Source: a virus
Lineage: Duplodnaviria; Caudoviricetes
Length of the DNA stretch: 64,000 nucleotides
Reading direction: 5' to 3' (one strand)
IMG/VR virus record: IMGVR_UViG_3300013105_000003
Location: 61,232-125,231 of that record
The notes beneath the pieces are model-generated. The model was not told the origin of the DNA. It saw nothing but the letters and a program-made list of their open reading frames with translations, and ran no database searches. Positions within the stretch are counted from its first letter, which is position 1, and every line of letters starts with the position of its first letter. Below are positions 1 through 64,000 of the stretch, piece by piece. The position numbers and the translations under genes are program-made.

Positions 1-2
1 TC

Positions 3-1805
3 AACCTCAAGTGGTCTCCTCCAGGGCGTGGTCTCTGGATGATGGGATCAAAGCTAGTAAATGAGCAGCACAATGCAGCTGCACTTCAAAATTGTGCCTT
101 TGTAAGTACTAAAGATATGACAAAGTTTGACCCCGCCAAGGTGTTTGCATTCCTTATGGAAGGTTCTATGCTTGGAATTGGTATGGGATTTGACACCAAG
201 GGGTCTCAGCTAGGGCTAGTAGTGCAGAAGCCAAAGGATGACGCTGAGATATTTACTATTCCTGACACTCGTGAGGGTTGGGTAGAGGCTACCAAGCAGA
301 TTATTAATGCATACCTAGTAGAAGGCAAGTCAAAGCCTAAGTTCGATTACACCGCTATTCGTCCATCAGGTGCCCCTATTAAGACATTTGGTGGTACTGC
401 CTCTGGGCCAGCACCTTTGATTACTCTCCACGAGAATCTAGTCAAGATGTTTGAAGCTAACATCGGTGAGCCTGTAGGTGCCAAGATTATTGCAGATATT
501 GGTAACATGATTGGTGTCTGTGTTGTTTCTGGTAACGTCCGTCGCTCAGCAGAACTTCTTATGGGCAGCATTGAAGATGACGAATTCCTTAACCTCAAGA
601 ACCTAGACAAGAACCCAGATCGCTCAGACTGGTATTGGATGAGTAATAACTCAGTAGAGGCTAAGGTTGGTGATGACCTTTCAGCAATTGCTGAAGGTGT
701 CAAGCGTAACGGTGAGCCTGGAGTTATCTGGATGGACGTTACACGTAAGTATGGGCGACTAAAGGATGCACCTAACAACAAGGACTGGCGTGCAGCTGGC
801 TATAATCCTTGCGCAGAGCAGTCTCTAGAGTCCTTTGAGTGCTGCACCCTATCAGAGTCATACCTAATGAATACGGACTCGTTAGAGGACTATCTGAAGA
901 CTCTGAAGGTTGCCTACCTGTATGCTAAGACAGTAACCCTACTCCCAACGCACTGGCCCGAGACGAATGCAATTATGCAGCGTAATCGTCGTATCGGAAT
1001 GAGTATGTCAGGTATTGCTGACTTTGTTGACTCTCATGGCCTACCTAGCCTCCGCGAATACATGGACAAGGGTTACGATGAGGTACAGCGACTCGATGAA
1101 GTATACTCTGAGTGGCTATGTGTTCGTCCATCTATTAAGACAACTACAGTCAAGCCAAGTGGTACTGTCTCACTCCTAGCTGGAACGTCTCCAGGCGTTC
1201 ACTGGACTGTTGGCGGTAGCTACTTTATTAGACGAGTTATCTTTGACAAGAATGATCCTGTAGTTGAGCAGTTCCGCAACTCTGGGTACCCAGTGATAGA
1301 CTCTGTATACACTCCTGAAACCTCAGTAGTAGTGGAGTTCCCAATTAAGTCTAAGGCTAAGCGATCTGAAGCTGACGTAAGTATCTTTGAAAAGGCATTC
1401 CTTGCCTCAGAGGCACAGCGTTACTGGTCTGACAACTCTGTATCAGTTACTGTATCATTCGATCCTGAGACTGAAGGTGACCACATCGAGAAGATTCTTC
1501 ACATGTATGAAGGTTCTTTGAAGACTGTATCATTCCTTCCAATGGGTGGAGCATACCAACAGATGCCATATGAGTCAATTACTGAGGATGAGTGGGAAGA
1601 GCGTAGAGTACAGATTCTACCTGTAGACCTATCACCAATTTATGGTCTTGAGGCAGAGGATGCAGCAGGAGAAAAGTACTGCAGTACGGACGCTTGCGAA
1701 ATTAAGGAATTTACATCTACGGTAGAAGATTATAAGAGTGGCCTAGATATTAATTACGAACAGATTGTAGAATTAGAAACTAAGACAGCGAAGTTAAATG
1801 ACTAA
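3..1805 (+). CDS. nrdJ: Class II (adenosylcobalamin-dependent) ribonucleotide reductase, monomeric RTPR type; 5'-truncated by window edge
   Basis: Frame open from position 3 (NLKWSPPGRGLWMMG); motifs NCAF, GNVRRSA, NPCAEQ, TVKPSGTVSLL and C-terminal CSTDAC. Confidence 0.95.
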   Translation, partial: NLKWSPPGRGLWMMGSKLVNEQHNAAALQNCAFVSTKDMTKFDPAKVFAFLMEGSMLGIGMGFDTKGSQLGLVVQKPKDDAEIFTIPDTREGWVEATKQIINAYLVEGKSKPKFDYTAIRPSGAPIKTFGGTASGPAPLITLHENLVKMFEANIGEPVGAKIIADIGNMIGVCVVSGNVRRSAELLMGSIEDDEFLNLKNLDKNPDRSDWYWMSNNSVEAKVGDDLSAIAEGVKRNGEPGVIWMDVTRKYGRLKDAPNNKDWRAAGYNPCAEQSLESFECCTLSESYLMNTDSLEDYLKTLKVAYLYAKTVTLLPTHWPETNAIMQRNRRIGMSMSGIADFVDSHGLPSLREYMDKGYDEVQRLDEVYSEWLCVRPSIKTTTVKPSGTVSLLAGTSPGVHWTVGGSYFIRRVIFDKNDPVVEQFRNSGYPVIDSVYTPETSVVVEFPIKSKAKRSEADVSIFEKAFLASEAQRYWSDNSVSVTVSFDPETEGDHIEKILHMYEGSLKTVSFLPMGGAYQQMPYESITEDEWEERRVQILPVDLSPIYGLEAEDAAGEKYCSTDACEIKEFTSTVEDYKSGLDINYEQIVELETKTAKLND

Positions 1806-2139
1806 AGAACTAGCATTCTCAGTTACCATGCAGGATCTAGAAGTACAGACTTTCAGAGCTGGCGGCGCTGGGGGGCAGAATCAGAATAAGAGAGACACAG
1901 GAGTCCGTCTGATTCACCACCCCTCTGGTGCAAGAGCTGAGTGTAGAGAAGAACGCTCTCAGCTACAAAATAAGAAAAAGGCACTGAAGAGACTATCTGT
2001 AGACCCTAAGTTTGTTTATTGGGCACATGTTCAATCTGGTAGCCTAAAGGATGCTGAGCAGTGGGTTGAAGAGCAAATGGTAGAGTCTAACCTAAAAGTA
2101 GAAGTTAAAGATGAGAAGGGTCGCTGGGTAGATGAGTGA
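1798..2139 (+). CDS. Stand-alone peptide chain release factor (RF-1/GGQ) domain protein, ArfB/PrfH-like peptidyl-tRNA hydrolase
   Basis: FRAGGAGGQNQNKRDTGVRLIHHPSG and ERSQLQNK motifs of the GGQ domain. Confidence 0.9.
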   Translation: MTKELAFSVTMQDLEVQTFRAGGAGGQNQNKRDTGVRLIHHPSGARAECREERSQLQNKKKALKRLSVDPKFVYWAHVQSGSLKDAEQWVEEQMVESNLKVEVKDEKGRWVDE

Positions 2140-2407
2140 TAATAAGCCAAAGCAAGTAGTTAAGTTCTGGGCTGATTGGTGCGGTCCTTGTAAGAGATTT
2201 GCACCCATCTTTGAGGAAGTGCAGGAAGAGTATCCTGATTTCCAGTTTATGAGTGTAGATATTGATGCACAGCCAGAAGCAGCTAAGGTGTTTGGAGTTA
2301 CTACAATTCCTTACGTGGTAGTTCTTAATAATGGTGAAACTGTAGGAGAGATTAACGGTATCATTTCTAAGCCAACCTTGCGTAAGCTACTTGACTCTGT
2401 AGAGTAA
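2132..2407 (+). CDS. trxA: Thioredoxin
   Basis: KFWADWCGPCK active site; adjacent to RNR. Confidence 0.95.
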   Translation: MSDNKPKQVVKFWADWCGPCKRFAPIFEEVQEEYPDFQFMSVDIDAQPEAAKVFGVTTIPYVVVLNNGETVGEINGIISKPTLRKLLDSVE

Positions 2408-2476
2408 GAGTGCTATAGTAGGTACTTCAACAGTCAACCCCTCCACAATGGGTCTTACCAAAATGGTGTGGAGGGG

Positions 2477-2505
2477 TTGACGCATACCTAAGAGTCTGGT
2501 AGTAT
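2477..2505 (+). promoter_or_regulatory. SigA-type promoter for a leaderless mRNA; -35 overlaps a terminator hairpin (about 2433-2481)
   Basis: TTGACG-N17-TAGTAT, ATG 7 nt downstream (2513). Confidence 0.8.
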
Positions 2506-2512
2506 CGTACTC

Positions 2513-2908
2513 ATGAACAAGATTAGTGAAGTTGTCGCCCAGGTCCGTCGTCTCGCTGCAGAGAATCCTGACTTTGTCTATGAGAAGGTTAAGAGTAAGA
2601 GCAGTGAAGATAGCCCAAAGTGCCTTTACACTCACAATGGTAAGGGTAGTTGCATCATAGGACAGGCTATTCTAGCTGTAGATGATAGCCTCTACAGTAA
2701 GCTGGCTGACTATGATGAGGGATTAATCTTTGGATATTCCGCAACCATTGTTGTACATGACCTGTACCCAGAAGAGTTTAAGAAGGCTCAAGGTGAGATG
2801 TATGCAAAGTGGCTTCATTTGGTCCAGCGGAAGCAAGATGATGGGTGGACTTGGGAAGAGGCTGTTGGGTATGCCGATAGTTTCCTTGATAGTGGGAGTT
2901 TATCATGA
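2513..2908 (+). CDS. Hypothetical protein, paralog family A
   Basis: Shares VRRLA..PDFVY, GSCI.G.A and W...VQ..QD.G..W..AV..AD with 2905..3279 and 5862..6224. Confidence 0.85.
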   Translation: MNKISEVVAQVRRLAAENPDFVYEKVKSKSSEDSPKCLYTHNGKGSCIIGQAILAVDDSLYSKLADYDEGLIFGYSATIVVHDLYPEEFKKAQGEMYAKWLHLVQRKQDDGWTWEEAVGYADSFLDSGSLS

Positions 2909-3279
2909 ACAAAGTAGAAGAGATTGTAAGAGAGATTCGTAGGCTAGCTGCTTTGGAGCCATATTTTGTTTATAAGGTTCCTGAGGGAAGCGACAGGTGC
3001 CGATACGTTAATTCAACGTCTGGAAGTTGTATAGTTGGTAAAGCAATTCTCAACATTACTCCAAGAAACCACAAGTCTCATGTGTATGAGACTCTATCCT
3101 ATTTCGATACGAAACCTGTGGCTATGTCAGCTGATGACGCTGTTAGGGATCTTGTAAATGTATCTGAGAAAGATGAAGAAAGCCTGAAGTGGATAGACCT
3201 AGTTCAACACTGTCAGGATAATGGTCTTCCTTGGAAACTAGCTGTTCAACGAGCCGATGAAGCAGTACTCGGAGAATAA
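2905..3279 (+). CDS. Hypothetical protein, paralog family A
   Basis: Same motifs as 2513..2908; ATGA overlap. Confidence 0.85.
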   Translation: MNKVEEIVREIRRLAALEPYFVYKVPEGSDRCRYVNSTSGSCIVGKAILNITPRNHKSHVYETLSYFDTKPVAMSADDAVRDLVNVSEKDEESLKWIDLVQHCQDNGLPWKLAVQRADEAVLGE

Positions 3280-3434
3280 ACCTCGCTGCTCTTTCACTAG
3301 AGTTGCTAAGGGAGCTAGAGATGTGGTACAGTGTTTCTTGAAAGAGCAGCACAAGGAATCACACATGACTCTCAATCCTGGACCTAAGAGAACGTGGGAT
3401 GGGATTGACTACACACCTAAGGAAGCTAATGACA

Positions 3435-3647
3435 ATGGATACCTCTAACGAGATTCGTTACCCAGAGGTAGAAGTACCTCTCGTTGGTCAGGATGGTAAT
3501 GCTTTTATGATTATAGGTTCTGTCACTAGGGCACTACGAAAGGCTGGAGTGTCTCAGGAGGAAATTACAGAATTTACTGATGAGGCTATGAGTGGAGACT
3601 ACGATCACTTACTCCAAACTGTCACGCGTTGGGTAGCTGTGTCTTGA
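3435..3647 (+). CDS. Small conserved phage protein
   Basis: LVGQDGNAF.IIG and SGDYDHLL motif typical of a widespread small phage protein. Confidence 0.7.
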   Translation: MDTSNEIRYPEVEVPLVGQDGNAFMIIGSVTRALRKAGVSQEEITEFTDEAMSGDYDHLLQTVTRWVAVS

Positions 3648-3973
3648 TGAGTAACCCTGACGAGCTGTATGATACCGTAAAGAAACTGCAGAGAGAATTC
3701 CCAGACCTACTTTCTCTCATACCTGTTAGTACATTCTTTAGTGATGATATGTACGAAGTGATGTTCTCTCTACTAAATACTGCACAAGAGAAGATTGAAC
3801 AAGCGGCTGACGATCTTTATGACGAGCATACTAAGCACTGTGATGAGTGTGGGTTTTCATTAGCAGGGTACGATGACATATTCTGTTATGAGTGTTATAA
3901 TAGTATGGAAGCTAAGAATTATACACTAACTGGACGCATTGAATTCCTAGAAGGAAAGTTAAAGAATGAATAA
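3647..3973 (+). CDS. Hypothetical protein with two CxxC
   Basis: TGATG coupling; CDEC and CYEC. Confidence 0.65.
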   Translation: MSNPDELYDTVKKLQREFPDLLSLIPVSTFFSDDMYEVMFSLLNTAQEKIEQAADDLYDEHTKHCDECGFSLAGYDDIFCYECYNSMEAKNYTLTGRIEFLEGKLKNE

Positions 3974-4208
3974 TCAGACAACTACTAGTACTAGTGGCAT
4001 AAGCACTGCTGGGCTACTTGGTGTAGCATTTGTTGTATTGAAGCTGTGCCACGTCATTAACTGGTCATGGTGGTTGGTTCTCCTACCATTCTATGGGGTG
4101 TTTGCTCTACTTATTGTTATCCTCCTAGTTGTGCTTCTTGTAGCAGGGATACTAGACTGGCTAGATGGTCGTAAGTACAAGAAGCAACGAAAGAATCTAA
4201 AGCGATAA
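3966..4208 (+). CDS. Small membrane protein
   Basis: VLKL.HVINWSWWLVLLP motif, two hydrophobic segments, basic tail. Confidence 0.75.
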   Translation: MNNQTTTSTSGISTAGLLGVAFVVLKLCHVINWSWWLVLLPFYGVFALLIVILLVVLLVAGILDWLDGRKYKKQRKNLKR

Positions 4209-4325
4209 TATAAATATAGGGAGAATGGCTTCTTCCTGCATTCGCTAGTCAGTGTTAAACTGACAGAGCCAGACCCCTTGGGCAATAAGGTTATGATTGA
4301 TTCGTAGCTGTTCAAGGTCTCACTG

Positions 4326-4399
4326 GGGAGTATAGCTTAACTGGAAGAGTGTCCTGACTCCAAATCAGGAAGGCGTCTGTTCGATTCGGACTACTCCCG
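4326..4399 (+). tRNA. tRNA-Trp(CCA)
   Basis: Acceptor GGGAGTA/TACTCCC, anticodon arm CCTGA-CTCCAAA-TCAGG, T loop TTCGATT; CCA not encoded. Confidence 0.9.
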
Positions 4400-4400
4400 C

Positions 4401-4835
4401 ATGGTAGATAGAATGAGATATCCAGAACTTCCTTCTGCTTTAGTTGATAGGTCTGGTTACGATAAAGGAAGGTACCAGATTCTTCGCAATAGACTTCTGG
4501 CCCTTCTTGGAGGTGTCTGTGTTAGGTGTGGAACCGATCAAAACTTAGAGTTTGATCACAGGGACCCAAAGTCCAAAAAATTTACTATCATGGCTAAGTG
4601 GAATAACTATACTAATGAAGAGCTATATAAAGAAATAGAAAAATGCCAACTTCTGTGTAAGAAGCACCACATAGAGAAGACGAGAGAGGATATAGGAGTA
4701 CCTCACGGTGGAGGCGTCTCTGGTAAGAGAGACCCAGAGAGAGGGGATAGGTGTAGGTGTGACCTATGTAAAGCTAAGTACAACGAATACATGAGAGCAC
4801 TTAAGAAGAGACTAAAAGAAGAAAAGAAAAAATAA
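4401..4835 (+). CDS. HNH endonuclease inserted between two tRNA genes (start may be 4413)
   Basis: CVRCG...LEFDHRDP...KCQLLCKKHH plus C-terminal HG...CRCDLC. Confidence 0.85.
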   Translation: MVDRMRYPELPSALVDRSGYDKGRYQILRNRLLALLGGVCVRCGTDQNLEFDHRDPKSKKFTIMAKWNNYTNEELYKEIEKCQLLCKKHHIEKTREDIGVPHGGGVSGKRDPERGDRCRCDLCKAKYNEYMRALKKRLKEEKKK

Positions 4836-4840
4836 AACAA

Positions 4841-4922
4841 GCCCTCATATCAGCGCACTCTTATAAAGTGTCCATTACAATGCTGTATCTGGTGGAGGTT
4901 GGTTCAAGTCCAACTGAGGGTA
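4841..4922 (+). tRNA. Non-canonical tRNA-Ile(UAU)-like RNA lacking a normal D arm and carrying a 26-nt variable region
   Basis: Acceptor GCCCTCA/TGAGGGT, U8A9, anticodon arm GCACT-CTTATAA-AGTGT, T arm GTTGG-TTCAAGT-CCAAC; only TCAGC between A9 and the anticodon stem. Confidence 0.75.
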
Positions 4923-4923
4923 C

Positions 4924-5187
4924 ATGGAAGTAAGAGAAGACTTGGAAGTTATTGAACTTCTAGACTATAACTTTGCTATCCCCTGTGACCACGAAACATG
5001 TGATCTAGAGGCAGACTACTTATTAATTCTTCATTGCCCTTCCTGTGTTTATGAGGAAAAGTTCTTTATTTGTGATCCACACTGGGTCAAGGTATCTACT
5101 ACTAAAGGACTAATGGCTACCTGCTCTCGTTGTTCTGTGTATGGCTCCCTTGAAGATTTCTTGGTAGAAAGACGTTCACTAAAGTAA
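4924..5187 (+). CDS. Cys/His-rich putative zinc-binding protein
   Basis: CDHETC, CPSC, CDPH, CSRC. Confidence 0.7.
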   Translation: MEVREDLEVIELLDYNFAIPCDHETCDLEADYLLILHCPSCVYEEKFFICDPHWVKVSTTKGLMATCSRCSVYGSLEDFLVERRSLK

Positions 5188-5267
5188 ATTTATATCGTAC
5201 CACCTACATAATTTCCAATAGGCAGTACGATAATATTAGTGCCAGGGAGAAATTTGAGGTCACTAAT

Positions 5268-5540
5268 ATGGGAGACAATCTAAAACGTCACGACGATGAG
5301 CCTAGAAAGGCTTACAATCAACACGGAGATGTTGTGGAAGTCGGCACTGAAGTTAGAGATGGTGAACTATTTCTTACTTTCTTTTCAGAAAATGGTAAAA
5401 AAGGTAGTGCGTCGATGCCTGCCGACCAAGCTTGGCTTTATGCTTCAGACATAATCAGCGGAGCAATGGAATTAGACCCAGGCTACATTGAAGATTTAAT
5501 CAAAGAAAGCATTGAGAAATTCCAAGCAGGAGATTACTGA
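5268..5540 (+). CDS. Hypothetical protein, paralog of the next gene
   Basis: Shares G..G....V and D.AW..A.D.IS.A with 5542..5829; CGATAATA motif upstream. Confidence 0.75.
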   Translation: MGDNLKRHDDEPRKAYNQHGDVVEVGTEVRDGELFLTFFSENGKKGSASMPADQAWLYASDIISGAMELDPGYIEDLIKESIEKFQAGDY

Positions 5541-5541
5541 T

Positions 5542-5829
5542 ATGCCAGAAAGACTCAATCAACCAAGAACTGGATTTAGTGTAGATGGAGATAGGGTAGA
5601 GATTCTAGCTCATCACACAGACGAAAGTAAGGTTAAGATCCACTTTACCGCACCGGAGCTAGAGCGGGAAGGGGATATTTGTCTAGATTTTGACGAGGCT
5701 TGGCGTTTTGCTAATGACGTTATTTCTTCTGCCTTGACTGTAAACCCAGAGTTCCTTCCTAGCTTATTTGCAGACTTAGGGAATCGTCTCAAGGTTCTAG
5801 AGCAGAAGCAACGAGAAATTACCTCTTGA
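5542..5829 (+). CDS. Hypothetical protein, paralog of 5268..5540
   Basis: DEAWRFANDVISSA versus DQAWLYASDIISGA; AGGAG SD. Confidence 0.75.
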   Translation: MPERLNQPRTGFSVDGDRVEILAHHTDESKVKIHFTAPELEREGDICLDFDEAWRFANDVISSALTVNPEFLPSLFADLGNRLKVLEQKQREITS

Positions 5830-5861
5830 CTCTTGAGAAAGACCCTGCTACACTTGACCAC

Positions 5862-6224
5862 ATGAGCGAAACAAAGATGCCCCCGTTGCACGACGTGGTG
5901 AAGAAGGTCCGAGAAATAGCTAAAGATGCGCCAGACCTTGTATACGAGATGCCAGATGGATGGTGCCAATACGTATTTAATGGTCAGGGGTCTTGTATCG
6001 TAGGACAAGCCTATCTTGCTCTTGGAACTCCTATAAAGAAGGTTGAGTTGTGGGATACCGAAGAGAACGGACCTAGCGGTATAGAGGAAATAATAGAAAG
6101 AGAGTATGAAGAGTACTCAACTCTAGCTAAGTCTTGGTTGAGAGAGGTTCAGGACTCACAAGACACGGGAACCTCTTGGGCAGAAGCTGTAAAGAATGCA
6201 GATATAACCTTAGGGTTGATTTAA
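5862..6224 (+). CDS. Hypothetical protein, paralog family A
   Basis: PDLVY, GSCIVGQA, WLREVQDSQDTGTSWAEAV. Confidence 0.8.
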   Translation: MSETKMPPLHDVVKKVREIAKDAPDLVYEMPDGWCQYVFNGQGSCIVGQAYLALGTPIKKVELWDTEENGPSGIEEIIEREYEEYSTLAKSWLREVQDSQDTGTSWAEAVKNADITLGLI

Positions 6225-6413
6225 TGCTTAAGCTAGGAACTGTTGTAGAGTTTCCAGAAGATCGTAGTCACTATGGAGTGGTTACAGATCCTGAGGTGGA
6301 CGAGTTGCATCTATCAGCCCCAGGACTAGGAAACATTTTAGTGGAGTGGTTTAATAAAAAGAATAACTCAGACAGCTACCTGTGGTGGGAGCTTGAAGAT
6401 TCTCTAGAGGTAG

Positions 6414-6443
6414 TTGACACCGACTGATCTTCTGTGATAGTAT
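6414..6443 (+). promoter_or_regulatory. SigA-type promoter, leaderless
   Basis: TTGACA-N18-TAGTAT; in-frame ATG at 6450. Confidence 0.75.
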
Positions 6444-6815
6444 ATGGATATGCAAATAACCGATAACTATTCCTCTAAGGCAGGAAAGCAACTTAAGGCA
6501 GCTTTGGCAATTGCTGAAGCTTCTCGTTGCTCTCATCGTCATGGAGCAGTTCTAGTAAAGAATGGAGTTGTTCTCGCTGCTGCCTCAAACCAGCAGCGCC
6601 AACCGCAACTCCCACATTGGGCAGAGGGTAGCTGGCGTAGGGTTAGTGTTCATGCAGAGGAGGCAGTTCTCTCTATGGCAGGAAATCAAGCACAAGGAGC
6701 TACGCTGTATGTGGCTCGTGTTGGTAGAATGGATCAAGTTTCCCCCTCTCGTCCCTGCCTTCGCTGCACAGGTCTTGCTGAGCGTTCTGGTATTAGAAAG
6801 ATTGTCCACACATGA
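6444..6815 (+). CDS. Zinc-dependent cytidine/deoxycytidylate deaminase-superfamily protein (start likely 6450)
   Basis: HGAVLV, HAEEA and SRPCLRC motifs. Confidence 0.85.
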   Translation: MDMQITDNYSSKAGKQLKAALAIAEASRCSHRHGAVLVKNGVVLAAASNQQRQPQLPHWAEGSWRRVSVHAEEAVLSMAGNQAQGATLYVARVGRMDQVSPSRPCLRCTGLAERSGIRKIVHT

Positions 6816-7253
6816 GATTTCCTAAGTGGATATTCTGGCACAACTGGACAGGATGGGCCATTGGGTGGTATCCTACAGAGGTCAGTTCGTTACAACTATC
6901 CCTCTTCTACCAGAGTGGCTATTACATTAACCTAGACATTATGGTTACTGAGAAGTTTGACCACCGACTGTCTTATAAGATTCGTAAGCCGGACAATTAC
7001 TTATTTCCTGAAAGACGAGGCTTTCACCTACAATGATTAGTGACACTATTGACAGTGAGATTGATTACCTGATTGAGCGCCTAGTTAAGAGAGCTACTTC
7101 ACGTATATCTAGTTCTGCTTCTGATGAGAATGCTAACCTAGCGTCAGCAATTAAGGATCTAGCAGAGGCTAAGTACTACCTCTCTGGGGGAGAGCCTTCT
7201 GTTAATTTGACAAAGAACTAACGATAATATAATTAAGACGAAAGGATAGTCAA

Positions 7254-7490
7254 ATGGCTGACGAAAAGACTGTAGATGCTACTCCACCAACTGTGGAGGA
7301 AGACACTAACGTACAGGAAGCTCCTCCTACCGTTACCGATGAGACAAACACAGGCGCAGAGGATGCTCCAGCTGCTGCAGAAGAGCCTGTCAAGCCTGTA
7401 GAGGGTAAGACCCTTGACCAGCTTGCAGAGGAAGATCCAGAAGCATTCTGGCACCCCGGCAGGGTACTATCAGAGGACGACTCTAAGTAA
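7254..7490 (+). CDS. Acidic low-complexity protein
   Basis: GAAAGGA SD, CGATAATA upstream, internal PPTV.(E/D) repeat. Confidence 0.7.
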   Translation: MADEKTVDATPPTVEEDTNVQEAPPTVTDETNTGAEDAPAAAEEPVKPVEGKTLDQLAEEDPEAFWHPGRVLSEDDSK

Positions 7491-7523
7491 TAACCTAATC
7501 CTATACCACTAGGATTAGTCTTA

Positions 7524-7596
7524 GTGGGTATGGGAAAATTGGGAATCCGTCTGCTTTGGGAGCAGAAGACTGCGAGTTCGAGCCTCGCTACCCGCA
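7524..7596 (+). tRNA. tRNA-Pro(UGG)
   Basis: Acceptor GTGGGTA/TACCCGC, anticodon arm TCTGC-TTTGGGA-GCAGA, T arm GCGAG-TTCGAGC-CTCGC. Confidence 0.9.
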
Positions 7597-7613
7597 CAAA
7601 TTAAATATTTCAA

Positions 7614-7713
7614 GCCAGTCTCTGAGTGGTTCGGGATCTCAGAGCCTAAGTGACAGCCGGTAGGTTAGAGGTGGCCTACCGGCTGTCTACGTCTGGTGAG
7701 ATTTAATCCCGAT
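7614..7713 (+). ncRNA. Candidate structured ncRNA (three-way junction plus pseudoknot)
   Basis: GCCAG/CTGGT closing stem, CTCTGAG/CTCAGAG hairpin, 13-bp GACAGCCGGTAGG hairpin; TCGGGAT complementary to downstream ATCCCGA. Confidence 0.55.
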
Positions 7714-7719
7714 CCATAG

Positions 7720-7750
7720 AAAGGCACCTATTTAACATGTAGGTGCCTTT
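7720..7750 (+). terminator. Intrinsic terminator
   Basis: AAAGGCACCTA...TAGGTGCCTTT hairpin. Confidence 0.75.
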
Positions 7751-7811
7751 GTGTGTTGTATCTCTCTAATTAAGACGATAATATAGATACCACCAGAGAG
7801 AAGGTACGGCC

Positions 7812-8528
7812 ATGCCAGCAGACCAACCAGGTGTCTACGAAGGTACTCTAGACCCAGGAACAGTATATGGAAAATGTTATTTAAATGTATCCTATGCTAC
7901 GTTTGATACAGCAGACGACGATGACGATTTTCCTGAAAGACGAGTTCCTACTACTGCCTCTCTGACGTTAACACCAAATGTAGGTGGAGCACTCCTTGGA
8001 GCTGACTCCGAAATCATTGTAGTTTCGGCCAAGACTCTTACTACAACTGATGGTCACTTTGAATTCTGGTGTATAGACGGTAGTCATTCTAGCCTTAATC
8101 CAAGTGGGTGGAACTGGAATGCTCGTCTTAATGTTGATGGTGCCTTAATCAACAGCTTTAATTTTACTCCAGACTCAACAAATGTAGATCCTATTAACCT
8201 AGGGACTTTCTTCTCTATAAAAGATGCATCTACAGGAACCGTACTTCTTCCTGGACCTCCTCCTAGCGTTGAGTGGGTCGGGGATCAGTTAGTAGTTGGT
8301 GGTAAAATAGGACCTCATCTAACAGGTGGTGGAGGTTCTGGTGGAGGCACTAGCACTCCGTTATTGGTCCCAGTGACTTACGACAAGTCCAGTAACACAT
8401 GGCCCACTCTGGATACCACCTTAGCGAATAACCCAGCTGTCACTTGGCACTTCATTGGCGGATCTGTAGCTAGTCCACCGCCAACAACTGTATCAGGAAC
8501 TGCTCTTTGGGATAGGCCCCTGGTCTGA
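7812..8528 (+). CDS. Putative minor tail / fibre adaptor protein
   Basis: Beta-rich, DG.F...NPSGWNW motif, GPPPSVEWVGDQLVVGG.GPHLTG linker typical of actinophage tail proteins; CGATAATA upstream. Confidence 0.6.
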   Translation: MPADQPGVYEGTLDPGTVYGKCYLNVSYATFDTADDDDDFPERRVPTTASLTLTPNVGGALLGADSEIIVVSAKTLTTTDGHFEFWCIDGSHSSLNPSGWNWNARLNVDGALINSFNFTPDSTNVDPINLGTFFSIKDASTGTVLLPGPPPSVEWVGDQLVVGGKIGPHLTGGGGSGGGTSTPLLVPVTYDKSSNTWPTLDTTLANNPAVTWHFIGGSVASPPPTTVSGTALWDRPLV

Positions 8529-9394
8529 TGGCTGTTGAGACATACGTCCGGGAATCCAGTGGGTGGCGGTCGCTACGTACGGGGTCTCTACTGCTGCCAC
8601 CTATCCCAGGCGGGTCAGGCATTCTGCCAACCCTGAGCAACACGGGGCCAGACCAGTCTGTGTCACTGAGTGATTTCTTTGGAGATTACAGCATCACCGA
8701 CGCAGGTACCCGACTTTCCGGGCTGCATATCAGAGGTAGTCTTAATGTCAATGCAGCTGATGTTGCTGTCTCTGACTGTATTGTGGATGGGTCTATAAAT
8801 TTAAATCAAGATGGTAGTGTTGGTACTCCCCCAGCAGGACAAACATTTACACGCGTTAGAGCTTCTTCTGCGTATAATGCATATGGGTTCCAAGACCTGA
8901 CTTTCGACCTGTGTCAGTTCACTGCTGAGGGTTCTGGGGAGTACAACTCAACTGAAATGCAGATGCGCTCTTATACATCTAACCAGCCAGGTCAGACCGC
9001 TAAAAACTTGACTGTAAGAAATTCTTACTTTGGTGCTCCACCACACAACGTAACAGGTTCCCATCTACAAGCCATACACTTGATGGGTGTTCAAGGTGCT
9101 CTGATACAGAACAACAATATGGAATACATAGCGCCTGATTCAGACACCAAAGTTTGGGTTACTGCTGTACTTTACTGTGAAAACTATGACAGTGAGTGTC
9201 AAGACATTACGATAGACTCTAATCGTTTTCGAGGTGGTGGATACTACTGTTTGAACTTCCACGGCAGTAGGTATGTCATTACAGACAACGACATTGACCC
9301 AGACTACGCTGGTGGGTTTAAGTACCCATCCAGTGATCTAACGATTGCGCACCAGGCCGGAAATACCTGTGGCAGCACATCGGTCACTTTCTAA
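8528..9394 (+). CDS. Right-handed beta-helix protein (putative receptor-binding protein or depolymerase)
   Basis: PTLSNTGP start, repeated I..N.. beta-helix coils (TVRNSYF, LIQNNNM, ITIDSNRF, VITDNDI). Confidence 0.65.
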   Translation: MAVETYVRESSGWRSLRTGSLLLPPIPGGSGILPTLSNTGPDQSVSLSDFFGDYSITDAGTRLSGLHIRGSLNVNAADVAVSDCIVDGSINLNQDGSVGTPPAGQTFTRVRASSAYNAYGFQDLTFDLCQFTAEGSGEYNSTEMQMRSYTSNQPGQTAKNLTVRNSYFGAPPHNVTGSHLQAIHLMGVQGALIQNNNMEYIAPDSDTKVWVTAVLYCENYDSECQDITIDSNRFRGGGYYCLNFHGSRYVITDNDIDPDYAGGFKYPSSDLTIAHQAGNTCGSTSVTF

Positions 9395-9409
9395 GGAAGG
9401 AAAATAAAT

Positions 9410-10270
9410 ATGACTGCTGGAGATGTTGTTCAGTCTAAAGGCACCGTCACAGGGGCATCTACTGTGACTGTGCTCGCTATCACACTTGCCAGTTCTGTTA
9501 CACCTGGCAATACTGTAGTGGTTGCTATCGCTCCCACGACCCCGGTGACCTCGACACCCGCAGGGTTCTCACTTGTGAACACCGACAACAACGGTAACTA
9601 CCTTTACGCCTCAAGTTCAGCCTCCGGCAGCAGTTGGTCTTTTGGCTTCTCTGGTGGCGCTACTGTTGCAGCCATAGCTACAGAGTTTGTTGGGGCGGCA
9701 TCCTTTACTGCGTCCACTTACGCCACTTCCGGGTCGGCAGGAACAGCTGCCAATAGCTCGCCTGTGGCAGCATCAGCAGGTCAAGTCGCTCTGGCCTACG
9801 CTCTGTATGGCAGCACTTCGGCAGTGCCTGCGGTTTCGGCATGGGCCAATGGATTCACTCAAGTCACCCAATCTGTTGCTACCTCAGGAGGAGGCTTCAA
9901 CCTCAGAGCTGCACTAGCCACACGGACTTCCGCTGGTGGGCCTGAGAGCACTACAGCTACCTTCCCAAGCGCCGTTAACTGGACATTAGTGACTGCGGTT
10001 GCAAGCTTTGCTGTTCTTACCCCGTTGAGTACTCCAGTGGTCACATTGGGTAACACAGTGAACCCAACGTCGTCTTCTGCGTCTGACGGATCACAGGTTG
10101 TTACGTGGCCCGCTGTCGCTAACGCAACCAGCTACGAAGCTTGGTCTACCACTAAAGCTAATCCAGCACAGGGTGACTTCGTGTTGGTAGCCTCAGGCGT
10201 CACGTCTCCGTACCAATTTGTAAATTTGTCAAACGGAACCTATAGCTTCGGAATTAAGGCGAAGGCTTAA
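9410..10270 (+). CDS. Ala/Ser/Thr-rich virion protein with C-terminal Fn3-like domain
   Basis: VVQS..PGNTVVV beta-sandwich start; VTWPAVANATSYE...LSNGTYSFGIKA Fn3 pattern. Confidence 0.6.
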   Translation: MTAGDVVQSKGTVTGASTVTVLAITLASSVTPGNTVVVAIAPTTPVTSTPAGFSLVNTDNNGNYLYASSSASGSSWSFGFSGGATVAAIATEFVGAASFTASTYATSGSAGTAANSSPVAASAGQVALAYALYGSTSAVPAVSAWANGFTQVTQSVATSGGGFNLRAALATRTSAGGPESTTATFPSAVNWTLVTAVASFAVLTPLSTPVVTLGNTVNPTSSSASDGSQVVTWPAVANATSYEAWSTTKANPAQGDFVLVASGVTSPYQFVNLSNGTYSFGIKAKA

Positions 10271-10272
10271 GC

Positions 10273-10554
10273 GTGGCCGGGTACTTGGATTCATCTATAG
10301 GATATGTCAGTAAAAAAATTGGCTTATCAGGTTTTTCCGACTCGTCTATAGGCTATGCAACTAAAAAAATTGGCCTGCCCCTGTACTCTGACTCACCTAT
10401 AGGCTATGCAACTAAAAAAATTGGACTGCAGACGTATCGAGACTCCGAAATAGGTTTTAACACTAAGCAAGTTGGTGTTCCACAAGCCACCAGGTTTTTG
10501 TTTGTCTCAGGAGCTTGGATTCCCACCGAGACGACGATAGTTACTAGAGCCTGA
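10273..10554 (+). CDS. Small protein built of four 17-aa repeats (DS.IG...K..G)
   Basis: In-frame 51-bp tandem repeats at about 10289-10477. Confidence 0.65.
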   Translation: MAGYLDSSIGYVSKKIGLSGFSDSSIGYATKKIGLPLYSDSPIGYATKKIGLQTYRDSEIGFNTKQVGVPQATRFLFVSGAWIPTETTIVTRA

Positions 10555-10642
10555 TGGTTGGTAGGGCCAGCTACCCTTAGGATAAGCTATTTGCTTCCTC
10601 AGAACCTAATAACACTAGTACCAGAAGTGTTATAATAGAAGA

Positions 10643-11725
10643 ATGACGATAAACTCTCTTCTAGTAACTGACTTTCAGTCAATAAAGAAAGCCAAGGTTG
10701 ACTTTTCCTCCAAACCAAGCGGAGGGTCTGTCACTACTTTCGTTGGTCCTTCCTCTACTGGTAAGTCTGCACTTCTTAGAGCACTAAAGATGGTAATGAG
10801 AAATACCTCTTCTGCTCCTGTGAGAATCCAGGAAGCTGCTGCAAAGACTACTGTTACAGCTGACATTGATGGAACACCTGTAAGAATCGAACGAGGTAAG
10901 TCTCTCTCAACATATTTCATTGGTACTGAGAAGTACTCTAAGGCAGGTACGTCTGTACCTCAAGCTGTCCAAGATGTGCTAAAGTTAGATGATTCTCCTG
11001 TAGAATTGCATGTGGCTTTCCAGTTCGACAAGCCATACCTACTTGATGAGTCAGGTACTACAGTCTCTGCTATCATCGGTAAGCTAACTCACGCTAACAC
11101 TCTACGTCTAGCTGTCAAAGAAGGAAACCGAAGGTCACTAGAGTCTAGTAGATTACTGAAGACACGAATAACTGACCTAGAGAAAGCACGAGAGCAGTTA
11201 GTAGAGTATCAGTGGGTAGACCAATCTACTACAGAAGTTGCCGAAGCTAAGGAACTATTAACTTATTTCAAAAGTCTCACCAACAAAGTTGCTACTGTAG
11301 ATGTAGCTAGAACTACTACCAAGGCAAGTCAGCAGAAGTACCTACAAGCCTCTCAGAACGTCTCAGATCACCCAGACGTATCAGCGGAGCTAGAGAAGGC
11401 TACAGACCTCTTACAACGCTCTGTGAAGGCTTACTCGGTACTAACCATGATAGAGGACAAGAAGTTCTTTGCTAAGAAGTTGTTGGATAAGAAGCCTGTC
11501 ACGTTTGACAGCGCAGAACTTGATGTGATAGACTCGTACTACGACAAGATCGCCGCAGTAAAGAAGCTAGTGTCCGACACTAAGACTACCCTTAGTAAGT
11601 TCCAAGCACTTAAAACTCAGATTAATACCCTTAAGGAAGCCTCAGAGGATGCTCAGGAAGTTTATAATCTCACTCTACGGAGAGCAAATTACTGCCCAAC
11701 CTGTGGTAACAGCGTCTGTTCCTGA
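10643..11725 (+). CDS. sbcC: SbcC/Rad50-like ATPase, N-terminal half only (Walker A, coiled coil, zinc hook)
   Basis: DFQSI, VGPSSTGKSALLRAL, Q.DKPYLL; ends at CPTCG; TATAAT leaderless promoter. Confidence 0.8.
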   Translation: MTINSLLVTDFQSIKKAKVDFSSKPSGGSVTTFVGPSSTGKSALLRALKMVMRNTSSAPVRIQEAAAKTTVTADIDGTPVRIERGKSLSTYFIGTEKYSKAGTSVPQAVQDVLKLDDSPVELHVAFQFDKPYLLDESGTTVSAIIGKLTHANTLRLAVKEGNRRSLESSRLLKTRITDLEKAREQLVEYQWVDQSTTEVAEAKELLTYFKSLTNKVATVDVARTTTKASQQKYLQASQNVSDHPDVSAELEKATDLLQRSVKAYSVLTMIEDKKFFAKKLLDKKPVTFDSAELDVIDSYYDKIAAVKKLVSDTKTTLSKFQALKTQINTLKEASEDAQEVYNLTLRRANYCPTCGNSVCS

Positions 11726-12309
11726 GAAAGCTGACTACCTTATTGATCTTGGAGTTATTCTAACGTCAATCATCTTGAGCATCTTTATAGGGTGGGGAGT
11801 AGGGGTAGCTCTGCACAACACTTCTACTGTACTTACAGTAGATGCTCTACTCACAGTAGTTATTGGTACAGTCTCTTACTTTACTGCTTTTTATATTAAG
11901 GAAAAGATTTATGGTTAAGCTTCCCGAGGAAATTGGCAAGAGTCAGACTGCTAGTAGTTCCAAGCTTGTTCAAACTCTACAAGCTTACGAGAAGTTTCTG
12001 GTAGATGTTCACAGAGTGGCATTTATGACGTACAATCAAACCCCTGCTGAAGTTGAAGCAGGAGAATACGATATTGTGTATCTTTATGAGAGCATGGATG
12101 CAATTCGCTTAGCTGTGAGTGAGTTTGTTGAGACTTGGAATAACATCTGATGAAAGCAAACAACATGGAAATTGATGACGGAATGGTTGTGTCTCGTGCT
12201 AGATACAACTTTCTTAAGGCGGAAATTGAAAGCCTCAACATTTTAGTTGCTTCTCAGAAAGAGACCATTGAGTCACTTAATGAAGCTATCGACTCCTACA
12301 GTAAGATGA

Positions 12310-12897
12310 GTGAAAATGAGTGATGAAGAGCGTCAGAAGTGGTCTGACTACCTTACCCCAGAACAAACACCCACCTACGGGACGTACCAAGACCGAAAGC
12401 CAGAGTACGAACAAGTTTGGAGCACCCTCTACCTAGACTTAGGATTTAGAGAAGATTCCCTAGTCCTAGACTTAGGTGCTGGTTCATGTGATATGGACCG
12501 ATACATGCGTGAGGTGTCTACAGGATCATTCAAGTACCTCCCTGTAGATGGTGCTACATTTGGTAGAGACTTTAACTCACCAGACTTTTGGGACTGGGCA
12601 CACGAGACATTCCCCACAGTTGATTACGTAGTCTCTATTGAGACTATTGAGCATGTGTTTGATTACCGTCCATTCTTTGAATTCGTTGATAATAAGGCTC
12701 GTAGGGGTGCTGTAATAACTACACCAAACGGAGCAGCAGGCTTCGATGTTCAAGCCCAAGACCCCACTCATTACTCAGCTTTGACTGAGACAGTATTTAA
12801 TAGATTTGGTTACTCAGTAAGACAGGTTTCTTTCTGTGGCCGAAGTCAAGTAGCTGGTCAAGGTGACGCACTTATTGCATGGAAGAGTTTTGTATGA
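12310..12897 (+). CDS. Class I SAM-dependent methyltransferase
   Basis: VLDLGAGS motif I, DYVVSIETIEHV, ITTPN. Confidence 0.8.
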   Translation: MKMSDEERQKWSDYLTPEQTPTYGTYQDRKPEYEQVWSTLYLDLGFREDSLVLDLGAGSCDMDRYMREVSTGSFKYLPVDGATFGRDFNSPDFWDWAHETFPTVDYVVSIETIEHVFDYRPFFEFVDNKARRGAVITTPNGAAGFDVQAQDPTHYSALTETVFNRFGYSVRQVSFCGRSQVAGQGDALIAWKSFV

Positions 12898-13440
12898 CAA
12901 CTTATGAAGAGTACCTAGAACGATTTGCATACCTTATCACTAAGTTAGATGACGAGAATGCTGCCTGGCTTGTTATGAGTATTGAAGCAGATTCAGTAGT
13001 AACCCTCTCATTTATTAGTGATTTGATGTACGACAAGTTTGACAAGACAGCAGATCACCTATACACTATGTACACACTTTCTGGAGTAAGTTACGAGTCT
13101 GTAGAAAAGGCTGTGAAGTTTCTCAAGGATGAGTACACAGTACGTAATTTGCCTACCGGAGTAAGCTCTGATACCATGTTACACAAGAGTCAAGTAGTTG
13201 ACTACCTCAATAACCAATCAAAAGGATACGATCTTTAATGCTAACTGCAACACTTACAGATGCCACACCAGAACTAGACACTCTCTCTGTCTACAAGGAT
13301 AACCGAGCCGTAGACCGTATCAAGGTAGCACCTACGGGCAGTGCAGTTGACTACGAGAAGGCTCTCCGTGACGCTGGTTACCTTCCTGTTTCTTTTGATG
13401 GTGATTTCTGGACGGTAGAAGAAGTAGCTGCCTGAGTTAA

Positions 13441-13470
13441 TTGACACCACAGGTGACTAGGGTGTAGAGT
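13441..13470 (+). promoter_or_regulatory. SigA-type promoter
   Basis: TTGACA-N18-TAGAGT upstream of AAGGAG SD and 13504. Confidence 0.75.
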
Positions 13471-13503
13471 GGTGCTTACCAACAACGAAGAAGGAGCATC
13501 ACT

Positions 13504-13672
13504 ATGTCACACACTACGAAGACTCACAAGCGACCTTGCCGTAAGCACAAGTATCGGGATGAGATTGCAGCTAAGCTGGCTCTTGCCAAGATTGTTCGTC
13601 AAGATAAGGCATACCGTTCTAAGACCGAATGCCGTGCCTACAAGTGTCCCTCCTGCCATAAGTACCACTTGA
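13504..13672 (+). CDS. Small basic zinc-binding protein
   Basis: C.K..Y...A....RAYKCPSC..YHLT motif common in actinophages; the ORF track extends this frame to 13698. Confidence 0.6.
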
Positions 13673-14050
13673 CTAGTATGGAGAAGTACAGTGTCTGACG
13701 AGTATGTGTGGGTCGTCTACAGTAACTGTGATTGTGAAGAGTCTTACTGCTATGGTAAGGCTGATATTGAAGTATTTGTCTCTGAGCAGACTGCTAAGCA
13801 AGCTGCACAGAAGCGTTCCACCGAATATGGGAACTGCACAGGGCGTCCTGATATGCATATAGAGAAGGTCAAGATTTCTATAAAGGTTCGGAGTTACTAA
13901 TGTCTGAAGATATGAAGAACATGTACCTTGATTTTGAAAGCAGGGTCAAGGATCGTATTGTAGAGTTTTCTCGTAACTTTGGAGAGAACGCAGAGATTTA
14001 TATGGGTTATGAGCCTAAGGCCAGCGAAACAGGAGATGTAGGGTACGATT

Positions 14051-14638
14051 GTGAGTAATGACTTTAGTAAGTTCACTGAGGGTGACCTGGTAGTTCTACA
14101 CTTCCCAAACAGCCGTGATATTACAGATGAAGTAGTTTCTGCTACAGAAAACGAACTTAAGACTCTTAAATACACCGTTTACTCACATGACACCGTTAGC
14201 GTATCTAAGGTTATATGGGAAAACACCACACCAGTTAAAGACTTATCTACTTCCAGTGAGGTTCGTGAAACATCATCTACTGGTGGACAAAAAGGATCTA
14301 AGCTTGCAAAGTTCTCCTTGATCCCAGAGGATTCTCTGTGGCAACTTGCAGAGGCATATGGCATTAATCTAGAAAAGTACCCTAAGTCTGATATTGGACT
14401 AGAAAACTGGCGCTATGGGTATGAGTGGTCACTGTCTTATGATGCTGCTGAGCGCCACCTACGACAGTCTCTAGCTGGAGAGAAGTATGACCCAGATAAT
14501 GGCGTTAATCATCTCATTTCCTGTGCCTGGCATTGTCTAGCCCTAGTTCATTACATGGGACGAGAAGACTTGCAGCACTTTGACGACCGCCAGTCTACTA
14601 TTTTGAAGAAGTATTTGGAGAATAAAGAAAATGACTGA
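14051..14638 (+). CDS. dATP/dGTP diphosphohydrolase domain (DUF5664-like) protein
   Basis: GGQKGSKL.KFSLIP, EKY...NWR.GYEWS, A.RHL, GE.YDPD.G.NHL motifs. Confidence 0.8.
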   Translation: MSNDFSKFTEGDLVVLHFPNSRDITDEVVSATENELKTLKYTVYSHDTVSVSKVIWENTTPVKDLSTSSEVRETSSTGGQKGSKLAKFSLIPEDSLWQLAEAYGINLEKYPKSDIGLENWRYGYEWSLSYDAAERHLRQSLAGEKYDPDNGVNHLISCAWHCLALVHYMGREDLQHFDDRQSTILKKYLENKEND

Positions 14639-17503
14639 TTTCCAAAAAGGTGACGTAATTTGGGCATCTTGTGGTCCCTACTCAAGAGTAGGTGTGCTTA
14701 AGTCTGCTCCTTACTCTACCTTCCCCTATGCTCTTCTGGAAGATGGTTGGTGGTTTTACCCTCGTGACCTGACTCTTATTGGCGGACCACGCATGGAGTT
14801 TTTACCAGGAGATATAGTTGATATTTCTGAAGACGCTAAAGCTGGAATTGCTGCAAGGCTACCTAGTGCAGCTGCTGGAAAGCGAGAAACAGTAGAGAGC
14901 CTACTGTGTGGGGAAGAGGCTTTTTATATTACCACTACGGGGTGTGTGCCTGGAGAGTATCTTACTCTAGTTAAGCGTGATGGGTATATTGACCTTACTG
15001 ATCGTATTCCTACGTCAACACTAGGACAACGAGTAGAAGAATATACTGAAAAGGAAGAACCAATGGAAGTAGTATCGGATTCAGAGGACTTCCGGCAACA
15101 TGCTAGTGGAGAAACAGAAACACTAGGCACTTGGTCTGCTGTAGGAGACGATGATTCGCTAATTTATGTTGTGGAAGGTGGGCCAGCTTACCGAGTATGG
15201 ATTGATAAGCTGTAACTTAATATGTTTGGAACATACCCAAAACCTGTGAAGTATAAGAATCCGACAGTGCAGTACATGTGTGAGCACCTGGGACGTACTC
15301 TAGTGTCACTAATGCTTAATCTAAAAGATCCTCAGAAGGCTGTCCTATCAGAAGGTGACAGTGAGGCTCTACAGCTTATGTACGAGCTATACACATCTAG
15401 AGTAGAGGATTGTGGTCAAGGTATTGCAGTTATTCAATTCACTGCAATGGGAGGGTACGATATCTCAGTAGCTGAGAGCATCCGAGAAGGTGACTACGTG
15501 CAAGCTAGGCGTAGCTCTGAGTACTGGCGTGATGTAGAAAGTGGTCGCATAGATCCTATGGGCTGGTAGTTGACACTTAGAAGGAAGTAGGGTATAGTCT
15601 CTCTTATGAGCAAGCAACAGTGGCTGTGGGCCGAGACAGATTTCGTGGAGATTGACTACCCAACTAGGGAACATAATCCTCCTAAGTACCTGTGCTTTCT
15701 AGATGTTCGGCAGGCGTGGGTTGAGTTCGAGGAAGTCACCACTCCTGATGACTTTGACGAGTTTTACCTTAACCACGACGGAACTACGCTTGGTGTTGTC
15801 AAAGCTGTAAAGAAAGAGTTTGGTGTGACACTCAAGCCTCGTCCTGACCTTGGAACAATTGTATTTGAAATTATGGATGGTGTATGATAATGACTCTTAA
15901 CACAAGTGTTCTAATTCTTGATCCTACAGACCGTGATGAGCTATATGAGTTTGTCAATGGCCTACTAGTACTGTCTTCTGAGTTTGATAGTGACTTTGTT
16001 CCTGAAAAGTCTGTCACTGAGTTCGGTATAGGTAATCATCTAGGTCAAGGTCTGCCAGCTATTCTTGACATAGATGCTCATGCTGATGGAAAGACAATGA
16101 TTACTCCAGAGCACAGTGACTACTGTGAGGATGACTGTGAGCATTGGTCATGCACCACCTCTCGTTATGCTGAGATTAGTTTTGACACTGCATATGGGTA
16201 CAGGGGTCCAGCAGGAGAAAACTGCAATACTCTCCACATGTCTTACATTCTCAACATCGCAGAATGGGCCAAGGAGCGTAACCTACGGGTTATGTGGAGT
16301 AATGAGTACACAGGAGAGCTACACTCACCTGATGATACTGCAGCTATTGTAAAATTTCTTGGCTCTGGTGACGATGCTATGAAGTGGTTTAATGATACTG
16401 TAGCTAAGCTGTTTTCCGAAGGCACCTTGTGAATAATATTCTGTTTATTTGGCTTTTTTGTGGTATACTTTGCGCTTTCCTTGCATTTACGTTCTGGGTA
16501 CAGGGTAATTGCAAGACTGCTAGCCGATTTGCTCTATTGACACTATTTTTCCCTATTGCAGCTCCTGTAGGGTTGGTACTACTTACAAGATTTCTTCTCA
16601 AGAAAGCCTTTTAATTACTCAGTACATCTATGACACCTAAGTTTGCTCTGGGTTAGTCACAGAGGGTCGGCAGCAGGATTGGAAGCTTAGGCACATCAAC
16701 TGATGACCACTGGTGCTGCTTCTATCAAAGCGTGGCCGACACTTAAACTTCTCAAGAAAGCTTTTTAATGAATAAGATTTATGTTGTTACGCAGTACATC
16801 TACGATACTCAAGGCAAGGCAGTAGGCAGTGAGCCTGTAGTTGCTTATGGATCAGAAGATACTGCACTGGACTTTATGGACACCTTTGACTTGGGTGACG
16901 AAGTGGTAGAGGTTGAGTTTGCTTGGCCTTTGTACACTAAGTTTACAGAGTCTGCCAAGGTAGTATACTCAGGAAATGTAGATGCAGCTTCTACATTCCT
17001 AGAGGGGTTCCTTAATGGGAGTATTGGAAAGGTACCACACTCATGAGTAGTTTCACTAAGTATAAGTGGGCTAAGTGTCCTATTCCTAACTGTGGTGAAG
17101 ACCTAATTATGGTCCTATCTACACCTGTTTATGTAGACGATCGACCACTTACTAGTGTAGTAGATACCCTAGATTACTCAGAGTGGGAGACAGCATGTGC
17201 TAATGGGCATGTGGTAGATAGTGGCGGTCCTGAATGTGATGGAAGGTTACCACTACATGGATATCGTAATGCACAGTCTCTTGGAGGTCTACGTTGAAGA
17301 AGAGTAATAATAACCCTCCTAGGTACCTAACCTATCTATTTACCTTCCTGTTCTCTCTATTCTTAACAGCTGCAACTATCTTTGCATACACAGGAGTAAT
17401 CTTAAATAACTCCACACCGTGGGGAGGACTCTCCGCAACCTCAGGAGTCATGGCAGTACTCTCCGGTGCAGGTCTTATATTAGCAATTGACAACCATAAG
17501 TAA
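14631..17503 (+). other. Block of tightly packed hypothetical genes (14631..15215, 15222..15569, 15606..15887, 15884..16432, 16429..16614, 16768..17046, 17043..17297, 17294..17503)
   Basis: Abutting or overlapping start/stop codons; TTGACA-N17-TATAGT leaderless promoter at 15570-15598. Confidence 0.7.
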
Positions 17504-17516
17504 ATACAGACCAGTA

Positions 17517-17563
17517 AGCAACTCCACTACTTCATCCCAGCTGAGAAAAGTAGTGGAGTTGCT
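17517..17563 (+). terminator. Intrinsic terminator
   Basis: AGCAACTCCACTACTT...AAGTAGTGGAGTTGCT followed by T-rich tract. Confidence 0.75.
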
Positions 17564-17593
17564 TTCTTGGTGGTGGTGTGGTATTCTTAGTAC

Positions 17594-18163
17594 ATGATTC
17601 TTCTTACTTCTATCTTACTTACTCCAGTGTGGTGGCTGTTGTTGTATATCCTCCTGGGGCGACAAACTATCCCTAAGTCTATTAGTTACATGCAGGAAGT
17701 TGAGGTAGCTCAGGAAGTTCCTAAGGAGAAGCCTGAGTGGGCAATCAGAGAAGCTGAGGAATACCCTGATTCCTCTTTTCATCAGTTTACTAAGGAAGAA
17801 ACTGATGATGCCTTTAATCGGATGATTAGTAGCATTCGCAAAGAGACAGAACCTAAGGGAGAGTCTAGAGTTAGACAGCACTACGCTGAGAAGGATCAAT
17901 TGTCAGACAGTGACAGTTTCTACGCTTGGGGACAGTCAGAGCCTATTGCTACCGTTGAGAGTGGGTATGTTGTCGATGAGCAGCAGACTACTGAGAGAGA
18001 AAAGTTTATTGCAGCATGTAAGAAAGGGCTTCCATACATGTATGTTGATAATGAAACTATTTATTCCACTGATGGTTCTAGACTAATTGTGCGAAATACA
18101 AATGATTATATGAGATTCGCAGAAGAGATATCCGCAAGAAAGATTTATCGGAGAACTATTTAA
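17594..18163 (+). CDS. Membrane-anchored hypothetical protein
   Basis: N-terminal hydrophobic helix, acidic body. Confidence 0.65.
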   Translation: MILLTSILLTPVWWLLLYILLGRQTIPKSISYMQEVEVAQEVPKEKPEWAIREAEEYPDSSFHQFTKEETDDAFNRMISSIRKETEPKGESRVRQHYAEKDQLSDSDSFYAWGQSEPIATVESGYVVDEQQTTEREKFIAACKKGLPYMYVDNETIYSTDGSRLIVRNTNDYMRFAEEISARKIYRRTI

Positions 18164-19134
18164 TGTCACTTTTTTCAGTTGTCGGAGACGTTCATCTATC
18201 AGTCAAGCCACCCGGCCAACGTACTGAGACCTACCAGCAAGATATCCTTGACAAGCTACAGTTTATTGTAGACAAGAGTCTGGAGTTCAAGGTTGATGGT
18301 ATTATTTTTAACGGTGACTTGCTACATGTTAAGACTCCTTCTCGTACCTCCTTTGAGCTAGTCCAGGCTACTCACGAAATTCTAAAAGCTGTACCTTGTT
18401 ACTTCACCATTGGCAATCACGACATTCAGAACAATAGGCTAGACAGCTTGCCACAGCAGCCTCTAGGGGCGCTCACCCGCATGAACAACATGCACCTGAT
18501 GAACGGACCTGTAGGGGGTCTTCCTGTATACAGCATTCCTTACATGGTAGAGGATGACGCGGCCAAGAATCTTCCTAAGGTTTTCCGTAAGATCGAGACG
18601 TGGCGGAAGAAAAATAAGTATGATTCAGTGATTATTTCCTCACACCTAACCATCTTCCCTGTAGGACAGAAGCCACCATATGACTACATTGCTGCTGACG
18701 ACTATGCTAACCTTCTTGTCACTAAAGGATTTACTTACCTGCTAGCCAACGGCCATATTCATGACATTCAAGGGGAGTCATACCCACTCGATGGTTATAA
18801 GCATATAAAGTATGTAAATTATGGTAGTGTCTCTCGCGGATCTTTGACTAGTGAAAACTTGAAGAAACAGCCTGTTTTCTACACGTATGACACTGTTACA
18901 GAAGACCTACAGGTTTTTGATATCCCTGTCAAGCCTGCAGAGCAAGTATTTAAGTTGGATTCAGCTGGAGCAGTCAAGGAACGTAAAGCAAGTATGACAA
19001 ACTTCCTAGACAGTCTACAGAGTGATGCAGTGGAGGTCACGTCCGTATCTCAGGTGGTTGACAGTGCTCGCTCTAGTGGTGTAGAGTCATCAGTAGTTAA
19101 CCAAGTCGAGCAGTTACTGGAGTGGGTTGAATAA
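18163..19134 (+). CDS. sbcD: SbcD/Mre11-like metallophosphoesterase nuclease
   Basis: GDVH, GDLLH, GNHD, GHIHD and GSVSR motifs. Confidence 0.85.
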   Translation: MSLFSVVGDVHLSVKPPGQRTETYQQDILDKLQFIVDKSLEFKVDGIIFNGDLLHVKTPSRTSFELVQATHEILKAVPCYFTIGNHDIQNNRLDSLPQQPLGALTRMNNMHLMNGPVGGLPVYSIPYMVEDDAAKNLPKVFRKIETWRKKNKYDSVIISSHLTIFPVGQKPPYDYIAADDYANLLVTKGFTYLLANGHIHDIQGESYPLDGYKHIKYVNYGSVSRGSLTSENLKKQPVFYTYDTVTEDLQVFDIPVKPAEQVFKLDSAGAVKERKASMTNFLDSLQSDAVEVTSVSQVVDSARSSGVESSVVNQVEQLLEWVE

Positions 19135-19810
19135 AATGGATTTTAGTGAAGAACTTAATCACGTTCTCTATGAAGGTGGAAACTACATAGGAAGTGAATT
19201 TTTCTACAGTATTCCTAATGGTGGAGATTTTCTTAAGGTTACATCTTACGACGATGAGGGAAATGTCGATAAAGTTCGTACATTTTTGCTAGTAGAGGCG
19301 GAATAAAAATGCGATTTCTTGTTGAGCGAAAGAACGACACGTTTGATGATGTTGGAGCAGAAACTCTAACTCTCTCAAACAGTGGAGCCTTGTGGTTCCT
19401 AGACGCTGATGGACAGCTAATTATGGCATATAACTCAGACCAGTGGGTTACTGTTGTGCCGGAGAAAGAGTAATGGACGACGACTTTAATTATGTAGTAG
19501 ACGAAGAGACTTATAATGAACTTGTCCGCCTACTAGATGAAGAGCCTAGAGATTATCCTAAGTTTAAGAAACTAATGAATCGTACTGCTCCTTGGGAGGA
19601 AGACTAAGAAATAGTGGATGCTCATAAGCCTCAGATTAATGATTACGGAGGCTCACCTTTTGCAGAGCATGATGTAGTGTGTTATATCTGCCACGAAAAG
19701 AAGGCAGTCCTTGATCTAAACCGTGGTATATTTATCCCCTGCTGGAGCTGTCAAAAAGAGGGATGGGTAGTTATTAAGCGTAAGAAACACTTTTGGAGTA
19801 GGAACAAGTA

Positions 19811-20368
19811 ATGGGACTAGACACCACAGCATATCGGCATCACAAGCTTCTTCCTGATCTACTAGAGAAGTCTAATAACATTTCCGATGATGACTATGAT
19901 GAGTTTTATGATAGTCTCTACGCTAACAACCAGAAACTGATATTTGCTTATGATAATTTTCCTCATGCTCTTGAAGGATTTGGTGTTACTCCCTTCAAAC
20001 TTGATGCGCCTTGGGCGAGAGACTCTCACTTCCTTACTGTAGGGTACGCTAGTGGAGAGACTGGACCTACAACGCAGTGTAGCTACAGTACACACACTGT
20101 ATACCGTGAGGCTCTCTGTGACTACTTTAGTGTGACCTTTGGCCCTGGACTCTCTAGGGAGCTACCCTTCTATGACCTTATATGGTTTGCTGACAACGAG
20201 GGCACACTTGGACCAGCAGCATGTAAGCGACTCCTAGAGGACTATCAAACCTTCTCAGTGGATATGCTAGGTATTGCAGACTACCCGTACCACCTTGCAC
20301 GGTACCACCAACAGTGGTATGATGCTGTGAGCTGGGCTGCACAAGACGGATTCATTGATTTTCACTAA
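19811..20368 (+). CDS. Conserved phage protein (MGLD family)
   Basis: MGLD start; PFYDLI.F.DNEG..GP motif. Confidence 0.65.
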   Translation: MGLDTTAYRHHKLLPDLLEKSNNISDDDYDEFYDSLYANNQKLIFAYDNFPHALEGFGVTPFKLDAPWARDSHFLTVGYASGETGPTTQCSYSTHTVYREALCDYFSVTFGPGLSRELPFYDLIWFADNEGTLGPAACKRLLEDYQTFSVDMLGIADYPYHLARYHQQWYDAVSWAAQDGFIDFH

Positions 20369-20510
20369 GGACAAGATATGCCTGAAATATCAGAGTTTTA
20401 TGGAGTCAGTTCACGTCTACTGACCTTCTGCATCGAAGAGGGTTGTTCACTTGACGGACAGTCGTATAGAGACGATCCTGTGTACCTGTCACGTCCTAGT
20501 GATCCTAACA

Positions 20511-20821
20511 ATATCAAACCTAGCTGGAAGTAAGTAAAATGATTATAGATCCGATGATGAGCACCATTCATCCTTTCATCCACCCACCTGTTGACCCCGA
20601 CACTGGTCGGGTAAGCTCCGACTCGAACGCCGTGCTGATGGGTAAACCTGCCTCACAACGAGACGCCAACCCCCTGGAAGCGCACCGGCTGTCACCACCC
20701 GGATGAGGGACCACAAGGTCATCGACCACGGAGACCACTTCGACACCGTATGCCCTGACGGACATGTGATGGCACAACCTTGACCAGTGTCGATACCTAT
20801 ATCAAACCTAGCTGGAAGTAA
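20511..20821. repeat. 23-bp direct repeat flanking a GC-rich insert
   Basis: ATATCAAACCTAGCTGGAAGTAA at 20511-20533 and 20799-20821. Confidence 0.85.
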
Positions 20822-20822
20822 T

Positions 20823-22063
20823 ATGACTGTATACAGAGAAACACTTGATGACTTTAAGAAGTGGACTGAGGATAAGAACTATAACTCTACGTATGCCTCT
20901 GTGGTAAATGAGTTTAAGGAATTCCTAGAGTTCCAGCCTAAGATCGGAGAGGTTTGGGAGTGCTACAGGAAGTCCACTAACATATCACTATTTTTAGTGA
21001 TGCATGATGATGGGTGGCGCTACGCTAATGGTAGAAAACCCTCTAGTCAGAATTATATAGAGCCTATTAGTAAAATTGGAGTACGTCCACACTATGTCTA
21101 CTGAGATTACGTATGAGAAACTACTCTATGCTGCTCCTATTGTTAATTCTATTAGGCACAAGTATGGGTTTTTCTTAACTAATCCAGACCACTTGTTTAC
21201 CCTCGGTTGGGCAGAGTTTAATGGTACTGAGACCTACCTTAAACCAACAGGAGAGTGGGTGGTTGCGCGTAATAGTGTATGGAAGGTGAGTGGAGCATTT
21301 AGCAAAGACGAATTGACTCTATTTGTAGGCTCCCATCGTGACATTGCTACAGCCACTAGACGATACCTAGAAGCTTCTCTTGAGGATGCTACTAGGTATG
21401 AAGTGAGGGACTACCAGGCAGCTCTTGGAATGCTACGCCTGGAGAGGAACGTGGCTTTTGCAAAGTATACTCTAGTGGAGAAGAAGATTGCTGCCTTGCA
21501 GAAACACCCTGCTCGTGATAGGCTAGAGTCAATCAGTCGTAAACGAGGGAAGAAAAATGTCTAAGCGAACCACTTATGAGTTCAGCAGAAAGACTATGTC
21601 TGGTATTGCCTGCAAGAATTGTGGTCGTCCCTATAGAGACTGTACTATTCGTCTTATGCGAGAGAGTGGGGGTGGTGCCTGCTGTGGAAGTTGTGCATCT
21701 ACAGACACTCACGACGAGAAGGAAGAGAAGGCAGTAAGTACAGTGAAGTATAAGAATACTCTTGAGGACTTTGAGAAGTGGGTTCGTAGTCGGAGTCATG
21801 AGCATATTGCAACTTATAAAACTCTAGACACTTTCAAGGCATTTCTTGAGGAGAATACTCCCAAGAAGGGTGAAGTCTGGCGAGTACGCTGCATTACATA
21901 CCTTGGACCCGAGGTACACACATTTTATATGTGGTTCGACGGTGAGCAGTTCATTGATGGTGCTGTATCCTACGGGCTGGATGAGCTAATCCTAGAAGAG
22001 AAAATTGGCACAGACCCAGAGTATGTAAAATACTCTAATAAGAAAGCAAATGAAGATGGCTGA
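20823..22063 (+). other. Three hypothetical genes (20823..21104, 21094..21564, 21557..22063); the first and third share a domain with 23518..23793
   Basis: L.DF..W...F..FLE..PK.GEVW motif repeated. Confidence 0.7.
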
Positions 22064-23105
22064 GCGTAAGCTGGCAACAGTAGAAGAAATCCTAGCTATT
22101 GAGCCTATCGAGAATGCTGATGCTCTCGAATTGGCTACAGTACGTGGTTGGGGAGTAGTTGTCCGTAAGGATGAATTCTCTGTAGGTGATAAGGTTGTCT
22201 ACTTTGAGATTGACTCTTTTCTTGACGTAGAGCGACAAGAGTTTTCCTTCCTTAAGGATCGTGGCACACGTCCTATGAATGATCCAGAGGATGAAAAGAA
22301 GAAGATTTATGGTCACGCTCTGCGCACCATTAAGCTACGTGGTCAGATCAGTCAAGGTTTAGTTCTTCCTATGTCGGAGTTCCCTAAGTTTGTAGCTGAC
22401 CAGCCAGTTGGGACTGATCTAACAGACAATCTAGGTGTACTCAAGTATGAGCCTTATGTCAAGCCACAAGGTGGTCCACGACGACTCTACACGTTCCCTA
22501 CGAAGTATGCTGTAAAGTCTGATGCTGAGCGGGTACAGAACCTTTCACAGCGACAGTGGAGTTCTCTACAGGATATCCCAGGGTGGTATGCTACTCTTAA
22601 GATTGATGGGCAGTCTGTTACTTACTTCAAGGATGATGAGGGTGCTCTCAAGATAGCTACTCGAAACTATGAGATTGTTAACCCTATTAGTCCTACATTT
22701 CCTCCCTATGAGTGGCTATGGAGCAATTGGGATACAATTGAGGGACTTCTAGAGCCTGGTAACGCCTTGCAGGGAGAGCTATATGGCCCAAGTATTCAGG
22801 GAAATAAGATGGGGATTAAGGAACTAAAGTTTGCTCCATTTAATTTCTTTTACTATGCGAGTCTTATTCCACGAGAAGAGTGGTACCCAGAGTTTGAAGA
22901 GCTAGCAGTACCAACTCTTGACGTAGAGTTCCCTGAGACTATCAAGGAAGCTGTTGACCAAGCCAACGATCTACGGTATCCTACTAATGGTAGCCAAGCT
23001 GAAGGCATCGTCTGGCACAATAGTGACCCAGAAGTTGCTAAGGTCCTTGGACGTAACTGCTTTAAATCTATAAACCAGAAATTCCTACTGAAAAATGAGA
23101 AATAA
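22050..23105 (+). CDS. ATP-dependent RNA ligase with N-terminal tRNA-binding OB fold (DRB0094/Rnl5-like)
   Basis: RKLATV..I..I.PI.NAD.LE, YFEIDS, LRGQISQG, KIDG.S, QGELYG..IQGN, EGIV, FKSIN. Confidence 0.9.
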   Translation: MKMAERKLATVEEILAIEPIENADALELATVRGWGVVVRKDEFSVGDKVVYFEIDSFLDVERQEFSFLKDRGTRPMNDPEDEKKKIYGHALRTIKLRGQISQGLVLPMSEFPKFVADQPVGTDLTDNLGVLKYEPYVKPQGGPRRLYTFPTKYAVKSDAERVQNLSQRQWSSLQDIPGWYATLKIDGQSVTYFKDDEGALKIATRNYEIVNPISPTFPPYEWLWSNWDTIEGLLEPGNALQGELYGPSIQGNKMGIKELKFAPFNFFYYASLIPREEWYPEFEELAVPTLDVEFPETIKEAVDQANDLRYPTNGSQAEGIVWHNSDPEVAKVLGRNCFKSINQKFLLKNEK

Positions 23106-24000
23106 TGATTACTTCGTTTCTCTGCTGGGTTGTTGTACCATACATTTTTGTTGTTATTGTCTGGTACACCTTTTACACTGTAGAGTTGACTGATTCTTTA
23201 AAGAGGGTAAAGGTTAATGAGGATCTGAAAGCTAGCGGAGCGTGTGATTACAGTAGAGCTAAGCATACATTGCGTCAGGAACAGGCAGTATATTACTTAG
23301 CCCAGTCTAAACGTTCTTGGTACTGGCCGATAGCCTGTATTATTTCTTTCGTGAAAAGGAACCGTGCTATCAAGCAAGAGGTTAATAAATTTGCTGCTGA
23401 CTTGCTAATCAAGAAATTAGATGATACACTAGCAGCACAGCGAAAGCAGCAGAAGCTAGAAGAGAAGGCCAAGGAAGCTAAAGAGAAATTTGATCTACTT
23501 AAGAAAGAAATGGCACAATGATTAGTGATACAGAGAAGCGTATTCTTAATGATTTCTCTGAGTGGTGTTCTGTAAATGGACAGTGGGACGTTACAGATCT
23601 AAACGAGGCTCTTGAGAGTTATTTAGCTAGGCCAGAGCCAAACGAAGGTGAAGTATGGGTTCTTGGTGTAGGTTCTTTTGATAAAGTCTTTGCTGTGCTG
23701 CACAATGGTAAGTGGTTAGACGGAAGTGGTTTCCCAATTAATACAATAGCTGTTCCACTATTCAAGTATGAGAGTCCAGAGGATTTATTTTAAATGCCAG
23801 GTGTACGAGAAACTGCACGCAATGATCTATCGAAGTTGCTAAATGGATATCTTGCCCACAAGCTCTCTAAGCGTGAGGCTATGCAGATTGTTGACTCAGT
23901 GCTAGGAAAAATGTACGAGCTAGGGTATAATGATGCCTCAGCTGATGTAGCAGAGGCTTTTCGACGCGGAGTAGAGAGAGGTCTCTCAGGAGACTAAGGT

Positions 24001-24366
24001 ATGACAGTTGCTACAGCAGGTACTATTGACTTATTCAAGCAAGCATATCAAACACGTACTGAGATTGCTCCTGTAGAGCCTCCTAAGCCTGTTATAGAGG
24101 TAAAGCCTACTCCTACCCTACCAGCTGCTCCAAAGACTCTCAGTGAGGCTGTAGGTCGTTCTATTAGGATCATTAGGAAGAGTCAGGGAATGACCTTGCG
24201 ACAGTTGGCTGAGAAGTCATTTGTTAGTCTAGGTCATATCTCAGACACTGAGCTAGGTAAGAAGGACTGCTCTGGCTTTATGCTGTCTTGTATCATTGAA
24301 GGACTTGACGTACCTCTATCTGACGTGTTACGATTGGCAGCAGACTTACTAGATGAAGGAAAGTAA
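24001..24366 (+). CDS. XRE-family HTH regulator, ClgR-like
   Basis: G..IR..R.SQG.TLR.LA....VSLG.ISD.E.G.K..S...L..I...LDVPLS pattern resembles actinobacterial ClgR. Confidence 0.75.
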   Translation: MTVATAGTIDLFKQAYQTRTEIAPVEPPKPVIEVKPTPTLPAAPKTLSEAVGRSIRIIRKSQGMTLRQLAEKSFVSLGHISDTELGKKDCSGFMLSCIIEGLDVPLSDVLRLAADLLDEGK

Positions 24367-24435
24367 TGAAATTCAGCGAGATTGTAACCCTTCTACTATA
24401 TTTTGTAGTTACAATTAGTGTTATAGTTTGGATTA

Positions 24436-27400
24436 TTGACGACTCAGTGCAGCATGGTATTAATGTTCTTGTGCCTCTTGGTATCCTTATTCTATCAAGG
24501 GTGGAGCGGAATAGTGTCTCCTAAGCAGAAGCATCTTAGAGTTACAGCATCGTATACTTATGATGTTTTTATAGAAGGTGGTCTAGACATGGCTCTGGAC
24601 TCTGGAGAGTTTGCAGAACTTCTGGAAGACGCTATTGATGGAGTAGCTGTTGGTGGAGTTGAGGTAACCAAAGAGCCACGGTCTGGTCCCTATGTCACTC
24701 ATATTGGAATGGTAGAGTAGTGCCCTTAAAGCAAGTAGACTCCTATAGCTCTAAGATGAGCTATGCCGTAGACTGGGACAGTCTTAGTATGGAATTTAGT
24801 CCAAAGCTACCACAGTACCCTAACTCTAGAGAGTACTGGAAACTACGGTATGTAGCTATAGGTGCTCGTAACGTACAAAACTCATTAGAAACTACTTACG
24901 GTTACCTGTGGGGAGTAACTGTAGTAGGCTCCTTTAAGGATTCCTACCTGTACTCTCCATCTTGGTATAAGGATTACTTTATTGAGAATTATGATCCTAG
25001 GTATGGTATCAGCTGGGTAGCAAAGCTGTCAGGTACTGACGATATTAAATTAGCAAACTCTCACTCCTTTAGTGATTATGAATACTACTGGGGTGCTTTA
25101 GCAGAACATAGACGAGTTATCCATAGTGGATCAACTCCAGGATTTTTTGAGGGATGGTATGTAAATGCCTAGATATAAAGTAACAATTGAACTTACTAGT
25201 GTACGAGAAGTAACACGAGAGATTGATGCACTAGATGACTATGATGCAGTAACTTCTATTGTTGACTGGCATAAGTCAAATGATGAAGAAGTAACTCATT
25301 GGGTTTCTACAGAAATAAATGAATCTACAGAGGATATGTAAATAGCAGTGCTGAACGATAATATTGGTGGTAAATATAACCCACCAAAGGAACAGTTTGT
25401 GACCCTCAAGAACGAGTCATACCGTCGTAATAAGAATGAAGCTGACCACGATGATAACAAGATTCATCGTCGTAACGGAGGTTTCACTCCAGTAGCACAA
25501 AAGCTTAAGCCCGCTGGCAAGTGTAGTGCTGGGTATGCTTGGTATTACATTAATGGCAGTGACGTAGCTCAGCACATTCTAACACCTGCTGACGACGAGC
25601 AGACAAGAGCACACAAACTTTCTTGCTCAGTTGCTTGACACCTGTCTAAAGAACTGGTAAAGTGGTACCATGAACCCAAATACTGTACCACCTATACAAG
25701 CACGTAGAGACAGACCTGAGCCTGTTATCTCAGTTGACCTACAGGAGCTTCTACCTGTACTCATTTCTAATATCATTGGAGATGCTGCGTATCATCCACG
25801 ACTGAGAGCTAAGGCTATTGCAGAATTGTCTGCTGGTGGAGTGTTACGTACCGAGCAGCGAGTACAGCTGTCTACAGACATTGCTGCAGAAATGGCAGAG
25901 TTTGGTCACACTAAACTTGAGTTTACCCCTACCCAAGTGTTGTCTATTATAGCTCTTTTGCATGAGGCACTTGACGAGCTAGAGGAAGTGTAACTAATGA
26001 GTCAATACTTGAGTAGCACTCAGACCTGTGTCTATGTGGTTACTACTTATATTGATAATAAGTATGCTGGATCTAAGGTTTTCGCATACTTAGAAGATGC
26101 CACAGAGTTTGCAGAACTTAGAGGCGCTCTGGGGGACACAGAGAATAGTCTAAATTGTACTGTTACAAAATCCTTTCTTACTGTTACAAAAGAAACGGTC
26201 TGGCTGTATCGCTGAGAGCTTGACAGTAGGTACTAGCTAGGCTAGACTCTCACTATGAACGAAACACAGAACGTCTTCCTCGTTAACGTCTACACTTATG
26301 ACGCTCAGAATAAGCACGTCAATACCTTCATCTTTACTACTTCTGAGGCAGCTAGAAGGGCTGCTCTAGAGATTGAGCTTATGAATAGCAAGCTGAATGC
26401 TGATGTACTTGAGCAGCGGGTATTCACTTCTTTTAAAGATTGGGATAAGGCGTGACTAAGCCAAAGAAGGGTCAGACCTTCACTCACGACCACTTTGTTG
26501 ACACTAACTGGAAGCCTGAGCCTGGGCAGACGTGGAAGAACGATGCTCCTAAGGCTGAGATGGTGATTACTTCTGTGTGGGAGACTCTGGTATACTACAG
26601 CTTTGCTGATGGTAAGGGTTCATATGTTCTCGACCTAGACACCTTTATGAATAAGTTTGGTGAGCAGCTGTGAGTAATACTATCTGGCTAGAGGATGCTC
26701 CAGGAAAGGCTACCTATTTTTCCTATGGTGAAGAAGAGGATGAAGCTGAGTGGATTATTGAATGGTTCGATGATTCTCCTACTATTCCGCCTAATGTTTC
26801 CTACCTTGCAGAAGAGCTACTGACTGAGATTGACTGCATTACATGCTATCACTGTGGTCACGGGGTGGGTATGACTCTGGCTGGTGAAAATGATGAATAC
26901 ACACAATGGGAGTCTTGTGCTATAGTGGATAAGTCGTTTGACCAACAGTACGTAGTCTGTGATGAGTGCTATGACAAGGAATATGGGAATGAGTTATAAA
27001 CCTACTACATACACTAATGCTACTTTTGGTGTGCTCAAGACGCTTTCTCTCGATGAGCAAGTATATGTTACCCGCCTGATGCACTCTATTAATTCACAGC
27101 TTACAAAGACTGATTGGCTTGCTCAAGGTACTAGCCGAGTAGGTAGGATTGATGCTACAATCACTCTCCAATCTGGTTATGTAGCAGAGCTAGCCTACCA
27201 CGGAGGCTCTGTATTTCTTAAGTCTCTGGAAAAGCCTGAAGGGAAAGTAAATTAATGACTTTTATTATCTACGCGGCTGTAGTAGTCTATGTGGTTGCTG
27301 GCGCATTCTGTGCTAGCGACGGGTTTTTTAAAGCTAGAGATAAGAAGGTACCAACGGTAATTTGGGGGTACACAGAAGCTAATCTTATTAAGAGTTGGGA

Positions 27401-27716
27401 AGAAAAGAATCGCTGGCCCAATATCACAACAACTCCAAGGATCACTCTAGAGAAATTCTACCAAATTCAAAGAGAGAGTAGTCTGCGAGACGCTACTGAA
27501 GCAGATGCCCTAAGAGCACAAGCATACCGTCGTTTGTTCTGGTCTCCTGTGTGGCCTATACTCGTTGTAGGAGACGTTGTGCGAGACTATCAGAAGGCTA
27601 AGGCTGGAGAGAAAGTCTACCTACTGGAGCAGGCTGCTAAGAGTCTAGAGAAGGCCAGTGCTGAGAAGGATAGACTAGATACAGCCTACAACAATGCCAC
27701 AGGCTGTACTCGATAA
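24436..27716 (+). other. Block of small hypothetical genes with leaderless SigA promoters
   Basis: TTGACA-N17-TAAAGT (25635-25663, ATG 25670); TTGACA-N17-TAGACT (26220-26248, ATG 26255). Confidence 0.7.
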
Positions 27717-28109
27717 GGTTACAGCTGAGAAATGATGCCAGAAGAGATTAATACTCCTCTAGCAATTGCTGTGTGCTGCCGTGAGTGGAAGGTAGCAGCT
27801 TGGCAACCTATCAGTCGTTGTGGGTATTGTGGAGAACGGCCAGTCCTTACAGGAAGGTTAGCAGATGACAACTGATATAGTTGACCTACTCCAAGACTCA
27901 TGGTATGATTAACTACATAGTAACCAACCTACAGGCCAGCAGGAGTTTGCCGTGGCTAAAAAGAAAAAGCACAAAATATCAAATCCATACCTTGCAGCTG
28001 GGTTAGCTGCTATTGCATTTGGCAATGCTTGGGGTACTCACGCAGACCGACGCACTAAGCGTAACCGCAGTCGCCAGGAAAAGAACCGTAAAGCTATTAA
28101 GGATTTCGA

Positions 28110-28631
28110 GTGACTCAGTTTATATTTGTAGATACAGAGTCTGTAGGGGTGTCTCCGTACTTTGGAACTATGACAGAGTTTGGTGCAGTAGAGCTACTCA
28201 CTGAGAAATCATTTCATGGTGAGATTATTAAGTCTGTCCCTAGTAAAGAAAACCCTGCTATCCCTGAGATTACAGAAGACCTTACGGATAGTATGTACGA
28301 AGTTAAGCTTAACATCGTTATTGAGAGTTTTATGAGGTGGCTAAAGTCCTTCAATGATGAGCGTCTAGTCTTTGTTTCTGATAACCCTGCATGGGACTAC
28401 ATGTGGATTGCTTATGCATTTGATGTAACATCTGGTGTTAATCCATTCGGACACTCTGCACGGCGTATTGGTGACCTTTACGCTGGACTCTCTGGTAACT
28501 GGCGAAACACTAATAAGTGGAAAAAGCTACGGGTTACTAAGCACGACCACAATCCTGTCAATGACGCTCTAGGGAATGTAGAAGCTTTCAAGGCTATTCT
28601 ATTCCACTACGGACAGGAACTTCCTGAGTGA
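28110..28631 (+). CDS. DEDDh 3'-5' exoribonuclease (Rv2179c/RNase AS-like)
   Basis: FVDTE, SDNPAWD, NPFGHS.RRIGD, HNPVNDALGN. Confidence 0.85.
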   Translation: MTQFIFVDTESVGVSPYFGTMTEFGAVELLTEKSFHGEIIKSVPSKENPAIPEITEDLTDSMYEVKLNIVIESFMRWLKSFNDERLVFVSDNPAWDYMWIAYAFDVTSGVNPFGHSARRIGDLYAGLSGNWRNTNKWKKLRVTKHDHNPVNDALGNVEAFKAILFHYGQELPE

Positions 28632-28828
28632 CTTGTGTCAAGAGTTATTTCATGGTACACTTCTTGCATGGACACAGTAGAGATTCAAGAGTACCTAACC
28701 TCTAGCCACAAGGGTAGGGGAACCTCTGGCTATATTCTTCTCACAAACAACTTATTCTTTCATATCAAAGATGCTCGCATAATTGATGGAGCACTTGTTA
28801 TTGACAATCTTTATGGAACGGAAAAGAA

Positions 28829-29092
28829 GTGAAGATTTATAAGTATCCTGTTGAGCTTCTCCAGGAACAAAAGATTAGCCTACCTATCGAGTCTAAGGTG
28901 CGTCACTTTGGTACACAAGATGGTAGCCTTATGATGTGGGTAGAGCTAGATCCTGACCTAGAGCACGAAATCCATACTTTCTATGTGGTAGGCACAGGTC
29001 AGGAAATCCCAGAAGATGCTATTACCTACCACGGCACTGTTTACCTTAATTTCTATGTTCGGCACCTCTACTCGAATGGAACGTACCTGTGA
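28829..29092 (+). CDS. Small conserved phage protein
   Basis: KIYKYP...VVGTGQ.IP...YHGTV...HL motif. Confidence 0.65.
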   Translation: MKIYKYPVELLQEQKISLPIESKVRHFGTQDGSLMMWVELDPDLEHEIHTFYVVGTGQEIPEDAITYHGTVYLNFYVRHLYSNGTYL

Positions 29093-30464
29093 AGCTATTC
29101 TCATTGAAAGACTACGCTGAGTCTAAGACTAGTGCTCCTGAGTTTATTGGGGATATTTCCTCAGAGTACGGTAAGAAGCAAATCTACAAAATGGCTGAGT
29201 TCAATGGTCTAGTTACAGGTCTTGGAGAGTCAGCTACGGTAGTACCCTTTGGGATGGACTACGAGACTACGGTAGCTCTACAGCATATCCAAGAAACAAT
29301 CTTCAGCTACGGTGGAGGGTGCTACGTCACTGAGTGTGGAGAGGTTTACGCTATCAAGGATAACCTAGACTACTCATACCTAGATAACTCCGTAGACGAA
29401 GATGGACTATGGAGAGAATTCTACAACTACGAGGAAGAGAACAGTGCATGATGGATTTTCTTAAAGCCTTGGTAATTACAGCTCTCTCAGGTTGGGCCTT
29501 GGTAGCTACCCTCACACAAGGTGCTCCTGCCCTAGCAGTAGTTTGTAGTGTAGTGGTGCTCTACCTTAGTGGTCTACTTATGGGTATGGCTGTGACCATA
29601 TGGGCGGATAAACGATGATCCAAGACGACTATAACCCATACCTAGACCCTAATAATAAGCCTGCGTATATAGTAGAGGACGCAAATTCTAACAAGATGTG
29701 TACCTGTAGACCATCTACTAATAATCGGATTAAGACTCCAGGTATCTCTCGTAAAAGTATTAGAAAATGCAGGAAGCTGAAGGTATGATTTACTTTATCC
29801 TGACTGTAGTAATCCTGTCATTGACCATACTTAACATCACCTACGCGGTACGGTTGACACTGTGGTCACGTGCACTTCGTAGGGCTGATGCTAAGGAAGC
29901 TGCACGACTACACCACAGAGAGCCAACATGGCTCCTGGGTGTGAAAGTATATCGGTAAGGAATTAGGATTTACTGTGTTTGATGTAGAAATGCTGGATCT
30001 AACCAACGGTAAGAGAATCCCTAAAGAGTCTCTGGTAGCGTTAGATAAGCTAGAGGAGTCTTGGCCTGGAGCAACCTTCCACGGTGCTCGCCCTGCCATT
30101 GTAGCTGCTGTCATGGACGCTCTGAGAGATGTAGGATACATGGTATGAGCGAGACTCCACCTACTTTGGGATTCCGTAGACGCTGCTCTTGGTGCTGTGT
30201 GCAGTTGAGAGCATGGCAGCTAAACTCCTGCCGAACATGCCACGAGGATATCAAGTATAGATTCTCACCTAGGCACTTGCACGCCTCACGGTACGATGCT
30301 AAGCCTGATAAGTTCCCTACACTTAGGAAGGTCTGAAGTTGTCACGTAGAGAGTTTCTCAATAAGATGCTACGGTGGGCCAAGCCTAGACGTAAGTCACA
30401 CCTCAGATTGTCTGCCAACAAGATCGCGGCTGATGTAATCACTGTAGAGTTAAAAAACGATAGA

Positions 30465-30509
30465 GACAGCTAGGCTACTCACTATTTCTTGTGGAGTAGC
30501 CTAGCTGTC
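30465..30509. terminator. Bidirectional terminator-like hairpin at a convergence point
   Basis: GACAGCTAGGCTACTC...GAGTAGCCTAGCTGTC. Confidence 0.7.
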
Positions 30510-30820
30510 TACGGTAGAGGAAGTGCGCTTAGAGTCAGCGGTCCTTGTTGTCGATCCGTCGAAAGACTCTCGTCTCGTTGACGTAGAGGTCTCGCTCGAT
30601 CTTGGAGCGAGTTTTACGGACGGTCTTGTAATGCACGTCTCCGATACGGTCGTAACCCGCTGCCATTGCGTCTACAGCATCGTCGGGCAGAGTGACTGCA
30701 CGGCCAAGGTCGTAACCCTTTGTGAACTGAACCTTTGAAACGCTCATTTCTGTTGTTTCCTTTTCTGACTTACGGTTGGATTCCACAGCTTTGGTGCCCT
30801 GGTCTGTGGAACTGATGACT

Positions 30821-30871
30821 ACTTTACTCCGTCCATAAGGTCAAGTCAACACTCCGTCTCACATCGTGGAC
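30821..30871 (-). promoter_or_regulatory. SigA-type promoter with upstream IclR-like palindrome
   Basis: Minus strand GTCCACGATGTGAGAC-N6-TTGACT-N17-TAAAGT. Confidence 0.7.
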
Positions 30872-30944
30872 AGGAAATTTTCTAGGCACAGAAAAAGGCT
30901 ACGGTGGAGGGTATGTCCAACCGTAGCCTTTTCCATGTTTCTCT

Positions 30945-31214
30945 CTAGCGTGTTATCTCCATCCGTCGCAGAGCAACTAAGCAACGTTGTGCAGCTGCTG
31001 CAGCGTCCGGGTCGTCAGAGTTACTTGTGTTTGCGTAATACTTGCAGTCACTGATAAGGTCTGTCAGTCCTTCGTCAGTAAGCATTACTGTAATAGTCCG
31101 TGGTGACGATGTTACTACCGTAGTGCCTAGATGCTTTCCGATACGGTCGAACCAGTACCTTAAGTGCTTGGCAGGCAGCTTGACTGTTACGGTGTGCTTT
31201 GCCTTGAGTCTCAT
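30945..31214 (-). CDS. Hypothetical early protein
   Basis: ORF with AAAGGG SD and a downstream terminator at about 30892-30932. Confidence 0.6.
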   Translation of the reverse strand: MRLKAKHTVTVKLPAKHLRYWFDRIGKHLGTTVVTSSPRTITVMLTDEGLTDLISDCKYYANTSNSDDPDAAAAAQRCLVALRRMEITR

Positions 31215-31719
31215 AATAAGCTAAACCCTTTTCTTTAGTTGTGTCCTGCTACTAGCTACGGTAGCACCTAGGGTTAAGTTAGTCAAGTTGACACAGAGCA
31301 CTATATATGGTACGGTGAGGCTCCACAGACAACTAGATAGGTGTGATAATGACAAAGGTAAGAGTCACTAGCCTAGTCCGTATGGCAAATTCTAAAAGTG
31401 GTAACCCACAGTATATACTCAATACCGCTAGTGGAATGGTGCTTCACACTAAGCCTGACTCTACGGTCGGGTACGTGGCACAGGCTTTAGAGCAGTATTT
31501 ACTAGACGGTAATCCGTCAGTTTCTACTGAAATCACACTAGACAAAGACGGTATGGTAACACGTCTACTAGGCTACGGTGATTAAAATAAGCCTACGGTA
31601 ACACTAAAATAGCTCAGCTTCTATAGTATACTTAAAGTAATGACTATAGAAGCTGAGCTATTTTTATGCTCAAAAACAGAAGGTAGAAATTGATCCTATG
31701 AGAGTGTTAGTAGCGAACA

Positions 31720-32388
31720 ATGGAACAATATCCTATGACTAAGCCTCTACTATTAGATTTGTTTTGCTGTTCTGGAGGGAGTGCTGTCGGATATAGTAGA
31801 GCAGGTTTTACGGTAATAGGTGTAGACATTGATCCTATCTTGTCAGCTGATTATCCATATGAAATACACCACGGTGATGCTTTAGAATTCTTAAAAAGCT
31901 ACGGTGGAGATTTTGACGTTATCCATGCGTCTCCACCGTGCCAATCAAGCTCAGCACTCACTAAGGGCACCAATAAAGGCAGACAATACTTAGACCTAAT
32001 CCCTCAAACTAGGGAATTACTAGCAACGTTCAATGTACCTACGGTAATAGAAAATGTGCAAGGCGCTAAGGTACGGAGAGACTTAACCCTATGCGGTGAA
32101 ATGTTTAGCTTAGGTGTGCTACGGCATAGGTATTTTGAGATAGAAAACGCTACGGTGGAAGTGCCAGAGCACAAGGCACACCGTGGACGTGTTAGAGGTT
32201 GGAGACACGGTAAGTACTACGATGGTCCTTATGTTGCTGTCTACGGATTAGGTGGTGGAAAAGGTACGGTCCAAGAATGGCAGCAGGCTATGGGTATAGA
32301 CTGGACAGACAATCGTAAGTCTCTGGCCGAGAGCATACCTCCTGCCTATACGGAGTACATAGGTAATAGTTTAATAAAATCTATATAG
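31720..32388 (+). CDS. C5-cytosine DNA methyltransferase-like protein (start may be 31735)
   Basis: LLDLFCCSGG, HASPPCQ, VIENV, LCGEMF, RHRYFE, E(S)IPPAY motifs. Confidence 0.85.
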   Translation: MEQYPMTKPLLLDLFCCSGGSAVGYSRAGFTVIGVDIDPILSADYPYEIHHGDALEFLKSYGGDFDVIHASPPCQSSSALTKGTNKGRQYLDLIPQTRELLATFNVPTVIENVQGAKVRRDLTLCGEMFSLGVLRHRYFEIENATVEVPEHKAHRGRVRGWRHGKYYDGPYVAVYGLGGGKGTVQEWQQAMGIDWTDNRKSLAESIPPAYTEYIGNSLIKSI

Positions 32389-32411
32389 CCGGCCTATGTA
32401 TCCTGGCAAGA

Positions 32412-32463
32412 AAAAGGCACACACCGTAGAGAGAGGATTAGTAACCTACGGTGTGTGCCTTTT
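32412..32463. terminator. Bidirectional terminator
   Basis: AAAAGGCACACACCGTAG...CTACGGTGTGTGCCTTTT. Confidence 0.75.
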
Positions 32464-32577
32464 CTATAATGTGGTGATTAGTAACACTCAACCGAACCAT
32501 AGGCATTATGGCACTCTCACCCAATCCGCGTAGTGAGCTATTACTAATTCTTATGTCACGGAACACACCACAAATCT

Positions 32578-32892
32578 TTAAATACTCCTATGAGCAATTC
32601 CTGAGTTAGTGTACGGTCCGTACCTATCAATGGTGGAAAGCATGTTAGACCTACCTACGGGATTAGCACTGTGAACGCGAATAGCTACGGTGGGAAAGTT
32701 CCCAGACTCTGCCATGTAATCTACTAGCGCCGTACCGTCTCCACCATCGTAGGCAAACTCCCCTAGATCATGGTCTAGGCTAGCGTGAGTCACGGTGCCA
32801 GTCTCCAGGATACGGATAGCCTCACGGACAGACTTAGCATGCACCCAATTATCAGGGCACGGACGGATATCGTCTAACCATAGTTTTGTCAT
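32578..32892 (-). CDS. Cyclic-phosphate-processing receiver-domain protein
   Basis: LWLDD.RP.P..W, SLDHDLG, VHSANPVG motifs. Confidence 0.8.
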   Translation of the reverse strand: MTKLWLDDIRPCPDNWVHAKSVREAIRILETGTVTHASLDHDLGEFAYDGGDGTALVDYMAESGNFPTVAIRVHSANPVGRSNMLSTIDRYGPYTNSGIAHRSI

Positions 32893-33436
32893 TAGCTTTC
32901 ACCTTATTTAGAAGGTCTTTAGTTATGCTTTCCAGTGCATCCACAAATAGTCATACGGTAAGGGTTTTTACAATTACAATCTCCAGGACAAAAACAGCCT
33001 GTCTCTAGTCTAACATCTTCCATTAGAAGATAACCTCCGCATTACTCTCTGCAGCAAAGTCACGGACCCATGCACGGTCCAACTTTTCACCATTGCCAAA
33101 CCGACTAACGTTAAAGCCACCGTAGGCAGCAGTTTTACTATAGATAAATACCTTACCGTCACCTTCAACAAATGAGAGTCTAATGTCCTTTCCGCTGGGA
33201 AAAGTCACGGTGGCATAAATGGTACGCTTAGTCATTTTACTTTCCGCCCCACATAGTAGTAAGTTTGTCTGCTGTCATGGTACGGTGCAGAGCATTACCA
33301 ATCGGGCGGTAACAATCAAGGCATATTCCTCCGGGAAAGACAGCCAACTCGCTAATGGTATTCTTACACATAGTGCAATTAACCTTACGGTCGATAAGTT
33401 CCATTATTTCATATCCTCTCAGTTGTGTTTCTGTCC

Positions 33437-34865
33437 CTTAGTGGACAATGCATAGCCTAGCACACAGGTCTAGGCTACACACAATGCACTAAGTTCTAAT
33501 CCTTCCAAACGTTGGGACGGTTACGCAATTTGTAAAACTTAGGGTAACGATACCGTGACCATAAGTTGCGGAATACAGTAATCACATTTTTAGCTCCTCT
33601 CATTTGTTTGTCCTTAGTGGACAACTACCGACACGGTACCATGTATCCGTGTCGGAAGCAATGCACTAAGAATTATCAAATTTTAAATTTAATGCCGGCT
33701 ATATACCTCTCATGATATACTAAACTAGGGAATTCAATCGGTGCCAAGAATCAATTGGCTTTTCATTGTCGTAATAACGAACGGTAACACGCCGTAGGAT
33801 AGCAGAACAATCCTTATTTGTGCATTCCTGCACCGAATAAGAATTAGTAACGCTAAAGCCTTTAAAAGACCACTTGTGTTGTTTATGATCCTTTGCTGTA
33901 CCGTCGATCAACTTAGCGTAACGGTCTCCGAACGTCCACACAAAATGATGATAGTCGAAATAATCTCGCGTAGACATTAGGGGGTCGGTACGGTAAAGCA
34001 TTTCGATAAACACGCCCCATTCGTCAAACGTTGCGGCTCGGTAATCATTACCGTTAGACATACGCGACGAATTACCGGACAGCTTAATTTCCCATGCTTT
34101 ATCATGAGTACGCGAACGATGCTCCGTAGCGGTCTCCAGTGTGACACCTGCCACCGTGGCGGCATTGTCGATAACGCTACTGTCTACCGTAGAGCTAGTG
34201 TGAAAACGCATTGTATAATCCTCTCATGGTTTGCCCTTAGTGGACAATTCCGACCATAGTTTTAGCTATGGTCGAAACAATTCACTAAGAATTCAATCTT
34301 CTTCCACTAGGTTATTAACGATAGTGGAATGAGTAAACCCATAACTATCGAGTAACTTAGATATTTCTTTTTCAATTGCGACAGACTCCCAACCAGAACA
34401 CTCTACCGAAAAGGCTATTTCATACATGTTATTCTCTGGCATTATGTAATCCTCTCATATGGCTACGGTGCATCAATTGATTGATACAATACCTAATACA
34501 TTCCCAGGAATGCACTAGATACAATGCCAATTAACTAACACGGACAGAACCACAACGGCGTGTCGCAGAACGGACAACGTTTGCGGTCTGTCATGTGCTC
34601 TCGCGTCGGTTCAAATGACGCGAGCGTGTCACTCATGCCATTACGAACAGTGGCACGATTACGCCGCCTCTGCTGCCTTTTCGCAATGGTAACTGCTCGC
34701 CCAATAGCACGCGATTCACGCGAGTTAGAGCGCCACTTGCCATCGTTAAGAGACAACTCAACACGCTTAGCTGTCAAGGTAGACATAGTGTAATCCTCTC
34801 ATTTTAGGCGTTTATTAACGCAATTTCACTAACGGATTGCTCCGTTAATGAAACAATGCTAATAA
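33437..34865 (-). repeat. Five intergenic long hairpins with a conserved ATTG/ATTG internal loop, each followed by a TGAGAGGA SD leader
   Basis: 33437-33493, 33613-33670, 34236-34289, 34473-34534, 34812-34865; G-U pairs favour the minus strand. Confidence 0.75.
33720..34211 (-). CDS. Hypothetical early protein
   Basis: GAGAGGA SD; AATFDEWG.F...L motif. Confidence 0.7.
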   Translation of the reverse strand: MRFHTSSTVDSSVIDNAATVAGVTLETATEHRSRTHDKAWEIKLSGNSSRMSNGNDYRAATFDEWGVFIEMLYRTDPLMSTRDYFDYHHFVWTFGDRYAKLIDGTAKDHKQHKWSFKGFSVTNSYSVQECTNKDCSAILRRVTVRYYDNEKPIDSWHRLNSLV

Positions 34866-35576
34866 CTCACCTGCCTATCTTTATAGCTATCCACGTTCCG
34901 ATTGCCATTATTAGAGCAATGACTACAGGATTAGTTAGCATTAAATAGCCTTAGTAAAGATATGGTATTGGCGCGGCGTAGTGTTTAGGTACTCACGTCC
35001 GGCATTGATAGCTGCAACGCGCATAACACTATACCGACGACAAATGTCCGCAACCTCTGAGAATAGCGGAGTATCGTCAATATCTGACAACTCACTAACG
35101 CTAAGCTTTGTAAGATTAATCATTGGGTATCCTCTCATTGTGCTAATTGGTTAATGCCAAACCGCACCGAAAAGGCTACGGTGTGACATTAAACAATTAG
35201 AAATGTTTCATGAGATAAGGATTATTCCACTATTCAAGAATCAAATAACTAGCGTGAAAGATACTCACTCCGAACTAATCGGATATCTAACACTTATTAG
35301 GTTGTGAATTGGGCGCTTAGCTAGTGGTGGATTCTTATTACTAGCCATTGTCATTTATACACGCGACCTAACTACTGTCTGGCACACCTACGCCTGGACC
35401 CAATTCTATTAAGTTTTTACCTTTAATTAGACCTTTAGTTAGTTACTGCCTTTTACTTATCTTGCAATACCGGACAACCTAGCACGTTTAGAGACTATGG
35501 TCAATCCCTCTCGCCATGCGATATTAGCGGGATATCTGTAGTGTCTCCGTATTGTGTTGTTTTTCCGATAGGCAGA

Positions 35577-35637
35577 ACATTACCGGCACTTGTGGAGTCT
35601 GTCTAGCCCTGTCTCAAAACATCTCATATCGTGAGAT
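35577..35637 (-). promoter_or_regulatory. Leftward early promoter with IclR-like palindrome
   Basis: Minus strand ATCTCACGATATGAGAT-N15-TAGACA-N17-TAATGT; a second leftward promoter TTGACC-N17-TAGGTT lies at about 35476-35504. Confidence 0.7.
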
Positions 35638-35787
35638 GCATAGGCCGGCTATACAACCTGGAACCGTTGCAATTGCAACGAATTTGGTCACTTTGTACCA
35701 ATCTTTGTACTAGCCGGCCCGGTCCTGTCTTATCTGCGCATACACGCGAATAGCAGACACTAGGGCAGACTGTCAAGGTCTAGGCTA

Positions 35788-35843
35788 TGTGACGTAGGTC
35801 ACACTGTAGAGACTTGACACTCCGTAGCGGCATGCCTTAAGTT
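35788..35843 (+). promoter_or_regulatory. Promoter with perfect CRP/GlxR box
   Basis: TGTGA-CGTAGG-TCACA, 10 nt, TTGACA-N18-TAAGTT. Confidence 0.8.
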
Positions 35844-35885
35844 TCTCATATCGGAACAAAACACAACCAAACGAAAGGCAAAACA

Positions 35886-36257
35886 ATGGCAAACTCTAAT
35901 GCGGTCCGTGCATGGGCATCTACTCACACCGACGAGGCCGGAAAGCCTTATGCACTCGCAAACTCTCGCGGTCGATTGGCATTCGATGCGATCAAGGCAT
36001 TCAATGATGCACATCCCGACGACCCTTACAACGTGTCGGAGAACGTACCTCCGTCGCAGCTTTATACGCCGCGAGTTGTGAGCGTTAAGACTTTCAAGTC
36101 TGGCACTTCCAAGTCTGGCAAGACTTATAAAGTGCCGGTAACTAAGTCTGTGAATCTGGCAGACTTCCGAACGTGGGCCGTCGCTCAAGGTCACAAGGTC
36201 GGAGCGCGTGGGCGTGTCTCGCGTGAGTTGCTGGAGAGTTACGCCGCTACTGTCTGA
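35886..36257 (+). CDS. lsr2: Lsr2-like protein made of two DNA-binding (RGR) domains, without the oligomerisation domain
   Basis: AVRAWA...NSRGRL...AFNDAH and FRTWA..QG.KVGARGRVS....Y. Confidence 0.8.
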   Translation: MANSNAVRAWASTHTDEAGKPYALANSRGRLAFDAIKAFNDAHPDDPYNVSENVPPSQLYTPRVVSVKTFKSGTSKSGKTYKVPVTKSVNLADFRTWAVAQGHKVGARGRVSRELLESYAATV

Positions 36258-36267
36258 CAGTAGGGCA

Positions 36268-36314
36268 GGATTAGCCTAAATGGTAGGTTTATCGGTTCGA
36301 TTCCGACTAATCCA
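36268..36314 (+). ncRNA. 47-nt mini-tRNA-like element lacking the anticodon arm
   Basis: GGATTAG/CTAATCC+A acceptor, CCTA-AATGG-TAGG hairpin, TCGG-TTCGATT-CCGA T arm. Confidence 0.55.
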
Positions 36315-37231
36315 CTAGGCGATCCCGTACTAATGCGATTACTGACATTAGGCGACGATTGCCACCAATTTACAAACAATTGCACCAAATGAGAGGATTA
36401 GGGTAATGGTCAAGTATCTTGAATTTGAGAGTGTGCAAGGATTCCAAATTACGCTCAAAACTCCACGTAATCCTAGCGTTAGCGGATATGGGCGAAAGAT
36501 TCCGACTAGCGGAATGGTTAACTATAATGGTCGCTGGCACCGTGTCTACGTTATGAATTACGGAAATTCTGGCAGTGCATACATTGTCAGTAAAGGTCAA
36601 GAATTGTTCTTGGATATTGACACCGAATACATCTATCAAGGTGTCACGCCGAATTCTTGGAAATGAAAGGATTTAACTAATGGATTACTCACTTTATGAA
36701 TGGTCACGCGATAAGGCTAATGGTACAGTCTCCGTTACTTATTTCAATGGAAGTGGAGCAACTAGGCAAGGCGCAGACGTTATCGCACGTAGCCTAATCC
36801 CTAATGCAAGGCTTTACGCGAAAGGTGAGACTTTCGGCGTGGCGGGTAAGAATCTCAGACTATATTGGGACATTGAAAGGATTAGCTAATGGCAACGCTT
36901 TACGATGAAACAAATATGCGCAAAACTCCAGGGAATTGGAAGAATCTTTTCGAGCTACTGGTAACGGAGTATATGAGACATCCTCACATTAAGCGATTAG
37001 CACTAAAGTCTAAAAGTGGTGCGGAACGTTCCGCTTATGCCACTTGCAAGAATCAGACACGCGGAGGGTATGGCATTTATACAGGGACAAAACGACTAAG
37101 GCTAGAATTGTCAGAATCAGAACTAATCGAATTCAATGAGGAATATCCCTTACCAGAGTAAAGGATCAAACTAATGAGAGTGCAGCGGAGGCATTCGCAG
37201 ACATGGAAGTGCGAGAGTACCCGCTGCCGTA

Positions 37232-37282
37232 GTCTCACGATGTGAGACGCTACTAGACACACTGGAGTCTGTCCGGTAATGT
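37232..37282 (+). promoter_or_regulatory. Promoter with IclR-like palindrome
   Basis: GTCTCACGATGTGAGAC-N5-TAGACA-N17-TAATGT; same arrangement at 38645-38694 (N16-TAAAAT). Confidence 0.75.
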
Positions 37283-39688
37283 CTTCTATATCAACAAAAA
37301 CACTCCACTACCTAGTTAAAGGATGAAACCATGCAACTCTCAAACTATGGCCGCGCGGAATTGTCAGACTTGGATCATGTTTACCTGACAATGGAAGACA
37401 TTAGGGAAATTGCGGACAACGATCCCGATTCTCATTGGTTTAATTCGCTTAAGCCATTTGGAGTTAGTGAGCAATCACTCTCCAGTGTCGTGAAAGTTTC
37501 CGCGACCGAATACCGTTTTGTCTGCCGAGAATATGACTCATTTGACCAGACCACTAAGTCATATCGAGTGCATTCTGTGAAATTGTCGGTAGGGTATCGT
37601 GGGAAGTCTCCGGAAAGTCTGCGCACCTATTGGCGTGCCAATGTGAGCGCGTGCAGTGATCCGGAATCGGATCGAACCTATTTCAGCACGCGGAAGGCAG
37701 CAGAAAAGGCACTGCCGAACCTAGTCCGCGATTTCGATTAGTCGAATTGTTTCACTAACGGGTAATCCTCCGTTATCCGTTAGTGGAATTGTTCACCTAA
37801 TCAACCAATGATTGAAAGTAGGTTAGACAATGTACGAAGCACTCATTGCACAGGCATTCCAACAAGCATATGACTACAAGCGCCAAACATATCCAAATTT
37901 GGATATGTGGGATTATATCTCAGAGCATATTTACCAATATGGAAATGACCGACGTTATAAGCTGCATTTACTGGCAGCTAGCACTAGTTTTAGGTCTGCT
38001 CTTGTCAAGTATCATGGTATCAGCTATTACGTAGATCATGACTACCCAACTAACACATATTCGGTAACTCGCCGGATTAGGTAAGTCACTGGAATAGACA
38101 TATAACTAACGACATGTTTAATCGACGTAATCCCAAATTGACCATAAAGCGCCGTATTAAGATAGTGCAGCACCATTACAACGAAATGACGCGAGCTGCA
38201 CTAAATGACGCGCTAACCTACGAACAGAAACAATCCGAGATAACTCACCATGCTCTAATGGTGGAGAAATACAAGACAGAACTTTTCTACACAAACGATT
38301 GAAAAGGAATAAAAATATGCGTACAGCCCTGGAATTGGCACTAATGGAAATTGCGTCGGTAGGTATGGCATGGGAAGGGGAGAACGACTCACCGACCGGA
38401 AGTTTTGCGCTCATTACCATTAATGACGAGACGCGTAGCGATCCATGCGAGGATATCGACGCTAACGATTGGCTACAGTCCACTACTGGAGAGGTTCACT
38501 ACATCATCCAATGGGACTCTAACGGCCAAACGTGGGTAACAGAGCATGACAACGCGCACGACGCCAGCTCACACCTAGCAGAGCTAACGGCAGAATATTA
38601 CGCGTGGGATTATCAAGGTGTGGACGATCTAGCTATCTAGGGTAGTCTCACGATGTGAGACGCTACTAGACAGACTCAAAAAACACTGTAAAATCTCAAC
38701 TATGCTAAAGACATTCGGAGTCCTCGCCACCCTCGCAGCTATCGCGCTAGGTCTGTATTTTGCGCCCAGCGCGATAGCTGCACATTTCGACCACACTTCA
38801 GTCTCCTACGTCAGTAGTTCAACACTCGACGCAAAGCTAGCGCGCAATGCTCACAGTGTTGCAACGCGCGGAGGTGCATTTCTAGACAATGCCGATATCT
38901 CACGCGCTAACATCGTTTCAGCTCACCAAACGGAGGTTAAGTAATGTTTAGGGTAGTGAGAGACAATAGCACGACAACTAGTGACGTAGAGACTAGCCTC
39001 AGTCTTAATGATGCTAGGGAGTTGGCAGAGTTACATGCGAGTGAGCACGCGGAACGAATTGACGTTAGCTATTGGCAAGTAGGCTTCAGTAGCGACGCAT
39101 TTAGATTTATTACCAATAACGGGACAACTGTAACCTATAAGGTCGAAAAGGATGAAACGAAATGACCATGTATGCGATTGTTATTAGTTCGGTACGACTG
39201 ACTAAGGACGGATATTCGTCAAGTAGGCAGACGCCTACGTTTTACCTTGATTCTAAAGTGCAAGGGATTGTAAATGCTAAACATGCCGCATTGATTGCGC
39301 TAGACATAGCTAACACATTCCACGCTACAGAAAACAATGAGAGGATTAGTGTCTACGCGATTAACAATGACGATGGAACCGACAACTATCATATGGGATG
39401 GAAGGATGAAACGAAATGAAAGACTATGAGCTGCCTACACTAGCAGAACGTGCCGACATTGTGGAACGTGCAAACTCTCGCGGATTCACTTTTAGTGGAC
39501 ATCCTGCAGTCTTGGCAGGCTATAACCTGCCATACCCTCGCGTGCATGTTAAGGGATTCACTAGCGGAGGTGCAGAGGTGTCATGGTACCTAGCAGAGCG
39601 TCTAGCGTCTGGAGAGACTACTAACGTAAACGGGTAGGGCAAGAGACACGCGAGGACGTAGTTAGCGCGTTAGAGAGTGCGTCCAAGG

Positions 39689-39743
39689 TGTGACGTAGGT
39701 CACACTGTAGAGACTTGACTTTGCCAGACTCTGCACTTAGGTT
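39689..39743 (+). promoter_or_regulatory. Second promoter with an identical CRP/GlxR box
   Basis: TGTGACGTAGGTCACA, 10 nt, TTGACT-N17-TAGGTT; leader TCATATCGGAACAAAA shared with the 35788 promoter and 41024. Confidence 0.8.
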
Positions 39744-40833
39744 TGGTCATATCGGAACAAAACACAAGACCAGAGCTATTCTACCCAAACGATTGAAAAG
39801 GATTAAAAATATGCGTACTTCCCTGGAATTGGCACTAATGGAAATTGCTTCAATCGGCATGGCATGGAAAGCTACTGACTTGACCAATGAATCCCTCATT
39901 GCTCTCATGTCGTGCGATTGGGAGGGAGAAGGTCTCTCACTTTACATGATGGGACTAATCCAAGAAGAGTTCAACGCACGTAACCTTTCCAACTGAGAAA
40001 AGGATATGTAATGGAACACCGAATCAAGAGCACTACTCACAACTTTTCTAGTGTCGTCATTAACTGCACATGTGGAGCTAACTTTACCGGAAACTCATAT
40101 GAGGCAGAGTACAACGACGTAAACGAACGGCAGGCATTGGGAGAGTTCCGCTCACACGTAAGCCTGCAGGCTCGCATGGCGATTGCAAGGATCTGTAATG
40201 GGAACGTCTAAAGGATCGACAACGCGCGTTATTGACTCTGGCGAGTTACCTAGTGACTCCACACCGAAACAATGTTTTTGGGGGTGTGGGTACACTACAC
40301 TACGCACAACGCGCAAATTTAATGCACTAGATCAATTGGTGACAGTGCCAGAGTGCGGATACTGCGCCCATGATATCGAATTAGCTGATTCTGTCCGCTC
40401 TGTATGAATCGAAAGGATATAACGAAATGAGTTTAACGCTTAGGGAACGTGCACAATGTGCAATGATTGACGGACTAATGTTCGGCGATTGGTTCGACAC
40501 GCGCAATTGGGTAGACGATGAAAAGGATTCTGCTCTGCCTAAGTCATACGAGATTAGGGTGTTAGAAGATTCTGACGAACTAATCCCTATGACAGAATGG
40601 CGAAAGGTTACGCCGCGTGACATTACTAAGGCACTCCGTTACATAGCGTCGGCTGGCAACCCTGCTAACCTAACTGATGACATTGTGGAATCGTGCAAGG
40701 CATTCTTGAATGATCCTGATTCTGCTGCAGCTAGTCGTTTCGATTCAATTTGTGCCGATGCTGCACTCCAGATAATCACGATGGGAAAGGTCGAATTTGG
40801 TTAGCCTAGGCAGGTGAGCCATTGTCGGGAGAC

Positions 40834-40852
40834 ATAGGTTAGGCTAACCTCA
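40834..40852. promoter_or_regulatory. IdeR/DtxR-family iron box
   Basis: ATAGGTTAGGCTAACCTCA, 17/19 to consensus TTAGGTTAGGCTAACCTAA. Confidence 0.7.
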
Positions 40853-42196
40853 CTTTACCAGGACTGTACCATCCTTTGTACCATGCCCTGGAGCGCCGGC
40901 CTAGATACATAGTTGTCCTATGCAACTAATTATGTACTAGTACAAACAAGTGTGCGACTGTCCACGATGTGAGACAGCTCCAGACAGGAACTAGACAACC
41001 TACTGTCTGTCATGCTTAGATACTCATATCGGAACAAAAACAAGCGGAGGGCTAAGACAATGAACAACATTCTCGCAATCTATCGGGTAGGCGGAGCAGT
41101 CCTCACGTTGTCTCACACGTTCACAGACACACCTAAGTATCAGGTGCATGTCAATGAAACGTTGCTAATGTCCTCACATGAGTTTGGAATGGTGGAGCCA
41201 TTCTATTACGAGACATTGCAAGATTACGCGGTTGATGAAATTCAACCTACTCGAATTTTCGTTAACTACTGACAACTAGTAGCCTTTCCCATTGTCGGGA
41301 GACATAGGGAACATCGAAAGGATTAGGTAATGGAAAATATCTATATCGTTCGTCTGGTCAAAGATGGGATTGACGGAGCTATCGTCGGAGTATTCCGCAA
41401 TGAGTCCGACGCGAGGTCGGAATGTGCTAGACAGAATGCCGACAATTTCGTTGGCTGTCTGTCTGAAGTGCAGCGTTATAACGTAATCTAAATGCCTTGC
41501 ATTTATCCGATCTAGTATCGGGTAAGTGTTGGATATTTAGAAAACATCGAAAGGATTAGGTAATGGGAACAAAAGTAATGGCAATTGTAGAATCTCCCAC
41601 TAACGGAGAAATTTACGCGATTCCCTTTGCTAATCAGTTTGCAGCTCAAGATTGGGCAGATAAGCATGATAACGAAATTCTCACTATTGCCATTTATCCA
41701 CTAAGCAACGCGCGCGCAATGCTCGCAATGATCGAAAAGGATTAACGAAATGTCACACTCTACAGATATTGTCGGATATACCTACAAGGCAGACAATTAC
41801 TGCACTGGTTGCATTATCGACGCATTGCCTACTGGGGAGGGTGAGGAATTCGATGGATGGAAACTAACTAGCGGCATTCGTATGTCTACCGAGAAGAATC
41901 TGACAGAGCTTGCCTACGCGTTCGGCATTGATCGGAACGACGAATATTCGTTTGACTCTAGCGAATTCCCTAAAGTCATATTTGCTTACATGCTAGATGG
42001 TCCGCACTACTGCAGTAACTGTCGATGCGAACTAGTTTGGTAGCTAGCGCAGGCAGGCAGGCAGGCAGGGACAGAGCTGGCAGGCTAGGACGTTGGAATC
42101 CTGCCAGCCTTGGCTAGTTTCGTCGGTAGGGTTGCGCTGCAGCTGGGAAGGTGTACACTGAGACACAACACACCGACACAAGCGGAGGGCAGTCTC

Positions 42197-43375
42197 ATGG
42201 CAACCTACACACTTTCACCGGCAGAGTTTGCACTCACTGTTGAAAAACTCGCCAAGGTCAATGAGCGGGCAGAGCGTAAGGGATTCACCGGCAGAGTCTC
42301 TGTTAGTGGTCGGACTGAGACGCGCAAAGATGACTTTGGCTATACTTACGCCGTTGTCGTCACTGAGATTATCGGAGACGCCCCGAAATACAATGGATGG
42401 GAGTTTCTGGCAGCAGTAGACACAGTGGGAGACAATTTCGTTATCCGTGGCGCTGCAGGGACAGACATAGACAACATTGATCGGTCAATGCTTAAGGCTG
42501 GACAGTGCCAGCACTGTAACATCGAAAAGTCTAACCGAATTCACACCTACCTAGTTCGCAATGAATCGGGAGAATTTAAGCAGGTTGGCTCTACGTGCAT
42601 TCGTGATTTCCTTGGCTTGAATATCTTCCCTGGAATGATTCTAGAGTCTGACGTAGACGAAATTGTCGGAGGCTTTAGCGGCATGGCGCGTGAGTACACT
42701 CCGGAAACAATTGTCTCTGTCGCATGTGCTGCAGTTAAGAAGTTTGGTTATGTTTCATCGCAGGTGTGGGAACGTGAGAGCACGCGCACAACTGTAGAAC
42801 GTTTTCTATACCCTGCTTCGCAAGGTCAAGCACAAAAGGATGATCTTGCGTTGCACGCTGAGCTGTCTCCGCTAGTTGATACTGACAAAGCGGAGACAAT
42901 CATCGAAACGCTCACAAGTGCATTCTCAGACAGGGGAGGATATCAAGGTAACCTTTACGCCGTTCTGTCAGGTGACGTGGTGACTTCCAAACATATGGGC
43001 ATTGCAGTCTCTGCCGTCATTGCTTATGACAAACTAGTGGAAGGTAACAGGCAAGCTGCAGTCTGGGCAGATGAAAAGGCAGCACGCGAGGCTAAGGCAG
43101 CATCTATCGACTACGTAGGGACAATCGGAGAAAAGATTACTATTACCGGAATCGTTTCTAAGAATATGGTAATCGAAACTATGTATGGCTTTAGTCATCT
43201 CGTCATTGTGGAAGGTGACAATTTCGTCGCTAAAATGTTCACTACTGCAGGATGGTCGGAGAGTGATTCTGCCGACGTAGATAAGACAGTTACTCTCACT
43301 GGAACAGTCAAGGCACATGACGAATACAATGGCACTAAGCAGACAGTCCTCACTAGGGCAAAGCTAGTCAAGTAG
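42197..43375 (+). CDS. Conserved early phage protein with Zn motif (CQHC...VGSTC) and C-terminal OB fold
   Basis: GGAGG SD before ATG 42197; G.IGEKI...GTVK.HDEY.G.KQT.LTR OB-fold pattern. Confidence 0.75.
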   Translation: MATYTLSPAEFALTVEKLAKVNERAERKGFTGRVSVSGRTETRKDDFGYTYAVVVTEIIGDAPKYNGWEFLAAVDTVGDNFVIRGAAGTDIDNIDRSMLKAGQCQHCNIEKSNRIHTYLVRNESGEFKQVGSTCIRDFLGLNIFPGMILESDVDEIVGGFSGMAREYTPETIVSVACAAVKKFGYVSSQVWERESTRTTVERFLYPASQGQAQKDDLALHAELSPLVDTDKAETIIETLTSAFSDRGGYQGNLYAVLSGDVVTSKHMGIAVSAVIAYDKLVEGNRQAAVWADEKAAREAKAASIDYVGTIGEKITITGIVSKNMVIETMYGFSHLVIVEGDNFVAKMFTTAGWSESDSADVDKTVTLTGTVKAHDEYNGTKQTVLTRAKLVK

Positions 43376-43387
43376 TTTTTACTAGAT

Positions 43388-43424
43388 AAGGCACTAGGTA
43401 ACTAACACTTACCTAGTGCCTTTT
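43388..43424 (+). terminator. Intrinsic terminator
   Basis: AAGGCACTAGGTAA...TTACCTAGTGCCTTTT. Confidence 0.8.
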
Positions 43425-43439
43425 CGTATGCCCATATAT

Positions 43440-44510
43440 AGGCATTCCCTGCAGAGCACGTCCCTAGATCCTTCCCTAGTGCCCTCTGTATCCCTGCCCT
43501 GTATCCCTGCCCTCACACGTTCCCTAGTGCTCTCATATGTGCCTATATGCGCGCGTGAGAGCACCTCTGCCTATACAGGCCCACCTAGTAGCCTGCCTAA
43601 GCTAATAGATCCTCACAAGCGCATACATGAGCACACACACACATGAGCACATGAGCTGAGACACTGCAGCACACAAGCAACTAATCATAATGATAATCAT
43701 TATCAATGCACTTAGCATGAGACACTGCTATGTGTCAATGATATTTCTTAATGAGTATCAATCTCATTAGAGCTAACATATGCATGTATGTGTTGTCAAG
43801 TGCATGCACACAATCAATCTAAAGTCAAGTCTCATATCTCTAAGCACATAGTCTAATGTTTGTCAATGCAGCTAGCTAAGTCTCTGCACTGATTGAGTCA
43901 ATCTCATGTAAGCCTGTCTAACGCGCTAACTCTGACGCAATGACTCATGATGCCTAAACGCTCTACAACTCTCTTAGATTGGCTCTCATGAGTTTCTAAG
44001 ATACTTTCAAGGCTTTAGAGACTCTCAACACTGCAGCAGACACGCGAGACAGAGTGATTACACCTATCTCTAACGCACGCGTACGCGAATAGCAGCTAGG
44101 TAGGTATCTGTCAAGGGAAAAGTCCAGGAGATTCCCATAACAGTAAAATTTCCTGTTGTCAAGTGTTTTAGCAGGAAATTCTGAAAATATTCTCGAATAG
44201 CATATGAAAGATTTACTGTCAAGCCGCTAGCACACAATAAAATGTATGTCAATAGGTTGGCGTGAGTTAATTTCTTTTCATGATGTGAGCTATGTTTGAA
44301 AATAATATAACATAGGCCGGCTATGGTGTTATTTAAAACATAGGCCGGCAATATATCTAGAGAGCACAATCTCCTGGCTTTGTCAAGTGCTAGAAATTAT
44401 GAGTTTATCCCTGCCCCAATTTGCGAGTAATTCCCATGCAATTGTCTATAAAAATGCCCCCGGGGTGAACCAGTAAATGAATTGATTTTATTTGGGGCCG
44501 GGTGTCCGTT
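43440..44510. repeat. Non-coding repeat-rich region, probable genome end / packaging region
   Basis: Periodic CCCT tract, CTCAT/ATGAG repeats, TGTCAA array, CCCCCGGGG at about 44457, between convergent gene blocks. Confidence 0.55.
43687..43705. promoter_or_regulatory. Fur/Zur-family box
   Basis: ATAATGATAATCATTATC matches 18/19 of GATAATGATAATCATTATC; perfect 7-1-7 TGATAAT-C-ATTATCA. Confidence 0.7.
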
Positions 44511-44562
44511 GTGGGACAACTCTAAATTTTAGTGCTAGGGAGTAATATAAACATATTAATAA

Positions 44563-45099
44563 CTATGGCTTAGCTAGACCTATTACTGAAGAGAGTTCTC
44601 TGGTCTTAGTACTACCAAGACGATGTACTCTATCCTTGTATGTCTTACTTCCCCAGCCGTATTCTTTCCGTAAACCACCAGAAGGAAGTTCTACAAGGTC
44701 TCCAACCTGTAACTCTGGTTTTTTATCCCATACATATACGTAGCCCTTAGAGGTCTCAATTATCTGTTTACCGTCGTGGGTATGTGTCTGAAATCCAGGA
44801 AGAGTCGTTCTAGTTGCTTCTTGGAGAGAGTCTAGTTTCTCCTGTAGTTGCTGTACTTGACTCTTTAGAATATTAATACTGTCCAGACTACTCAGGTACT
44901 GGTCTGCTTTACCAATCTCGTAAGCTCTGTAGAAAGCATCAGAAAATTTTTGGTGCGTTGGTGTAGTATGAATAGGACAAGGTAAATTGAAATCCTTACC
45001 TAGAATTTTTAGAGGTTGAGTAAACCAGTCCTGAGCACCATACACTAAGTTCCTACAAGGTTTTCCTGACTTAGTAGGATGGTTACACCTATGAGTCAT
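44563..45099 (-). CDS. Hypothetical protein with N-terminal C..T..G.PC motif
   Basis: RCNHPTKSGKPCRN...CPIH; AAGGTAAG SD. Confidence 0.65.
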   Translation of the reverse strand: MTHRCNHPTKSGKPCRNLVYGAQDWFTQPLKILGKDFNLPCPIHTTPTHQKFSDAFYRAYEIGKADQYLSSLDSINILKSQVQQLQEKLDSLQEATRTTLPGFQTHTHDGKQIIETSKGYVYVWDKKPELQVGDLVELPSGGLRKEYGWGSKTYKDRVHRLGSTKTRELSSVIGLAKP

Positions 45100-45403
45100 G
45101 CTTACCTTACCTTATGTAGTATAGAATCTAGCTGGTGGTCTGTCATAGCTACAGAGTCTACCACAAGTACAACAGTACAGGCAAGAAGTTACTCCTCTAC
45201 CTGGCTTTCAACTAACGCTAGCAGCTCTGCATGGACACTAACGTACTCTGATTCTGCCTTCTTAAATCTCTCCAATAAATTTTTTGGGACTTTAGCTCGT
45301 ATCATGCCATAATAGTCTGCCATTTTTTCTTCGTCATAAATCTCTAAACAAGGGTACATCTCATCTACGTCCCAGGAAATATCTACTAGTTCTTCATCCA
45401 TTA

Positions 45404-46099
45404 CTACTCATTGCCCTCCGTGTCGAGCGCGCGGATGCCGTGCACGAGGCTGCACTCTCCGTCGTAGATATCCACTCCGTGCTCTTCGCAGACCATCGAG
45501 TCGAGAAAGCACTGCGCCTCGACCGCCTCGGCCAGCACGTTGATCTTGACCCGCACGGCTGCGACCTGGGCGCGCAACTGGTCACGTTCGGCCTGCGCCT
45601 CCGCGATCAACGTCCGCTGGTAGTCGGTAACTGCTCGCGCCTTGGCGGCTTCCCGATCAGCACGTTCCACCTTGGCTTCGGCGCGCTCCCGTAGCTCGTC
45701 CACTTCACGGCAGACCTGGCGGACCTGGCGGACCTCTGCTTGTGCCTCACGAAACTTGATGAGCCAGTCGTCCTGGTCAGCGGGCGTGGACAGCAGGCCA
45801 GCCACATGGTGCTCGAATGAGTGGTCGGTGGCATCTTCGTCCACGCCATGCCATCCGCAAGTACAGGTACGGTTCCAGCCTCCTAGAACACCACGGAAGC
45901 CTCCTGTGTTGTCGTATTGCAGGTGATGCTCCAAGAGCACCTTAACTATAGATTCGACCTGTTCGTCTGTCTGGTCAGCGGGCGTGGCCAGCAGGCCAGC
46001 ATCGGACAGGGCACGGGCTAGTCCGAGTGGATCGTAGAGTCCACCGTTGGCGTGCTCGTACATCACGTCCGACGCGCGCTTGATCTGGTCATCAGTCAT
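45404..46099 (-). CDS. GC-rich, horizontally acquired modular hypothetical protein
   Basis: Visibly higher GC than flanks; internal repeat AGLL(A/S)TPADQ; coiled coil. Confidence 0.7.
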   Translation of the reverse strand: MTDDQIKRASDVMYEHANGGLYDPLGLARALSDAGLLATPADQTDEQVESIVKVLLEHHLQYDNTGGFRGVLGGWNRTCTCGWHGVDEDATDHSFEHHVAGLLSTPADQDDWLIKFREAQAEVRQVRQVCREVDELRERAEAKVERADREAAKARAVTDYQRTLIAEAQAERDQLRAQVAAVRVKINVLAEAVEAQCFLDSMVCEEHGVDIYDGECSLVHGIRALDTEGNE

Positions 46100-46821
46100 A
46101 AGTCTAATTCATTTCTTTCGTGTTGAGATAATGTCATTACCCTTAAAGGTATAAGTGTACTCACCCATATCATACTCTAAAACAGACTTCTTTAGTGGGT
46201 GTTTGAAGGAGAATGGAACCTTCTTACCTCTAGATGCTCTTATATCTCGTCCATCTTGGGTAAAATACTCAATAGTAGCTAGGACTATCATACCAGTTAG
46301 CACTACAACTGTACCTATAGCCCACACAATAGCCATTAAGGCAAAGTAAAACGCTAAAAAGAACAGTGTTAGTAACCCACCTACTGCTCTTGCTCCACAG
46401 AATATCATACCTTAGACTCTACCACAAAAACACTACTAGCACAAGGTTGTTTATTACTTATACTCCTCTAGAGCTTTCTTAATAGAGTAAAGTACCCTGT
46501 CCAACTCACCGAGCTTCGTTTTCAACTCTTCTACTTGCTTCTCTAGGGCACTAATGTAGTTGCAGTGAGCCTCAATCAGCTCTCTAGTATCTATACTATA
46601 AGAAATTGCGTACTGATCCTCTGCATCCTGTGAGAGCTTCCGTAGATTTTCTAGTGTTGGGGTACCGCCACTCTTTTCCTGGTCTTCCCTTACAAGTATT
46701 AGTGGACCCCAGTGTTTTTCCACATAATCCTTGTCCATGCCTGGTCCAGATGGTAAGAGGTACAAGAACCCATCTGAATACTCAGACCAAACTTCATCGT
46801 CTTCATCAATCCACTTATTCA

Positions 46822-47016
46822 TCAATATCTCCACTCTACACGCTTACGACGTAAAGTAACACCGTAAAGCATCCACAATACACCAATAAGTCCAATGATG
46901 ACTCCTACAACTACCAGCCAGTAAGCAGAAGTAACTACAGCTGTCCCAAAACTACCTAATGTAACAGTACCTACTGTCCCATCAGTAATAATTGGTGGTC
47001 CACTTACTCCACTCAC
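46822..47016 (-). CDS. Small membrane protein, possible GT2 accessory subunit
   Basis: Single long hydrophobic helix with basic tail, directly after the GT2 gene. Confidence 0.6.
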   Translation of the reverse strand: MSGVSGPPIITDGTVGTVTLGSFGTAVVTSAYWLVVVGVIIGLIGVLWMLYGVTLRRKRVEWRY

Positions 47017-47031
47017 TAAATCCTCTTTCGT

Positions 47032-48096
47032 CTAACGAACTCCGATAGCCTGGTGCCATTCGGGTACACTGCCTTTTACATGCGCTAGGATACCACGCAG
47101 GAACGCTACTTGTAAAGTTCCTGAGTAGATTAGCTCTGGTATGAGTAAAGCTGCCAACAGTCTACCTCTCCAGCCTGTATGCCATACCGTAATGACTCTC
47201 TCCAAGAGGAACACAGCACCCACTAGTAACCATATAGGAGAGATGGAGAACCAGCCCATAGATAGGCTTACAGCACTGATAAACACATAAGAAGAGAAGG
47301 TTAGTACTGAGAGAAGTAGCATAACCTGCTGAAACCAGTAACGTCTAGTAGTATTTGTATACCCATACGTGCGTAAGTTGTCCAGAGCACCTCTGTACCA
47401 GCGGATGCGTTGCTTCTGTAGGTCTTTCCAGGTACCCATTAGCTCAGTTGTCGTAGAACACTCTTTGGGAGAAGCTAGAAGGTACTTACACGATTTCAGA
47501 GCTAGAGACATTTCATTATCTTCAGTAATTGCGGTAGCATCGTAAAAATCTTCTCCTGAGAGTAGACCTTCTGCTCTTCCTTGTCGTACAGCACGTAAAG
47601 CACTCATACGAAGCACAGACCCAGTACCTGTCAATACCATTACCCTGCGAGTACGCTCAACTTCACGCGAAAATCTCTCATACTCTAGATACTGGCACCA
47701 CTGTAGGAATCCTTGAGGCTTTACACCATGAAAAACTCCTCCTACAGCAGCTATTTCCTTATTTTCTAGTGTTTTTACCGCTGTTTGCAGGAAATCTGGT
47801 CCCATAACAGTGTCTGCATCCATTACAAGGACTAGTTCTGTGTCAACTTCAGGTAATACTTTGTTGATAGCGCCTGCTTTACGACCAGAAACACTGCCTA
47901 AATCATGCAATTCTACCCTTGAATCCTGGACACGAGCTACAGCGTCTGCAGTAACACTACTAGAAGCATTGTTCCAAGCTACAATAATGCGAGAAGGTGA
48001 GGGATTTTGAGCTAGAAGTGACCTAATAGTAGCATCTATATCAGGCTCATCAACGGCTGGGATAATAGCAGTAATCATTTTTATCTCACTAGTCAC
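47032..48096 (-). CDS. Processive GT2 glycosyltransferase (PgaC/IcaA/hyaluronan-synthase-like)
   Basis: IIPA, KAGAIN, VMDADT, ITED, QKQRIRW (QxxRW), C-terminal TM helices. Confidence 0.85.
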   Translation of the reverse strand: MTSEIKMITAIIPAVDEPDIDATIRSLLAQNPSPSRIIVAWNNASSSVTADAVARVQDSRVELHDLGSVSGRKAGAINKVLPEVDTELVLVMDADTVMGPDFLQTAVKTLENKEIAAVGGVFHGVKPQGFLQWCQYLEYERFSREVERTRRVMVLTGTGSVLRMSALRAVRQGRAEGLLSGEDFYDATAITEDNEMSLALKSCKYLLASPKECSTTTELMGTWKDLQKQRIRWYRGALDNLRTYGYTNTTRRYWFQQVMLLLSVLTFSSYVFISAVSLSMGWFSISPIWLLVGAVFLLERVITVWHTGWRGRLLAALLIPELIYSGTLQVAFLRGILAHVKGSVPEWHQAIGVR

Positions 48097-48106
48097 TTAA
48101 GAGAAG

Positions 48107-48745
48107 TCATGAGGAACTACTAACAATAGCTCCAGCAGACTCCATATCAAAGAGAGCATCTACTTCATCCCTCTTACTGTGAGCGGTCGTAAGGTCTTCC
48201 AGCAGCCGAACTGTGAGCTTGTTGCTTGCACTGGCCCACTTCATCTTGAGAGCATCTAACACAGTTGCTTTGACACAGTGCTCCGTCACTAAACCACATA
48301 CGTCAATAGTTAGGTCAACTCCGTCTATTCCAATACAGCTGTACGACACAGCTGTTCGGATAAGTTGGTCAGTAGAAAATCCATTAATACTGCTCGTAGC
48401 TCCCCAAGCACTATACCCATCACTGTACTGACCCTTGCGGACCTCTGAAATCAAGTGACGGGTCGTTTCGTCGGTACCTTGCCCATCAATCCAATCTTGG
48501 ATGGGCCAGAAGAAGTCGGCACTACGGGTACCAGCTACACAGTGAATAGGCCAAGTCTTGAAGTGCTCACCTGGTGCAATGTGCCAGTCCTTGGACAAGA
48601 TTACCGTGACGTACTCTCTAGAGTGCTCAGACAGGTACTCAGCGATCTTTTGGCAGGTCTGTGCTGCTCCGGTCGATGCTAGCTCACCACCCTCGCAGAA
48701 TCCATTCTGTGCGTCAACAACAATTAGTACGTTTCTCTTAATCAT
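48107..48745 (-). CDS. pncA: Nicotinamidase/pyrazinamidase (isochorismatase family)
   Basis: LIVVDAQNGFCEGG.L, DWH, WPIHCV.GT, KG...YS, GL.TEHCV. Confidence 0.9.
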   Translation of the reverse strand: MIKRNVLIVVDAQNGFCEGGELASTGAAQTCQKIAEYLSEHSREYVTVILSKDWHIAPGEHFKTWPIHCVAGTRSADFFWPIQDWIDGQGTDETTRHLISEVRKGQYSDGYSAWGATSSINGFSTDQLIRTAVSYSCIGIDGVDLTIDVCGLVTEHCVKATVLDALKMKWASASNKLTVRLLEDLTTAHSKRDEVDALFDMESAGAIVSSSS

Positions 48746-48764
48746 AGGTCTATCCTATCACACA

Positions 48765-49796
48765 TCACAGGCCGTGTCTGTCATACCAAAGGTATGACAG
48801 TTTCACCATTGCAACGTCCCAAATATACTGTACAGATTCATTCATCCGAACTTCTAGGTCAGGACTCTCTAGCACAACATAATTTAGGTCGTATTTCTCA
48901 CAAATCCCAAGCCAATACTCGTCAGAGCCTTCACGAACGTTCCCACCATACCGGAGAGGGTCTTCCTCAAACGGTATATTGCTCTTGGTGATGATGTATA
49001 GGTCAGACTTGTTAGCTAGAGCATCCTCAATTAGTGTCTCAGGACACTCACCTAGAGTCTTCTGCCAATGTGGTAAACTCCAATACCCTACTGTCGAAAA
49101 GAGGTCAGTATCTTGGATAATATATGGAGATGTTGTACTGAGCTTAGACCCTTGCTTCTGGAGAGCTAGCTGTCCACGGTAAATATCACCCATAGAGTCT
49201 GGTGTAATCTCATTTATGGTATTTTCTAGGTATGGACGAGCATACTCGAATAGCCAAGGTGCCCCAAGACGGTCTGCTACTACGTGAGATGTAGTTGTCT
49301 TTCCAGTAGACTCTGCACCGAAGAAGGTTACGCGAGTCTTGATGTACTCTTGGAACTCTGGAAGTATATTCTTAAAGTACTGGAAAGGATAATTACGTAC
49401 CTTTGTAGCCTTAGATGGGTTAATCTGGCGCTCAATATCGTAAGGGTAGAACTTAGTGCCTGTTAGCTCAGCTAGTTTCTTTCCGTACAACTCACTAGCT
49501 ACAATAACATCAATTCCTGCTCGAATTCCCCAGTCAAGTAGCATATTCTTCCACATATCCCAAAATCCTGGAGCTTCAGGATCTTGTTCAATAAACTCAG
49601 AGTAGGTATGCACCCGTACATTGTGGGAAGAAACTGCCTTTGTTACTGCACTTACTCTTTCTTCTATAAATGGTTCATCTGGTTGTGTGTTGACGATTAG
49701 TTCAACACCTTCGTCAGCTAGTGACTCAGCGAACTGTATTAATTGCAAGTGTCCGGTCGTAGGGGGCATCGCTGTCATCAAGACAAACGCCTTCAT
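48765..49796 (-). CDS. nadR: NadR-like bifunctional NMN adenylyltransferase / ribosylnicotinamide kinase
   Basis: PPTTGH nucleotidyltransferase motif, SELYG, GAESTGKTT, EYARPY, DTD, FEEDPLR. Confidence 0.9.
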   Translation of the reverse strand: MKAFVLMTAMPPTTGHLQLIQFAESLADEGVELIVNTQPDEPFIEERVSAVTKAVSSHNVRVHTYSEFIEQDPEAPGFWDMWKNMLLDWGIRAGIDVIVASELYGKKLAELTGTKFYPYDIERQINPSKATKVRNYPFQYFKNILPEFQEYIKTRVTFFGAESTGKTTTSHVVADRLGAPWLFEYARPYLENTINEITPDSMGDIYRGQLALQKQGSKLSTTSPYIIQDTDLFSTVGYWSLPHWQKTLGECPETLIEDALANKSDLYIITKSNIPFEEDPLRYGGNVREGSDEYWLGICEKYDLNYVVLESPDLEVRMNESVQYIWDVAMVKLSYLWYDRHGL

Positions 49797-50460
49797 TAAG
49801 ACTCTTCTTCCATACTAGGTATCCGTAAAGTGTGTTTCCAAGGAAAAGTACATACTGGGCAGCTACTAGGAATAGACCAGTAGTGTAATACGTGTAGATT
49901 GCGAACACATTTACCAGTGCCCACACTCCCCAGTTCTCAAGCTTCTTGTTATCGAGAAGGAACTGAGCAAGAATTGTCCCAGCTAGAATGAGTCCATCAG
50001 TCCAAGCCATGTTACCACCAATGGCGTTACTCAGAACAGAGGCTCCAAGGTACCCTACACCAGCTACAAGTAGGTAAACAGGAACCATTTTTAGTGATAC
50101 ATGGGTCACAACTCGTGCATTTGTGTCCTTACCCCAACGAATCCAGCCATAGATAAGGGTTGGGACAAGGTAGGCATTTAGAATAACACTAGCAAATAGT
50201 CCGCTCTGCCAGAAAAGCACAGCATAGGCTGCTGATGAGATAGCACCTAGAGGGTAGTTAATTCGGCGCTCCTTCACACACAGGTAGGTACATGTGTATG
50301 AGGTCAGAACTGCAAATACTTCTAGCCAATTAAGGTCTGTGAGGCTGATCCAGCCAAATTCAGCGCCGATAAGGTAGGAAACTGCTGTCAGTACCACCCC
50401 TACTGCTACGCTCTCGATGTAGTCTTTCTTAGGAGATGACTGTAGGTTCTTTGTCTTCAT
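49726..50460 (-). CDS. pnuC: Nicotinamide riboside transporter
   Basis: Multi-TM protein; YGWIRW, AQFLL..KKLENW..W...N motifs; overlaps the nadR start. Confidence 0.9.
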   Translation of the reverse strand: MKTKNLQSSPKKDYIESVAVGVVLTAVSYLIGAEFGWISLTDLNWLEVFAVLTSYTCTYLCVKERRINYPLGAISSAAYAVLFWQSGLFASVILNAYLVPTLIYGWIRWGKDTNARVVTHVSLKMVPVYLLVAGVGYLGASVLSNAIGGNMAWTDGLILAGTILAQFLLDNKKLENWGVWALVNVFAIYTYYTTGLFLVAAQYVLFLGNTLYGYLVWKKSLNEGVCLDDSDAPYDRTLAINTVR

Positions 50461-51249
50461 GAAAGGAATACTATCATCTCTTGGAGTGAGTGTCAACTCT
50501 CAAGCCAGTCATCGTATGCCTCTGAATCAATTCCTGCCTTTTCAAGTATTACATGGCGCTGGTAATCAGATAGGTTATCTTTCTCAGCTCGCTCATGAAA
50601 GTTATACAAGAAAGTATCCATTTGTGAGAGTGTCCACGTAGTAGCGAAAAGAAAGGTAGTGTTATCACTGGTCATAATGTTCCCAAGGGCAGTGTCCTGC
50701 GTGTTTAGTGGCGTAATATCTGTCAAAATCACAAGTTGAGCAAACATGACCATTTGCATGAGAGCAGCTGTTATTGTCAATCCACATTCTGTCATCTCGG
50801 CAACGAGTATAGATAATTAACCTAACTGGCTCACACTGCTCTTCAGTCATAAAGATTAATAGCCTTTCTATGCGCTTCTAGTGCCTTTTTGGTTCGCTTT
50901 TTATCAATAACTGTAACTGGCAGTATATAAGGCCAAATAAATAGTATAATAATAAATGCTAATGGTACTCTCCAAGCAAGTTGAAGTTTATAGTCTAAAA
51001 CACTTGTTGATCTTACTAGAGATAAATCATAGTGAATAGCATAGATCGCTGATACTGCTCCGACACCTAGATACCCAATAATCCACCACAGAGAGATAAA
51101 TAGGGAAATTTCTAACACTGGCATTATTTAGGACTTCCATTAAGGTCGTAAGGCTTTGACTTGTCAAGCTCTATATCATCTTCTGTGAACATACCCCCTA
51201 GAATACCAGAATCTAGGGGGTATGTCAACAGTTGTAATTAGTTAGCCTT

Positions 51250-51876
<627 letters not shown>

Positions 51877-51892
51877 CTATTTACTTCTACTC

Positions 51893-52597
51893 TTATAGTG
51901 TGCCTTTTTCAATGAGGTTTCGGAATTCTTCGTAAGTAGCTTTACCAGTAAAGCTTCCGTGATTAAATAGAGTATACCCATATGCATACTGACTCCAGGC
52001 AGTAGCCTTATATTGAAGCTCTACTTCAAGCTCCTTGACAGGCTTACCTTGAATTGCAGCATGTCCAAATTCGTGCTGAGCCAGTGCCTGAATGTAATTA
52101 CGGTAACAGTCCTTTTGACGCCATACAAAGACATTAGGAGCATCCTCTAGAGGTACAGAGAAGGACCGAGCATCAAAGAATGCTTCGTTATCACTCCGAT
52201 TAGGCTTATACAGTAGGTTGGTATCTCCCCAACGATGCAGATATTCATTAAAGTGATAAGTAAACATAGATGCAACAACCGATTCTAGCTTTGACTTCTT
52301 AAACCCAAACCATCCTTGAGAATTTGGTCCTTGAAGATCTGTTAGAAGGAAAGTTGCTTCGTCAGATTGAGTATAAGCTAGAACACAACCCTGTGCTGCA
52401 CTGGCTACACTCTCTGTAGCACTAAACATTGCAGCACTGACAGAACCATCAAACGGCTTATTAGCTCCCTTAGTGAAGGTGTGGAAAGCTACTCCATCGA
52501 CACGTACAATAATAGCATTACGTGGGTGGAACTGGTATGATGCTACCTTCTCATATCTTTTCATACGAGCATCTAGGGACTCGTTAAGAGATGTCAC
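51893..52597 (-). CDS. thg1: tRNA-His guanylyltransferase Thg1-like protein
   Basis: RMKRYE, RVDG.AFH.FT, YTQSDE, FDAR, WRQ.DC.RN. Confidence 0.9.
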   Translation of the reverse strand: MTSLNESLDARMKRYEKVASYQFHPRNAIIVRVDGVAFHTFTKGANKPFDGSVSAAMFSATESVASAAQGCVLAYTQSDEATFLLTDLQGPNSQGWFGFKKSKLESVVASMFTYHFNEYLHRWGDTNLLYKPNRSDNEAFFDARSFSVPLEDAPNVFVWRQKDCYRNYIQALAQHEFGHAAIQGKPVKELEVELQYKATAWSQYAYGYTLFNHGSFTGKATYEEFRNLIEKGTL

Positions 52598-53006
52598 TGT
52601 ATTTCCTAACGTTGATGTTTGCTTGTTTGAGCAAGTCTACACCACCAGTGCTCCGGTAGTCAAGCTCATACACTACATCAGATATACCGGCATTTATAAT
52701 CATCCTAGAGCAAGTGTAGCAAGGTGCGTGTGTACACCACATCGTGCATCCTGTCAAGTCTCTAGCTGCAAATACTATAGCATTTTCTTCTGCATGGGCG
52801 GCTGTAGTGCAAGGAGAGTCATCTGTATGAACACAGTGTTCTAGACTTGCAGCATTTCCATTATAGCCGGAAGATACTATACGACCACTCTTGGAAATAA
52901 CAGCACCAACATGCAACCTACTGCATGTTGACCTGGTTGCCCACAACTCAGCTGTAGCCATTAGGATTCCAGCCTCTGTTGGCCTAGTCATTGTAGAATA
53001 ACTCAT
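52584..53006 (-). CDS. dCMP deaminase
   Basis: RSTC.R..VGAVI, GYNG, HAEENAI, PC..C. Confidence 0.9.
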   Translation of the reverse strand: MSYSTMTRPTEAGILMATAELWATRSTCSRLHVGAVISKSGRIVSSGYNGNAASLEHCVHTDDSPCTTAAHAEENAIVFAARDLTGCTMWCTHAPCYTCSRMIINAGISDVVYELDYRSTGGVDLLKQANINVRKYSDIS

Positions 53007-53162
53007 ACTTCTTCTATAATATTGAGTGTTAGGGTAGTACTACCAACATCAAATTGATTGTATCCTCTGCTCGTGCGGACACTAACTGTGTCTGTGTCGG
53101 AAGCTCCTTCAATTAGCTTCTTAAGTTCACTGACAGAAAAAGTTGCCCTCTCGCCGTTCTTC

Positions 53163-53459
53163 TCAATCTTCTTTTGCATTGTTATTTTCATAAACTTCTG
53201 CCTTAAAATCTATTGTCATACCTAGTGTAAAGGCATAATATTTTAATAGGAATATACTACTGTCTCCGTAGTTTTCTAGTCTTTCTATAGAATCTTCTCT
53301 TACCCCTATTTGTTTAGCTACTTGTGATCTAGTTAGACCAAGCTCCATTCGTCTAACTACCAACATATCAAGCATATCATATACATGATCTGTCAATTCT
53401 ACAATGAGCCGGTTCTCTGGGTCGTCAATATCTATACCAAGCAGGATTTCATCACTCAT
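53163..53459 (-). CDS. XRE-family HTH protein
   Basis: L...R..LGLTRSQVA..IGV....I.RLEN. Confidence 0.75.
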   Translation of the reverse strand: MSDEILLGIDIDDPENRLIVELTDHVYDMLDMLVVRRMELGLTRSQVAKQIGVREDSIERLENYGDSSIFLLKYYAFTLGMTIDFKAEVYENNNAKED

Positions 53460-53460
53460 G

Positions 53461-53533
53461 CTCCTCACCCTGGCTTCGATCCAGGACTACCAGATTCAGA
53501 GACTGGTGTGCTACCATGTTACACTAATGAGGA
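53461..53533 (-). tRNA. tRNA-Gln(CUG)
   Basis: Acceptor TCCTCAT/GTGAGGA, anticodon loop CTCTGAA, T arm CCTGG-ATCGAAG-CCAGG. Confidence 0.85.
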
Positions 53534-53537
53534 TTAA

Positions 53538-54120
53538 GCCTGCCGTGATACAGAACGTCTCCCATATCCGCAGGCACTGGACTTTGCACCAGAGCGGCAC
53601 TTTCTAAATGGCTCCTTTATGCACAAGGAGTGACAGGAAGTGGCCCCCACCCTGTTATTTAATGGTGGCTTCCTGCCAGTAGCCAGTTTAGAACTGACTA
53701 CCCTCTTATTTTCTACAAGATTTTATGACTCTCTATAAAGAGCACTCAGTATCTTGTAGAAGCCGGTCCCACCAGAAGGCCATAGATGGGCGTATGAAAG
53801 GGACTTGGAGATAGGATTCTAGACTCCACGCTCCCGTTTTCCCTTACATGAGTGTGCTGTACTCTACCAGTTAACTGTCTTAGAGCCTAAAGCCTTACAT
53901 GGCATCTCCTATTAAGTTCGATCTTGAGGCGCAGCAACTTCTCGGTTACTTCTACTTTAACCTTCAGGATGGTAGCAGCTAGCGTTTGTCTTTTCATCCG
54001 CCGTCAGGCACGTATCCTTTCGGACCTCAAGTTTATTAAGTTATAGCCAGCATAGGAAGATGGCCTTTTCTTCTTGTTTGCCGCAAGAAGTGACTCTTAG
54101 CAAAGACCTACATTGGACTA
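53538..54120 (-). ncRNA. About 580-nt ORF-free, highly structured RNA (or RNA array) between tRNA-Asn and tRNA-Gln
   Basis: Nested stems CTTGAGG/CCTCAAG, GGAGAT/ATCTCC, TTCTACAAGAT/ATCTTGTAGAA, TGGCAGGAAG/CTTCCTGTCA, GCCTGC/GCAGGC. Confidence 0.6.
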
Positions 54121-54121
54121 G

Positions 54122-54212
54122 CAGGCATAATAGGAATCGAACCTATAACGGGGACTTTTACCCACTTGGTTAACAGCCAAGCGCAACACTTGCCAATAGT
54201 TGCCATATGCCT
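54122..54212 (-). tRNA. tRNA-Asn(GUU) with long variable arm and 5-bp D stem
   Basis: Acceptor AGGCATA/TATGCCT, CTTGG-CTGTTAA-CCAAG, extra arm GGG-TAAAAGT-CCC, T arm ATAGG-TTCGATT-CCTAT. Confidence 0.85.
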
Positions 54213-54258
54213 TTAAATGCGACTTCTCCCGCAGGAACGCACATGTCGCAAAGCGTCG

Positions 54259-54333
54259 TGGATCATCTCGGACTCGAACCGAGAACCTGCGCATTAAGAG
54301 TGCGTTGCTCTAGACCAATTGAGCTAATGATCC
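54259..54333 (-). tRNA. tRNA-Lys(CUU)
   Basis: Acceptor GGATCAT/ATGATCC, D arm GCTC/GAGC, loop CTCTTAA, T arm CTCGG-TTCGAGT-CCGAG. Confidence 0.92.
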
Positions 54334-54558
54334 AATACTCTATTCTTTTGTAGTTACTAGTTTACCACACTGACTTACTTCTGTCAACCAAGTCCTAGAT
54401 TTTCTACTTCGTCAGGACTAAGCTGCTCCGTTGATTCATTGTCATACCAATAATCATCGTTATTTCTCTCTACTCTGAGAATATTTCCACTTTCATCTGT
54501 GTATACATTCTCAGTGTACAGGTACTGGCGAACTTGCAAGTATACTATCTTTTCCATG

Positions 54559-54642
54559 CTCTCCTGGGTGGACTTGAACCACCGACCCATGCCCGAGGCT
54601 AGTTTCCTAGGCAGGCTGCTCTACCGACTGAGCTACAGAAGA
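54559..54642 (-). tRNA. tRNA-like RNA with no anticodon (loop replaced by a GAAA-tetraloop hairpin)
   Basis: TCTTCTG/CAGGAGA acceptor, intact D and T arms, GCCTG-C-CTAG-GAAA-CTAG-CCT-CGGGC. Confidence 0.75.
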
Positions 54643-55540
54643 CCCTTATTAAGTTATTAGTTACACTTTAGAGGTAGCCCTCATCTGTGTCGAACTCTTC
54701 CAGCTCAACACCTAGCTCTTCTGCGACCTCGCCAGCGTTAGCGCCACTCTCCCACATACTAGTGAGAGGTAGATCAAAGATATCACAATAATTCTCATCT
54801 GCGTCAATACCGAAGTACCTATTTAGAAAGTCTAGAATCTCCCAGCCTGCGTTATAGCCACTATCTGAGTAGTACTCATTGTAGGAAATGATGAACCACG
54901 TTCCATCAGGAGTAACTGCTCCAAACTGAGCAAGAACCTTATTGATAAACTCTTCTAGCTCAGGCTCATCATCAGTACGATTTATAGTACCATAATCCAT
55001 CTGGTGCTTAAATACATACTCTTGAATTTCTGTTACTTTACCATACTGTGGGTGGATTGACATTCCCATTTGTAGAGTCTTTCTTTAGGGTAGTGGAAAG
55101 GGACGTTGCATTAGGTCTATAGCGTCTGCCTTATTCATAAATCTGTAGGTTCCTACTTGCTCAACCGTTGTATTGTCAAGGTCTGTTACGTTGGCTTGCC
55201 ACGTAGTATAAAACCTGTCACCATTGTTATTAAGAGGTTGGGAAGTTACAAACTTAAAGATACCCTTTTCAATTTCAAATAAGCCTAGACTCTTCTCAAT
55301 GTGAATATCAAATAGAGTTCGTATTTCCTTATCAAAGAAAGAGCATCCTCCGAAAGTGACTTTCTTCTCAAGTCGATGGAACTCTAGGTACTCGTCAGTC
55401 ATTTCTTCTTTAGTCCTCTATCGAGAGCCTTACCGCAATCTAAGCAGGCTTGTCTACGGATCTTTCCCATAGCTGACATTCTTGCTATAATCTCATCACC
55501 ATATATGTTCCTGGTGCGTAGATGCTTACAGAAGAACAGC

Positions 55541-55945
55541 TTAACGAGCCTCAACACCAGGAATAACAGTAGAAGGCTTAAAGATGACCTTAACATGCTT
55601 AGTACTGACGTTTCGTGCTGAAATCTGGTGAACAAAGACAAAGGTGTTATCTGACTTAAGAATAATATCCTTAAGGTAGCCAGTATCCTCACCAGAAGCC
55701 TTGCAGGTGTAGGTTACACGGTCTGGCTTATCATCATTTCCAAGGGAGCAGAACCCAGTAACTGTCTGGACATACTGGTTTGTAATTGCATTATAAACTA
55801 CGATCTGACGAGCTACCTTGTAGTTGTCTGAGTCCTTGGACAGATTATGACTGACAACATCAGAGTCACTCTGACAAGCTCCTAGGCCAAGGGTCAGACC
55901 AGCAGCCATAATACTAGCGACCGCTACCTTCTTAAAGTTCTTCAC
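55541..55945 (-). CDS. Conserved phage lipoprotein
   Basis: Lipobox LGAC; SD.VS.NLS..DNY.V.R.IV.YN.IT motif. Confidence 0.75.
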   Translation of the reverse strand: MKNFKKVAVASIMAAGLTLGLGACQSDSDVVSHNLSKDSDNYKVARQIVVYNAITNQYVQTVTGFCSLGNDDKPDRVTYTCKASGEDTGYLKDIILKSDNTFVFVHQISARNVSTKHVKVIFKPSTVIPGVEAR

Positions 55946-56488
55946 TCGAAATCCTTTTCCGTATAAAGCATGGGTTGTTTAGACAATCCGTACAGGTCTG
56001 TACGGTTTCTTGTTCCGTCAGTGTAGCATAACACTCTCGATGATACAAGTTCACTGTAGGGACTTTGAACTCTACGTCCATTCCAGTACACTGGAGAGTG
56101 CCATAGTCTACCACAGACTCAAAGCACTTGTCACAGAAATCTAGGTACAGTTCACTCATCTTCGTGGTCCTTAAACCACTTATCATCTACCTTGCTGAAT
56201 TCAATAGCTTCTGTATTTAGGTACTGGTCCAGCTTCTGTTTGAAATACCTGGCCTTTGTTTTATTGGCAGTAAAAGAGTACTCTGCCCAAGGATATCTGC
56301 CACTGCAGCCAAATCCAATACCATAGTAGTGAGGAGTCATAGTCTCTTCTACTGCGTATGTCAGAGCGTCCAGTTCGTCAAACTGGTACTCAAGGGAACC
56401 CCAGCCAGATTCTTCAGCTAGTCGATCTACCGTCTCTTGTGGAATGACTACTCTGTAGTTCCACACGTACTCTCTGCTCATGTGTCAT

Positions 56489-56517
56489 ACTCTATCACTT
56501 GTTAGGTGTGGTGTCAA
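56489..56517 (-). promoter_or_regulatory. SigA-type promoter, leaderless
   Basis: Minus strand TTGACA-N17-TAGAGT, ATG at 56481. Confidence 0.75.
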
Positions 56518-56589
56518 CTACTGTCTCAACACATACATGATCTGGAGAAGTTAGTCCTACACCACCACAAATTATACAATTCCAAGGTG

Positions 56590-57690
56590 TCATAGCAAGT
56601 CTGTCCTTACCTGAGTAACTACAGCCGCGTACTGTGCTGCGTCACACTTAACTAGAATTGAGGGGAGTTTTGTAGTCTCTTCACGACCAAAATAGAGGTC
56701 CATATTCTGGTAAGGACACGACTTAATAGCCTCAGAAATCTGAGAAGATCTTACGTTAACCTTAACCTTTCCCTCCTCGTCCCAAAAGGTATCAATTTCT
56801 TCTGTAGAGTGAGACCCAAAAGAGTCTTTGGTTGACAACTTGATCTTACCTGGAGCCAATTCAAGTGTTAGTAGACCAACCTCATCAGCTGTAACAGAGC
56901 ATCGGAGGATGGCAGTAAGAAGTTCATCCTTCTCTACTTGAACAATATCCTCATTGAGAAGGGTAGGCTTCAAAATAGAGCTAGAAACGTCTGGATACTC
57001 CTCAGATAGTGCTCCTACCACCATTGTTACGTTACCTGACTTCAGTGCAATGCCGTTCTTAGCAGACCTGATGCCAAAGAACTCATCATTATTAGACTTT
57101 AATAGTGTTACAATGTCAGAAACTGCATGAGAAGGAACATTACAATTAGGATATGCGTAATCTGATCTGATTTTATGTAGTCTCATACCATCAGCAGCAG
57201 TAAATTCATTGTTTTTAATGTTCACAGCACACAGAGAAGGACGCTGAGGGTCATTAGAAGCTGCAGAACTGACAGCTACCAAGGATTCTAGGAATGGATG
57301 CCTAGCTACTGTTGCCCAATTTGTAATATTCAGTACAGAAATCTCTGGGTACTCGGTAGCATCCTGGAGATTGAGAGTCCAAGAGGACCGTCCAGAGGTA
57401 ATTATAGCCTTGCGTGGGGAGCAATCAAAAGAGACTATACCCGAAGAGTTACGAGCAATTTTTATCAAAGAAGAGGCATCGAAAATAACCCGGTAGGTGA
57501 GATAGTCCATCTCAATCTCTGTCTCTACACCAACTGTCATAATCCCCTTAGTAGAGATTATATGCAGCTTCCCATTACGTACTTCAAATAGTACGCTTTT
57601 TAGGATAGGAGTAAGAGCCTTCTTTGGCAGACCTAGACTAACTGCTGTGAGTGACCTCACTAGCACGTCTGCGTTAATGTCAAACTTCAT
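56590..57690 (-). CDS. dnaN: DNA polymerase III beta sliding clamp homolog
   Basis: 366 aa; PIL..V.F, EYPEI, AAS.D..RP.L, A.DG.RL, EYPD motifs. Confidence 0.85.
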   Translation of the reverse strand: MKFDINADVLVRSLTAVSLGLPKKALTPILKSVLFEVRNGKLHIISTKGIMTVGVETEIEMDYLTYRVIFDASSLIKIARNSSGIVSFDCSPRKAIITSGRSSWTLNLQDATEYPEISVLNITNWATVARHPFLESLVAVSSAASNDPQRPSLCAVNIKNNEFTAADGMRLHKIRSDYAYPNCNVPSHAVSDIVTLLKSNNDEFFGIRSAKNGIALKSGNVTMVVGALSEEYPDVSSSILKPTLLNEDIVQVEKDELLTAILRCSVTADEVGLLTLELAPGKIKLSTKDSFGSHSTEEIDTFWDEEGKVKVNVRSSQISEAIKSCPYQNMDLYFGREETTKLPSILVKCDAAQYAAVVTQVRTDLL

Positions 57691-57956
57691 GCCTCAGTCG
57701 CAATGCCTTCGATTTTATTCTTCGCTTTATTGATAAGTTCCTTTAATTCTACCACAGAGTCGTCAATGAACTTCTGAGCTGATTCTAGGTCAGTGAATCC
57801 TAGAGCTTTCAACTCTCCAAGACTTGCCTCTAGAGACTCCTTAGCATTGTTCATTTCCATCTCATGGCGCATCTTCTCAGAGTCTAGCTGTGCTTTCTTG
57901 TTTCTTAGATTAGAAAGTTCGGTCTCTAGTTCTCGTAGATCCTTTGCCTCTGTCAT
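57687..57956 (-). CDS. Small coiled-coil protein
   Basis: Heptad-rich, 89 aa. Confidence 0.65.
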   Translation of the reverse strand: MTEAKDLRELETELSNLRNKKAQLDSEKMRHEMEMNNAKESLEASLGELKALGFTDLESAQKFIDDSVVELKELINKAKNKIEGIATEA

Positions 57957-58434
57957 AGCTCACTCTCCACGAGAGGGCGATACTCTCTACCTAGAAAATA
58001 AATAGAATCTTCGTCTGAGTCAATAGATACGTATGGGTCAATGTGTATAATTCCGTCTTCATCAATCTTAGGGTAGGTAGTATCAATTCCGTACCCTAGA
58101 TGGAACCCTTCACTCATTTCCCTTGAAGTCCTTGATCGTCCCAAAGAAGGTATTGAGGTCTTCTTCCAACTTATCCATAAAAGAGGGAGCTTCTGAAGTC
58201 GAGTGGTAGGTATCCAACTTCTCGTCACGAGGAGAGGGTTGGTAGTCTTCTTCAGGAGACTCTTCTACGGATTCATTGTTCTCTTGTAGGTATTCAGCAG
58301 CTAGTTCTAGAAAGCTGATTCCACTAACTAGAGCATCTTCTAGTAACTTCTCTGCAAGAGCTACATCAAGACTTAGGCCACTATCAGCATAGGCAGAAGA
58401 GAGTGCGTGGTACACCTTCTGCAACTTGTTCTTA

Positions 58435-59367
58435 TTATTTGTCATGTTCTAAGTTTACCATACCTAACTTGTCTAGTTCTGTAGTGTCTGAGAGTAACTT
58501 CTGGGCTTCAATAAGTTTAGTAAAGTCTATACGTCCACTATTCATTACCTCTGGAAGTTTGTACAGAGGGCAAGAGTTCCTAACCTCACAACGGTATTGG
58601 CAAGAAGAATCGACTTGGGTCTTTGTAGGGGCTATACCATTCCAGGCAGCTTGAGCGTACCTCATAATGCGATTAGCTATTACTTGAATCTCACGATTCT
58701 CAGGATAAACTTCTGTCAGGAAATTTTTAGTCAGTGGGGTGATAAAGGCAAGACCTGCAAAGTCGTCTGGCTCTAGTCGGAACTTTACCATCCAAGCTAG
58801 CTTGTAGTATGTAAGTTGTCCTAGTGTCTTACCTTCAACATACTTATCGTTGCGAGTGGTCTTGAGGTCATAGAGTTTGAACCCCTCAGGACGCTTCACA
58901 GCGATATCTACGGCATAGAAAAGGTCAACACACCTAAGAGTACCATCAACGTCTGCGACGAGCATACGAGCCGTTCCACGAGCTTCTGGCTCATATGGGT
59001 AAGGTAGTACGTTCTCTCGTAGCCAAGGCTCTAGAGTAGTCAAAGCTTCCTCAATATCTACAAGAACCTTTTTTACATCTTGTGCCTTAGAGCCCTTCCA
59101 TCGAATCTGGTCACCTTGCTTCTCGATATATTCAGCTAGTAAAGTTTTACCTAGAGGAACTGGTGAAGTCTTTTCTGGATTATCAGACTCAAGCCACCGA
59201 CGCATCGCGTTGTCAGTGCAGTTACCACCAAGGAAGTTACGCTGATCTACAATACCTTTTTCTCTATTGCCTTCTCTCATGAGTTGAGCACTTCTAGCAC
59301 AGTCTTCAAAACGAAGTAGCTGTGTCCAAGAGATGCGAAGAGGCTTAGGTTTGCAGTCGTCAGTCAT
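58435..59367 (-). CDS. PD-(D/E)xK nuclease, RecB/Cas4-like
   Basis: RISWTQL..F.DC, E, D.A, YDLKT, QL.YY, C.Y.C.V...C. Confidence 0.85.
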   Translation of the reverse strand: MTDDCKPKPLRISWTQLLRFEDCARSAQLMREGNREKGIVDQRNFLGGNCTDNAMRRWLESDNPEKTSPVPLGKTLLAEYIEKQGDQIRWKGSKAQDVKKVLVDIEEALTTLEPWLRENVLPYPYEPEARGTARMLVADVDGTLRCVDLFYAVDIAVKRPEGFKLYDLKTTRNDKYVEGKTLGQLTYYKLAWMVKFRLEPDDFAGLAFITPLTKNFLTEVYPENREIQVIANRIMRYAQAAWNGIAPTKTQVDSSCQYRCEVRNSCPLYKLPEVMNSGRIDFTKLIEAQKLLSDTTELDKLGMVNLEHDK

Positions 59368-59782
59368 TAATATCGTTTCGGTAATTTGATGGATGGTTCT
59401 GAAACCCTAGAAGGAAGTCAGTAACTTCTTCCTCAGTCATGTGATCCATAGGTACTTTACGGTAGTCTGCAATATTATATACTTTTGCTAGTCCAAAATC
59501 TTTGTTGTAAGAGTTTTCGTACTTAGTGGAAATCTTCTCAATAGTTTGTTCTAGAACTTTTTCAACTGAGTGTGTTGAATCAAGAAAATCACAGAAATGA
59601 GTTTGCATAGTTAAAGTAAACTCTTCGGGTGAAATAGGATAGTCACTACTCTTAAGATCCTCAAATACATCATTGATAAAGTCCTGGAGGGCAGTGATTG
59701 TTCCTGCAAGCTCCTTGGTGGCGGGGTCTAGGTTCATGGCTGTAGGTTATCACTCATCGTCTGGAAGATCAACTTGTCCATA

Positions 59783-60580
59783 CTACTCAACAATCTTTCG
59801 TAGCTGGTCCCAACCATCAAAATTAGAGTCCGTCATACCCTTATATGCCTCAGGAGTAGCGACATGCTCGAACGGGCTAAGATGACGAGACTTTAGTAAT
59901 CTATCTGCTAGCTTACAATCCTTGGCAACATCACTGTCAGAGCCTTGTGTTAGATACGAAACGCGAGCACATCTAGCAACAGAGACCTTACGCAAATTAG
60001 AGAAGTCTAGGTAATCCTTCTCTTTCTCAGTTACATAAGGTAGATGCCACTCACCGTATTGTAACTCGACAGGAGAAGAATGCTGTAAAGCTTCCTTCAT
60101 CACCTGTGCTGTACGCTGAATCTCTGGCTGAGCAGCAGGGTCAATCCTAAGGGTAAAGAAGTTATCCCATTCGGTGGAAGAGATGAGTGCTGTATGCCAC
60201 ATAAAAGGCTCTAGAAGACGGTTTACTAGTTGCTTATGTAACCCTATAGCTTCTAGTGTTCTAGCAGCGTCTACAGCCTTATCCTTGGCTGATAGCCATA
60301 CTTCTCGTGCTCCGTCAACATCAGTATCATTAATTTCTTGATGTGCTGCCATTCCAGGCTGATGCTTACCCCAATAGTCTGGGATGAATGGGTCATTACT
60401 AACCTCATCTATAGTCTTAGTCAGAGACCTGGCACGAGACGAAGCACTATTCCTACTAAACTTTCTATGGGTATTGACTTCTGCCAAAATAAACCTGGGG
60501 AATGTTACTTCCATAGTAGTTAGCCGTGACTCATCTGGTGATATAGAGTCGGCAATAATCTTAGCAGAATAAGTAATCAT
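59783..60580 (-). CDS. thyX: Flavin-dependent thymidylate synthase
   Basis: THRKFSRNSASSRA, HKQ.VNRLLEP, AQPEI, ARCARVSY, H.SPFEH. Confidence 0.92.
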   Translation of the reverse strand: MITYSAKIIADSISPDESRLTTMEVTFPRFILAEVNTHRKFSRNSASSRARSLTKTIDEVSNDPFIPDYWGKHQPGMAAHQEINDTDVDGAREVWLSAKDKAVDAARTLEAIGLHKQLVNRLLEPFMWHTALISSTEWDNFFTLRIDPAAQPEIQRTAQVMKEALQHSSPVELQYGEWHLPYVTEKEKDYLDFSNLRKVSVARCARVSYLTQGSDSDVAKDCKLADRLLKSRHLSPFEHVATPEAYKGMTDSNFDGWDQLRKIVE

Positions 60581-60935
60581 AGAATCAAGTATATCATACT
60601 AGCTCAGTGTTGCAGGCACAGCCACCCTTTGCATCTTGCACAGCTACTCCAGCACAGCGACAGTATGTCTTTAGTGTCTTTTCTTTTGCTTTCTCTGCAG
60701 GTGGTGGAGGGGGACTGAAGGCCCAGCCCAGAATCTTCCATTCCTCACAGTACGTACAGGAACCACCAGAAGAACAACAATCAGTCATTGAACTACACCC
60801 TTCATAACTAAACTACGACTTCTACGACGGCTAGCAGACCTTGCATCTAATTTTAGTGTTAGTAAGTATGCACTACCTGCTCCTACTACGACACCCACAG
60901 CGGAGCAAGTTGTAAGCATCACGACTACAGCTGTT

Positions 60936-61157
60936 TTACGAATCATCGGACTGAGCCTCCAACGCATCTGCGATCTGAGCGCGTAGCTGGTCACGTTGTA
61001 TGAGGAGTGTCATCCGCTCGCCATTAATTAAATCGCGTTCGGTACGAAGTCTTTGTACCTCATCCTCGGCACGCTCTAACCGTCGCTTCAGCACTGAACT
61101 CATCAGGTTATCCAGTAGGTCGGGGGTATCGACGTCGTATGCGATGTGAACCTTCAT
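60936..61157 (-). CDS. Coiled-coil hypothetical protein from a higher-GC donor
   Basis: Start MKVHIAY after CAGGAG SD; RDQLRAQ shared with 45404..46099. Confidence 0.6.
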   Translation of the reverse strand: MKVHIAYDVDTPDLLDNLMSSVLKRRLERAEDEVQRLRTERDLINGERMTLLIQRDQLRAQIADALEAQSDDS

Positions 61158-61567
61158 GGTTGCTCCTGTGCACTCGGCGGGTTGTACGGGTCGGTCATGT
61201 CGTATTTGGCGACGGCTTCCAGCAGGCGTGCGTTGAAGAATGCGGTGCGAGCTGCGTCCCATTCCTTCTGCGCCGCGTCATACCTGCGCCATTCAGAAGT
61301 CCTGTGATCGACGGCGTTCCGCCTATATCCACCGCCGCCTGCCTTGGCGTAATCCAGCCTCGGCTTCGGGTTGTCCTTCTCCCACTGGCCGACGATCTTC
61401 GGAAAGTGGGACGAGCGCGCGCTGACATCGAATCCGAAGCGCGCGCCGATGACGAGGATGCGCCACATTTCCTCTTCATCTAGGAATCCGCTGCCCCAAT
61501 CCATTGATGAGATGACCGTGTCCCATAGGAGTTGCACATCTTCTAGTTCGATTTCGATCTTGGTCAT
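61154..61567 (-). CDS. GC-rich hypothetical protein
   Basis: SMDWGSGFLD.EE motif; flanked by 15-bp repeat TCATGGTTGCTCCTG. Confidence 0.65.
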   Translation of the reverse strand: MTKIEIELEDVQLLWDTVISSMDWGSGFLDEEEMWRILVIGARFGFDVSARSSHFPKIVGQWEKDNPKPRLDYAKAGGGGYRRNAVDHRTSEWRRYDAAQKEWDAARTAFFNARLLEAVAKYDMTDPYNPPSAQEQP

Positions 61568-61799
61568 GGTTGCTCCTGCTCGTCTGCCCGGTTAGTGGTC
61601 ATGCATCTGCCCTACTCGTTGAGTACATGTACTGAAGAGAGTCTTTTAGGTTTTGTTGTTCTGACTCTAGACGGACAACCTCTGCCTCTGCACTCTTCCA
61701 CAGATTTAGGTATAGTTCTGAGAGTGATTTCCAGTCCTCTAGGGACAGCTCTGGTGATTGGTTAAGTTCATTCATGGGGTCTACTATACCACAGACCTC

Positions 61800-62440
61800 T
61801 GGAGAGTGTCTACTGTCTTACAAGGAATTCGCTTCGCTCATGCTGTTTCCTTATAAAGTTTTTAAGTGTCTCCCTCCCTCCCCTAGTCCTTCTGTTCAAG
61901 AGTATCTATTGATCTATAACTAGGTACTACTGTCTGTAGCTGTTACTAGTGGTCTAGAAGATACTCTATGTCTTGAACGTGTCAGTTGAGTTACTACTTC
62001 AGTGTGTGCCAGCGTGGCTCTCTGAACAACCAGCTGGAGGGGAGGACGAGTTATATTGCTATAACTCTACTAAGGTTACTGATGTAACCGTTTCAGTCTC
62101 TTGTGTGTCTGCCTTTCACCGCTTCCGGTGCCTTGGATAAGGATTCCTTAGTAGTAGACCTGTAAGAGTGGAGTGGCGAGTTCCGACTACCTGATGTAAG
62201 TAATAAATTAACATAGACACTGAAGCAACTATGTAACTCTCTGCGTTATGGCAGGACTTATCATCATTACTAAGGAAACGGCGCTCTTGGTTCGCAGCAA
62301 GCGTCCTGCTCTGCCAGTGGGTTAACCATGTTCCGCAGGTTAGCGTTTATACCGCCCGTTCTGTAAACGTCGTCCCCGTCAGTTCCCGGTTGGACCCTTA
62401 CAGACCTATCCACAGCAGGAAGGTGTAAGAACCTTCATAC
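61800..62440 (-). other. ORF-free structured region (large ncRNA or replication origin)
   Basis: Many nested inverted repeats; CGATAATA promoter motif on the minus strand at 62443-62450. Confidence 0.5.
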
Positions 62441-62631
62441 CTTATTATCGCACACTTCAGGTCCAGATGCAAGAGAACTCCCGCGCCATTCTACCTGCAG
62501 CTGTGGTTACAGGGACGGCGCGGGAGCCTCTACATACATATTATCGTATCTTTTCCTTACTACTTAAGTCTACCACATCTAGAACGATAATATGAGTAGA
62601 CCACCTTATTTCTTTCTTGGAGATGTTATTT

Positions 62632-62802
62632 ATGACTAATGGTGAAGGTAAAAACTCCTTCTCTTCAGCTGACTTGGATGCTGCTGTAGATACTTTTGAA
62701 GATGTTCCAGATGCTCCTCAGCATCCTGCAGATGACTTTGATGCTCGTGCATACCTTGCACAGCTTGTAGCTCAGGGTAGAGAAGAAAATGGTGATGCCT
62801 GA
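62632..62802 (+). CDS. Small acidic protein coupled to the endolysin
   Basis: GGAG SD, CGATAATA at 62585, TGATG overlap. Confidence 0.6.
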   Translation: MTNGEGKNSFSSADLDAAVDTFEDVPDAPQHPADDFDARAYLAQLVAQGREENGDA

Positions 62803-64000
62803 TGGTAAGCGTATCTCAGACAATTGCTTGGTTTGATGACTGGATTGGGTACAGAGACAACTCCGGTACTAAGATATGGATGCTTGGTAAGGAACCTCAC
62901 TGGCCTGGGTCAGCTTTCTGTGGAAAGACACAAGAAGTATGTTGTAATCAGCTTGGTCTTACTCTACTTCCTACTACTGATGCACGTGTTGTGTATGTTC
63001 CCCACGTTGTGGAAGATGCTAAGGCTGCTAACAAGTGGATTACTTCTTACAAATCTCATACTGGTGACTGGGTGATCTTTGACTGGTTGTACTCAGGACG
63101 TAGAGATGGTCTAGCTGACCACATTGGTATGATTCTTCGCAATGACCCCTCACTTCCCTATGTTGATACTATTGAGGGTAATACTAACGATGCTAGTAAC
63201 AATGGTCCTCGTGGTATCTTTGTTCGTAGACGCTGGCGAGTAGACATTCTAGGGTGTGTTGACAGACAACATGCCTACTCAAACAACGTTACTCCTGTCA
63301 CTCCAGTTCTTCCTGTAAGCGCAGATCAAGACCTCAATAAGTGGCTAGACGAGACTCACCGTAAAGCCCTTCAGGCTGCTCTACAGGTAGACGTAGACGG
63401 TATCGTCGGCAAGGACACTATCACAGCTTTGCAGAAGAAGATAGGTACTGCTGCTGACGGTGTTATCTCTGCTCCTGCTTCTAGGGTTGTAGTAGCTCTT
63501 CAGCAGAAGCTTGGTTTGCCAAAGAGTGAACAAGATGGTATCCTTGGACCAAAAACGGGTGTTGCGCTTGAGACATTTATTGATAACGGTGGGTTTGCTA
63601 CTCCAGTAATTCCTACTCCCAAGCCTGTTCCTCTACCTACTCCTCCAAAGCCAGCACCTAAACCAAAGCCAAAACCTGTTGTCACGAAGTTGACTGTTGA
63701 CGGTGTTGCTGGAGTTGCTACCATTAAGGCTCTTCAGAAGTATGTCGGAACAACTCAGGATGGTGTTATCTCTGGTCAGGATGCAGGCTGGCACAAGTGT
63801 TTCCCTGCAGCTAATTGGACGACTATAAAGACCCAGCCTCCTGGCAAGGCTGAGGGTTCCCTTGCTATAGTTGCGCTGCAGAAGAAGCTACGACTCAAGT
63901 CAGACGGTATCATAGGCTCAGGTACTGCCAAGGCTATCCAGAGGTGGCTAGGAGTATCACAGGATGGTATAATGGGCGTAAGAACAGTGAAAGCTCTCCA
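62802..64000 (+). CDS. Endolysin: CHAP domain plus repeated peptidoglycan-binding units; 3'-truncated and absent from the ORF track
   Basis: Translated by hand: MVSVSQTIAW...AFCG...GDWVIFDW...DHIG...TIEGNT, then DG..G..T..ALQ repeats and a Pro/Lys linker. Confidence 0.88.
   Translation, partial: MVSVSQTIAWFDDWIGYRDNSGTKIWMLGKEPHWPGSAFCGKTQEVCCNQLGLTLLPTTDARVVYVPHVVEDAKAANKWITSYKSHTGDWVIFDWLYSGRRDGLADHIGMILRNDPSLPYVDTIEGNTNDASNNGPRGIFVRRRWRVDILGCVDRQHAYSNNVTPVTPVLPVSADQDLNKWLDETHRKALQAALQVDVDGIVGKDTITALQKKIGTAADGVISAPASRVVVALQQKLGLPKSEQDGILGPKTGVALETFIDNGGFATPVIPTPKPVPLPTPPKPAPKPKPKPVVTKLTVDGVAGVATIKALQKYVGTTQDGVISGQDAGWHKCFPAANWTTIKTQPPGKAEGSLAIVALQKKLRLKSDGIIGSGTAKAIQRWLGVSQDGIMGVRTVKAL

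What the first reader, a model, noticed from the sequence alone, without database searches (positions are those of the whole stretch)
4841..4922. Internally permuted tRNA-Ile(UAU): D arm apparently relocated into the variable region
Seen: normal acceptor, anticodon and T arms, but only TCAGC where the D arm should be. CAGC sits where the 3' D strand normally lies. Its complement GCTG, followed by a D-loop-like TATCTGGT, lies 3' of the anticodon arm inside the CCATTA/TGGTGG arm. Inference: a pseudoknot rebuilds the D stem and elbow. Known: bacteria normally read AUA with lysidine-modified CAU tRNA, and UAU anticodons are rare. A low-GC phage in a high-GC host needs extra AUA decoding. Standard scanners would probably miss this gene.
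Basis: partly seen in the sequence, partly recalled or inferred. Interest (0 to 1): 0.85.

Follow-up and report, generated by a model that had tools for sequence, protein, structure and literature searches.

The report
Phage isoleucine tRNA with rewired D-arm
This 82-base phage gene is a conserved transfer RNA, most likely for the isoleucine codon AUA. One strand of its D-stem and its D-loop lie after the anticodon arm instead of before it, a non-cloverleaf layout that standard tRNA finders miss and that I found in no paper.

Summary
Window 4841-4922 has intact acceptor, anticodon (UAU) and T arms. Only five bases stand where the D arm should be, and the variable region is 26 nt long. ARAGORN and Rfam's tRNA model (at its cut-off) both miss it.

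It is not a decaying gene. The same 82 nt are 100% identical in a phage contig whose adjacent DNA is only about 70% identical (L357). Two other phage lineages carry 82-nt versions with the same layout but only 66-72% identical sequence: L358 and the 27% GC phage L366.

Across these versions the connector 4-mer and the 4-mer behind the anticodon arm change together (CAGC/GCUG, ACUC/GAGU, CCUC/GAGG). Three of the four pairs are compensatory. All the other helices covary too.

At the same site, contig L138 has an ordinary cloverleaf tRNA-Ile(UAU) with the identical acceptor stem, which suggests the two forms are interchangeable.

Transcription, charging with isoleucine and AUA decoding are inferred, not shown.

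This scan has flagged the same layout before on other phage DNA (AI notes, untested by me beyond my own sequences). My paper searches found no description. The covariation rests on only three or four distinct sequences.

The parts
4841..4847 (+). Acceptor stem, 5' strand
   Evidence: Pairs with 4915-4921. 5 of 7 pairs show compensatory change among the three versions, 100% paired.
4848..4850 (+). U8, A9 (invariant) and one spacer base
   Evidence: Invariant T8 and A9 in alignment A3. The role as the U8 partner of an A14-like base is inferred.
4851..4854 (+). CAGC: equivalent of the 3' strand of the D-stem (canonical positions 22-25), directly abutting the anticodon stem
   Evidence: Pairs with 4882-4885. 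3 of 4 pairs compensatory; the C:G pair next to the anticodon stem is invariant.
4855..4871 (+). Anticodon arm: 5-bp stem, loop CUUAUAA, anticodon UAU at 4862-4864
   Evidence: Loop invariant in all three versions; the stem covaries. The 17-nt arm is identical to that of ordinary phage tRNA-Ile(UAU) genes in IMG/VR.
4872..4877 (+). CCAUUA: 5' strand of the extra (variable-arm-like) helix
   Evidence: Pairs with 4890-4895. The outer pair changes C:G to G:C. A second compensatory pair appears with L381. The inner five pairs are invariant among the Ile versions.
4878..4881 (+). Linker CAAU (AAU invariant)
   Evidence: Alignment A3. Role unknown.
4882..4885 (+). GCUG: equivalent of the 5' strand of the D-stem (canonical positions 10-13), relocated 3' of the anticodon arm
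   Evidence: Covaries with 4851-4854.
4886..4897 (+). D-loop-like stretch (UA..UGGUG..), running straight into the T stem. 4890-4895 is also the 3' strand of the extra helix.
   Evidence: UA, UGGUG and A56 are invariant in three versions from 27% to 45% GC phages. Contact of GG with the T loop is inferred from canonical tRNA.
4898..4914 (+). T arm: 5-bp stem, loop UUCAAGU
   Evidence: 2 of 5 pairs compensatory; UUCAA invariant.
4915..4922 (+). Acceptor stem 3' strand and discriminator A. No encoded CCA; the next bases are CAUGG, the start of ORF87.
   Evidence: Discriminator A is invariant in the three Ile versions.
4326..4400 (+). Context: ordinary tRNA-Trp(CCA), first gene of the local tRNA cluster
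   Evidence: ARAGORN and Rfam.
4401..4838 (+). Context: 144-aa ORF with an HNH-like Cys/His motif, inserted between the two tRNA genes. Absent at this place in relatives L357 and L138.
   Evidence: No Pfam hit; the HNH reading is by eye. L261 has a 10-nt deletion inside it.
4924..5187 (+). Context: ORF87, a Cys-rich small protein that starts 2 nt after the tRNA. It was the synteny anchor used to find relatives.

Best explanation
Window 4841-4922 encodes a working elongator tRNA, most likely tRNA-Ile(UAU) for the AUA codon, whose core is wired differently from the cloverleaf. The acceptor, anticodon and T arms are canonical. The segment that normally precedes the anticodon arm (the 5' strand of the D-stem plus the D-loop) lies behind it instead. 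After U8-A9 and one spacer, the chain enters the 3' strand of the D-stem (CAGC) directly and continues into the anticodon stem. After the anticodon stem come a 10-nt linker, the 5' strand of the D-stem (GCUG), a D-loop-like UA..UGGUG stretch, and then the T stem. CAGC and GCUG pair, so a D-stem is stacked on the anticodon stem as in ordinary tRNA. The linker's CAUUA can pair with UGGUG, which makes the whole a pseudoknot. Shown: the layout, its conservation, and covariation of all helices. Inferred: that the molecule folds into an L-shape, with the conserved GG and the canonical T loop forming the elbow; that it is cut out by RNase P and 3' processing; that it receives CCA from the host enzyme; that host IleRS charges it (A73, C4:G69, A37 and A38 are present); and that it supplements AUA decoding for the phage.
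For: 1. Conservation. The 82 nt are identical in L357, while the adjoining 600 nt are 70.5% identical. The ordinary tRNA-Pro genes of the same two phages share only 46 of 77 positions. The 82 nt are also identical in L261 from a third sample.
2. Same layout in diverged sequence. L358-L365 (8 contigs from different samples) and L366/L386/L388 (a 27% GC phage) carry 82-nt genes without a single indel relative to the window, 66-72% identical.
3. Covariation. 98.8% of cells are paired against 79% in shuffles; 13 pairs show changes on both sides, reached by 0 of 500 shuffles; sliding the partner gives 36-40% paired. For the D-like helix alone, 3 of 4 pairs are compensatory.
4. tRNA hallmarks are invariant: U8, A9, the loop CUUAUAA, UUCAA in the T loop, discriminator A and C4:G.
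5. Natural swap. L138 is 79% identical to L357 in the flanks. At the same site it has an ordinary cloverleaf tRNA-Ile(UAU) with the identical acceptor stem and discriminator.
6. The anticodon arm is identical to that of ordinary phage tRNA-Ile(UAU) genes.
7. The gene sits in tRNA clusters in every lineage.
8. The phage uses AUA for 17.5% of its Ile codons, and ARAGORN finds no other tRNA-Ile in the 125-kb genome.
9. Each extra helix lowers the computed free energy in all three sequences.
Against: Only three distinct Ile-type sequences and one Arg-type relative were recovered, so the D-helix statistic on its own is weak (13 of 500 shuffles reach it). The identity between the window and L357 could reflect recent exchange of the gene rather than long-term constraint. 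Five of the six pairs of the extra helix never vary among the Ile versions, so their conservation may reflect tertiary contacts rather than that helix. The 3D fold is not established. The D arm carries IleRS identity elements in E. coli (U12:A23, from my own knowledge), and that pair is not conserved here. An unmodified U34 could misread AUG. The phage encodes no CCA-adding enzyme and no TilS, so everything depends on an unknown host.
Confidence: 0.72

Rival explanations
1. It is a conserved tRNA-like RNA that is not used for decoding. It could be a decoy or a resistant stand-in aimed at host tRNA-targeting defence nucleases, or a regulatory or priming RNA that merely keeps tRNA-like ends for processing and stability.
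For: The core is non-canonical, so host enzymes that read the D arm or elbow may treat it differently. Mukai et al. report that most allo-tRNA(UAU) variants they tested were inactive in translation and may be linked to mobile elements or toxin-antitoxin systems (PMC5389517). The same phage carries other structurally odd tRNAs.
Against: The anticodon loop is exactly that of working phage tRNA-Ile(UAU) genes and is invariant. The acceptor stem, discriminator and T loop keep what EF-Tu, RNase P and the CCA enzyme need. An ordinary tRNA-Ile(UAU) replaces it at the same site in L138. A decoy for an anticodon nuclease would not need a rebuilt D-stem.
Confidence: 0.15
2. It is a working tRNA, but a synthetase other than IleRS charges it, for example SerRS, LeuRS or TyrRS recognising the long extra arm. 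AUA would then be partly recoded or mistranslated.
For: The 6-bp extra helix stands where class II tRNAs carry their long variable arm. Allo-tRNAs with a long V-arm and a UAU anticodon are charged with serine irrespective of anticodon (PMC5389517 and PMC7609411).
Against: The loop of the extra helix is tied into the D-like helix, so it is not a free-standing arm. The acceptor/T configuration is 7/5, not 8/4 or 9/3. A73 and C4:G69 fit IleRS. It is replaced by a plain tRNA-Ile(UAU) in L138. 244 AUA codons lie in the 95 long ORFs counted in the phage, so general recoding would be costly.
Confidence: 0.05
3. It is a decaying tRNA-Ile pseudogene that lost its D arm by deletion and gained an insertion.
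For: A relative has an ordinary D arm at the same site (L138). Standard finders reject the gene.
Against: It is 82 of 82 identical across flanks that are 70% identical. Three lineages have identical length and compensatory changes in every helix, including the new one. No stem is broken.
Confidence: 0.03
4. It is an ordinary tRNA read in the wrong register. One option is the Rfam/ARAGORN-mt reading that starts at 4857 (anticodon GUA). The other is ARAGORN's intron reading, with a 5' half inside the upstream ORF and a 246-nt intron.
For: Rfam aligns 4857-4922 at 19.5 bits. ARAGORN in mitochondrial mode draws a Tyr(GUA) fold. ARAGORN in intron mode reports tRNA-Ile(tat) with a 246-nt intron.
Against: The GUA reading needs three G-U pairs in the acceptor stem, a mismatched anticodon stem, a pyrimidine at position 37 and no real D stem. 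The intron reading has a mismatch in the acceptor stem and in the D stem, and its 5' half lies inside an ORF that relatives lack at this place. Neither is conserved: L358 and L366 keep the 4841-type acceptor by covariation.
Confidence: 0.02

Closest known systems
Canonical bacterial and phage tRNA-Ile(UAU), e.g. the ordinary phage genes L002-L018 and the tRNA-Ile(UAU) of Mycoplasma mobile (PMC3575796)
   Same: Same anticodon loop; the window's whole 17-nt anticodon arm is identical to the phage genes. 7-bp acceptor stem, A73, C4:G69, 5-bp T stem, UUCAA T loop, U8 and A9. Located in phage tRNA clusters.
   Different: There is no D hairpin between position 9 and the anticodon stem. One D-stem strand and the D-loop motif lie 3' of the anticodon arm. 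There are no positions 26 or 44. An extra helix makes the fold a pseudoknot. It falls below Rfam's tRNA cut-off.
Allo-tRNAs, including (8/4) allo-tRNA(UAU) (Mukai et al. 2017, PMC5389517; review PMC7609411)
   Same: Non-canonical prokaryotic or phage tRNAs found in metagenomes. The UAU anticodon is common among them. They have a long arm after the anticodon stem, and standard annotation misses them.
   Different: Allo-tRNAs have 8/4 or 9/3 acceptor/T stems and a normal-position D hairpin with a long stem and tetraloop. This RNA is 7/5 and has no D hairpin.
D-arm-lacking mitochondrial tRNAs (e.g. nematode mt-tRNAs, mammalian mt-tRNA-Ser(AGY); PMC7609411, PMC4394434)
   Same: A short connector stands where the D arm should be. 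ARAGORN's mitochondrial mode partly recognises a D-replacement loop.
   Different: In those tRNAs the D arm is truly lost and the elbow motifs decay. Here the D-stem is rebuilt from a relocated strand and the GG and T-loop motifs are conserved. The setting is a phage, not an organelle with adapted factors.
Circularly permuted tRNA genes of the red alga Cyanidioschyzon merolae (from my own knowledge)
   Same: tRNA gene segments stand in non-standard order.
   Different: There the 3' half precedes the 5' half in the gene, and processing through a circular intermediate yields a normal cloverleaf tRNA. Here the 5' and 3' ends are in normal order, and the mature RNA itself would be rewired.

Membership tests
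tRNA (Rfam RF00005, canonical cloverleaf) | 7-bp acceptor stem with an unpaired discriminator | tested here: met
   4841-4847 with 4915-4921, A at 4922. 100% paired and covarying in 3 versions.
tRNA (Rfam RF00005, canonical cloverleaf) | 5-bp anticodon stem, 7-nt loop with U33 and a purine at position 37 | tested here: met
   Loop CUUAUAA is invariant; the stem covaries.
tRNA (Rfam RF00005, canonical cloverleaf) | 5-bp T stem with a T-loop consensus (UUCRA) | tested here: met
   4898-4914; UUCAA invariant.
tRNA (Rfam RF00005, canonical cloverleaf) | D hairpin between position 9 and the anticodon stem | tested here: not met
   Only 5 nt (4850-4854) stand there in all versions.
tRNA (Rfam RF00005, canonical cloverleaf) | Score at or above the family's gathering cut-off (29 bits); detection by ARAGORN | tested here: not met
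   19.5 bits in a shifted register. No standard ARAGORN call.
tRNA-Ile reading AUA through a UAU anticodon | Anticodon UAU with A37 and A38 | tested here: met
   4862-4864 and the loop sequence, invariant in the three versions.
tRNA-Ile reading AUA through a UAU anticodon | IleRS identity elements outside the anticodon as known from E. coli (A73, C4:G69, U12:A23, C29:G41; from my own knowledge) | tested here: inconclusive
   A73 and C4:G69 are invariant. The 12:23-equivalent pair is U:A only in the window, and the 29:41 pair varies.
tRNA-Ile reading AUA through a UAU anticodon | Aminoacylation with isoleucine and decoding of AUA | not testable with these tools
Allo-tRNA (Mukai et al. 2017) | 12-bp acceptor branch split 8/4 or 9/3 | tested here: not met
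   7/5 in all versions. Definition from PMC5389517.
Allo-tRNA (Mukai et al. 2017) | tRNA-Sec-like D stem-loop (long stem, tetraloop) in the normal position | tested here: not met
   No hairpin 5' of the anticodon stem. Definition.
D-arm-lacking mitochondrial-type tRNA | D arm lost without replacement, elbow motifs degenerate | tested here: not met
   The connector pairs with a relocated strand. UGGUG and UUCAA are invariant.
Permuted tRNA gene (C. merolae type) | The 3' half of the tRNA is encoded upstream of the 5' half | tested here: not met
   The acceptor 5' strand is at the 5' end and the 3' strand at the 3' end of the gene.

The most novel reading that the evidence does not exclude
The rewired core is a general, phage-borne alternative tRNA scaffold that works in translation. 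It is not tied to one anticodon: a relative (L381) carries the same layout with an Arg UCU loop. It may persist because its non-canonical D region lets it escape host enzymes or defence nucleases that recognise the ordinary tRNA core, while still serving the synthetase, EF-Tu and the ribosome. It would be the first natural non-cloverleaf elongator tRNA topology outside organelles.
Probability: 0.35. Interest if true: 0.92.

Novelty: new variant of a known kind. Interest (0 to 1): 0.8.

Why it matters
The cloverleaf connectivity of tRNA is treated as universal outside a few organelles. A conserved phage tRNA that rebuilds the D-stem from strands joined in a different order would show that the L-shaped core tolerates a topological rearrangement. 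It would give a natural test case for what synthetases, EF-Tu, modification enzymes and the ribosome really need from the D region. It would also mean that tRNA inventories of phages are incomplete, and with them estimates of codon supply such as the 'missing' tRNA-Ile, because ARAGORN and Rfam's tRNA model (at its cut-off) skip these genes. It could also serve as an orthogonal scaffold for genetic-code engineering.

Tried and rejected
- **ARAGORN intron reading** (5' half at 4584-4613 inside the upstream ORF, 246-nt intron). Rejected: mismatches in the acceptor and D stems, and the ORF is absent in relatives.
- **Rfam / ARAGORN-mt alternative register** from 4857 with anticodon GUA. Rejected: weak stems and not conserved.
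- **Pattern and protein scans that found only unrelated sequence or nothing relevant.**
  - Connector plus loop.
  - tRNA/ORF87 junction.
  - A motif of the upstream element.
  - A relaxed variable-region motif in viral contigs, which gave only L366 again.
  - Two motifs in 185,579 prokaryote genomes, no match.
  - ORF87 and the ribonucleotide reductase in viral contigs, no relatives.
- **blastn of the three versions against isolated phages.** Nothing real; hit H22 in a Staphylococcus phage is a chance match.
- **Actinomycetia phage DSL-LC01**, the closest named relative by ribonucleotide reductase. It has only Thr, Pro and Arg tRNAs.
- **Remote ORF87 homologs** P0007, P0013, P0018 and P0021. 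No tRNA next to them.
- **Covariance model R1** over 59 further loci. Only ordinary tRNAs, at 36 bits or less.
- **Phage-encoded helpers.** No CCA-adding enzyme or TilS in the phage.
- **Signals around the gene.** No clear promoter or terminator.

Full report
**What is there.** The window is the right half of a complete 125,231-bp IMG/VR virus record with terminal repeats, 44.8% GC. Window 4841-4922 lies on the + strand. Upstream is a 144-aa ORF with an HNH-like Cys/His motif (4401-4838), which itself follows an ordinary tRNA-Trp (4326-4400). Downstream is a small Cys-rich ORF (4924-5187).

The 82 nt read as follows:
- a 7-bp acceptor stem with discriminator A;
- U8 and A9;
- five bases, UCAGC;
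- a 5-bp anticodon stem with loop CUUAUAA (anticodon UAU);
- a 26-nt variable region;
- a 5-bp T stem with loop UUCAAGU.

There is no D hairpin. ARAGORN misses the gene in standard and relaxed modes. Rfam does not report it at gathering score. In E-value mode it gives 19.5 bits against a cut-off of 29, in a shifted register.

**Descent from ordinary phage tRNA-Ile(UAU).** The 17-nt anticodon arm occurs exactly in 16 other IMG/VR contigs. There it belongs to ordinary cloverleaf tRNA-Ile(UAU) genes with very similar acceptor stems.

**Relatives.** Homologs of the two downstream ORFs led to related phage contigs.
- L261, from another metagenome, is 97.5% identical overall and has the identical 82 nt. 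That is too close to be informative.
- L357 is informative. Its 600 nt downstream are only 70.5% identical to the window, and its ordinary tRNA-Pro shares 46 of 77 positions with the window's. Yet the rewired gene is 82 of 82 identical.
- L358-L365 are eight contigs from different samples, with the ORF90 homolog 54% identical. They carry an 82-nt gene at the same place that is about 70% identical in sequence and has no indel.
- L366, L386 and L388 belong to an unrelated 27% GC phage, found by a motif scan. They carry a third 82-nt version between tRNA-Arg(UCU) and a tRNA(CAU).
- Two motif scans of 185,579 prokaryote genomes found nothing.

**Covariation.** The three versions align without gaps. 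I counted pairs on the five-helix structure: acceptor, connector with post-anticodon 4-mer, anticodon stem, extra helix and T stem.
- 98.8% of cells are paired, against 79% in shuffles.
- 13 pairs show changes on both sides; 0 of 500 shuffles reach this.
- Sliding the partners by 1-3 columns gives 36-40% paired.

The helix in question reads CAGC/GCUG, ACUC/GAGU and CCUC/GAGG. Three of its four pairs are compensatory, and the C:G pair next to the anticodon stem is invariant. That pair corresponds to the conserved G10:C25 of ordinary tRNA. On its own, with three sequences, this helix reaches the best value possible, but 13 of 500 shuffles match it. The sample is small.

The extra helix (CCAUUA with UGGUGG) has one compensatory pair. 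A fourth, more distant relative is L381:860-938, which scores 46.8 bits with my model R1 and has anticodon loop CUUCUAA (Arg UCU). It adds a second compensatory pair to the extra helix, which was not part of the model. Its anticodon stem is weak (three Watson-Crick pairs plus two A.C), so I use it only as secondary evidence.

**How it most likely works.** In ordinary tRNA the D-stem stacks on the anticodon stem. The strand 39-43 would run on into 10-13 if the two were joined. Here they are joined, through a 10-nt linker.

The chain runs acceptor, U8-A9, spacer, the 22-25 equivalent, anticodon arm, linker, the 10-13 equivalent, a D-loop-like UA..UGGUG stretch, then the T stem. All pieces of the D arm are present but connected in another order. 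It is as if the 5' D-stem strand and the D-loop (canonical positions 10-21) had been moved behind position 43.

The invariant bases are what an L-shaped core with a D-loop/T-loop elbow would need: U8, the UA after the relocated strand, GG, and the canonical T loop. This part is inference from canonical tRNA structure.

The linker's CAUUA can pair with UGGUG. Both extra helices lower the computed free energy in all three sequences: by 1.2-2.8 kcal/mol for the D-like helix and by 4.2-5.3 kcal/mol for the extra helix. Whether GG sits in that helix, at the elbow, or alternates between the two cannot be decided here.

**Function.** Several observations point to a working tRNA-Ile.
- The anticodon loop, A73 and C4:G69 are invariant.
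- The gene lies in tRNA clusters.
- L138 is the closest relative of L357 (79% identical in the flanks). At exactly this site it has an ordinary cloverleaf tRNA-Ile(UAU) with the same acceptor stem and discriminator. This looks like a natural replacement of one form by the other.
- The phage uses AUA for 17.5% of its isoleucine codons, and ARAGORN finds no other tRNA-Ile in it.
- The phage has no CCA-adding enzyme or TilS of its own.

Expression, processing, modification and charging are not shown.

**Rivals.**
- A decaying pseudogene is contradicted by the conservation and covariation.
- A non-translational tRNA-like RNA (decoy or regulator) remains possible (about 0.15).
- Charging by a synthetase that reads long variable arms is less likely (about 0.05).
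- The alternative registers suggested by Rfam and ARAGORN are not conserved.

**Known kinds.** This is not an allo-tRNA, which has an 8/4 or 9/3 branch and a D hairpin in place (PMC5389517). It is not a D-arm-less mitochondrial-type tRNA, because the D-stem is rebuilt and the elbow motifs are kept. It is not a permuted gene of the red-alga type. Six full-text searches and two reviews of non-canonical tRNAs gave no description of this layout. The library is incomplete, so this is absence of evidence only.

**Earlier notes of this scan.** After I had my own result, the scan's notebook showed that other agents had reported the same rewired tRNA-Ile design on other phage genomes, some claiming hundreds of copies. 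I did not test those counts. My evidence is the three or four sequences above.

'Low-GC phage in a high-GC host' is unproven. The host is unknown. The closest ribonucleotide reductase (62% identity) is in a metagenome-assembled Actinomycetia phage. A 27% GC phage uses the same design.

**Verdict.** The probability that it is a working tRNA-Ile(UAU) is about 0.7. That it is a selected RNA with the rewired D-stem is nearly certain.

Noticed in passing
window 4211-4325 (also L261:1-115, L138:23-135, L358:5328-5445): A conserved element of about 105 nt lies directly 5' of the tRNA cluster in all relatives. RNAalifold gives three hairpins, three pairs with compensatory change and an invariant loop AUUGAUU. 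No Rfam family matches. It could be an unknown structured RNA or a processing leader.
   Followed up: partly
window 54121-54212 (-): A 92-nt tRNA-Asn(GUU) called by ARAGORN, with a long variable arm and a 6-bp anticodon stem. Rfam does not report it at gathering score. A long variable arm is unusual for Asn.
   Followed up: no
window 54558-54642 (-): An 85-nt tRNA that ARAGORN calls Pyl(CUA) with two mismatches in the anticodon stem, or Ala(AGC) with a 9-nt intron. The anticodon region holds an extra CUAG-GAAA-CUAG hairpin. Rfam scores it 44.5 bits. Its true anticodon is unclear, and it may be a suppressor.
   Followed up: no
L138:226-297 and L357:1-54: A Trp(CCA)-like tRNA directly upstream of the Ile gene in relatives. 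It has a non-canonical T loop, an odd D region and an encoded ...GCCA end. ARAGORN misses it.
   Followed up: no
L381:860-938: A 79-nt RNA with the same rewired layout but anticodon loop CUUCUAA (Arg UCU) and discriminator G. It scores 46.8 bits with model R1, ARAGORN misses it, and its anticodon stem is weak. It hints that the scaffold is not limited to Ile.
   Followed up: partly
window 4401-4838 versus L261: The HNH-like ORF between tRNA-Trp and the rewired tRNA is absent at this place in L357 and L138. In L261 it carries a 10-nt frameshifting deletion (window 4726-4735). It looks like a mobile, decaying homing-endonuclease insertion.
   Followed up: partly
L138:299-373: The ordinary cloverleaf tRNA-Ile(UAU) of this relative has U rather than A at position 37 (loop CUUAUUA) and a U.C mismatch at the top of the anticodon stem.
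   Followed up: no

Follow-up and report, generated by a model that had tools for sequence, protein, structure and literature searches.

The closest described counterparts of the field reported here are phages that carry the proven Chi word of their host in clusters, to be read by RecBCD entering from a mapped DNA end. In the lambdoid phage LLS, 20 of 23 Chi sites are actively oriented, with a concentration near one end (PMC12315714). Phage MD8 carries 32 sites in one orientation and none in the other (PMC12315714), and in P1 Chi is dense at the virion ends and terminal redundancy (bioRxiv 10.1101/2021.07.08.451572). Recombination genes are typically missing from the Chi-rich lambdoid phages, and patchy Chi maps in lambdoid phages have been attributed to genome mosaicism (PMC12315714). 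The present field shares with LLS, MD8 and P1 a short asymmetric word in many copies, mostly in one orientation, confined to a region and superimposed on genes whatever their G+C content; it is denser, it coexists with a recombinase of the phage's own, and both the role of its word and the DNA end are predictions.

True terminal repeats of other large phages also carry such fields. In Staphylococcus phage K the two terminal repeats of 8,486 bp contain all 40 copies of GAAGCGG, and the intervening 131 kb contains no copy; in SPO1, GAGCGG occurs 15 times on the plus and 9 times on the minus strand of the 13.2-kb terminal redundancy, versus 0 and 2 times in the next 37 kb. When words were ranked by the zone-versus-rest statistic that was also used here, the host Chi came out as the top 7-mer in K and as second, after T-runs only, in SPO1. 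Both are large lytic phages (130-150 kb) in which the host Chi sits near-exclusively in a stretch of 8.5-13 kb with small early genes and numerous terminators, in coding and intergenic DNA alike, with a strand bias of 1.7-1.9 to 1. In the low-G+C actinophage Trina of Rhodococcus (MF668286, 44.7% GC), which is similar in size to the present phage, the direct terminal repeat is exact over 2,860 bp and contains 5 plus and 1 minus copies of GCCCGGA, the five plus copies being evenly spaced, versus 3 plus and 5 minus copies in 133 kb. With this oriented GC-rich heptamer clustered in its repeat, Trina resembles the present phage, but the word is another one, the copies are far fewer, and the two phages are distant (terminase 26% identical).

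The field was found in the genome of an uncultured phage, a single contig of 125,231 bp assembled as a circle with a 123-bp overlap. Positions refer to the window, i.e., the whole stretch of 64,000 nucleotides that was analysed, unless genome positions are indicated. The window contains 25 copies of CTACGGT, whereas dinucleotide shuffles of it gave 5.9 ± 2.1 and never more than 11. All 22 copies that the first-pass annotation had listed between 29234 and 35182 are real (17 plus, 5 minus). As the whole genome holds just 27 copies, 22 of them in this zone, the enrichment is local, as had been claimed, and a genome-wide enrichment is ruled out.

The heptamer is enriched and strand-biased as the annotation had described it, but it is only one face of a broader element, (GC)TACGGT(R). 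TACGGT, the top word of the zone by the zone-versus-rest statistic, occurs 31 times on the plus and 5 times on the minus strand of 29000-35500, versus 13 and 26 times in the remaining 118.7 kb, a 44-fold difference in plus-strand density. The corresponding counts in the zone are 46 and 13 for ACGGT, and CACGGT is also enriched, about 16-fold; counts of the variant words TACAGT and TACTGT gave no enrichment. The consensus consists of an A/T-rich part followed by GCTACGGTR around the core TACGGT, with 31 to 46 copies depending on the core used. Beyond these parts the flanks are not conserved, and there is no information content around the copies upstream of position -3. One longer form, GCTACGGT, occurs 11 times on the plus and once on the minus strand of the zone, versus 0 and 1 elsewhere. 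The fuller consensus GCTACGGTGG (n=6), G-rich at its 3' end, looks like E. coli Chi, GCTGGTGG, with an inserted AC, which is a resemblance only.

Coordinates of the features are compiled in Table 1. Block by block, an excess of plus-strand copies is present in the rightward genes, in the two leftward genes internal to them and in the leftward genes at 32578-33404 (7 copies observed, 1.4-4.0 expected); there is no such excess in 33720-35123 or in the control genes at 26452-28832. This pattern sets the statistically supported extent of the field, which has about 9 core copies per kb. The annotation had placed its end at the divergent promoter region, and the copy at 35176 is indeed the final one before 0.7 kb of non-coding divergent DNA, but the field fades at about 34.0 kb, at a change in base composition. 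The copies are densest at a distance of 3-5 kb from the nearest candidate end (non-coding 35.2-35.9 kb) and not at that end, which counts against a Chi-like function. Within 30-34 kb the copies are spaced more evenly than random (CV 0.53 versus 0.96, p = 2e-4), with neither helical phasing nor periodicity, a pattern better matched by selection for coverage than by a structured protein array. Iterons or tandem repeats were rejected on the grounds of unrelated flanks, spacings of 20-242 bp and the lack of periodicity. Sigma-A promoters with TACGGT as a TANNNT -10 box were rejected as well, a -35 element lying at 16-19 bp in just one of 31 copies.

Table 1. Features of the oriented word field and its surroundings (positions in the window)
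Feature	Position	Strand	Remarks
Core field	about 29168-33994	+	44 ACGGT (29 TACGGT, 15 CTACGGT), mean spacing ~105 bp
Two small paralogous leftward genes (70, 89 aa)	30535-31214	-	common ...DRIG... peptide
Bidirectional terminator-like hairpin	30886-30938		arms formed by motif and complement; -25.3 kcal/mol, z = -5.0
Sigma-A type promoter with motif copy	31288-31316	+	TTGACA, 17 bp, TGG-TACGGT; precedes gene 31349-31585
C5 cytosine DNA methyltransferase gene	31720-32388	+	7 sense-strand ACGGT copies
Bidirectional terminator-like hairpin	32404-32472		motif in arms; -31.4 kcal/mol, z = -7.5
cREC_REC domain protein and two small ORFs	32578-33404	-	motif on antisense strand
Adjoining domain of different composition	34000-46000		CpG not depleted, ACGG rare; field ends here
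Outlying intergenic copy GGCTACGGTG	34463-34469	+	isolated
Outlying intergenic copy AAAAGGCTACGGTG	35176-35182	+	14-mer identical to 30892; isolated

The motif is selected at the DNA level, independently of coding and transcription. The check proposed in the annotation, codon-preserving shuffles, left the enrichment in place: against the 31 observed TACGGT copies on the plus strand, 10 of them intergenic copies within 1.9 kb that were held fixed, the shuffles had means of 15-17 and a maximum of 24, and 0 of 2000 reached 31. The minus-strand copies did not exceed the same null, and two of the five reverse CTACGGT copies (30920 and 32423) are accounted for by terminator hairpins, in which they form the complementary arm. 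Copies within genes make up two thirds of the total; altogether the motif is found in each of the three frames, in genes of either orientation and in spacers. The rare threonine codon ACG makes up 20% of the threonine codons in the rightward genes of the zone versus 8% in reference genes. The field was created in place; in the methyltransferase gene, the seven ACGGT copies (0-2 in nine homologues) arose via the codon choices ACG GTx and CAC GGT plus amino-acid changes. In a variant from a different metagenome, 98.75% identical, 14 of 14 copies are kept. The strand-biased overprint on coding sequence that the annotation had proposed is borne out by the shuffles, by the spread over frames and orientations, and by synonymous choices that have no counterpart in homologues.

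The zone consists of two converging blocks of small genes that are terminated independently, with many strong hairpin terminators, and resembles the repeats of K and SPO1 in this. One of the hairpins (32404-32472) sits where the rightward and the leftward block converge. The two small paralogous leftward genes lie inside the rightward block in the densest part of the field, with the plus-strand copies on their antisense strand; family and fold searches of their proteins gave no match. In the leftward genes at 32578-33404 the motif is again antisense, so it is the DNA strand, not transcription, that sets its orientation.

Among the candidate functions named in the annotation a Chi-like one is favoured, in view of the phage precedents with local fields of oriented oligomers. 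We tentatively regard the copies as oriented Chi-like sites for an end-processing helicase-nuclease of the host, located in a probable terminal-repeat or early region; this is a plausible reading that may or may not hold. The array, with the core TACGGT and the fuller form GCTACGGTG, would be read on one strand by a host enzyme of the RecBCD/AddAB/AdnAB class. The stretch with the field probably represents a terminal repeat or DNA adjoining the virion end; the enzyme would enter at an end lying rightward of the field, move leftwards and meet the plus-strand sites from their 3' side. At the sites, degradation would stop and the DNA would be passed to recombination, by which the incoming genome may be protected and circularisation or concatemer formation aided. 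A nuclease as the reader, the terminal position of the zone and the host involved are inferred. Protein loading during DNA entry, also named in the annotation, would be compatible with a Chi-type function.

In K and SPO1 the repeats were defined experimentally or comparatively and the words are known Chi of Firmicutes, whereas the terminal repeat is a predicted one here; the bias of the present field is stronger (3.5 to 1), and the field is denser and shorter. By their orientation, the sites predict a DNA end on their right-hand side. Several further points count against Chi-like sites. The assembly is circular, and the terminase gene lies about 36 kb away on the circular map. The phage has a UvsX-like recombinase of its own (genome 57058-58260) and thus does not share the absence of a recombination module seen in phages of the LLS type; an SbcD-like nuclease and an exonuclease are also present. 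The host is likely a member of the Actinobacteria, as judged from an Lsr2-like gene and actinophage relatives. For AdnAB no Chi has been found, and Chi-independence has been suggested (PMC5314763), which together with the likely actinobacterial host weakens the Chi-like interpretation. A TACGGT cluster is absent from five distant relatives, whose terminases are 38-48% identical, and a de novo scan of two of them yielded no comparable field of any word. Magritte, a cultured distant relative, looks circularly permuted.

It is unlikely, but deserves weight, that the copies are duplex sites for a sequence-specific phage or host protein that coats 5 kb as a polar barrier or organiser, for instance as a roadblock to replication forks or transcription where the late and early blocks converge, or as an anti-silencing boundary. 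A short, degenerate element with flank preferences is typical of protein sites; the distribution of copies is bell-shaped and centred on the two small, oddly oriented orphan genes, and the field coincides with a convergence of transcription units and a change in base composition. No DNA-binding fold or family was found among the zone proteins in family and fold searches, though, the genome encodes neither ParB nor an FtsK-like protein, helical phasing is absent, and we know of no precedent for about 45 protein sites over 5 kb. Dispersed asymmetric sites in which orientation matters are used by actinophages in the form of the stoperators of mycobacteriophage L5, which, as Brown et al. are said to have described in 1997, are 13 bp long, asymmetric, orientation-dependent, mostly intergenic, genome-wide and oriented with transcription. 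The present sites are shorter, take their orientation from the DNA strand and occur within 5 kb only. Stoperators of the L5 type were rejected, as one strand is used in both directions of transcription and two thirds of the copies are intragenic. DNA translocases are also known to read polar words of 8 bp, as in KOPS/SRS and in the repeats of Streptomyces plasmids that TraB recognises. KOPS are spread over the whole genome, with a strand switch at dif; clt loci are compact. The words are alike in polarity, but the phage has no gene of the FtsK/SpoIIIE type.

A field with no present function, i.e., a patch from a word-rich donor phage or something left behind by local mutation, would agree with the mosaicism of phage genomes, by which patchy lambdoid Chi maps are explained, and with distant relatives that have no field. 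It is very unlikely nonetheless, because the CpG-context signature of the zone matches that of the main genome except for ACGG, the even spacing and the use of rare codons favour selection, and the matches listed in two IMG/VR pattern scans comprised coding tandem repeats and one iteron set but no donor-like genome. The annotation had also considered targets of the resident C5 methyltransferase, which would form a methylated island marking or regulating the region. The gene is central in the field and itself full of copies, and the motif contains CpG in an otherwise CpG-depleted genome; the proposal is unsupported and scarcely credible, however, since ten loci with homologues 49-66% identical (nine IMG/VR contigs and Trina) have no ACGGT or TACGGT field. 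Small C5 enzymes usually recognise short palindromes, whereas this motif is asymmetric and needs its central G, as TACAGT and TACTGT are not enriched, and there is no evident benefit in concentrating an enzyme's own sites. Least credible of all is an RNA-level signal, CUACGGU in rightward transcripts as the site of an RNA-binding protein, an RNase or a small RNA, notwithstanding the bias of about 25 to 2 towards the mRNA strand in rightward genes and the RNA-repair genes of the phage (RNA ligases, a kinase and the cREC_REC protein). The same DNA strand is enriched in leftward genes, where it is antisense, and strong bidirectional terminators bound the units, so that plus-strand transcription is not expected over 32.6-34 kb.

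If the copies are Chi-like sites, the finding may extend to the hosts of large phages. It is doubtful, but conceivable, that GCTACGGTG is the first Chi-type word of an actinobacterial RecBCD or AdnAB enzyme, brought to light by the terminal repeat of a phage, and that the repeats of large lytic phages report the host Chi across phyla. Host Chi words would then be readable directly from phage genomes, as in K, SPO1 and perhaps, with GCCCGGA, in Trina, and for Chi-like control of DNA-end processing in Actinobacteria the field supplies a concrete candidate word. The confinement of Chi to the repeats of K, and nearly so of GAGCGG in SPO1, suggests that terminal repeats might be located from phage sequence. 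Should the reader not be a nuclease, one oriented word with the core ACGGT, written about 45 times into 5 kb, would still be among the densest overprinted DNA signals seen in phages and would point to a polar DNA machine.

The window covers 61232-125231, the second half of a 125,231-bp phage genome assembled as a single contig with a G+C content of 44.8%. The contig ends overlap by 123 bp, so the assembly is circular. CTACGGT occurs 25 times in the window (5.9 ± 2.1 in dinucleotide shuffles) and 27 times in the whole genome. All 22 copies listed in the first-pass annotation, which described a zone of about 6 kb saturated with this heptamer, were found at the positions reported. The heptamer represents one version of a wider element, whose enriched form, from a comparison of single-base variants, is YACGGT. 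TACAGT and TACTGT are not enriched; the central G is thus needed, and a palindromic ACNGT site is ruled out. Alignment of 46 + strand copies gave a consensus of an A/T-rich 5' flank followed by G-C-T-A-C-G-G-T-R, with no further conserved flank out to 45 bp. The element is strongly polar. Between 29000 and 35500, the + and - strands carry 31 and 5 copies of TACGGT, compared with 13 and 26 in the other 118.7 kb; for ACGGT, the counts in the zone are 46 and 13. GCTACGGT has 11 + strand copies in the zone and none elsewhere on that strand. A zone-against-rest statistic on 29100-35200 placed TACGGT (p about 7e-40) and GCTACGGT at the top.

The zone consists of rightward genes up to a C5 methyltransferase gene, followed by a leftward block. 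Copies on the + strand occupy all three frames (e.g., ACG GTx, xAC GGT and xxA CGG T), lie both sense and antisense to genes, and are present in nearly every spacer longer than 50 bp. The earlier claim of a DNA-level signal overprinted on coding sequence was borne out when synonymous codons were shuffled inside genes or across the zone, with the 10 intergenic copies of TACGGT held fixed: the 31 + strand copies compare with 15-17 expected and a maximum of 24, and none of 2,000 shuffles reached 31. Single blocks were compared with synonymous shuffles and with codons redrawn from the phage's own usage; these counts are included in the table. A coding artefact is ruled out by the synonymous shuffles and by the resampling with genome codon usage. 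Copies on the reverse strand are not above these nulls; of the five reverse heptamers, two are accounted for by strong hairpins of the bidirectional terminator type, in which they form the complementary arms. ACG, a rare CpG codon, makes up 20% of the Thr codons in the rightward genes of the zone, compared with 8% in reference genes. The field is a real, very strong, polar signal at the DNA level.

Features of the field and its surroundings in window positions, with + strand ACGGT counts for the gene blocks compared with coding nulls
Feature	Position	Strand	ACGGT observed	ACGGT expected	Remark
Rightward genes	29089-30473		9	1.7-3	
Two small paralogous leftward genes	30535-30747, 30945-31214	-			share ...(Y/F)DRIG... 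peptide
Terminator hairpins with reverse heptamers	30886-30938, 32404-32472				
Rightward genes	31349-32388		11	2-5	
C5 methyltransferase gene	31720-32388				
Internal leftward genes			4	1.4	
Leftward block	32578-35123				
Leftward genes	32578-33404		7	1.4-4	
Repeated cassette	33405-33500, 33590-33670, 34218-34290				before leftward genes
Leftward block, part	33720-35123		no excess		
Upstream control genes			no excess		
Lsr2-like protein gene	35886-36257				two RGR DNA-binding domains
tRNA (ARAGORN)	54558-54642				anticodon CTA, labelled Pyl

The + strand density along the zone is 4, 8, 11, 10, 8, 4 and 1 per kb. Statistics support a field from 29168 to 33990; the copies at 34463 and 35176 stand apart from it. 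Copies in 30-34 kb are spaced more evenly than expected at random (CV 0.53 vs 0.96, p = 2e-4), with a mean gap of 105 bp. No 10-11 bp phasing or fixed period was found in the spacing, which rules out a helically phased nucleoprotein array. Only one copy, at 31311, has a real -35 box upstream, and sigma-A promoters are ruled out on this ground. The field spans the point at which the long rightward block and the leftward block converge, and ends at a change in base composition. CpG observed/expected is about 0.5 in the main genome (CGCG 0.17, GCGC 0.33, CCGG 0.34), and GCCGGC is absent from about 107 kb of it. The zone has the same CpG signature except for ACGG, which is enriched 3.3-fold. From about 34 to 46 kb follow 12 kb of early-looking sequence with normal CpG, in which CGCG is raised 1.9-fold and GCGC 1.6-fold and ACGG is rare. 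Seven copies of GCCGGC lie between 31.7 and 46.8 kb, and ACGCG in 34000-46000 is found 38 times on the + strand and 15 times on the - strand. This domain looks exempt from the apparent avoidance of restriction sites in the main genome.

The two DRIG paralogues run against the surrounding rightward genes, and strong bidirectional terminators flank them. The two central leftward proteins matched no family, Atlas entry or fold; their AlphaFold models are poor or generically ferredoxin-like, and they were dropped as candidate DNA binders. Neither a ParB gene nor an FtsK translocase gene is present in the genome, which excludes a ParB or FtsK system of the phage. In the repeated cassette, a variable hairpin is enclosed by an inverted repeat, CTTAGTG...CACTAAG, and followed by a GAGAGGA ribosome-binding site; the TTGTCCAC part of the cassette resembles an actinobacterial DnaA box. 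The tRNA listed in the table is possibly an amber suppressor or an aberrant tRNA.

The gene for the 222-aa methyltransferase carries 7 sense copies of the word, against 0-2 in nine homologues, one of them at the same G+C content. At conserved Thr-Val and His-Gly positions, motif-making codons are used in this phage alone. The low counts in the homologues and the phage-specific codons indicate that the word was written in place and not imported with the gene. Inheritance with the methyltransferase gene is ruled out, as homologues lack the copies and homologous loci lack the field. The methyltransferase search matched only unrelated phages of high G+C content, none with a field. A 1,199-bp contig from another metagenome (Ga0157370_10439903, handle L246) is 98.75% identical to 32257-33454. 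It retains all 14 copies in either orientation, and its 15 differences all lie outside them, a comparison of low statistical power. Its occurrence there shows that the phage population recurs across samples.

Single-protein scans of IMG/VR with a 163-aa zone protein, the RNA ligase and the terminase detected no close relatives. The terminase profile matched many relatives of 125-150 kb at 26-48% identity, and homologues of the terminase with 55-80% identity are present on Logan and ENA contigs. The TACGGT cluster is absent from five distant relatives examined, and in two of these five, scanned de novo in full, no comparable field of any word was found, only a coding tandem repeat. In Microbacterium phage Magritte (OR553905.1, 87000-102000), CGCAG reaches 27 copies per 3 kb on the + strand vs about 6, and its complement CTGCG is missing from that strand for 12 kb. 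The copies are mainly in the frames xxC GCA G and xCG CAG, and this weak excess may be codon-driven. Among the matches listed in two IMG/VR pattern scans for three nearby copies of the word were coding tandem repeats, a set of iterons and a family of repeats; no homology to the phage was seen in any of these. One match, an unrelated phage fragment of 36% G+C (L111, an IMGVR_UViG record of 17,192 bp), has four CTACGGT copies in a spacer, flipped, at 1572-1636 and 21-22 bp apart, looking like an iteron set; another (L050) has longer repeat units. A literature search with the motif itself returned primers only.

For the host, a ribonucleotide reductase scan of genome contigs gave no match. The terminase profile matched only two genome contigs (L248 and L249), both of them phage contigs (one 126,252 bp long) from proteobacterial MAGs with the labels Cellvibrionaceae and Burkholderiales. 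Their presence there is probably due to mis-binning and no guide to the host. The Lsr2-like gene, the nearest one on the right-hand side of the divergent non-coding region, supports an actinobacterial host.

A local, oriented, overprinted field of an oligomer is how Chi, the short host word at which a RecBCD/AddAB-class enzyme stops degrading and starts recombining, appears in some phages. Phage LLS carries 23 Chi, clustered towards its right end, with 20 in active orientation; in MD8 the count is 32 vs none; and of 68 lambdoid phages that lack recombination modules, 62 carry at least 8 in active orientation (PMC12315714). In P1, Chi-dense regions are the site of the virion ends and terminal redundancy, and the DNA is circularised by RecBCD-dependent recombination between the repeats (bioRxiv 10.1101/2021.07.08.451572). 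Staphylococcus phage K (KF766114.1) has 40 copies of GAAGCGG, the S. aureus Chi, and every one falls within its two long terminal repeats of 8,486 bp each (1-8486 and 139832-148317), 13 on the + and 7 on the - strand of each, with none in the 131 kb between; the backwards control gave 0. No published statement of this confinement was found in the literature. Rolling-circle plasmids, through the high-molecular-weight DNA formed, served to define the Chi of S. aureus and that of L. lactis. In Bacillus phage SPO1 (NC_011421.1, 1-13185), GAGCGG, which adds a 5' G to the B. subtilis Chi AGCGG, has 15+/9- copies in the 13.2-kb terminal redundancy vs 0/2 in the next 37 kb; for AGCGG the counts are 29+/17- in the redundancy vs 22/18. 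In the zone-against-rest statistic, the host Chi came first of all 7-mers in K, and in SPO1 only T-runs scored higher. The repeats of both phages contain small early genes and many terminators, and in SPO1 these genes form two converging blocks, as in the present field. The 139-kb genome of Rhodococcus phage Trina (MF668286.1, 44.7% G+C) is bounded by an exact direct terminal repeat of 2,860 bp (1-2860 and 136403-139262). Its most repeat-specific heptamer, GCCCGGA, has evenly spaced copies at 814, 1448, 1838, 2170 and 2685, all on the + strand, whereas the 133-kb unique part has 3+/5-. This heptamer is a candidate for a polar word linked to the genome ends of an actinophage. Trina also has a separate cluster of a GGATAAGTTATG-like motif, at 127.5-134 kb.

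The main rival to a Chi-like reading, less likely but still plausible, is an array of duplex-binding sites that would form a polar barrier or organiser; for this, no candidate protein, helical phasing or known precedent was found. Methylation targets, as proposed for the enzyme encoded within the zone, conflict with homologous methyltransferase loci that have no field and with the required central G. A signal acting in RNA conflicts with the + strand excess inside leftward genes. Complementarity of CUACGGU to 16S rRNA was dropped because its strand logic fails in leftward genes. A passive patch conflicts with the CpG signature that the zone shares with the main genome in all but ACGG.

On the precedent of LLS, MD8 and P1 and the tests with K, SPO1 and Trina, the field is tentatively taken for a set of Chi-like sites, in a region that is probably a terminal repeat or close to an end. 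The sites would be oriented for an enzyme entering from the right of the field. Confidence in the Chi-like reading is limited because the terminase gene lies 36 kb off, density is highest a few kb away from the closest candidate end, a UvsX-like recombinase is encoded by the phage itself, and no Chi is known for actinobacterial AdnAB. The reading is put at slightly less than an even chance. Most likely, the Chi-cluster strategy takes a new form here, in a phage from a phylum without a known Chi.

Follow-up and report, generated by a model that had tools for sequence, protein, structure and literature searches.

Does array 2, an ORF-free spacer of 255 bp in the early region of a large phage genome, consist of back-to-back consensus sites for unrelated host regulators, as was proposed in a sequence-only reading of the 64,000-nt stretch of DNA analysed here (the window)? 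All seven motifs named in that reading lie exactly where it placed them (Table 1), and they sort into three classes: one host-type box, three lineage motif families and two items at chance level. Only one of the seven fits a host-regulator consensus, and with three items private to the lineage and two at chance level, array 2 is not a multi-regulator landing pad. The same idea applied to the early region as a whole fares better, since boxes for three host-type regulators are found there; array 2 itself holds only the one for IdeR.

Table 1. Features of array 2 and host-type boxes elsewhere in the early region (positions in the window).
Feature	Position	Strand	Remarks
CRP/GlxR-type box TGTGACGTAGGTCACA, array 1	35788-35803		perfect match to TGTGANNTANNTCACA; 10 nt upstream of -35 TTGACA
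Second CRP/GlxR-type box, identical	39689-39704		within 31-nt block common with 35788
Array 2, ORF-free spacer	40805-41059		255 bp; between ORF 40427-40804 and ORF 41060-41272
20-mer CCATTGTCGGGAGACATAGG, copy 1	40819-40838	+	last bases ATAGG form left edge of IdeR-like box
IdeR/DtxR-type iron box ATAGGTTAGGCTAACCTCA	40834-40852		palindromic core 40836-40850, perfect
Direct repeat TGTACC-N6-TGTACC	40865-40882	+	12-bp phase; TGTACC at 40865 and 40877
CATAGGCCGGCTAT-family copy	40893-40906	-	AGCGCCGGCCTAGA on + strand; contains GCCGGC at 40895
Inverted repeat TAGTTG-N7-CAACTA ('MarR-like')	40910-40928		no other copy
Palindrome TGTACTAGTACA	40933-40944		two inverted TGTACTA units, TGTACYA family
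'LexA-like' CAAAC-N4-GTGCG	40943-40956		9/12 to TCGAAC-N4-GTTCGA
Promoter-linked palindrome M1, variant CTGTCCACGATGTGAGAC	40958-40975	+	contains GTCCACGATGTGAGAC at 40960-40975
Promoter-like core	40992-41022	+	-35 TAGACA 40992-40997; 18/19-nt spacer; -10 TTAGAT/TAGATA 41016-41022
Conserved leader CTCATATCGGAACAAAA	41023-41039	+	exact at 35845; one mismatch at 39746
Shine-Dalgarno GGAGGG and ATG of ORF 41060-41272	41046-41062	+	
20-mer CCATTGTCGGGAGACATAGG, copy 2	41289-41308	+	exact repeat; 0 expected by chance
Fur-type 7-1-7 box TGATAATCATTATCA	43691-43705		perfect; 1.2-kb ORF-poor region; 0/150 simulated genomes

The phage is a large, uncultured and apparently lytic siphophage, with a genome of 125,231 bp that carries genes for tape measure, portal, terminase, PolA and RNR and no integrase gene. 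Its host is probably an actinobacterium, as suggested by its relatives and by the Lsr2 DNA-binding domain encoded by ORF 35886-36257; its GC content of 44.8% is low for an actinobacterial phage. Among cultured phages, Microbacterium phage Magritte is the nearest relative; with 63.7% GC and a different layout, it was rejected for footprinting as too distant. Close relatives were found neither in the phages collection (megablast and blastn) nor in IMG/VR with the two proteins flanking array 2 as queries; pattern scans with the leader 16-mer (19 IMG/VR matches) and with an array-1 composite (2 metagenome matches) returned unrelated sequences only, and a search for RNR homologues in GTDB genomes identified no host. 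A 44%-GC relative in ENA is collinear with 51-64 kb of the window, and each of its contigs ends before the early region. Public reads for the relatives carry the identifiers SRR22868748 (Logan) and ERZ23831752, ERZ23872191 and ERZ23831754 (ENA). A search of 5.8 billion proteins gave no homologue for the gene upstream of array 2, and no orthologue of array 2 was recovered from relatives. A 421-aa protein encoded downstream matches nothing in PDB or Pfam and only viral hypothetical proteins in the atlas; tried as a route to relatives, its homologues led to contigs of 56-62% GC that are unrelated and show neither synteny nor the motifs. Two other ideas were tried and dropped. N4-like hairpin promoters, prompted by GTCTCAC-GAT-GTGAGAC, were rejected because the phage has no giant virion RNA polymerase and, with a tape measure of 2962 aa, is a siphovirus; stop-codon recoding, prompted by a CTA-anticodon tRNA, gave no useful lengthening of ORFs with TAG read as Q or TGA as W.

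The host-type item is the IdeR/DtxR-type box, and here the earlier claim of a 17/19 match holds and exceeds chance. The box agrees with TTAGGTTAGGCTAACCTAA at 17 of 19 positions and with the core AGGTTAGGCTAACCT at all 15, and has the 19-bp interrupted-palindrome form TTAGGTTAGSCTAACCTAA. It is the sole site in the 125-kb genome with two mismatches or fewer, the runner-up having 4-5. An equal match was reached by 2/300 and 0/150 Markov-1 genomes (2/450 together), a frequency to be read against the very many windows screened, among which a 0.5% per-genome event is expected by chance somewhere. The deviation in its flank, CCTCA, is also present in natural DmdR1 sites (PMC7174319). The box lies in ORF-free DNA, and the same 15-bp core is non-coding at 8 of 10 loci in IMG/VR; a control palindrome was coding at 75 of 76. 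Five other box-bearing viral contigs contain no DtxR gene, and Magritte, a very distant phage, has no IdeR box at three mismatches or fewer. From the box it is 207 nt to the next start codon downstream and ~170 nt to a clear promoter-like unit, and the box is itself overlapped by weak hexamers on both strands, TTGTCG-N17-TAACCT (+) and TGgTAAAGT (-), the former matching at 8 of 12 hexamer positions, a score common by chance. Its left five bases are supplied by a 20-mer whose other copy has no box. The two copies of this 20-mer, each downstream of a stop codon and with a 4-bp hairpin and GGGA loop, bracket a 470-bp unit made up of array 2 and ORF 41060-41272, the 70-aa product of which belongs to no known family.

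Much of the remaining spacer consists of motifs that recur solely in the early region of this phage, namely the TGTACY pair, GCCGGC within CATAGGCCGGCTAT and the palindrome M1, all of them few (4-7 copies each, within ~14 kb). The TGTACC pair has no other exact match in the window, and its sole near match, with one mismatch, is array 1 at 35694, which bears out the shared 12-bp spacing reported for the two arrays. Four copies of TGTACYA fall within 80 bp, a density equalled in 0/5000 random placements (P < 2e-4); the 12-bp palindrome TGTACTAGTACA taken alone is not above chance (P about 0.05-0.06). All seven GCCGGC sites of the genome lie within 12 kb at 32388-44344, in the context CATAGGCCGGCTAT (0/20000 random placements). 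That these might be survivors of restriction avoidance was considered and rejected, for a count of 7 fits the Markov expectation of 5.5, and the signal is therefore one of clustering and context, not of count. The 18-mer form of M1 is repeated identically at 30856 on the minus strand, and close copies of the family TCTCACGATGTGAGA at 35622, 37233 and 38646 are each directly upstream of a -35. This is the supposed IclR-like box at 40960: it is indeed a repeated element, and it matches no IclR consensus. Elsewhere in IMG/VR, M1 and M3 occur almost solely within ORFs. The lineage-specific motifs may be bound by phage or by host factors.

The items at chance level were correctly located. The MarR-like inverted repeat matches no MarR consensus, and, like 'IclR', the label denotes merely 'palindrome'. 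Inverted repeats with 6-bp arms are somewhat enriched (4 raw matches, 3 of them independent, against 0.8 in shuffles), yet P = 0.02 applies to the whole region, so that no single repeat is notable. The site described as weakly LexA-like is no better than chance at 9/12, and the best LexA-box match in the genome, found at 23 places, still has 3 mismatches; most simulated genomes do better. Of the proposals in the sequence-only reading, IdeR, TGTACYA, GCCGGC, M1, Fur and CRP stand above background, and the MarR- and LexA-like sites do not. Eleven control regulator motifs were at or below chance in this phage.

Array 1, a divergent early control region, is a paralogue of array 2. In each array a dimer-type palindrome comes first, CGTTGCAATTGCAACG in array 1 and the consensus-grade IdeR/DtxR box in array 2, and is followed at a matching distance by the TGTACY pair, with its 12-bp phase, and by a CATAGGCCGGCTAT-type element. 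In the array 1 of a relative, 100 of 106 motif columns are identical (94%), as against 76 of 164 in the remainder (46%). The TGTACY pair and its phase are retained there while the 6-nt spacer has been rewritten, the CATAGGCCGGCTAT-type motif is conserved at 14/14 positions and M1 at 14/15, and the CRP box keeps its half-sites and central TA with altered spacer bases.

The right third of array 2 looks like a sigma-A-type promoter unit: within 40958-41059, M1 next to the -35 is followed by the -35/-10 pair, the leader and a ribosome site. Its core aligns with promoters at 35814-35843 and 39715-39743, both of them better; the array 2 -10 is off consensus (TAGATA, without T at the last position) and its spacer is long. 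Such early promoters, we argue, must use host RNA polymerase because the phage encodes a sigma factor. The two sister promoters carry the CRP/GlxR-type boxes, each 10 nt from the -35, an arrangement also found in the relative. The mark of phi29/Spo0A-type control, a fixed promoter position kept in a relative, was found for these CRP boxes only. Together with the Fur-type box they exceed chance; the sequence-only reading had likewise placed two CRP boxes and a Fur/Zur box (43687) in the early region. The phage encodes neither DtxR nor Fur nor CRP.

Taken together, we slightly favour the view that array 2 is an ordinary promoter-control spacer, predicted to feed host state into early transcription; of the functions suggested in the sequence-only reading, sensing of host state is the one that we favour. 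Array 2 would be the control spacer ahead of a second rightward early-gene block. Iron-loaded dimers of host IdeR/DtxR would bind at 40834-40852 and would either shut the weak rightward promoter TTGTCG-N17-TAACCT, with its -10 inside the box, or stop transcription that runs on from the operon upstream; by either route, the iron status of the host would come to decide whether the early genes downstream are expressed. Further host-state inputs may come from the Fur-type box at 43691 and from the CRP/GlxR boxes of two other early promoters. A wider reading, in which three host sensors (DtxR-type iron, Fur-type metal and cAMP-CRP) are wired to early transcription through a modular cassette with a swappable palindrome slot, is tentative, and we think it rather less probable than not. 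The cassette would consist of a dimer palindrome, the TGTACY pair and CATAGGCCGGCTAT, and the replicated boxes could also drain regulators, derepressing host iron uptake.

The rival that we take most seriously, while considering it unlikely, is that the wiring is the phage's own: every functional element of the spacer, the 15-bp palindrome among them, would be an operator for early proteins of the phage or have no function, and the likeness to the IdeR box would be coincidental. Most array motifs are indeed private to the lineage and conserved in the relative, the left edge of the box comes from a 20-mer repeated elsewhere, DNA-binding proteins could be hidden among the ~30 early ORFs without a known family, and a look-elsewhere effect attaches to the number of windows screened. 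Against this, a functional palindrome has a chance of only ~1 in 16,000 of showing the exact IdeR core, that core is also found outside coding sequence in several unrelated viral contigs with no DtxR gene of their own, and two more host-type consensus boxes exceed chance in the same early region. A site for replication, packaging or partition-like functions, independent of transcription, is quite improbable. Direct repeats in helical phase and several palindromes in ORF-free DNA, present in two paralogous arrays, would suit such a platform, but array 2 (GC ~47%) has no AT-rich unwinding stretch and only two iteron-like repeats, DnaA boxes are not in excess, the genome ends with their 123-bp terminal repeat are ~23 kb away, and the spacer lies directly upstream of a promoter-like unit, its paralogue being a divergent early promoter region.

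We hold it to be very improbable that replicating phage DNA serves as a sponge for IdeR, a Fur-type regulator and CRP, derepressing the iron, metal and carbon regulons, which was another function suggested earlier. The boxes are consensus-grade for three regulators that are absent from the phage, consensus sites bind tightly, and the phage RNR might conceivably need iron; a decoy would nonetheless call for many copies, and 125 kb hold one IdeR, one Fur-type and two CRP boxes and no tandem arrays, with the CRP boxes always 10 nt from the -35, a spacing kept in the relative that points to regulatory geometry. Nothing points to the DNA ratcheting or nuclease shielding that had also been raised. 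Least credible of all is an RNA-level element, be it a folded 5' leader or a site at which a read-through transcript is processed: no terminator-like site occurs in the spacer or ahead of it, after the preceding gene, and the 20-mer hairpin twice follows stop codons, but the folding energy of array 2 is ordinary (z = -0.9 and -1.3), Rfam gives no match even at E = 1, and the 1-nt centre of the IdeR palindrome is unsuited to an RNA hairpin.

In identity (17/19), its perfect 15-bp core and non-coding position, the box resembles the iron boxes of actinobacterial IdeR, DtxR and DmdR1. A phage-borne operator of this family that is served by a host repressor is familiar from the tox promoter of the corynephages. 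PMC13001254 describes tox as controlled by DtxR. In comparison with the tox operator, the box described here is a candidate, it lies 207 nt from a start codon, and it belongs to an apparently lytic phage in which the downstream genes have no known function. A parallel in lifestyle is offered by the lytic Bacillus phages phi29 and Nf, in which boxes for host Spo0A are found at early promoters, whose activity is thereby gated by the physiological state of the host (PMC2731898). Here, too, sites for host global regulators are predicted from sequence at early promoters of an apparently lytic phage; the regulators, however, would be iron, metal and cAMP sensors with 1-2 boxes each, not a master regulator of sporulation. 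The perfect boxes at the sister promoters (35814 and 39715) are of the form TGTGANNTANNTCACA known from class I-type CRP/GlxR activator sites (PMC4254451). Their centres lie at about -53 to -55 from the presumed transcription start, which is not among the classical E. coli positions, and in array 2, which has no CRP box, M1 occupies the slot next to the -35. Repeated operators for a regulator encoded by the phage itself are exemplified by the 'stoperators' of mycobacteriophage L5 gp71 and the C1 operators of phage P1. The lineage motifs are like these in being short, promoter-linked and recurrent across the early region; they differ in that copies are few (4-7 in ~14 kb), and neither a lysogeny module nor a cognate repressor was found.

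By-eye 'operator arrays' such as this one can be sorted by means of internal copies, coding or non-coding placement in viral contigs and footprinting in a relative, and such sorting separates a host-type box from lineage signals and noise. The conserved, lineage-specific motifs M1, CATAGGCCGGCTAT and the TGTACY pair amount to a grammar of early promoters, as yet uncharacterised, in this phage group. There is good documentation that global regulators of the host govern phi29 (through Spo0A) and the toxin genes of temperate phages, but hardly any for lytic actinobacterial phages. Should the host iron repressor bind this box, a lytic phage would be reading the iron status of its host at early promoters, to which the sister boxes would add a readout of host cAMP and metal status.

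Array 2, an ORF-free spacer among the small rightward early genes that span 35886 to about 43400, proved to be composite: it joins a promoter-like unit to elements that are lineage-specific and conserved, and to a single iron box of consensus grade (an IdeR/DtxR-type 19-mer at 40834-40852). The sequence-only reading had described it as back-to-back sites for unrelated host regulators; all seven of its motifs were recovered where it had placed them, although the observation as a whole is confirmed only in part and the interpretation supported only in part. The left two thirds of array 2 repeat the layout of array 1, where a palindrome is centred 21.5 nt ahead of the TGTACY pair (a TGTACC-type direct repeat with a 12-bp phase) and GCCGGCC follows the pair; in array 2 the centre of the IdeR-like palindrome lies 22 nt ahead of the pair, and GCCGGCC 12 nt past it. 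Given this equivalent position, the iron box fills the 'palindrome slot' in a module that recurs.

Coordinates of features in and around the early region
Feature	Position in the window	Description
Array 1	35350-35885	divergent control region
16-bp perfect palindrome CGTTGCAATTGCAACG	35665-35680	in array 1; 15/16 kept in the relative with an array 1 orthologue; placed with respect to the TGTACY pair just as the iron box is in array 2
CRP/GlxR boxes	35788-35803 and 39689-39704	identical, perfect; within a 31-nt block including the -35
Array 2	40805-41059 (255 bp)	ORF-free gap between ORF 40427-40804 and ORF 41060-41272
20-mer CCATTGTCGGGAGACATAGG	40819-40838 and 41289-41308	exact direct repeats flanking a 470-bp unit (array 2 plus the 70-aa ORF)
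Array 2 promoter-like unit (right third)	40958 (M1); 40992 (TAGACA); 41016-41022 (TTAGAT/TAGATA); 41023 (leader)	followed by ribosome site and ATG
ORF 41060-41272	41060-41272	70 aa; GGAGGG ribosome site upstream
Third ORF-poor region	43380-44560 (1.2 kb)	junction of rightward and leftward gene blocks
Fur-type 7-1-7 palindrome TGATAATCATTATCA	43691-43705	perfect; agrees with the classical 19-bp Fur box at 18/19; matched in 0/150 simulated genomes

The iron box agrees with TTAGGTTAGGCTAACCTAA at 17 of 19 positions, both mismatches lying in the flanks, and the palindrome of its core, AGGTTAGGCTAACCT, is perfect. No other site in the genome has two mismatches or fewer (the runner-up has 4-5), and the box's level of match was reached in 2/300 and 0/150 Markov-1 simulated genomes. 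With very many windows scanned, rare per-genome matches will arise by chance; the main argument against chance is the contrast between coding and non-coding placement in IMG/VR. Eight of the 10 loci with the IdeR core there lack any covering ORF of more than 52 aa, and several of these sites have full TT...AA flanks, whereas a control palindrome of reversed order fell inside an ORF of at least 100 aa at 75 of 76 loci. Phage-borne perfect IdeR cores are thus selected non-coding features common to unrelated phages. In ORF-free DNA, four related IMG/VR contigs (L010, L011, L013 and L017; 44-48% GC) hold a pair of full-consensus iron boxes, TTAGGTTAGGCTAACCTAA and TTAGGTTAGCCTAACCTAA, at a spacing of exactly 85 bp; these contigs have no DtxR gene and no genes in common with this phage. 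Genes of the DtxR, Fur and CRP families are absent from the phage genome, as they are from five other box-bearing viral contigs.

When 14 regulator consensus motifs (documented in PMC7174319, PMC4254451 and PMC10665472) were compared with 150 simulated genomes, three stood above chance: IdeR (40834), Fur-type TGATAATCATTATCA (43691) and the CRP motif TGTGANNTANNTCACA (35788 and 39689), the latter two perfect. The other eleven (LexA, Rex, DosR, McbR, NrdR, CIRCE, HAIR, AmtR, RicR, DnaA and the actinobacterial Zur box) were at or below chance, and were picked after the sequence-only reading had flagged the three matches, making the panel a contrast and not a blind screen. The box at 43691, just downstream of a minus-strand TTGACA-N18-TAAGTG element, is of Bacillus/Gram-negative type and not of the known actinobacterial Zur type, from which it differs by two mismatches. 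The iron box, the Fur-type box and CRP box 39689 all lie within the ORF-free 4-9% of the genome. CRP box 35788 lies in a divergent intergenic region, where its sole overlap is with a minus-strand frame antisense to the Lsr2 gene, taken as spurious.

The seven motifs of array 2 carry very unequal weight. The LexA-like site (9/12) is at chance level, the best LexA-box match of the genome having three mismatches at 23 places, poorer than in most simulated genomes. The 'MarR-like' TAGTTG-N7-CAACTA is a genuine inverted repeat with 6-bp arms, but about 0.8 such repeats are expected per shuffled region, and the array region as a whole has only a mild palindrome excess (P = 0.02). The 'IclR-like' box is instead a promoter-linked palindrome, M1: the minus strand has an identical copy of CTGTCCACGATGTGAGAC at 30856, and TCTCACGATGTGAGA is present at 37233 and 38646, with a one-change copy at 35622. 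GCCGGC has seven copies in 125 kb, all at 32388-44344 and in the context CATAGGCCGGCTAT or a near variant. IMG/VR copies lie mostly inside ORFs (34/35 for M1, 24/27 for CATAGGCCGGCTAT), so that outside this phage both behave as chance words would, and M1 and M3 (the CATAGGCCGGCTAT family) are private to this lineage. TGTACC-N6-TGTACC has one exact match in the window, and its lone one-mismatch match sits in array 1. Adding TGTACTAGTACA, made up of two inverted TGTACTA units, to the pair gives four TGTACYA units within 80 bp, a density attained in 0/5000 random placements.

No array 2 orthologue was found, and a search of 5.8 billion proteins gave no homologue of the gene upstream. ENA assemblies include a relative of 44% GC that runs collinear with 51-64 kb of the window, its contigs stopping short of the early region; a 1.6-kb contig (L190) encodes a 60%-identical Lsr2 homologue and bears an array 1 orthologue. 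Motifs fixed beforehand from this genome's own repeats (M1, CATAGGCCGGCTAT, the 16-bp palindrome, the TGTACY pair, GCCGGCC, TGTCAAG, the CRP half-sites and the hexamers of both promoters) were identical at 100/106 columns, versus 76/164 for other columns. The relative's CRP box (L190 836-851) keeps TGTGA, TCACA, the central TA and the 10 nt to the -35, with two spacer bases changed, and its TGTACY pair retains the 12-bp phase around a rewritten 6-nt spacer. As measured on the array 1 orthologue, the motif families common to both arrays are thus under selection.

Seven promoter-like units of a single early family can be aligned (T[TA]GAC[AT], separated by 16-19 nt from a TAnnnT-like hexamer). 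M1 lies upstream of the -35 in five, directly adjoining it in three and about one helical turn farther in two; units 35814 and 39715 have in its place a perfect CRP/GlxR box, TGTGACGTAGGTCACA, 10 nt upstream, and there the spacers have diverged while -10 and leader are retained. The leader CTCATATCGGAACAAAA is common to three units (35845, 39746 and 41023). The array 2 unit has an off-consensus -10, so this unit may be weak, or dependent on a bound factor.

Array 2 has no terminator-like site, unusual RNA fold or Rfam match, so DNA is most likely the level at which its elements act. The last bases of CCATTGTCGGGAGACATAGG supply the iron box with its left edge. Recombination between the two copies would fuse ORF 40427-40804 to the ribosome site of ORF 41330-41491, and on this account the 470-bp unit has the look of a self-contained gene cassette that was inserted (a 'moron'). 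The third ORF-poor region contains some nine copies of TGTCAA (on the minus strand, TTGACA), two copies of CATAGGCCGGC, the Fur-type box, an M1-like element at 44276 and short direct repeats (CTGTATCCCTGCC twice, TTCCCTAGTGC three times).

The window makes up the final 64 kb of an IMG/VR virus record of 125,231 bp, which has 44.8% GC and a terminal repeat of 123 bp. The virus is a siphovirus, with genes for a tape measure of 2962 aa, a portal, a large terminase, a PolA-type polymerase, a helicase and a ribonucleotide reductase. An actinobacterial host is likely but unproven, given the Lsr2 DNA-binding domain encoded by ORF 35886-36257, kinship with Microbacterium phage Magritte (the nearest cultured relative; 34.5% identity in portal, 27.7% in polymerase) and homologues of one early protein in Propionibacteriaceae and Cellulomonas. 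With neither tyrosine nor serine integrase in its genome, and a sigma-70-family gene in the half outside the window, the phage looks lytic, its early genes read by host RNA polymerase. Palindromic hexamers are strongly avoided genome-wide (all 64 total 1251 versus 2014 expected); CCGCGG, CGGCCG, GGCGCC, GGGCCC, AGCGCT, AGGCCT, CCATGG, CTCGAG, GAGCTC, TCGCGA, ATCGAT and TTCGAA, each expected 16-36 times, are missing, and eight more have 1-2 copies, a pattern that points to heavy host restriction pressure. A C5-cytosine DNA methyltransferase gene (PF00145; 31720-32388) ends exactly where one of the seven GCCGGC sites lies; the enzyme may conceivably target this sequence, in which case it would mark the control elements. 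The leftward early ORF 32578-32892 (minus strand, 104 aa) is clearly a cREC_REC domain (PF20274, a cyclic-phosphate processing receiver; E = 8e-28). RNA-repair-type genes, as in the relative (RNA ligase, PNKP), and odd tRNA-like genes are also present. ARAGORN places a tRNA with a CTA anticodon ('Pyl'/amber suppressor type) at 54558-54642; the recoding this might suggest was rejected, as ORFs gain no length when TAG is read as sense.

We favour a reading of the iron box as a host-state input to downstream early-gene expression, in which iron-loaded host IdeR/DtxR would bind 40834-40852. Within the box, 17 nt past TTGTCG, lies TAACCT, a hexamer of TAnnnT type, and TGgTAAAGT adjoins the box on the opposite strand, so that the bound box could silence a weak promoter in either direction; alternatively, it could be a roadblock for transcription that reads through from promoter 39715. 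CRP boxes 35788 and 39689 and the Fur-type box would be parallel inputs, and the Spo0A boxes carried by phi29 and Nf (PMC2731898) offer an analogue. It had also been proposed that such sites titrate host repressors, soaking them up as a sponge. With only one or two sites per regulator per genome, and CRP sites in regulatory geometry, this is unlikely, though it might happen late in infection, when the genome is present in many copies. Rather than a new system, as had been suggested, array 2 is a spacer for early control that bears one probable operator for the host iron repressor, and as such is a new member of an established class, that of phage promoters put under host global regulators.

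Follow-up and report, generated by a model that had tools for sequence, protein, structure and literature searches.

Tandem host-type promoter sites without a -7T in a gene-free convergent gap of an uncultured phage

Promoters that lack the -7T and other related systems

Canonical sigma-70/sigma-A promoters combine a TTGACA-like -35 element with a -10 hexamer of the form TAnnnT, the last base of which is the -7T. In Rhodobacter and alphaproteobacteria, the -7T is present in only 30-43% of promoters (PMC7703639), and the majority of alphaproteobacterial promoters do not have it (PMC8407463). Promoters without a -7T are weak in vitro and are activated by CarD (Henry et al., PMC7703639). Giving the rrnB promoter an extended -10 element (TGC, positions -15 to -13) raised its basal activity as much as restoring the -7T did and abolished its dependence on CarD, and CarD is likewise dispensable for rsp_3110, a native promoter that combines an extended -10 element with the lack of a -7T (PMC7703639). 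This -10 defect also goes together with a combined regulation of promoters through CarD and negative supercoiling (Forrest et al., PMC12976309). In Caulobacter, the RpoD consensus is TTGaCgS / GCtANAWC (PMC8144410), a pattern with C at -13, TA at -12/-11 and C at -7 that the sites described below also follow (TGC-TA-nnn-V).

These alphaproteobacterial RpoD promoters (rrnA, rrnB, rrnC and rsp_3110 of R. sphaeroides, and those of Caulobacter) are the closest described counterparts of the array that is the subject of this report, with which they share the -35 TTGAC, C at -13, T at -12, A at -11 and a base other than T at -7. In the alphaproteobacterial system, the extended -10 TGC replaces the -7T, and open complexes are tight-binding yet unstable. 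The array differs in being carried by a phage, in comprising eight or nine sites within 680 bp, in facing DNA that is free of genes, and in sharing its genome with about 17 canonical promoters that do have the -7T.

Other described systems resemble the array in part. The T7 A1-A2-A3 promoters and the triple promoter of phiEco32-like phages are also tandem, strong promoters for host RNA polymerase (RNAP), on one strand and in non-coding DNA; however, they have a -7T, are found at the leading end of the genome and serve early genes, whereas the array lies between converging gene arms and faces a terminator. Thus, the array is tandem and co-oriented like a T7-type early array, but it occupies a convergent gap without downstream genes. 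In transcription-dependent origins (T7 phi1.1A/1.1B with an A/T-rich segment, the R-loops of T4 ori(uvsY) and ori(34), ColE1 RNA II, and the G-quadruplex primer of mitochondrial LSP-CSBII), promoters that serve no protein are likewise followed by sequence prone to persistent RNA:DNA hybrids (G runs, G-quadruplex or G4 motifs), but these origins have neither multiple promoters nor a Fur operator, whereas the putative origin at the array has no recognisable unwinding element. Sponge RNAs of the CsrB/RsmZ type share with the segment downstream of the array many ANGGA motifs in a short, putatively terminated non-coding transcript; in contrast to them, the segment has no Rfam match, its motifs lie mostly in a long stem of the predicted fold, and neither the phages nor the metagenome-assembled genome (MAG) of a candidate host yielded a CsrA.

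The array and its gene-free gap

The window, i.e., the whole stretch of DNA analysed, comprises 64,000 nt and corresponds to bases 61232-125231 of the 125,231-bp IMG/VR record of an uncultured phage; all positions are given in window numbering. The record has a 123-bp end repeat that sits within a gene, and which is thus an assembly overlap. Judged by its proteins, the phage is novel: its terminase, portal, capsid, PolA, DnaB and UvsX were recognised by profiles only, and the cultured phage closest to it is Microbacterium phage Magritte, whose polymerase is 28% identical. Searches of IMG/VR and JGI metagenomes with two proteins flanking the gap, an alignment of a 178-aa protein and the capsid found no close relatives; the 178-aa protein has two homologues (52% and 47% identity), on contigs of 2.7 kb and 1.1 kb. 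The phage carries one sigma gene, of the sigma-28 type, and searches of the phage found no second sigma, no CarD and no CsrA; nor was a T7-like RNAP found, in a search run without a positive control. The sole hint as to the host comes from PnuC and NadR, which share 64% and 57% identity with their counterparts on a contig of a MAG binned as Saccharibacteria, and this incomplete genome gave no CarD_C match and no CsrA.

According to the lists of open reading frames (ORFs), a long arm of plus-strand genes, reaching 43375, meets a 17-kb arm of minus-strand genes, spanning 44563 to about 61600, at an ORF-free convergent gap of 1.19 kb (43376-44562), bounded by a plus-strand gene at 42110-43375 and a minus-strand gene at 44563-45099. 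The original prediction, that no gene lies downstream of the array, was borne out, as an examination of coding potential in the gap revealed no credible ORF there. An Rfam search of the gap gave no match at E<=1 beyond noise, and BLAST matched it to none of 50,697 phage records. In Magritte, the region from 90 to 133 kb is coded nearly all on one strand, and its convergent junction, near the right end, measures 73 bp; no comparable gap was found there.

Within about 680 bp of this gap, there are eight perfect TTGACA sites and one imperfect site, all on the minus strand. They are numbered here from 0 to 7 from right to left, and in the coordinates that follow each TTGACA starts at the higher number and each -10 hexamer ends at the lower. 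Site 0 (44358-44386) has a 17-nt spacer ending in TGc, and its -10 hexamer, TCTCTA, has neither the -11A nor the -7T. This site also includes TGCTCTCTAGA, which is weakly boxA-like. Two copies of ATAGCCGGCCTATG (44311-44349, minus strand) lie directly downstream of it, and the same element recurs at two further control regions (35639-35649 and 32388-32398). Site 1 (44224-44252; N17 ending TGTGc, then TAGCGG) adjoins site 2 (44194-44222; N17 ending TATGc, then TATTCG), their starts being 30 nt apart, and these are followed by site 3 (44134-44162; N17 ending TGt, then TATGGG) and site 4 (44086-44114; N17 ending TGc, then TATTCG). Beyond them lies the imperfect site (43873-43901; TTGACT-N17-TAGCTA, without a TG), which overlaps the palindrome GATTGAcTCAATC (43891-43903). 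Site 5 (43837-43866) can be read as TTGACA-N18-TAGAGA or, with a 17-nt spacer, as TGc-TTAGAG, so that the TG belongs to the one register and the TA to the other, never both together. Site 6 (43770-43799; N18 ending TATGt, then TAGCTC) is followed by the palindrome TAATGAG-N7-CTCATTA (43749-43769), and site 7 (43709-43738; N18 ending TGc, then TAAGTG) is the final site of the array. The spacing from site to site is irregular (134, 30, 60, 48, 248, 67 and 61 nt). One further site of the same class, TGc-TATTCG, lies on the minus strand at 35747-35776, 270 nt upstream of a canonical promoter on the same strand (TTGACC-N17-TGcTAGGTT, at 35504), and has TGCTATTCGCGT in common with site 4. Sites 1 to 7 and this outlying site, including their -10 hexamers, are those named in the original prediction, and all were found where it had placed them.

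The array has an invariant core, TTGACA-N14/15-TGY-T, and seven of the eight perfect sites read on as TAnnnV. As regards the -35 element (eight perfect TTGACA and one TTGACT) and the spacer (17 or 18 nt), the sites are those of canonical sigma-70/sigma-A promoters; the TAnnnT of such promoters does not occur in them. An extended -10 element (TGY) is present in all eight perfect sites of the gap and in the site at 35776, and five of these nine have TRTG. Seven of nine sites have the -11A, and the base at -7 is G in six, A in two, C in one and T in none, so that the claim that the -7T is missing throughout the array held (0/9). The sites also combine TTGAC, GCTA at -14 to -11 and a base other than T at -7 in the alphaproteobacterial manner; from -14 to -11, five sites of the array class have GCTA and two have GTTA.

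On one strand of 654 nt, 0.29 copies of TTGACA would be expected and eight were observed (P=9e-10). TGY at N14/15 follows all eight TTGACA of the gap but only 9 of the 102 elsewhere. Among sites with a perfect -35, TG and TA, the -7T is present in 12 of 15 outside the gap versus 0 of 6 inside it (Fisher p=0.0015). Against base composition alone, the absence of the -7T is weakly significant (p=0.04), and the enrichment of G at -7 among the array sites (p=0.006) was calculated post hoc.

As had been claimed, the gene-linked promoters of the same phage, about 17 in number, end in T: they read TTGACA-like-N17/18-TAnnnT, mostly with TGR before the -10 element, which implies that the host enzyme reads such grammar. 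In many of them, the start codon (ATG) lies 6-7 nt past the -10 element, implying leaderless mRNAs. Thus, the sites of the array form a distinct class, set apart from the gene-linked promoters. Two other descriptions of them were rejected. Harder melting was one of these, as the GC content from -11 to +1 is 0.41, compared with 0.43 in canonical promoters; the other was that they are stoperators of the L5 type (which contain TGTCAAG), as the adjacent bases vary.

The DNA downstream of the array has features of its own. At 43686-43705, there is a Fur-box-like operator that matches the classical 19-mer at 18 of 19 positions and includes a perfect 7-1-7 element, TGATAATcATTATCA (43691-43705). Barring one overlapping copy, it is the sole 7-1-7 site with <=2 mismatches in the 125-kb genome. 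By sequence, it qualifies as a candidate Fur operator, and the start predicted for site 7 (43738) falls within it, a position that makes more sense if there is transcription from that site. Further along, the strand of the array (minus) has a patch rich in G runs and ANGGA (43431-43580), in which the 11 G3 runs in 150 nt and the seven ANGGA per 150 nt (mean 0.49) are both genome maxima. The sole (G3N1-7)x4 quadruplex motif of the genome lies here (43474-43512), on the array's strand and about 200 nt beyond the Fur-like box, and the plus-strand GC skew falls to -0.41 at the patch, the strongest local G/C strand asymmetry of the genome. At 43385-43425, a hairpin with a 17-bp stem forms the terminator of the plus-strand arm, with its T tract on the plus strand; it likely also stops minus-strand transcripts from the array. 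The predicted minus-strand RNA folds better than shuffled sequences (z=-5.3 with the hairpin and -2.4 without it), and its minimum-energy fold has the ANGGA-bearing G-rich segment mostly paired in a long stem. The plus strand also folds better than its shuffles, so that folding singles out no RNA.

Similar arrays in other phages

IMG/VR was scanned for tandem pairs of TTGACA-N14-TGYTAnnn[-7]. With any base allowed at -7, there were 68 loci, of which 32 had a base other than T at both sites and 19 had T at both, leaving 17 mixed; the chance expectation is roughly <1 per pair type, if the collection amounts to about 8e10 bases. Clustering by sequence reduces the pairs to about 15 lineages without T, 14 with T and 8 mixed. 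Mixed lineages are rarer than independence predicts (chi-square 11.9, p=6e-4), which means that the arrays are homotypic. In one group of 11 related contigs, the spacers vary around an unchanging -35, TG and TA, and the -7 base is never T. An exact-motif scan for TTGACA-N14/15-TGCTATTCGCG gave 49 single matches, none of them in a related phage.

The two kinds of array also differ in what follows them. T arrays have a ribosome-binding site and an ATG within 20-70 nt, and non-T arrays are followed by 150-480 nt of G-rich non-coding DNA and often by a canonical TGCTATAAT promoter directly before the first gene. In most of the other phages, such a canonical promoter separates the first gene from the -7V array, which would thus be unneeded for gene expression there. 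At one locus (L077), five such sites are the sole promoter candidates ahead of an operon, and at another (L084), the array is followed by G tracts and then by an A/T-rich field. In nine related contigs, no covariation, and thus no conserved RNA structure, was detected in the region past the arrays. In one non-T group, the terminase is 62-64% identical to those of Pelagibacter and Roseobacter phages, the hosts of which are alphaproteobacteria.

The second example of the whole layout is a complete phage of 94,888 bp and 39% GC (G002), which has no protein similarity to the phage described here in the 12 kb examined. Its plus-strand genes stop at L094:4747 and its minus-strand genes at 6481, leaving a convergent gap of 1.7 kb with seven plus-strand TTGACA-N14-TG(C/A)-TAnnnV sites in 450 bp. 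The whole genome has eight matches to TTGACA-N14/15-TGYTA, of which seven fall in this gap, and the three best Fur-like 7-1-7 matches of the 12-kb locus are all inside the array. Behind the array, there is a canonical promoter (TTGACT-N18-TACGGT), then a unit of ~130 nt with the GGA maximum of the locus and a terminator hairpin, similar in this respect to the ANGGA-rich segment described above. No Rfam match was found in the gap.

The coliphage rV5 has two clusters of Fur-like boxes, one in a stretch of at least 2.2 kb without an annotated gene, and the other next to a TTGACA promoter that has G-rich sequence after it. Thus, rV5 shares with the phage described here a gene-free stretch, a host-type promoter, G-rich sequence and Fur-like boxes; however, it has no eight-site array and no sequence similarity, and its promoter carries a -7T (CACAAT), so that the absence of the -7T is not a trait common to rV5.

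Possible functions of the array

The original prediction held that the sites are pseudo-promoters which, lacking the -7T, bind holoenzyme without firing. The premise is not supported as it stands, given the CarD-activated promoters and those with an extended -10 TGC (PMC7703639), and the name does not suit sequences of a kind found in most alphaproteobacterial promoters, which CarD and negative supercoiling can activate. What survives of that interpretation is a distinct class of sites, unlinked to genes and with an intact -35, TG and -12T; the failure to fire, as it was worded, is not supported. Its alternative, that the sites need a factor, is compatible with existing knowledge. As they combine a consensus -35 with TGY, the array sites would be better termed promoters that bind tightly but form unstable open complexes than pseudo-promoters.

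Our reading of the locus, to which we give a probability of about 0.45, is that the array consists of conditional promoters driving a non-coding transcript. The gap would be a control island of the phage, and its core a set of tandem promoters for the host's primary-sigma holoenzyme, all of one kinetic class, defined by a consensus -35, an extended -10 (TRTGY/TGY), -12T, usually -11A and never -7T. RNAP would bind these sites tightly, and the instability of the open complexes would make their formation the controlled step, with firing gated by a CarD-type factor, negative supercoiling or the level of the initiating NTP. The two converging gene arms would set the local supercoiling, and we infer that busy arms would pile up positive supercoils and so silence the array. 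Transcripts would extend leftward along the minus strand over some 300-950 nt. The Fur-like operator may block the last promoter and obstruct transcription from those upstream in an iron-dependent manner. Transcripts that pass it would enter the G-run/ANGGA segment and end at the hairpin at 43385-43425, which would act bidirectionally. The product would be non-coding: an RNA with a regulatory or sponge-like role, or an RNA:DNA hybrid (R-loop/G4 primer). Against this reading, searches found no CarD in the phage and no CarD_C match in the MAG, the gap matches no Rfam family, its downstream RNA gives a moderate folding signal once the terminator is left out, nine related contigs show no covariation past their arrays, other phages mostly have a canonical promoter of their own ahead of the first gene, and the melted region is like that of canonical promoters in GC content.

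The same anatomy might instead serve for docking without firing, in which RNAP goes no further than closed or early intermediate complexes and the array acts as a landing pad, a reservoir, a roadblock between the arms or a sink for sigma-A holoenzyme that depends on copy number. This idea, from the original interpretation, is favoured by the striking contrast that the determinants that are read on double-stranded DNA (-35, TG, -12T) are intact in all nine sites (the eight perfect ones and that at 35776) and the bases that are captured single-stranded are degraded (-11A in 7/9, -7T in 0/9); that arrays are homotypic, that no gene lies downstream here and that, in other phages, the arrays lie upstream of a separate canonical promoter also speak for docking. 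Nevertheless, we consider it unlikely. Closed complexes are short-lived and would thus make poor sinks, and a sink would also deprive the phage's own sigma of core enzyme. A Fur-like operator at +1 and a downstream terminator point to genuine transcripts, the operon at L077 appears to rely on such sites, and in one tested system an extended -10 makes up for the missing -7T (PMC7703639).

Alternatively, the array may belong to a replication origin that is primed or activated by transcription, which is a specific version of the firing model. Here, the G-rich RNA and the displaced G4 strand would stabilise an R-loop, a family-A polymerase would extend it, and Fur would gate the process. The phage has the PolA, DnaB-like helicase and UvsX that such an origin could use, and its gene-free promoters lead into the sole G4 motif of the genome and the strongest G/C asymmetry, on the transcribed side. 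G tracts also directly follow other -7V arrays, with an A/T-rich field after them at L084, and the two clusters of Fur-like boxes in rV5, one gene-free and one beside a TTGACA promoter and G-rich sequence, fit the same picture. However, no iterons, DnaA boxes or clear unwinding element were found past the G patch, and G002 has no G4 motif after its array. The cumulative GC skew peaks at the gap, as would be expected of a terminus, although this measure is confounded by the direction of transcription. We regard an origin as rather improbable, a little more so than docking.

Genome maps of the Herelleviridae type have their physical ends where two arms converge, and the convergence seen here would suit a linear genome with its packaging region or terminal repeats at this place; the sites might equally be iterons for a phage DNA-binding protein that merely resemble promoters. 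The perfect conservation of TTGACA, stricter than in real promoters, and the GGCAGGGATA motifs that flank the array (44403-44415 and 43486-43511) favour readings of this kind. However, the bipartite layout (N14/15 to TGY-TA) matches sigma regions 4, 3 and 2 exactly, there is free variation in the spacers, the sites are irregularly spaced, and the same grammar occurs in unrelated phages without shared proteins; as for termini, the record's end repeat falls within a gene, as an assembly overlap would. Taken together, these two readings are very unlikely. That the sites are decayed, now functionless relics of former early promoters would account for their degenerate -10 boxes and the want of a downstream gene, but is less likely still, as neutral decay would strike the -35 and TG equally, yet both are intact (8/8 TTGACA, 8/8 TGY), and as the architecture is repeated in G002 and ~15 lineages.

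Taken a step further, the reading of the array as conditional promoters leads to a more speculative proposal, which in its entirety is unlikely. Arrays of consensus promoters without a -7T may be a distinct and undescribed phage cis-element that captures RNAP with high affinity, releases it into transcription on a host signal (Fur/iron, supercoiling or a CarD-like factor) and feeds a G-rich R-loop/G4 switch. Such a switch could fire an origin, or could act as a topological or timing sensor between converging arms, serving no gene.

If conditional firing is true, then this one phage would use two kinetic classes of host promoter: constitutive promoters with a -7T for leaderless genes, and signal-dependent promoters for gene-free DNA. 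The array would then be a simple readout by which the phage senses the state of its host, in terms of iron, DNA topology and RNAP cofactors. It also cautions that the E. coli consensus alone is insufficient for calling promoters "dead". The ~15 lineages, together with the layout in G002, point to a general non-coding module of phages that is ignored by annotation pipelines.

Motifs in and around the array

The tandem promoter-like sites lacking the -7T are interspersed with further sequence elements. Two perfect palindromes lie between array sites, TAATGAG-N7-CTCATTA at window 43749-43769 and GATTGAcTCAATC at window 43891-43903, and the motif ATGAGAnTGAY occurs in five copies within window 43770-43990. 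An oriented motif, (T)ATAGCCGGCCTATG, is found four times (window 44311-44321, 44339-44349, 35639-35649, and 32388-32398), in each case in a control region, and is probably an operator for a phage regulator. Following the TTGACA at 44386, the sequence TGCTCTCTAGA (window 44358-44368) bears a weak likeness to the rrn-type boxA (TGCTCTTTAACA). On the array's own (minus) strand, some 200 nt farther downstream, there is a G-rich patch (43431-43580), in which both G3 runs and ANGGA motifs reach their genome maximum, and which contains the sole canonical G-quadruplex motif (window 43474-43512, minus strand) in the 125-kb genome, both strands counted.

Comparable layouts in other phages

The layout is shared by G002, a complete 95-kb phage unrelated to the window phage, in which a gene-free convergent gap (positions 4750-6480 of locus L094, itself G002:C1:38000-50000) contains seven TTGACA/TGC sites without the -7T, back-to-back TTGTCAAcccTTGACA pairs, and GAATGATTCG(C/T)ATTC boxes, followed by a short, terminated, GGA-rich RNA unit. 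In the pelagiphage- and roseophage-like contigs L061-L091 (groups A-D), pairs of sites lacking the -7T are immediately followed by a conserved G tract (e.g., L073 553-600 and L069 3787-3830), to which groups B-D add a (TA)n run. Next in line are a conserved non-coding stretch, 150-350 nt long, and a canonical promoter. The series looks like an undescribed leader module.

Possible clues to the host, and a phage tRNA

The PnuC-NadR pair of the window phage (window 48765-50496) has 64% and 57% identity to an adjacent pair on L059, a 17.5-kb contig (43% GC) from a Candidatus Saccharibacteria MAG; none of the remaining phage proteins has a match on this contig. The PnuC-NadR match may be a hint to the host, or else a binning artefact. 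Among the phage tRNAs, ARAGORN placed one with anticodon CTA, labelled Pyl, at window 54558-54642, a possible amber suppressor or aberrant tRNA. In many early genes, a TTGACA promoter has its TAnnnT -10 box just 0-7 nt ahead of the start codon (e.g., at window 2477, 6414, 15570, 25635, 26220, and 56517), and these genes thus appear to be leaderless. This is a clue to the host, indicating a lineage where leaderless translation is frequent.

Follow-up and report, generated by a model that had tools for sequence, protein, structure and literature searches.

A non-coding spacer of 587 nt with a cluster of stable 3' hairpins among the tRNA genes of a phage: a possible composite sequence

The stretch of 587 nt between the genes of tRNA-Asn and tRNA-Gln on the minus strand of the studied phage genome (53534-54120) is an ORF-free gap, and its 3' part carries a cluster of stable hairpins; neither the non-coding gap nor the hairpin cluster is in doubt. 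The stretch is tentatively interpreted as a composite non-coding spacer of a tRNA transcription unit, and not as one large ornate RNA. A large structured RNA, as proposed in a preliminary description of this DNA, is contradicted by the folding statistics over 60% of the length.

The studied window of 64,000 nt comprises bases 61232-125231 of an IMG/VR phage record of 125,231 bp, which has terminal repeats of 123 bp. The gene content, as judged from protein similarity, is that of an actinobacterial-type phage. The best cultured matches of its Thg1-like tRNA-His guanylyltransferase are Mycobacterium Omegavirus phages and Rhodococcus phage Weasels2, and a Mycobacterium-phage VG64 family protein and an Rpf-type transglycosylase are also encoded. 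Minus-strand genes near the spacer are densely packed under genetic code 11.

The 5' neighbour of the spacer is the gene of tRNA-Asn(GUU) (54121-54212, minus strand), found by ARAGORN; it has a long class II-like variable arm, and its score of only 25.9 bits with the tRNA model of Rfam falls short of the gathering score (29). The 3' neighbour, tRNA-Gln(CUG) (53460-53533, minus strand), was found both by ARAGORN and with Rfam, as were tRNA-Lys (54258-54333, minus strand) and a tRNA-like gene (54559-54642, minus strand). A promoter-like site, TTGACA-17-(TG)TAAACT, with 10 of 12 matches and an extended -10 element, is located on the same strand at 54359-54387, upstream of tRNA-Lys, tRNA-Asn, the spacer and tRNA-Gln, in that order. 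No terminator-like site was found within 53000-55200. The gene of an HTH protein (53163-53456), assigned by a domain match, starts 78 bases downstream of the spacer. The 3' end of tRNA-Gln contains the motif GAGGAG (GGUGAGGAG, 53456-53468), which appears to be the ribosome-binding site for this HTH regulator of 97 aa with the ATG at 53456. Since the 3' end of the tRNA doubles as the ribosome-binding site, tRNA and mRNA would be physically coupled on one transcript.

Absence of a credible ORF from about 580 nt, noted in the preliminary description, was borne out: under code 11, no ORF of at least 40 aa lies wholly inside 53534-54120, and the longer ORFs listed for the region merely clip the ends of the spacer from the flanking tRNAs. 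No gene was called in the spacer by the source annotators. Six-frame translation through stop codons gave no Pfam match, and thus no Pfam remnant, and a single noise-level match to PHROG (E 0.0099); recoding of TAG as glutamine or of TGA by code 4 gave no credible frame. Small ORFs of the spacer starting with ATG, the only start codon considered, were absent from a collection of 15 billion predicted proteins in an exact look-up, while the same collection does contain the products of two small genes nearby (133 aa and 57 aa). It is hardly credible, accordingly, that the spacer encodes one or several very small proteins. The candidate, an ATG frame of 36 codons (53997-53887), does exist on the transcribed strand, but the spacing of its ribosome-binding site is not credible, its product of 36 aa is absent from the predicted proteins searched and has no protein family match, and read-through with TAG as glutamine leads to an implausible extension.

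The MFE of the whole spacer on the minus strand is -194.5 kcal/mol, and 16 of the 174 pairs in this structure are G-U pairs. Compared with shuffled sequences, the minus strand gave z values of -3.44, -4.41 and -3.56 in three runs and the plus strand -1.46; 12 coding control windows of the same length gave values from +0.9 to -1.9. The folding signal is unevenly distributed along the spacer. For the 5' 359 nt (54120-53762), z was -0.01, and 46 of 100 shuffled sequences folded equally well; for the 3' 228 nt (53761-53534), z was -4.51 on the sense strand, a value reached by none of 200 shuffles. The antisense strand of the 3' part gave z -3.47; its energy is -69.2 kcal/mol, as compared with -86.1 for the sense strand, which is 17 kcal/mol stronger because several stems use G-U pairs.

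The excess folding of the minus strand over the spacer taken as a whole (z about -3.5) therefore stems from the 3' 228 nt alone, and the consecutive multibranch domains of the preliminary description are not borne out in the 5' 359 nt. Among the six domains delimited there, 53710-53761, 53611-53701 and the hairpin within 53538-53592 fold well above chance, whereas the three 5' domains are at the level of chance; 53923-54031, folded alone, gave z -2.2. The 5' 'multibranch domains' are what any sequence of equal composition gives. A single RNA of about 580 nt made of such domains is not supported, since three fifths of it show no folding signal above shuffles. Testing the parts separately changed the verdict on the spacer, and a general caution follows for the MFE drawing of an ORF-free spacer, which looks 'ornate' even at the energy of a shuffled sequence. 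Thermodynamic z-scores, for their part, sometimes miss genuine structured RNAs. Two details described earlier are present: the GAAA tetraloop, at 54018-54021, and the repeat CATGTAAGG, which occurs at 53842-53850 and 53893-53901. About 0.66 pairs of exact 9-mer repeats are expected by chance in 587 nt by our own estimate, so the repeat carries no weight.

Other ORF-free gaps of the phage gave z values of -2.3 to -6.0; being equally or more structured, they indicate that hairpin-rich spacers are the norm in this genome. The ORF-free region 61800-62600, with z -6.0 and -4.7 on the minus strand and -1.7 and -3.3 on the plus strand, exceeds the spacer in this respect.

The MFE structure of the whole spacer is closed by a long-range helix between spacer bases 13-28 and 526-542 with pair probabilities of 0.93-1.0. 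This pairing of the 5' end with the 3' end, the z value of the whole spacer, its size near the 581-nt average of ROOL and its adjacency to tRNAs in a phage (PMC5737381) are the features expected if all 587 nt formed a large ornate RNA of a new GOLLD/ROOL-like class with built-in tRNA modules, excised by tRNA enzymes. The hairpin insertions capped by GAAA in a tRNA-His-like piece of the spacer and in a neighbouring anticodon-less tRNA-like gene, both described below, would fit such a molecule as well. It is nevertheless quite improbable: the 5' 359 nt fold no better than shuffles, a closure of at least equal length was reached by 16 of 150 shuffles, and the searches for known families and for homologues, which could have provided covariation, gave nothing. 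A MITE bounded by the closing helix was also considered and dropped, as neither a target duplication nor a second copy was found.

No known RNA family was matched by the spacer. Scanning of 1.5 kb and of each spacer half with 4227 Rfam models, both at the gathering score and at E <= 10, gave only noise within the spacer. The ROOL model (RF03087, gathering score 99.1 bits) had no match at E <= 10 in the 125-kb genome; the control genomes of this search contain no ROOL, which limits the weight of the negative result. GOLLD appeared in no Rfam scan, by gathering score or at E <= 10, and no family of RNase P RNA was found at E <= 10. The motifs AAAGUCC and GGCUUA, resembling those of RNase P RNA, were noticed by eye about 40 nt apart at the 3' end of the spacer, the former being part of another helix; in bacterial RNase P RNA, CR-I and CR-V, about 280 nt apart, form P4. 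A tmRNA was detected neither by ARAGORN, even at a lowered threshold, nor with Rfam. No Rfam family of group I or group II introns was found, and ARAGORN with introns allowed gave no split tRNA across the spacer, both flanking tRNAs of which are complete. ARAGORN with lowered thresholds and in mitochondrial mode gave nothing credible in the spacer. The failure to match this sequence to GOLLD, ROOL, tmRNA or RNase P, reported in the preliminary description, is thus upheld by the Rfam scan, the ROOL model and ARAGORN.

No homologue of the spacer was found in any of the collections searched. Search in INPHARED with blastn in 'distant' mode gave no match for the spacer and only generic tRNA matches for the operon. 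In IMG/VR, searches through the flanking proteins and the sliding clamp gave nothing, and the search through Thg1 gave one distant locus. Among 80 loci from the Thg1 alignment, there was no nhmmer match and no tRNA-flanked gap of at least 300 nt. With a covariance model of the hairpin module, no match was obtained in 1.27 Mb of Thg1 loci or in five whole related records, and in the phage's own genome only the module itself was retrieved. A paralogue of the spacer is absent from the phage genome. The double CATGTAAGG pattern gave 40 chance matches in IMG/VR, none of them alike, and the pattern of the anticodon-less tRNA-like gene gave no matches there. Exact words of the spacer were absent from JGI metagenomes (a 23-mer) and from GTDB genomes (a 22-mer), and the clamp alignment detected no relatives in these two collections. 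Three to five relatives of the phage were found in protein searches, all in Logan/ENA assemblies, by the clamp (P0122-P0124, identity 62-73%) and Thg1 (P0002/P0003, 60-62%).

The 3' part is made up of five hairpins on the minus strand. Hairpin 1 (53761-53711) consists of a perfect stem of 11 bp and an inner stem; hairpin 2 (53702-53678) has 11 bp, including two G-U pairs, and a T-loop-like sequence UUCUAAA; it is followed by hairpin 3 (53677-53632) and hairpin 4 (53630-53612), in which CUCCUU is paired with AAGGAG. Together, these four form a module of 150 nt (53612-53761) with z -6.93, reached by none of 200 shuffles; the antisense strand of the module gave z -5.0. Hairpin 5 (53538-53575), of 16 bp with three G-U pairs, gave z -3.72, again reached by none of 200 shuffles, and stops 4 nt short of the first base of tRNA-Gln. 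Hairpins 2, 3 and 4 abut with 0-1 nt between them, and the main stems of the cluster have pair probabilities of 0.93-0.98. The arms of the hairpins do not recur elsewhere in the phage genome. The abutting hairpins, the G-U pairs and the stronger folding of the sense strand give the cluster the look of a designed RNA domain rather than that of separate terminators or operators.

Comparison of tRNA leaders in the genome showed a comparable hairpin which ends 5 nt before tRNA-Pro, with z -2.80 (7479-7523, plus strand; the corresponding leader of tRNA-Gln is 53534-53578, minus strand). Hairpins before tRNA-Trp (4281-4325, plus strand) and tRNA-Asn (54213-54257, minus strand) were not significant. 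A hairpin 4-5 nt upstream of a tRNA may be a recurring design of pre-tRNA leaders in this phage. Spacer bases 419-480 (53641-53702, minus strand) weakly resemble the 3' half of the adjacent tRNA-Gln (rank 48 among 8246 windows), with the words GGTAGTC, CTGG, GAAGCCA and GGGTG in the same order; two palindromic insertions create the hairpins of this stretch.

The main rival to the composite spacer is that the 3' 150-230 nt (53761-53534) form a discrete, stable, trans-acting small RNA released by RNase P from the tRNA precursor, the 5' part still being a relic. This is rather unlikely, although several properties of the cluster are in line with it: z of -6.93 over 150 nt and -4.51 over 228 nt, abutting hairpins with high pair probabilities, G-U pairs which favour the transcribed strand, and a 3' end which RNase P would set and the 16-bp hairpin would shield. 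Against it, shuffles are far surpassed by the antisense strand as well (z -3.5 to -5.0), neither sequence searches nor the covariance model gave a homologue, the cluster is without a promoter of its own, and other gaps of the phage are equally structured.

The good folding of both strands of the 3' part, the perfect inverted repeat of 11 bp and the start of an HTH gene 78 bases downstream could also be accounted for if the inverted repeats act as DNA, for instance as operators of the HTH protein or as a site of replication or recombination, with RNA folding as a by-product. Such a role is improbable, slightly more so than that of the giant RNA discussed above. The arms are repeated nowhere else in the genome, the spacers between them (3-29 nt) differ in each hairpin, three of the five stems contain G-U pairs, which are A-C mismatches in DNA, and the antisense strand is the less stable one by 17 kcal/mol.

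The 5' part of the composite spacer contains, at spacer bases 60-152 (53969-54061, minus strand), a sequence match to tRNA-His of the same phage and its leader. When the genome was searched with the spacer, the best non-self match was the cluster of tRNA-His, tRNA-Arg and tRNA-Gly at genome positions 678-907, in the same sense; nhmmer with tRNA-His as the query matched spacer bases 99-132 with E 0.013 (in 1.2 kb). In the MAFFT alignment, spacer bases from about 60 to 152 have 35 of 46 identities with the leader and the gene of tRNA-His, with one insertion of 17 nt. The first block (12 of 14 identities) runs from the last part of the leader through the 5' acceptor strand into the D stem; the second block, after the insertion, spans the D arm together with the 5' half of the anticodon arm (23 of 32). 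The T arm is deleted and is followed by a 3' acceptor-like strand and ACCA, while the 17-nt insertion in the D arm forms the GAAA hairpin. The pseudo-cloverleaf has an acceptor-like stem of 6 bp, and its z is -1.18.

Statistical support for this match depends on the gap costs. Each of nine phage tRNAs was compared with 8246 non-tRNA windows of the genome, and the sense-strand window of the spacer was rank 1 for tRNA-His under two scoring schemes; allowing for 16 spacer windows and nine queries, p is about 0.02. The next genome window followed closely (131 versus 128 and 36.5 versus 33). In the same scan, the spacer reached rank 48 for tRNA-Gln and rank 37 for tRNA-Trp, under one scheme each, and antisense windows were unremarkable. 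The gapped score of tRNA-His against shuffled spacer sequences gave p 0.0025 at lenient gap costs and 0.10-0.14 at strict ones; under the scheme 5/-4/-10/-1, the score of the tRNA cluster against the spacer exceeds those of all 500 shuffles and of all of about 300 random genome segments. The similarity to a specific tRNA is thus collinear and beyond chance, with a significance that varies with gap costs. The tRNA covariance model revealed no additional tRNA in the genome at E <= 10, leaving this piece undetected, and a generic tRNA HMM found nothing in the spacer. As a functional tRNA, bases 60-152 fail, with the T arm absent and no match to the tRNA model. They probably represent a decayed copy of tRNA-His, which suggests that the tRNA array of the phage was larger or differently arranged in the past. 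That all of the His-Arg-Gly cluster was copied and then decayed was considered and rejected: only tRNA-His is specific, and tRNA-Arg and tRNA-Gly are not the best matches.

A weak, generic tRNA-like stretch was noted at spacer bases 225-335 (53786-53896, minus strand), with a D-arm-like GGTAGAG and a T-loop-like GTCTAGAATCC. Its scores are raised against several tRNAs with no specific best partner, and z is -1.34.

The intact tRNA-His gene is located at genome positions 678-751, 114 kb away from the spacer, and encodes its own CCA end, which other tRNAs of the phage do not. The Thg1-like tRNA-His guanylyltransferase gene (51893-52597, minus strand) lies 1 kb downstream of the spacer with its tRNA-His-like relic. 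In the tRNA-like gene at 54559-54642, labelled 'tRNA-Pyl cta' by ARAGORN, the acceptor, D and T arms are intact, and the anticodon loop is replaced by an extension capped by CUAG-GAAA-CUAG. A weak Rfam match to YrlA (Y RNA-like) was found at 54589-54727 (20.4 bits, E 0.26); a Y-RNA/Ro module was dropped, as a TROVE/Ro60 gene is absent from the phage. The 12-mer ATAACTTAATAA lies directly before the tRNA-like gene and again in the spacer, where it overlaps the tRNA-His-like piece, and AACTTAATA has three copies within 740 nt as compared with seven genome-wide; the sites listed for these repeats are 54646-54657 and 54033-44 on the minus strand, and also 53910-53918. As a promoter, ATAACTTAATAA was rejected, no -35 box being evident.

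The same locus contains the anticodon-less tRNA-like gene, the unusual tRNA-Asn and the Thg1-like enzyme of tRNA repair. In this setting, the spacer, or at least its 3' 230 nt together with the tRNA-His-like piece, might be a new lineage-specific structured RNA built partly from tRNA modules with GAAA-capped insertions, excised from the tRNA precursor and acting as a decoy or scaffold against tRNA-targeting defences of the host. This is considered unlikely.

For the composite spacer, we infer the following transcription, cleavage sites and role of the hairpins. Transcription would proceed from 54387-54359 across tRNA-Lys, tRNA-Asn, the spacer and tRNA-Gln and continue into the HTH gene. The 5' segment of about 360 nt would be degraded sequence, of which at least bases 60-152 would originate from a copy of tRNA-His that lost the T arm, had its anticodon stem broken and gained the insertion of 17 nt, forming the GAAA hairpin by happenstance. 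Because the spacer lies within a tRNA transcription unit, cleavage by RNase P at tRNA-Gln and processing of the 3' end of tRNA-Asn would release it; these steps are drawn from standard tRNA maturation. The RNase P cut at the 5' end of tRNA-Gln would create a 3' end at a distance of 4 nt from the 16-bp hairpin, and cleavage of the RNase Z type behind tRNA-Asn, which lacks an encoded CCA, would leave the 5' end of the spacer free, unprotected and unstructured. Excision by the flanking tRNAs, expected in the preliminary description, thus finds support in the position inside the tRNA transcription unit, the cleavage being that predicted above.

The hairpins would most likely be cis-acting, as blocks to exonucleases and as folding insulators. 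They would allow each neighbouring tRNA to fold on its own and would delimit a stable 3' fragment, and the 5' part would be degraded. Hairpins in leaders and spacers of tRNA precursors block exonucleases in bacterial RNA processing. Against the composite spacer stand the modest significance of the tRNA-His match, the domain-like look of the hairpin cluster, the structured RNAs that z-scores can overlook, and the fact that 360 nt of junk are seldom kept in dense phage genomes.

Among known systems, large RNAs of the ROOL and GOLLD classes were the precedent named at the outset. ROOL is 581 nt long on average, and both RNAs are often found near tRNAs, in phages or prophages, with functions still unknown (PMC5737381). 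The spacer is similar in its size of 587 nt and in being flanked by tRNA-Asn and tRNA-Gln in a phage. It differs in that the models do not match it, that 60% of it folds no better than shuffles and that no second example was found; the likeness to this precedent is limited to size and tRNA adjacency. A giant RNA at this locus would, if true, extend the GOLLD/ROOL class to a new host group; the evidence does not support it.

Resemblance to pre-tRNA leader hairpins is seen in the stable stems 4-5 nt before the RNase P sites of tRNA-Gln and tRNA-Pro, although five hairpins in a row over 230 nt far exceed a usual leader. Like tRNA pseudogenes and relics, the 5' part aligns collinearly with a tRNA gene of its own genome and with the leader of that gene; the D loop bears an indel, the anticodon stem is broken and the T arm is lost, and the piece lies in a tRNA cluster in the same orientation. 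In contrast to them, the statistical backing is modest (p about 0.002-0.02 once the number of queries is taken into account), and acceptor-like pairing of 6 bp, the ACCA tail and a neat GAAA hairpin are kept, which may point to a remodelled tRNA-like RNA.

T4 RNAC and RNAD, roughly 120-140 nt long, are the nearest phage case of non-tRNA sequence in a tRNA unit, released by the tRNA-processing machinery. These RNAs (species 1 and 2 RNAs) come from the tRNA region of T4, and their role is still unknown (PMC3014915). The T4 species were shown experimentally, whereas the spacer described here, of 587 nt and with no sequence relation to them, is known from its sequence. As non-tRNA sequence within the tRNA operon of a phage it is an orphan case, and a small stable RNA of the T4 RNAC/RNAD type is a reasonable candidate identity for its very stable hairpin cluster.
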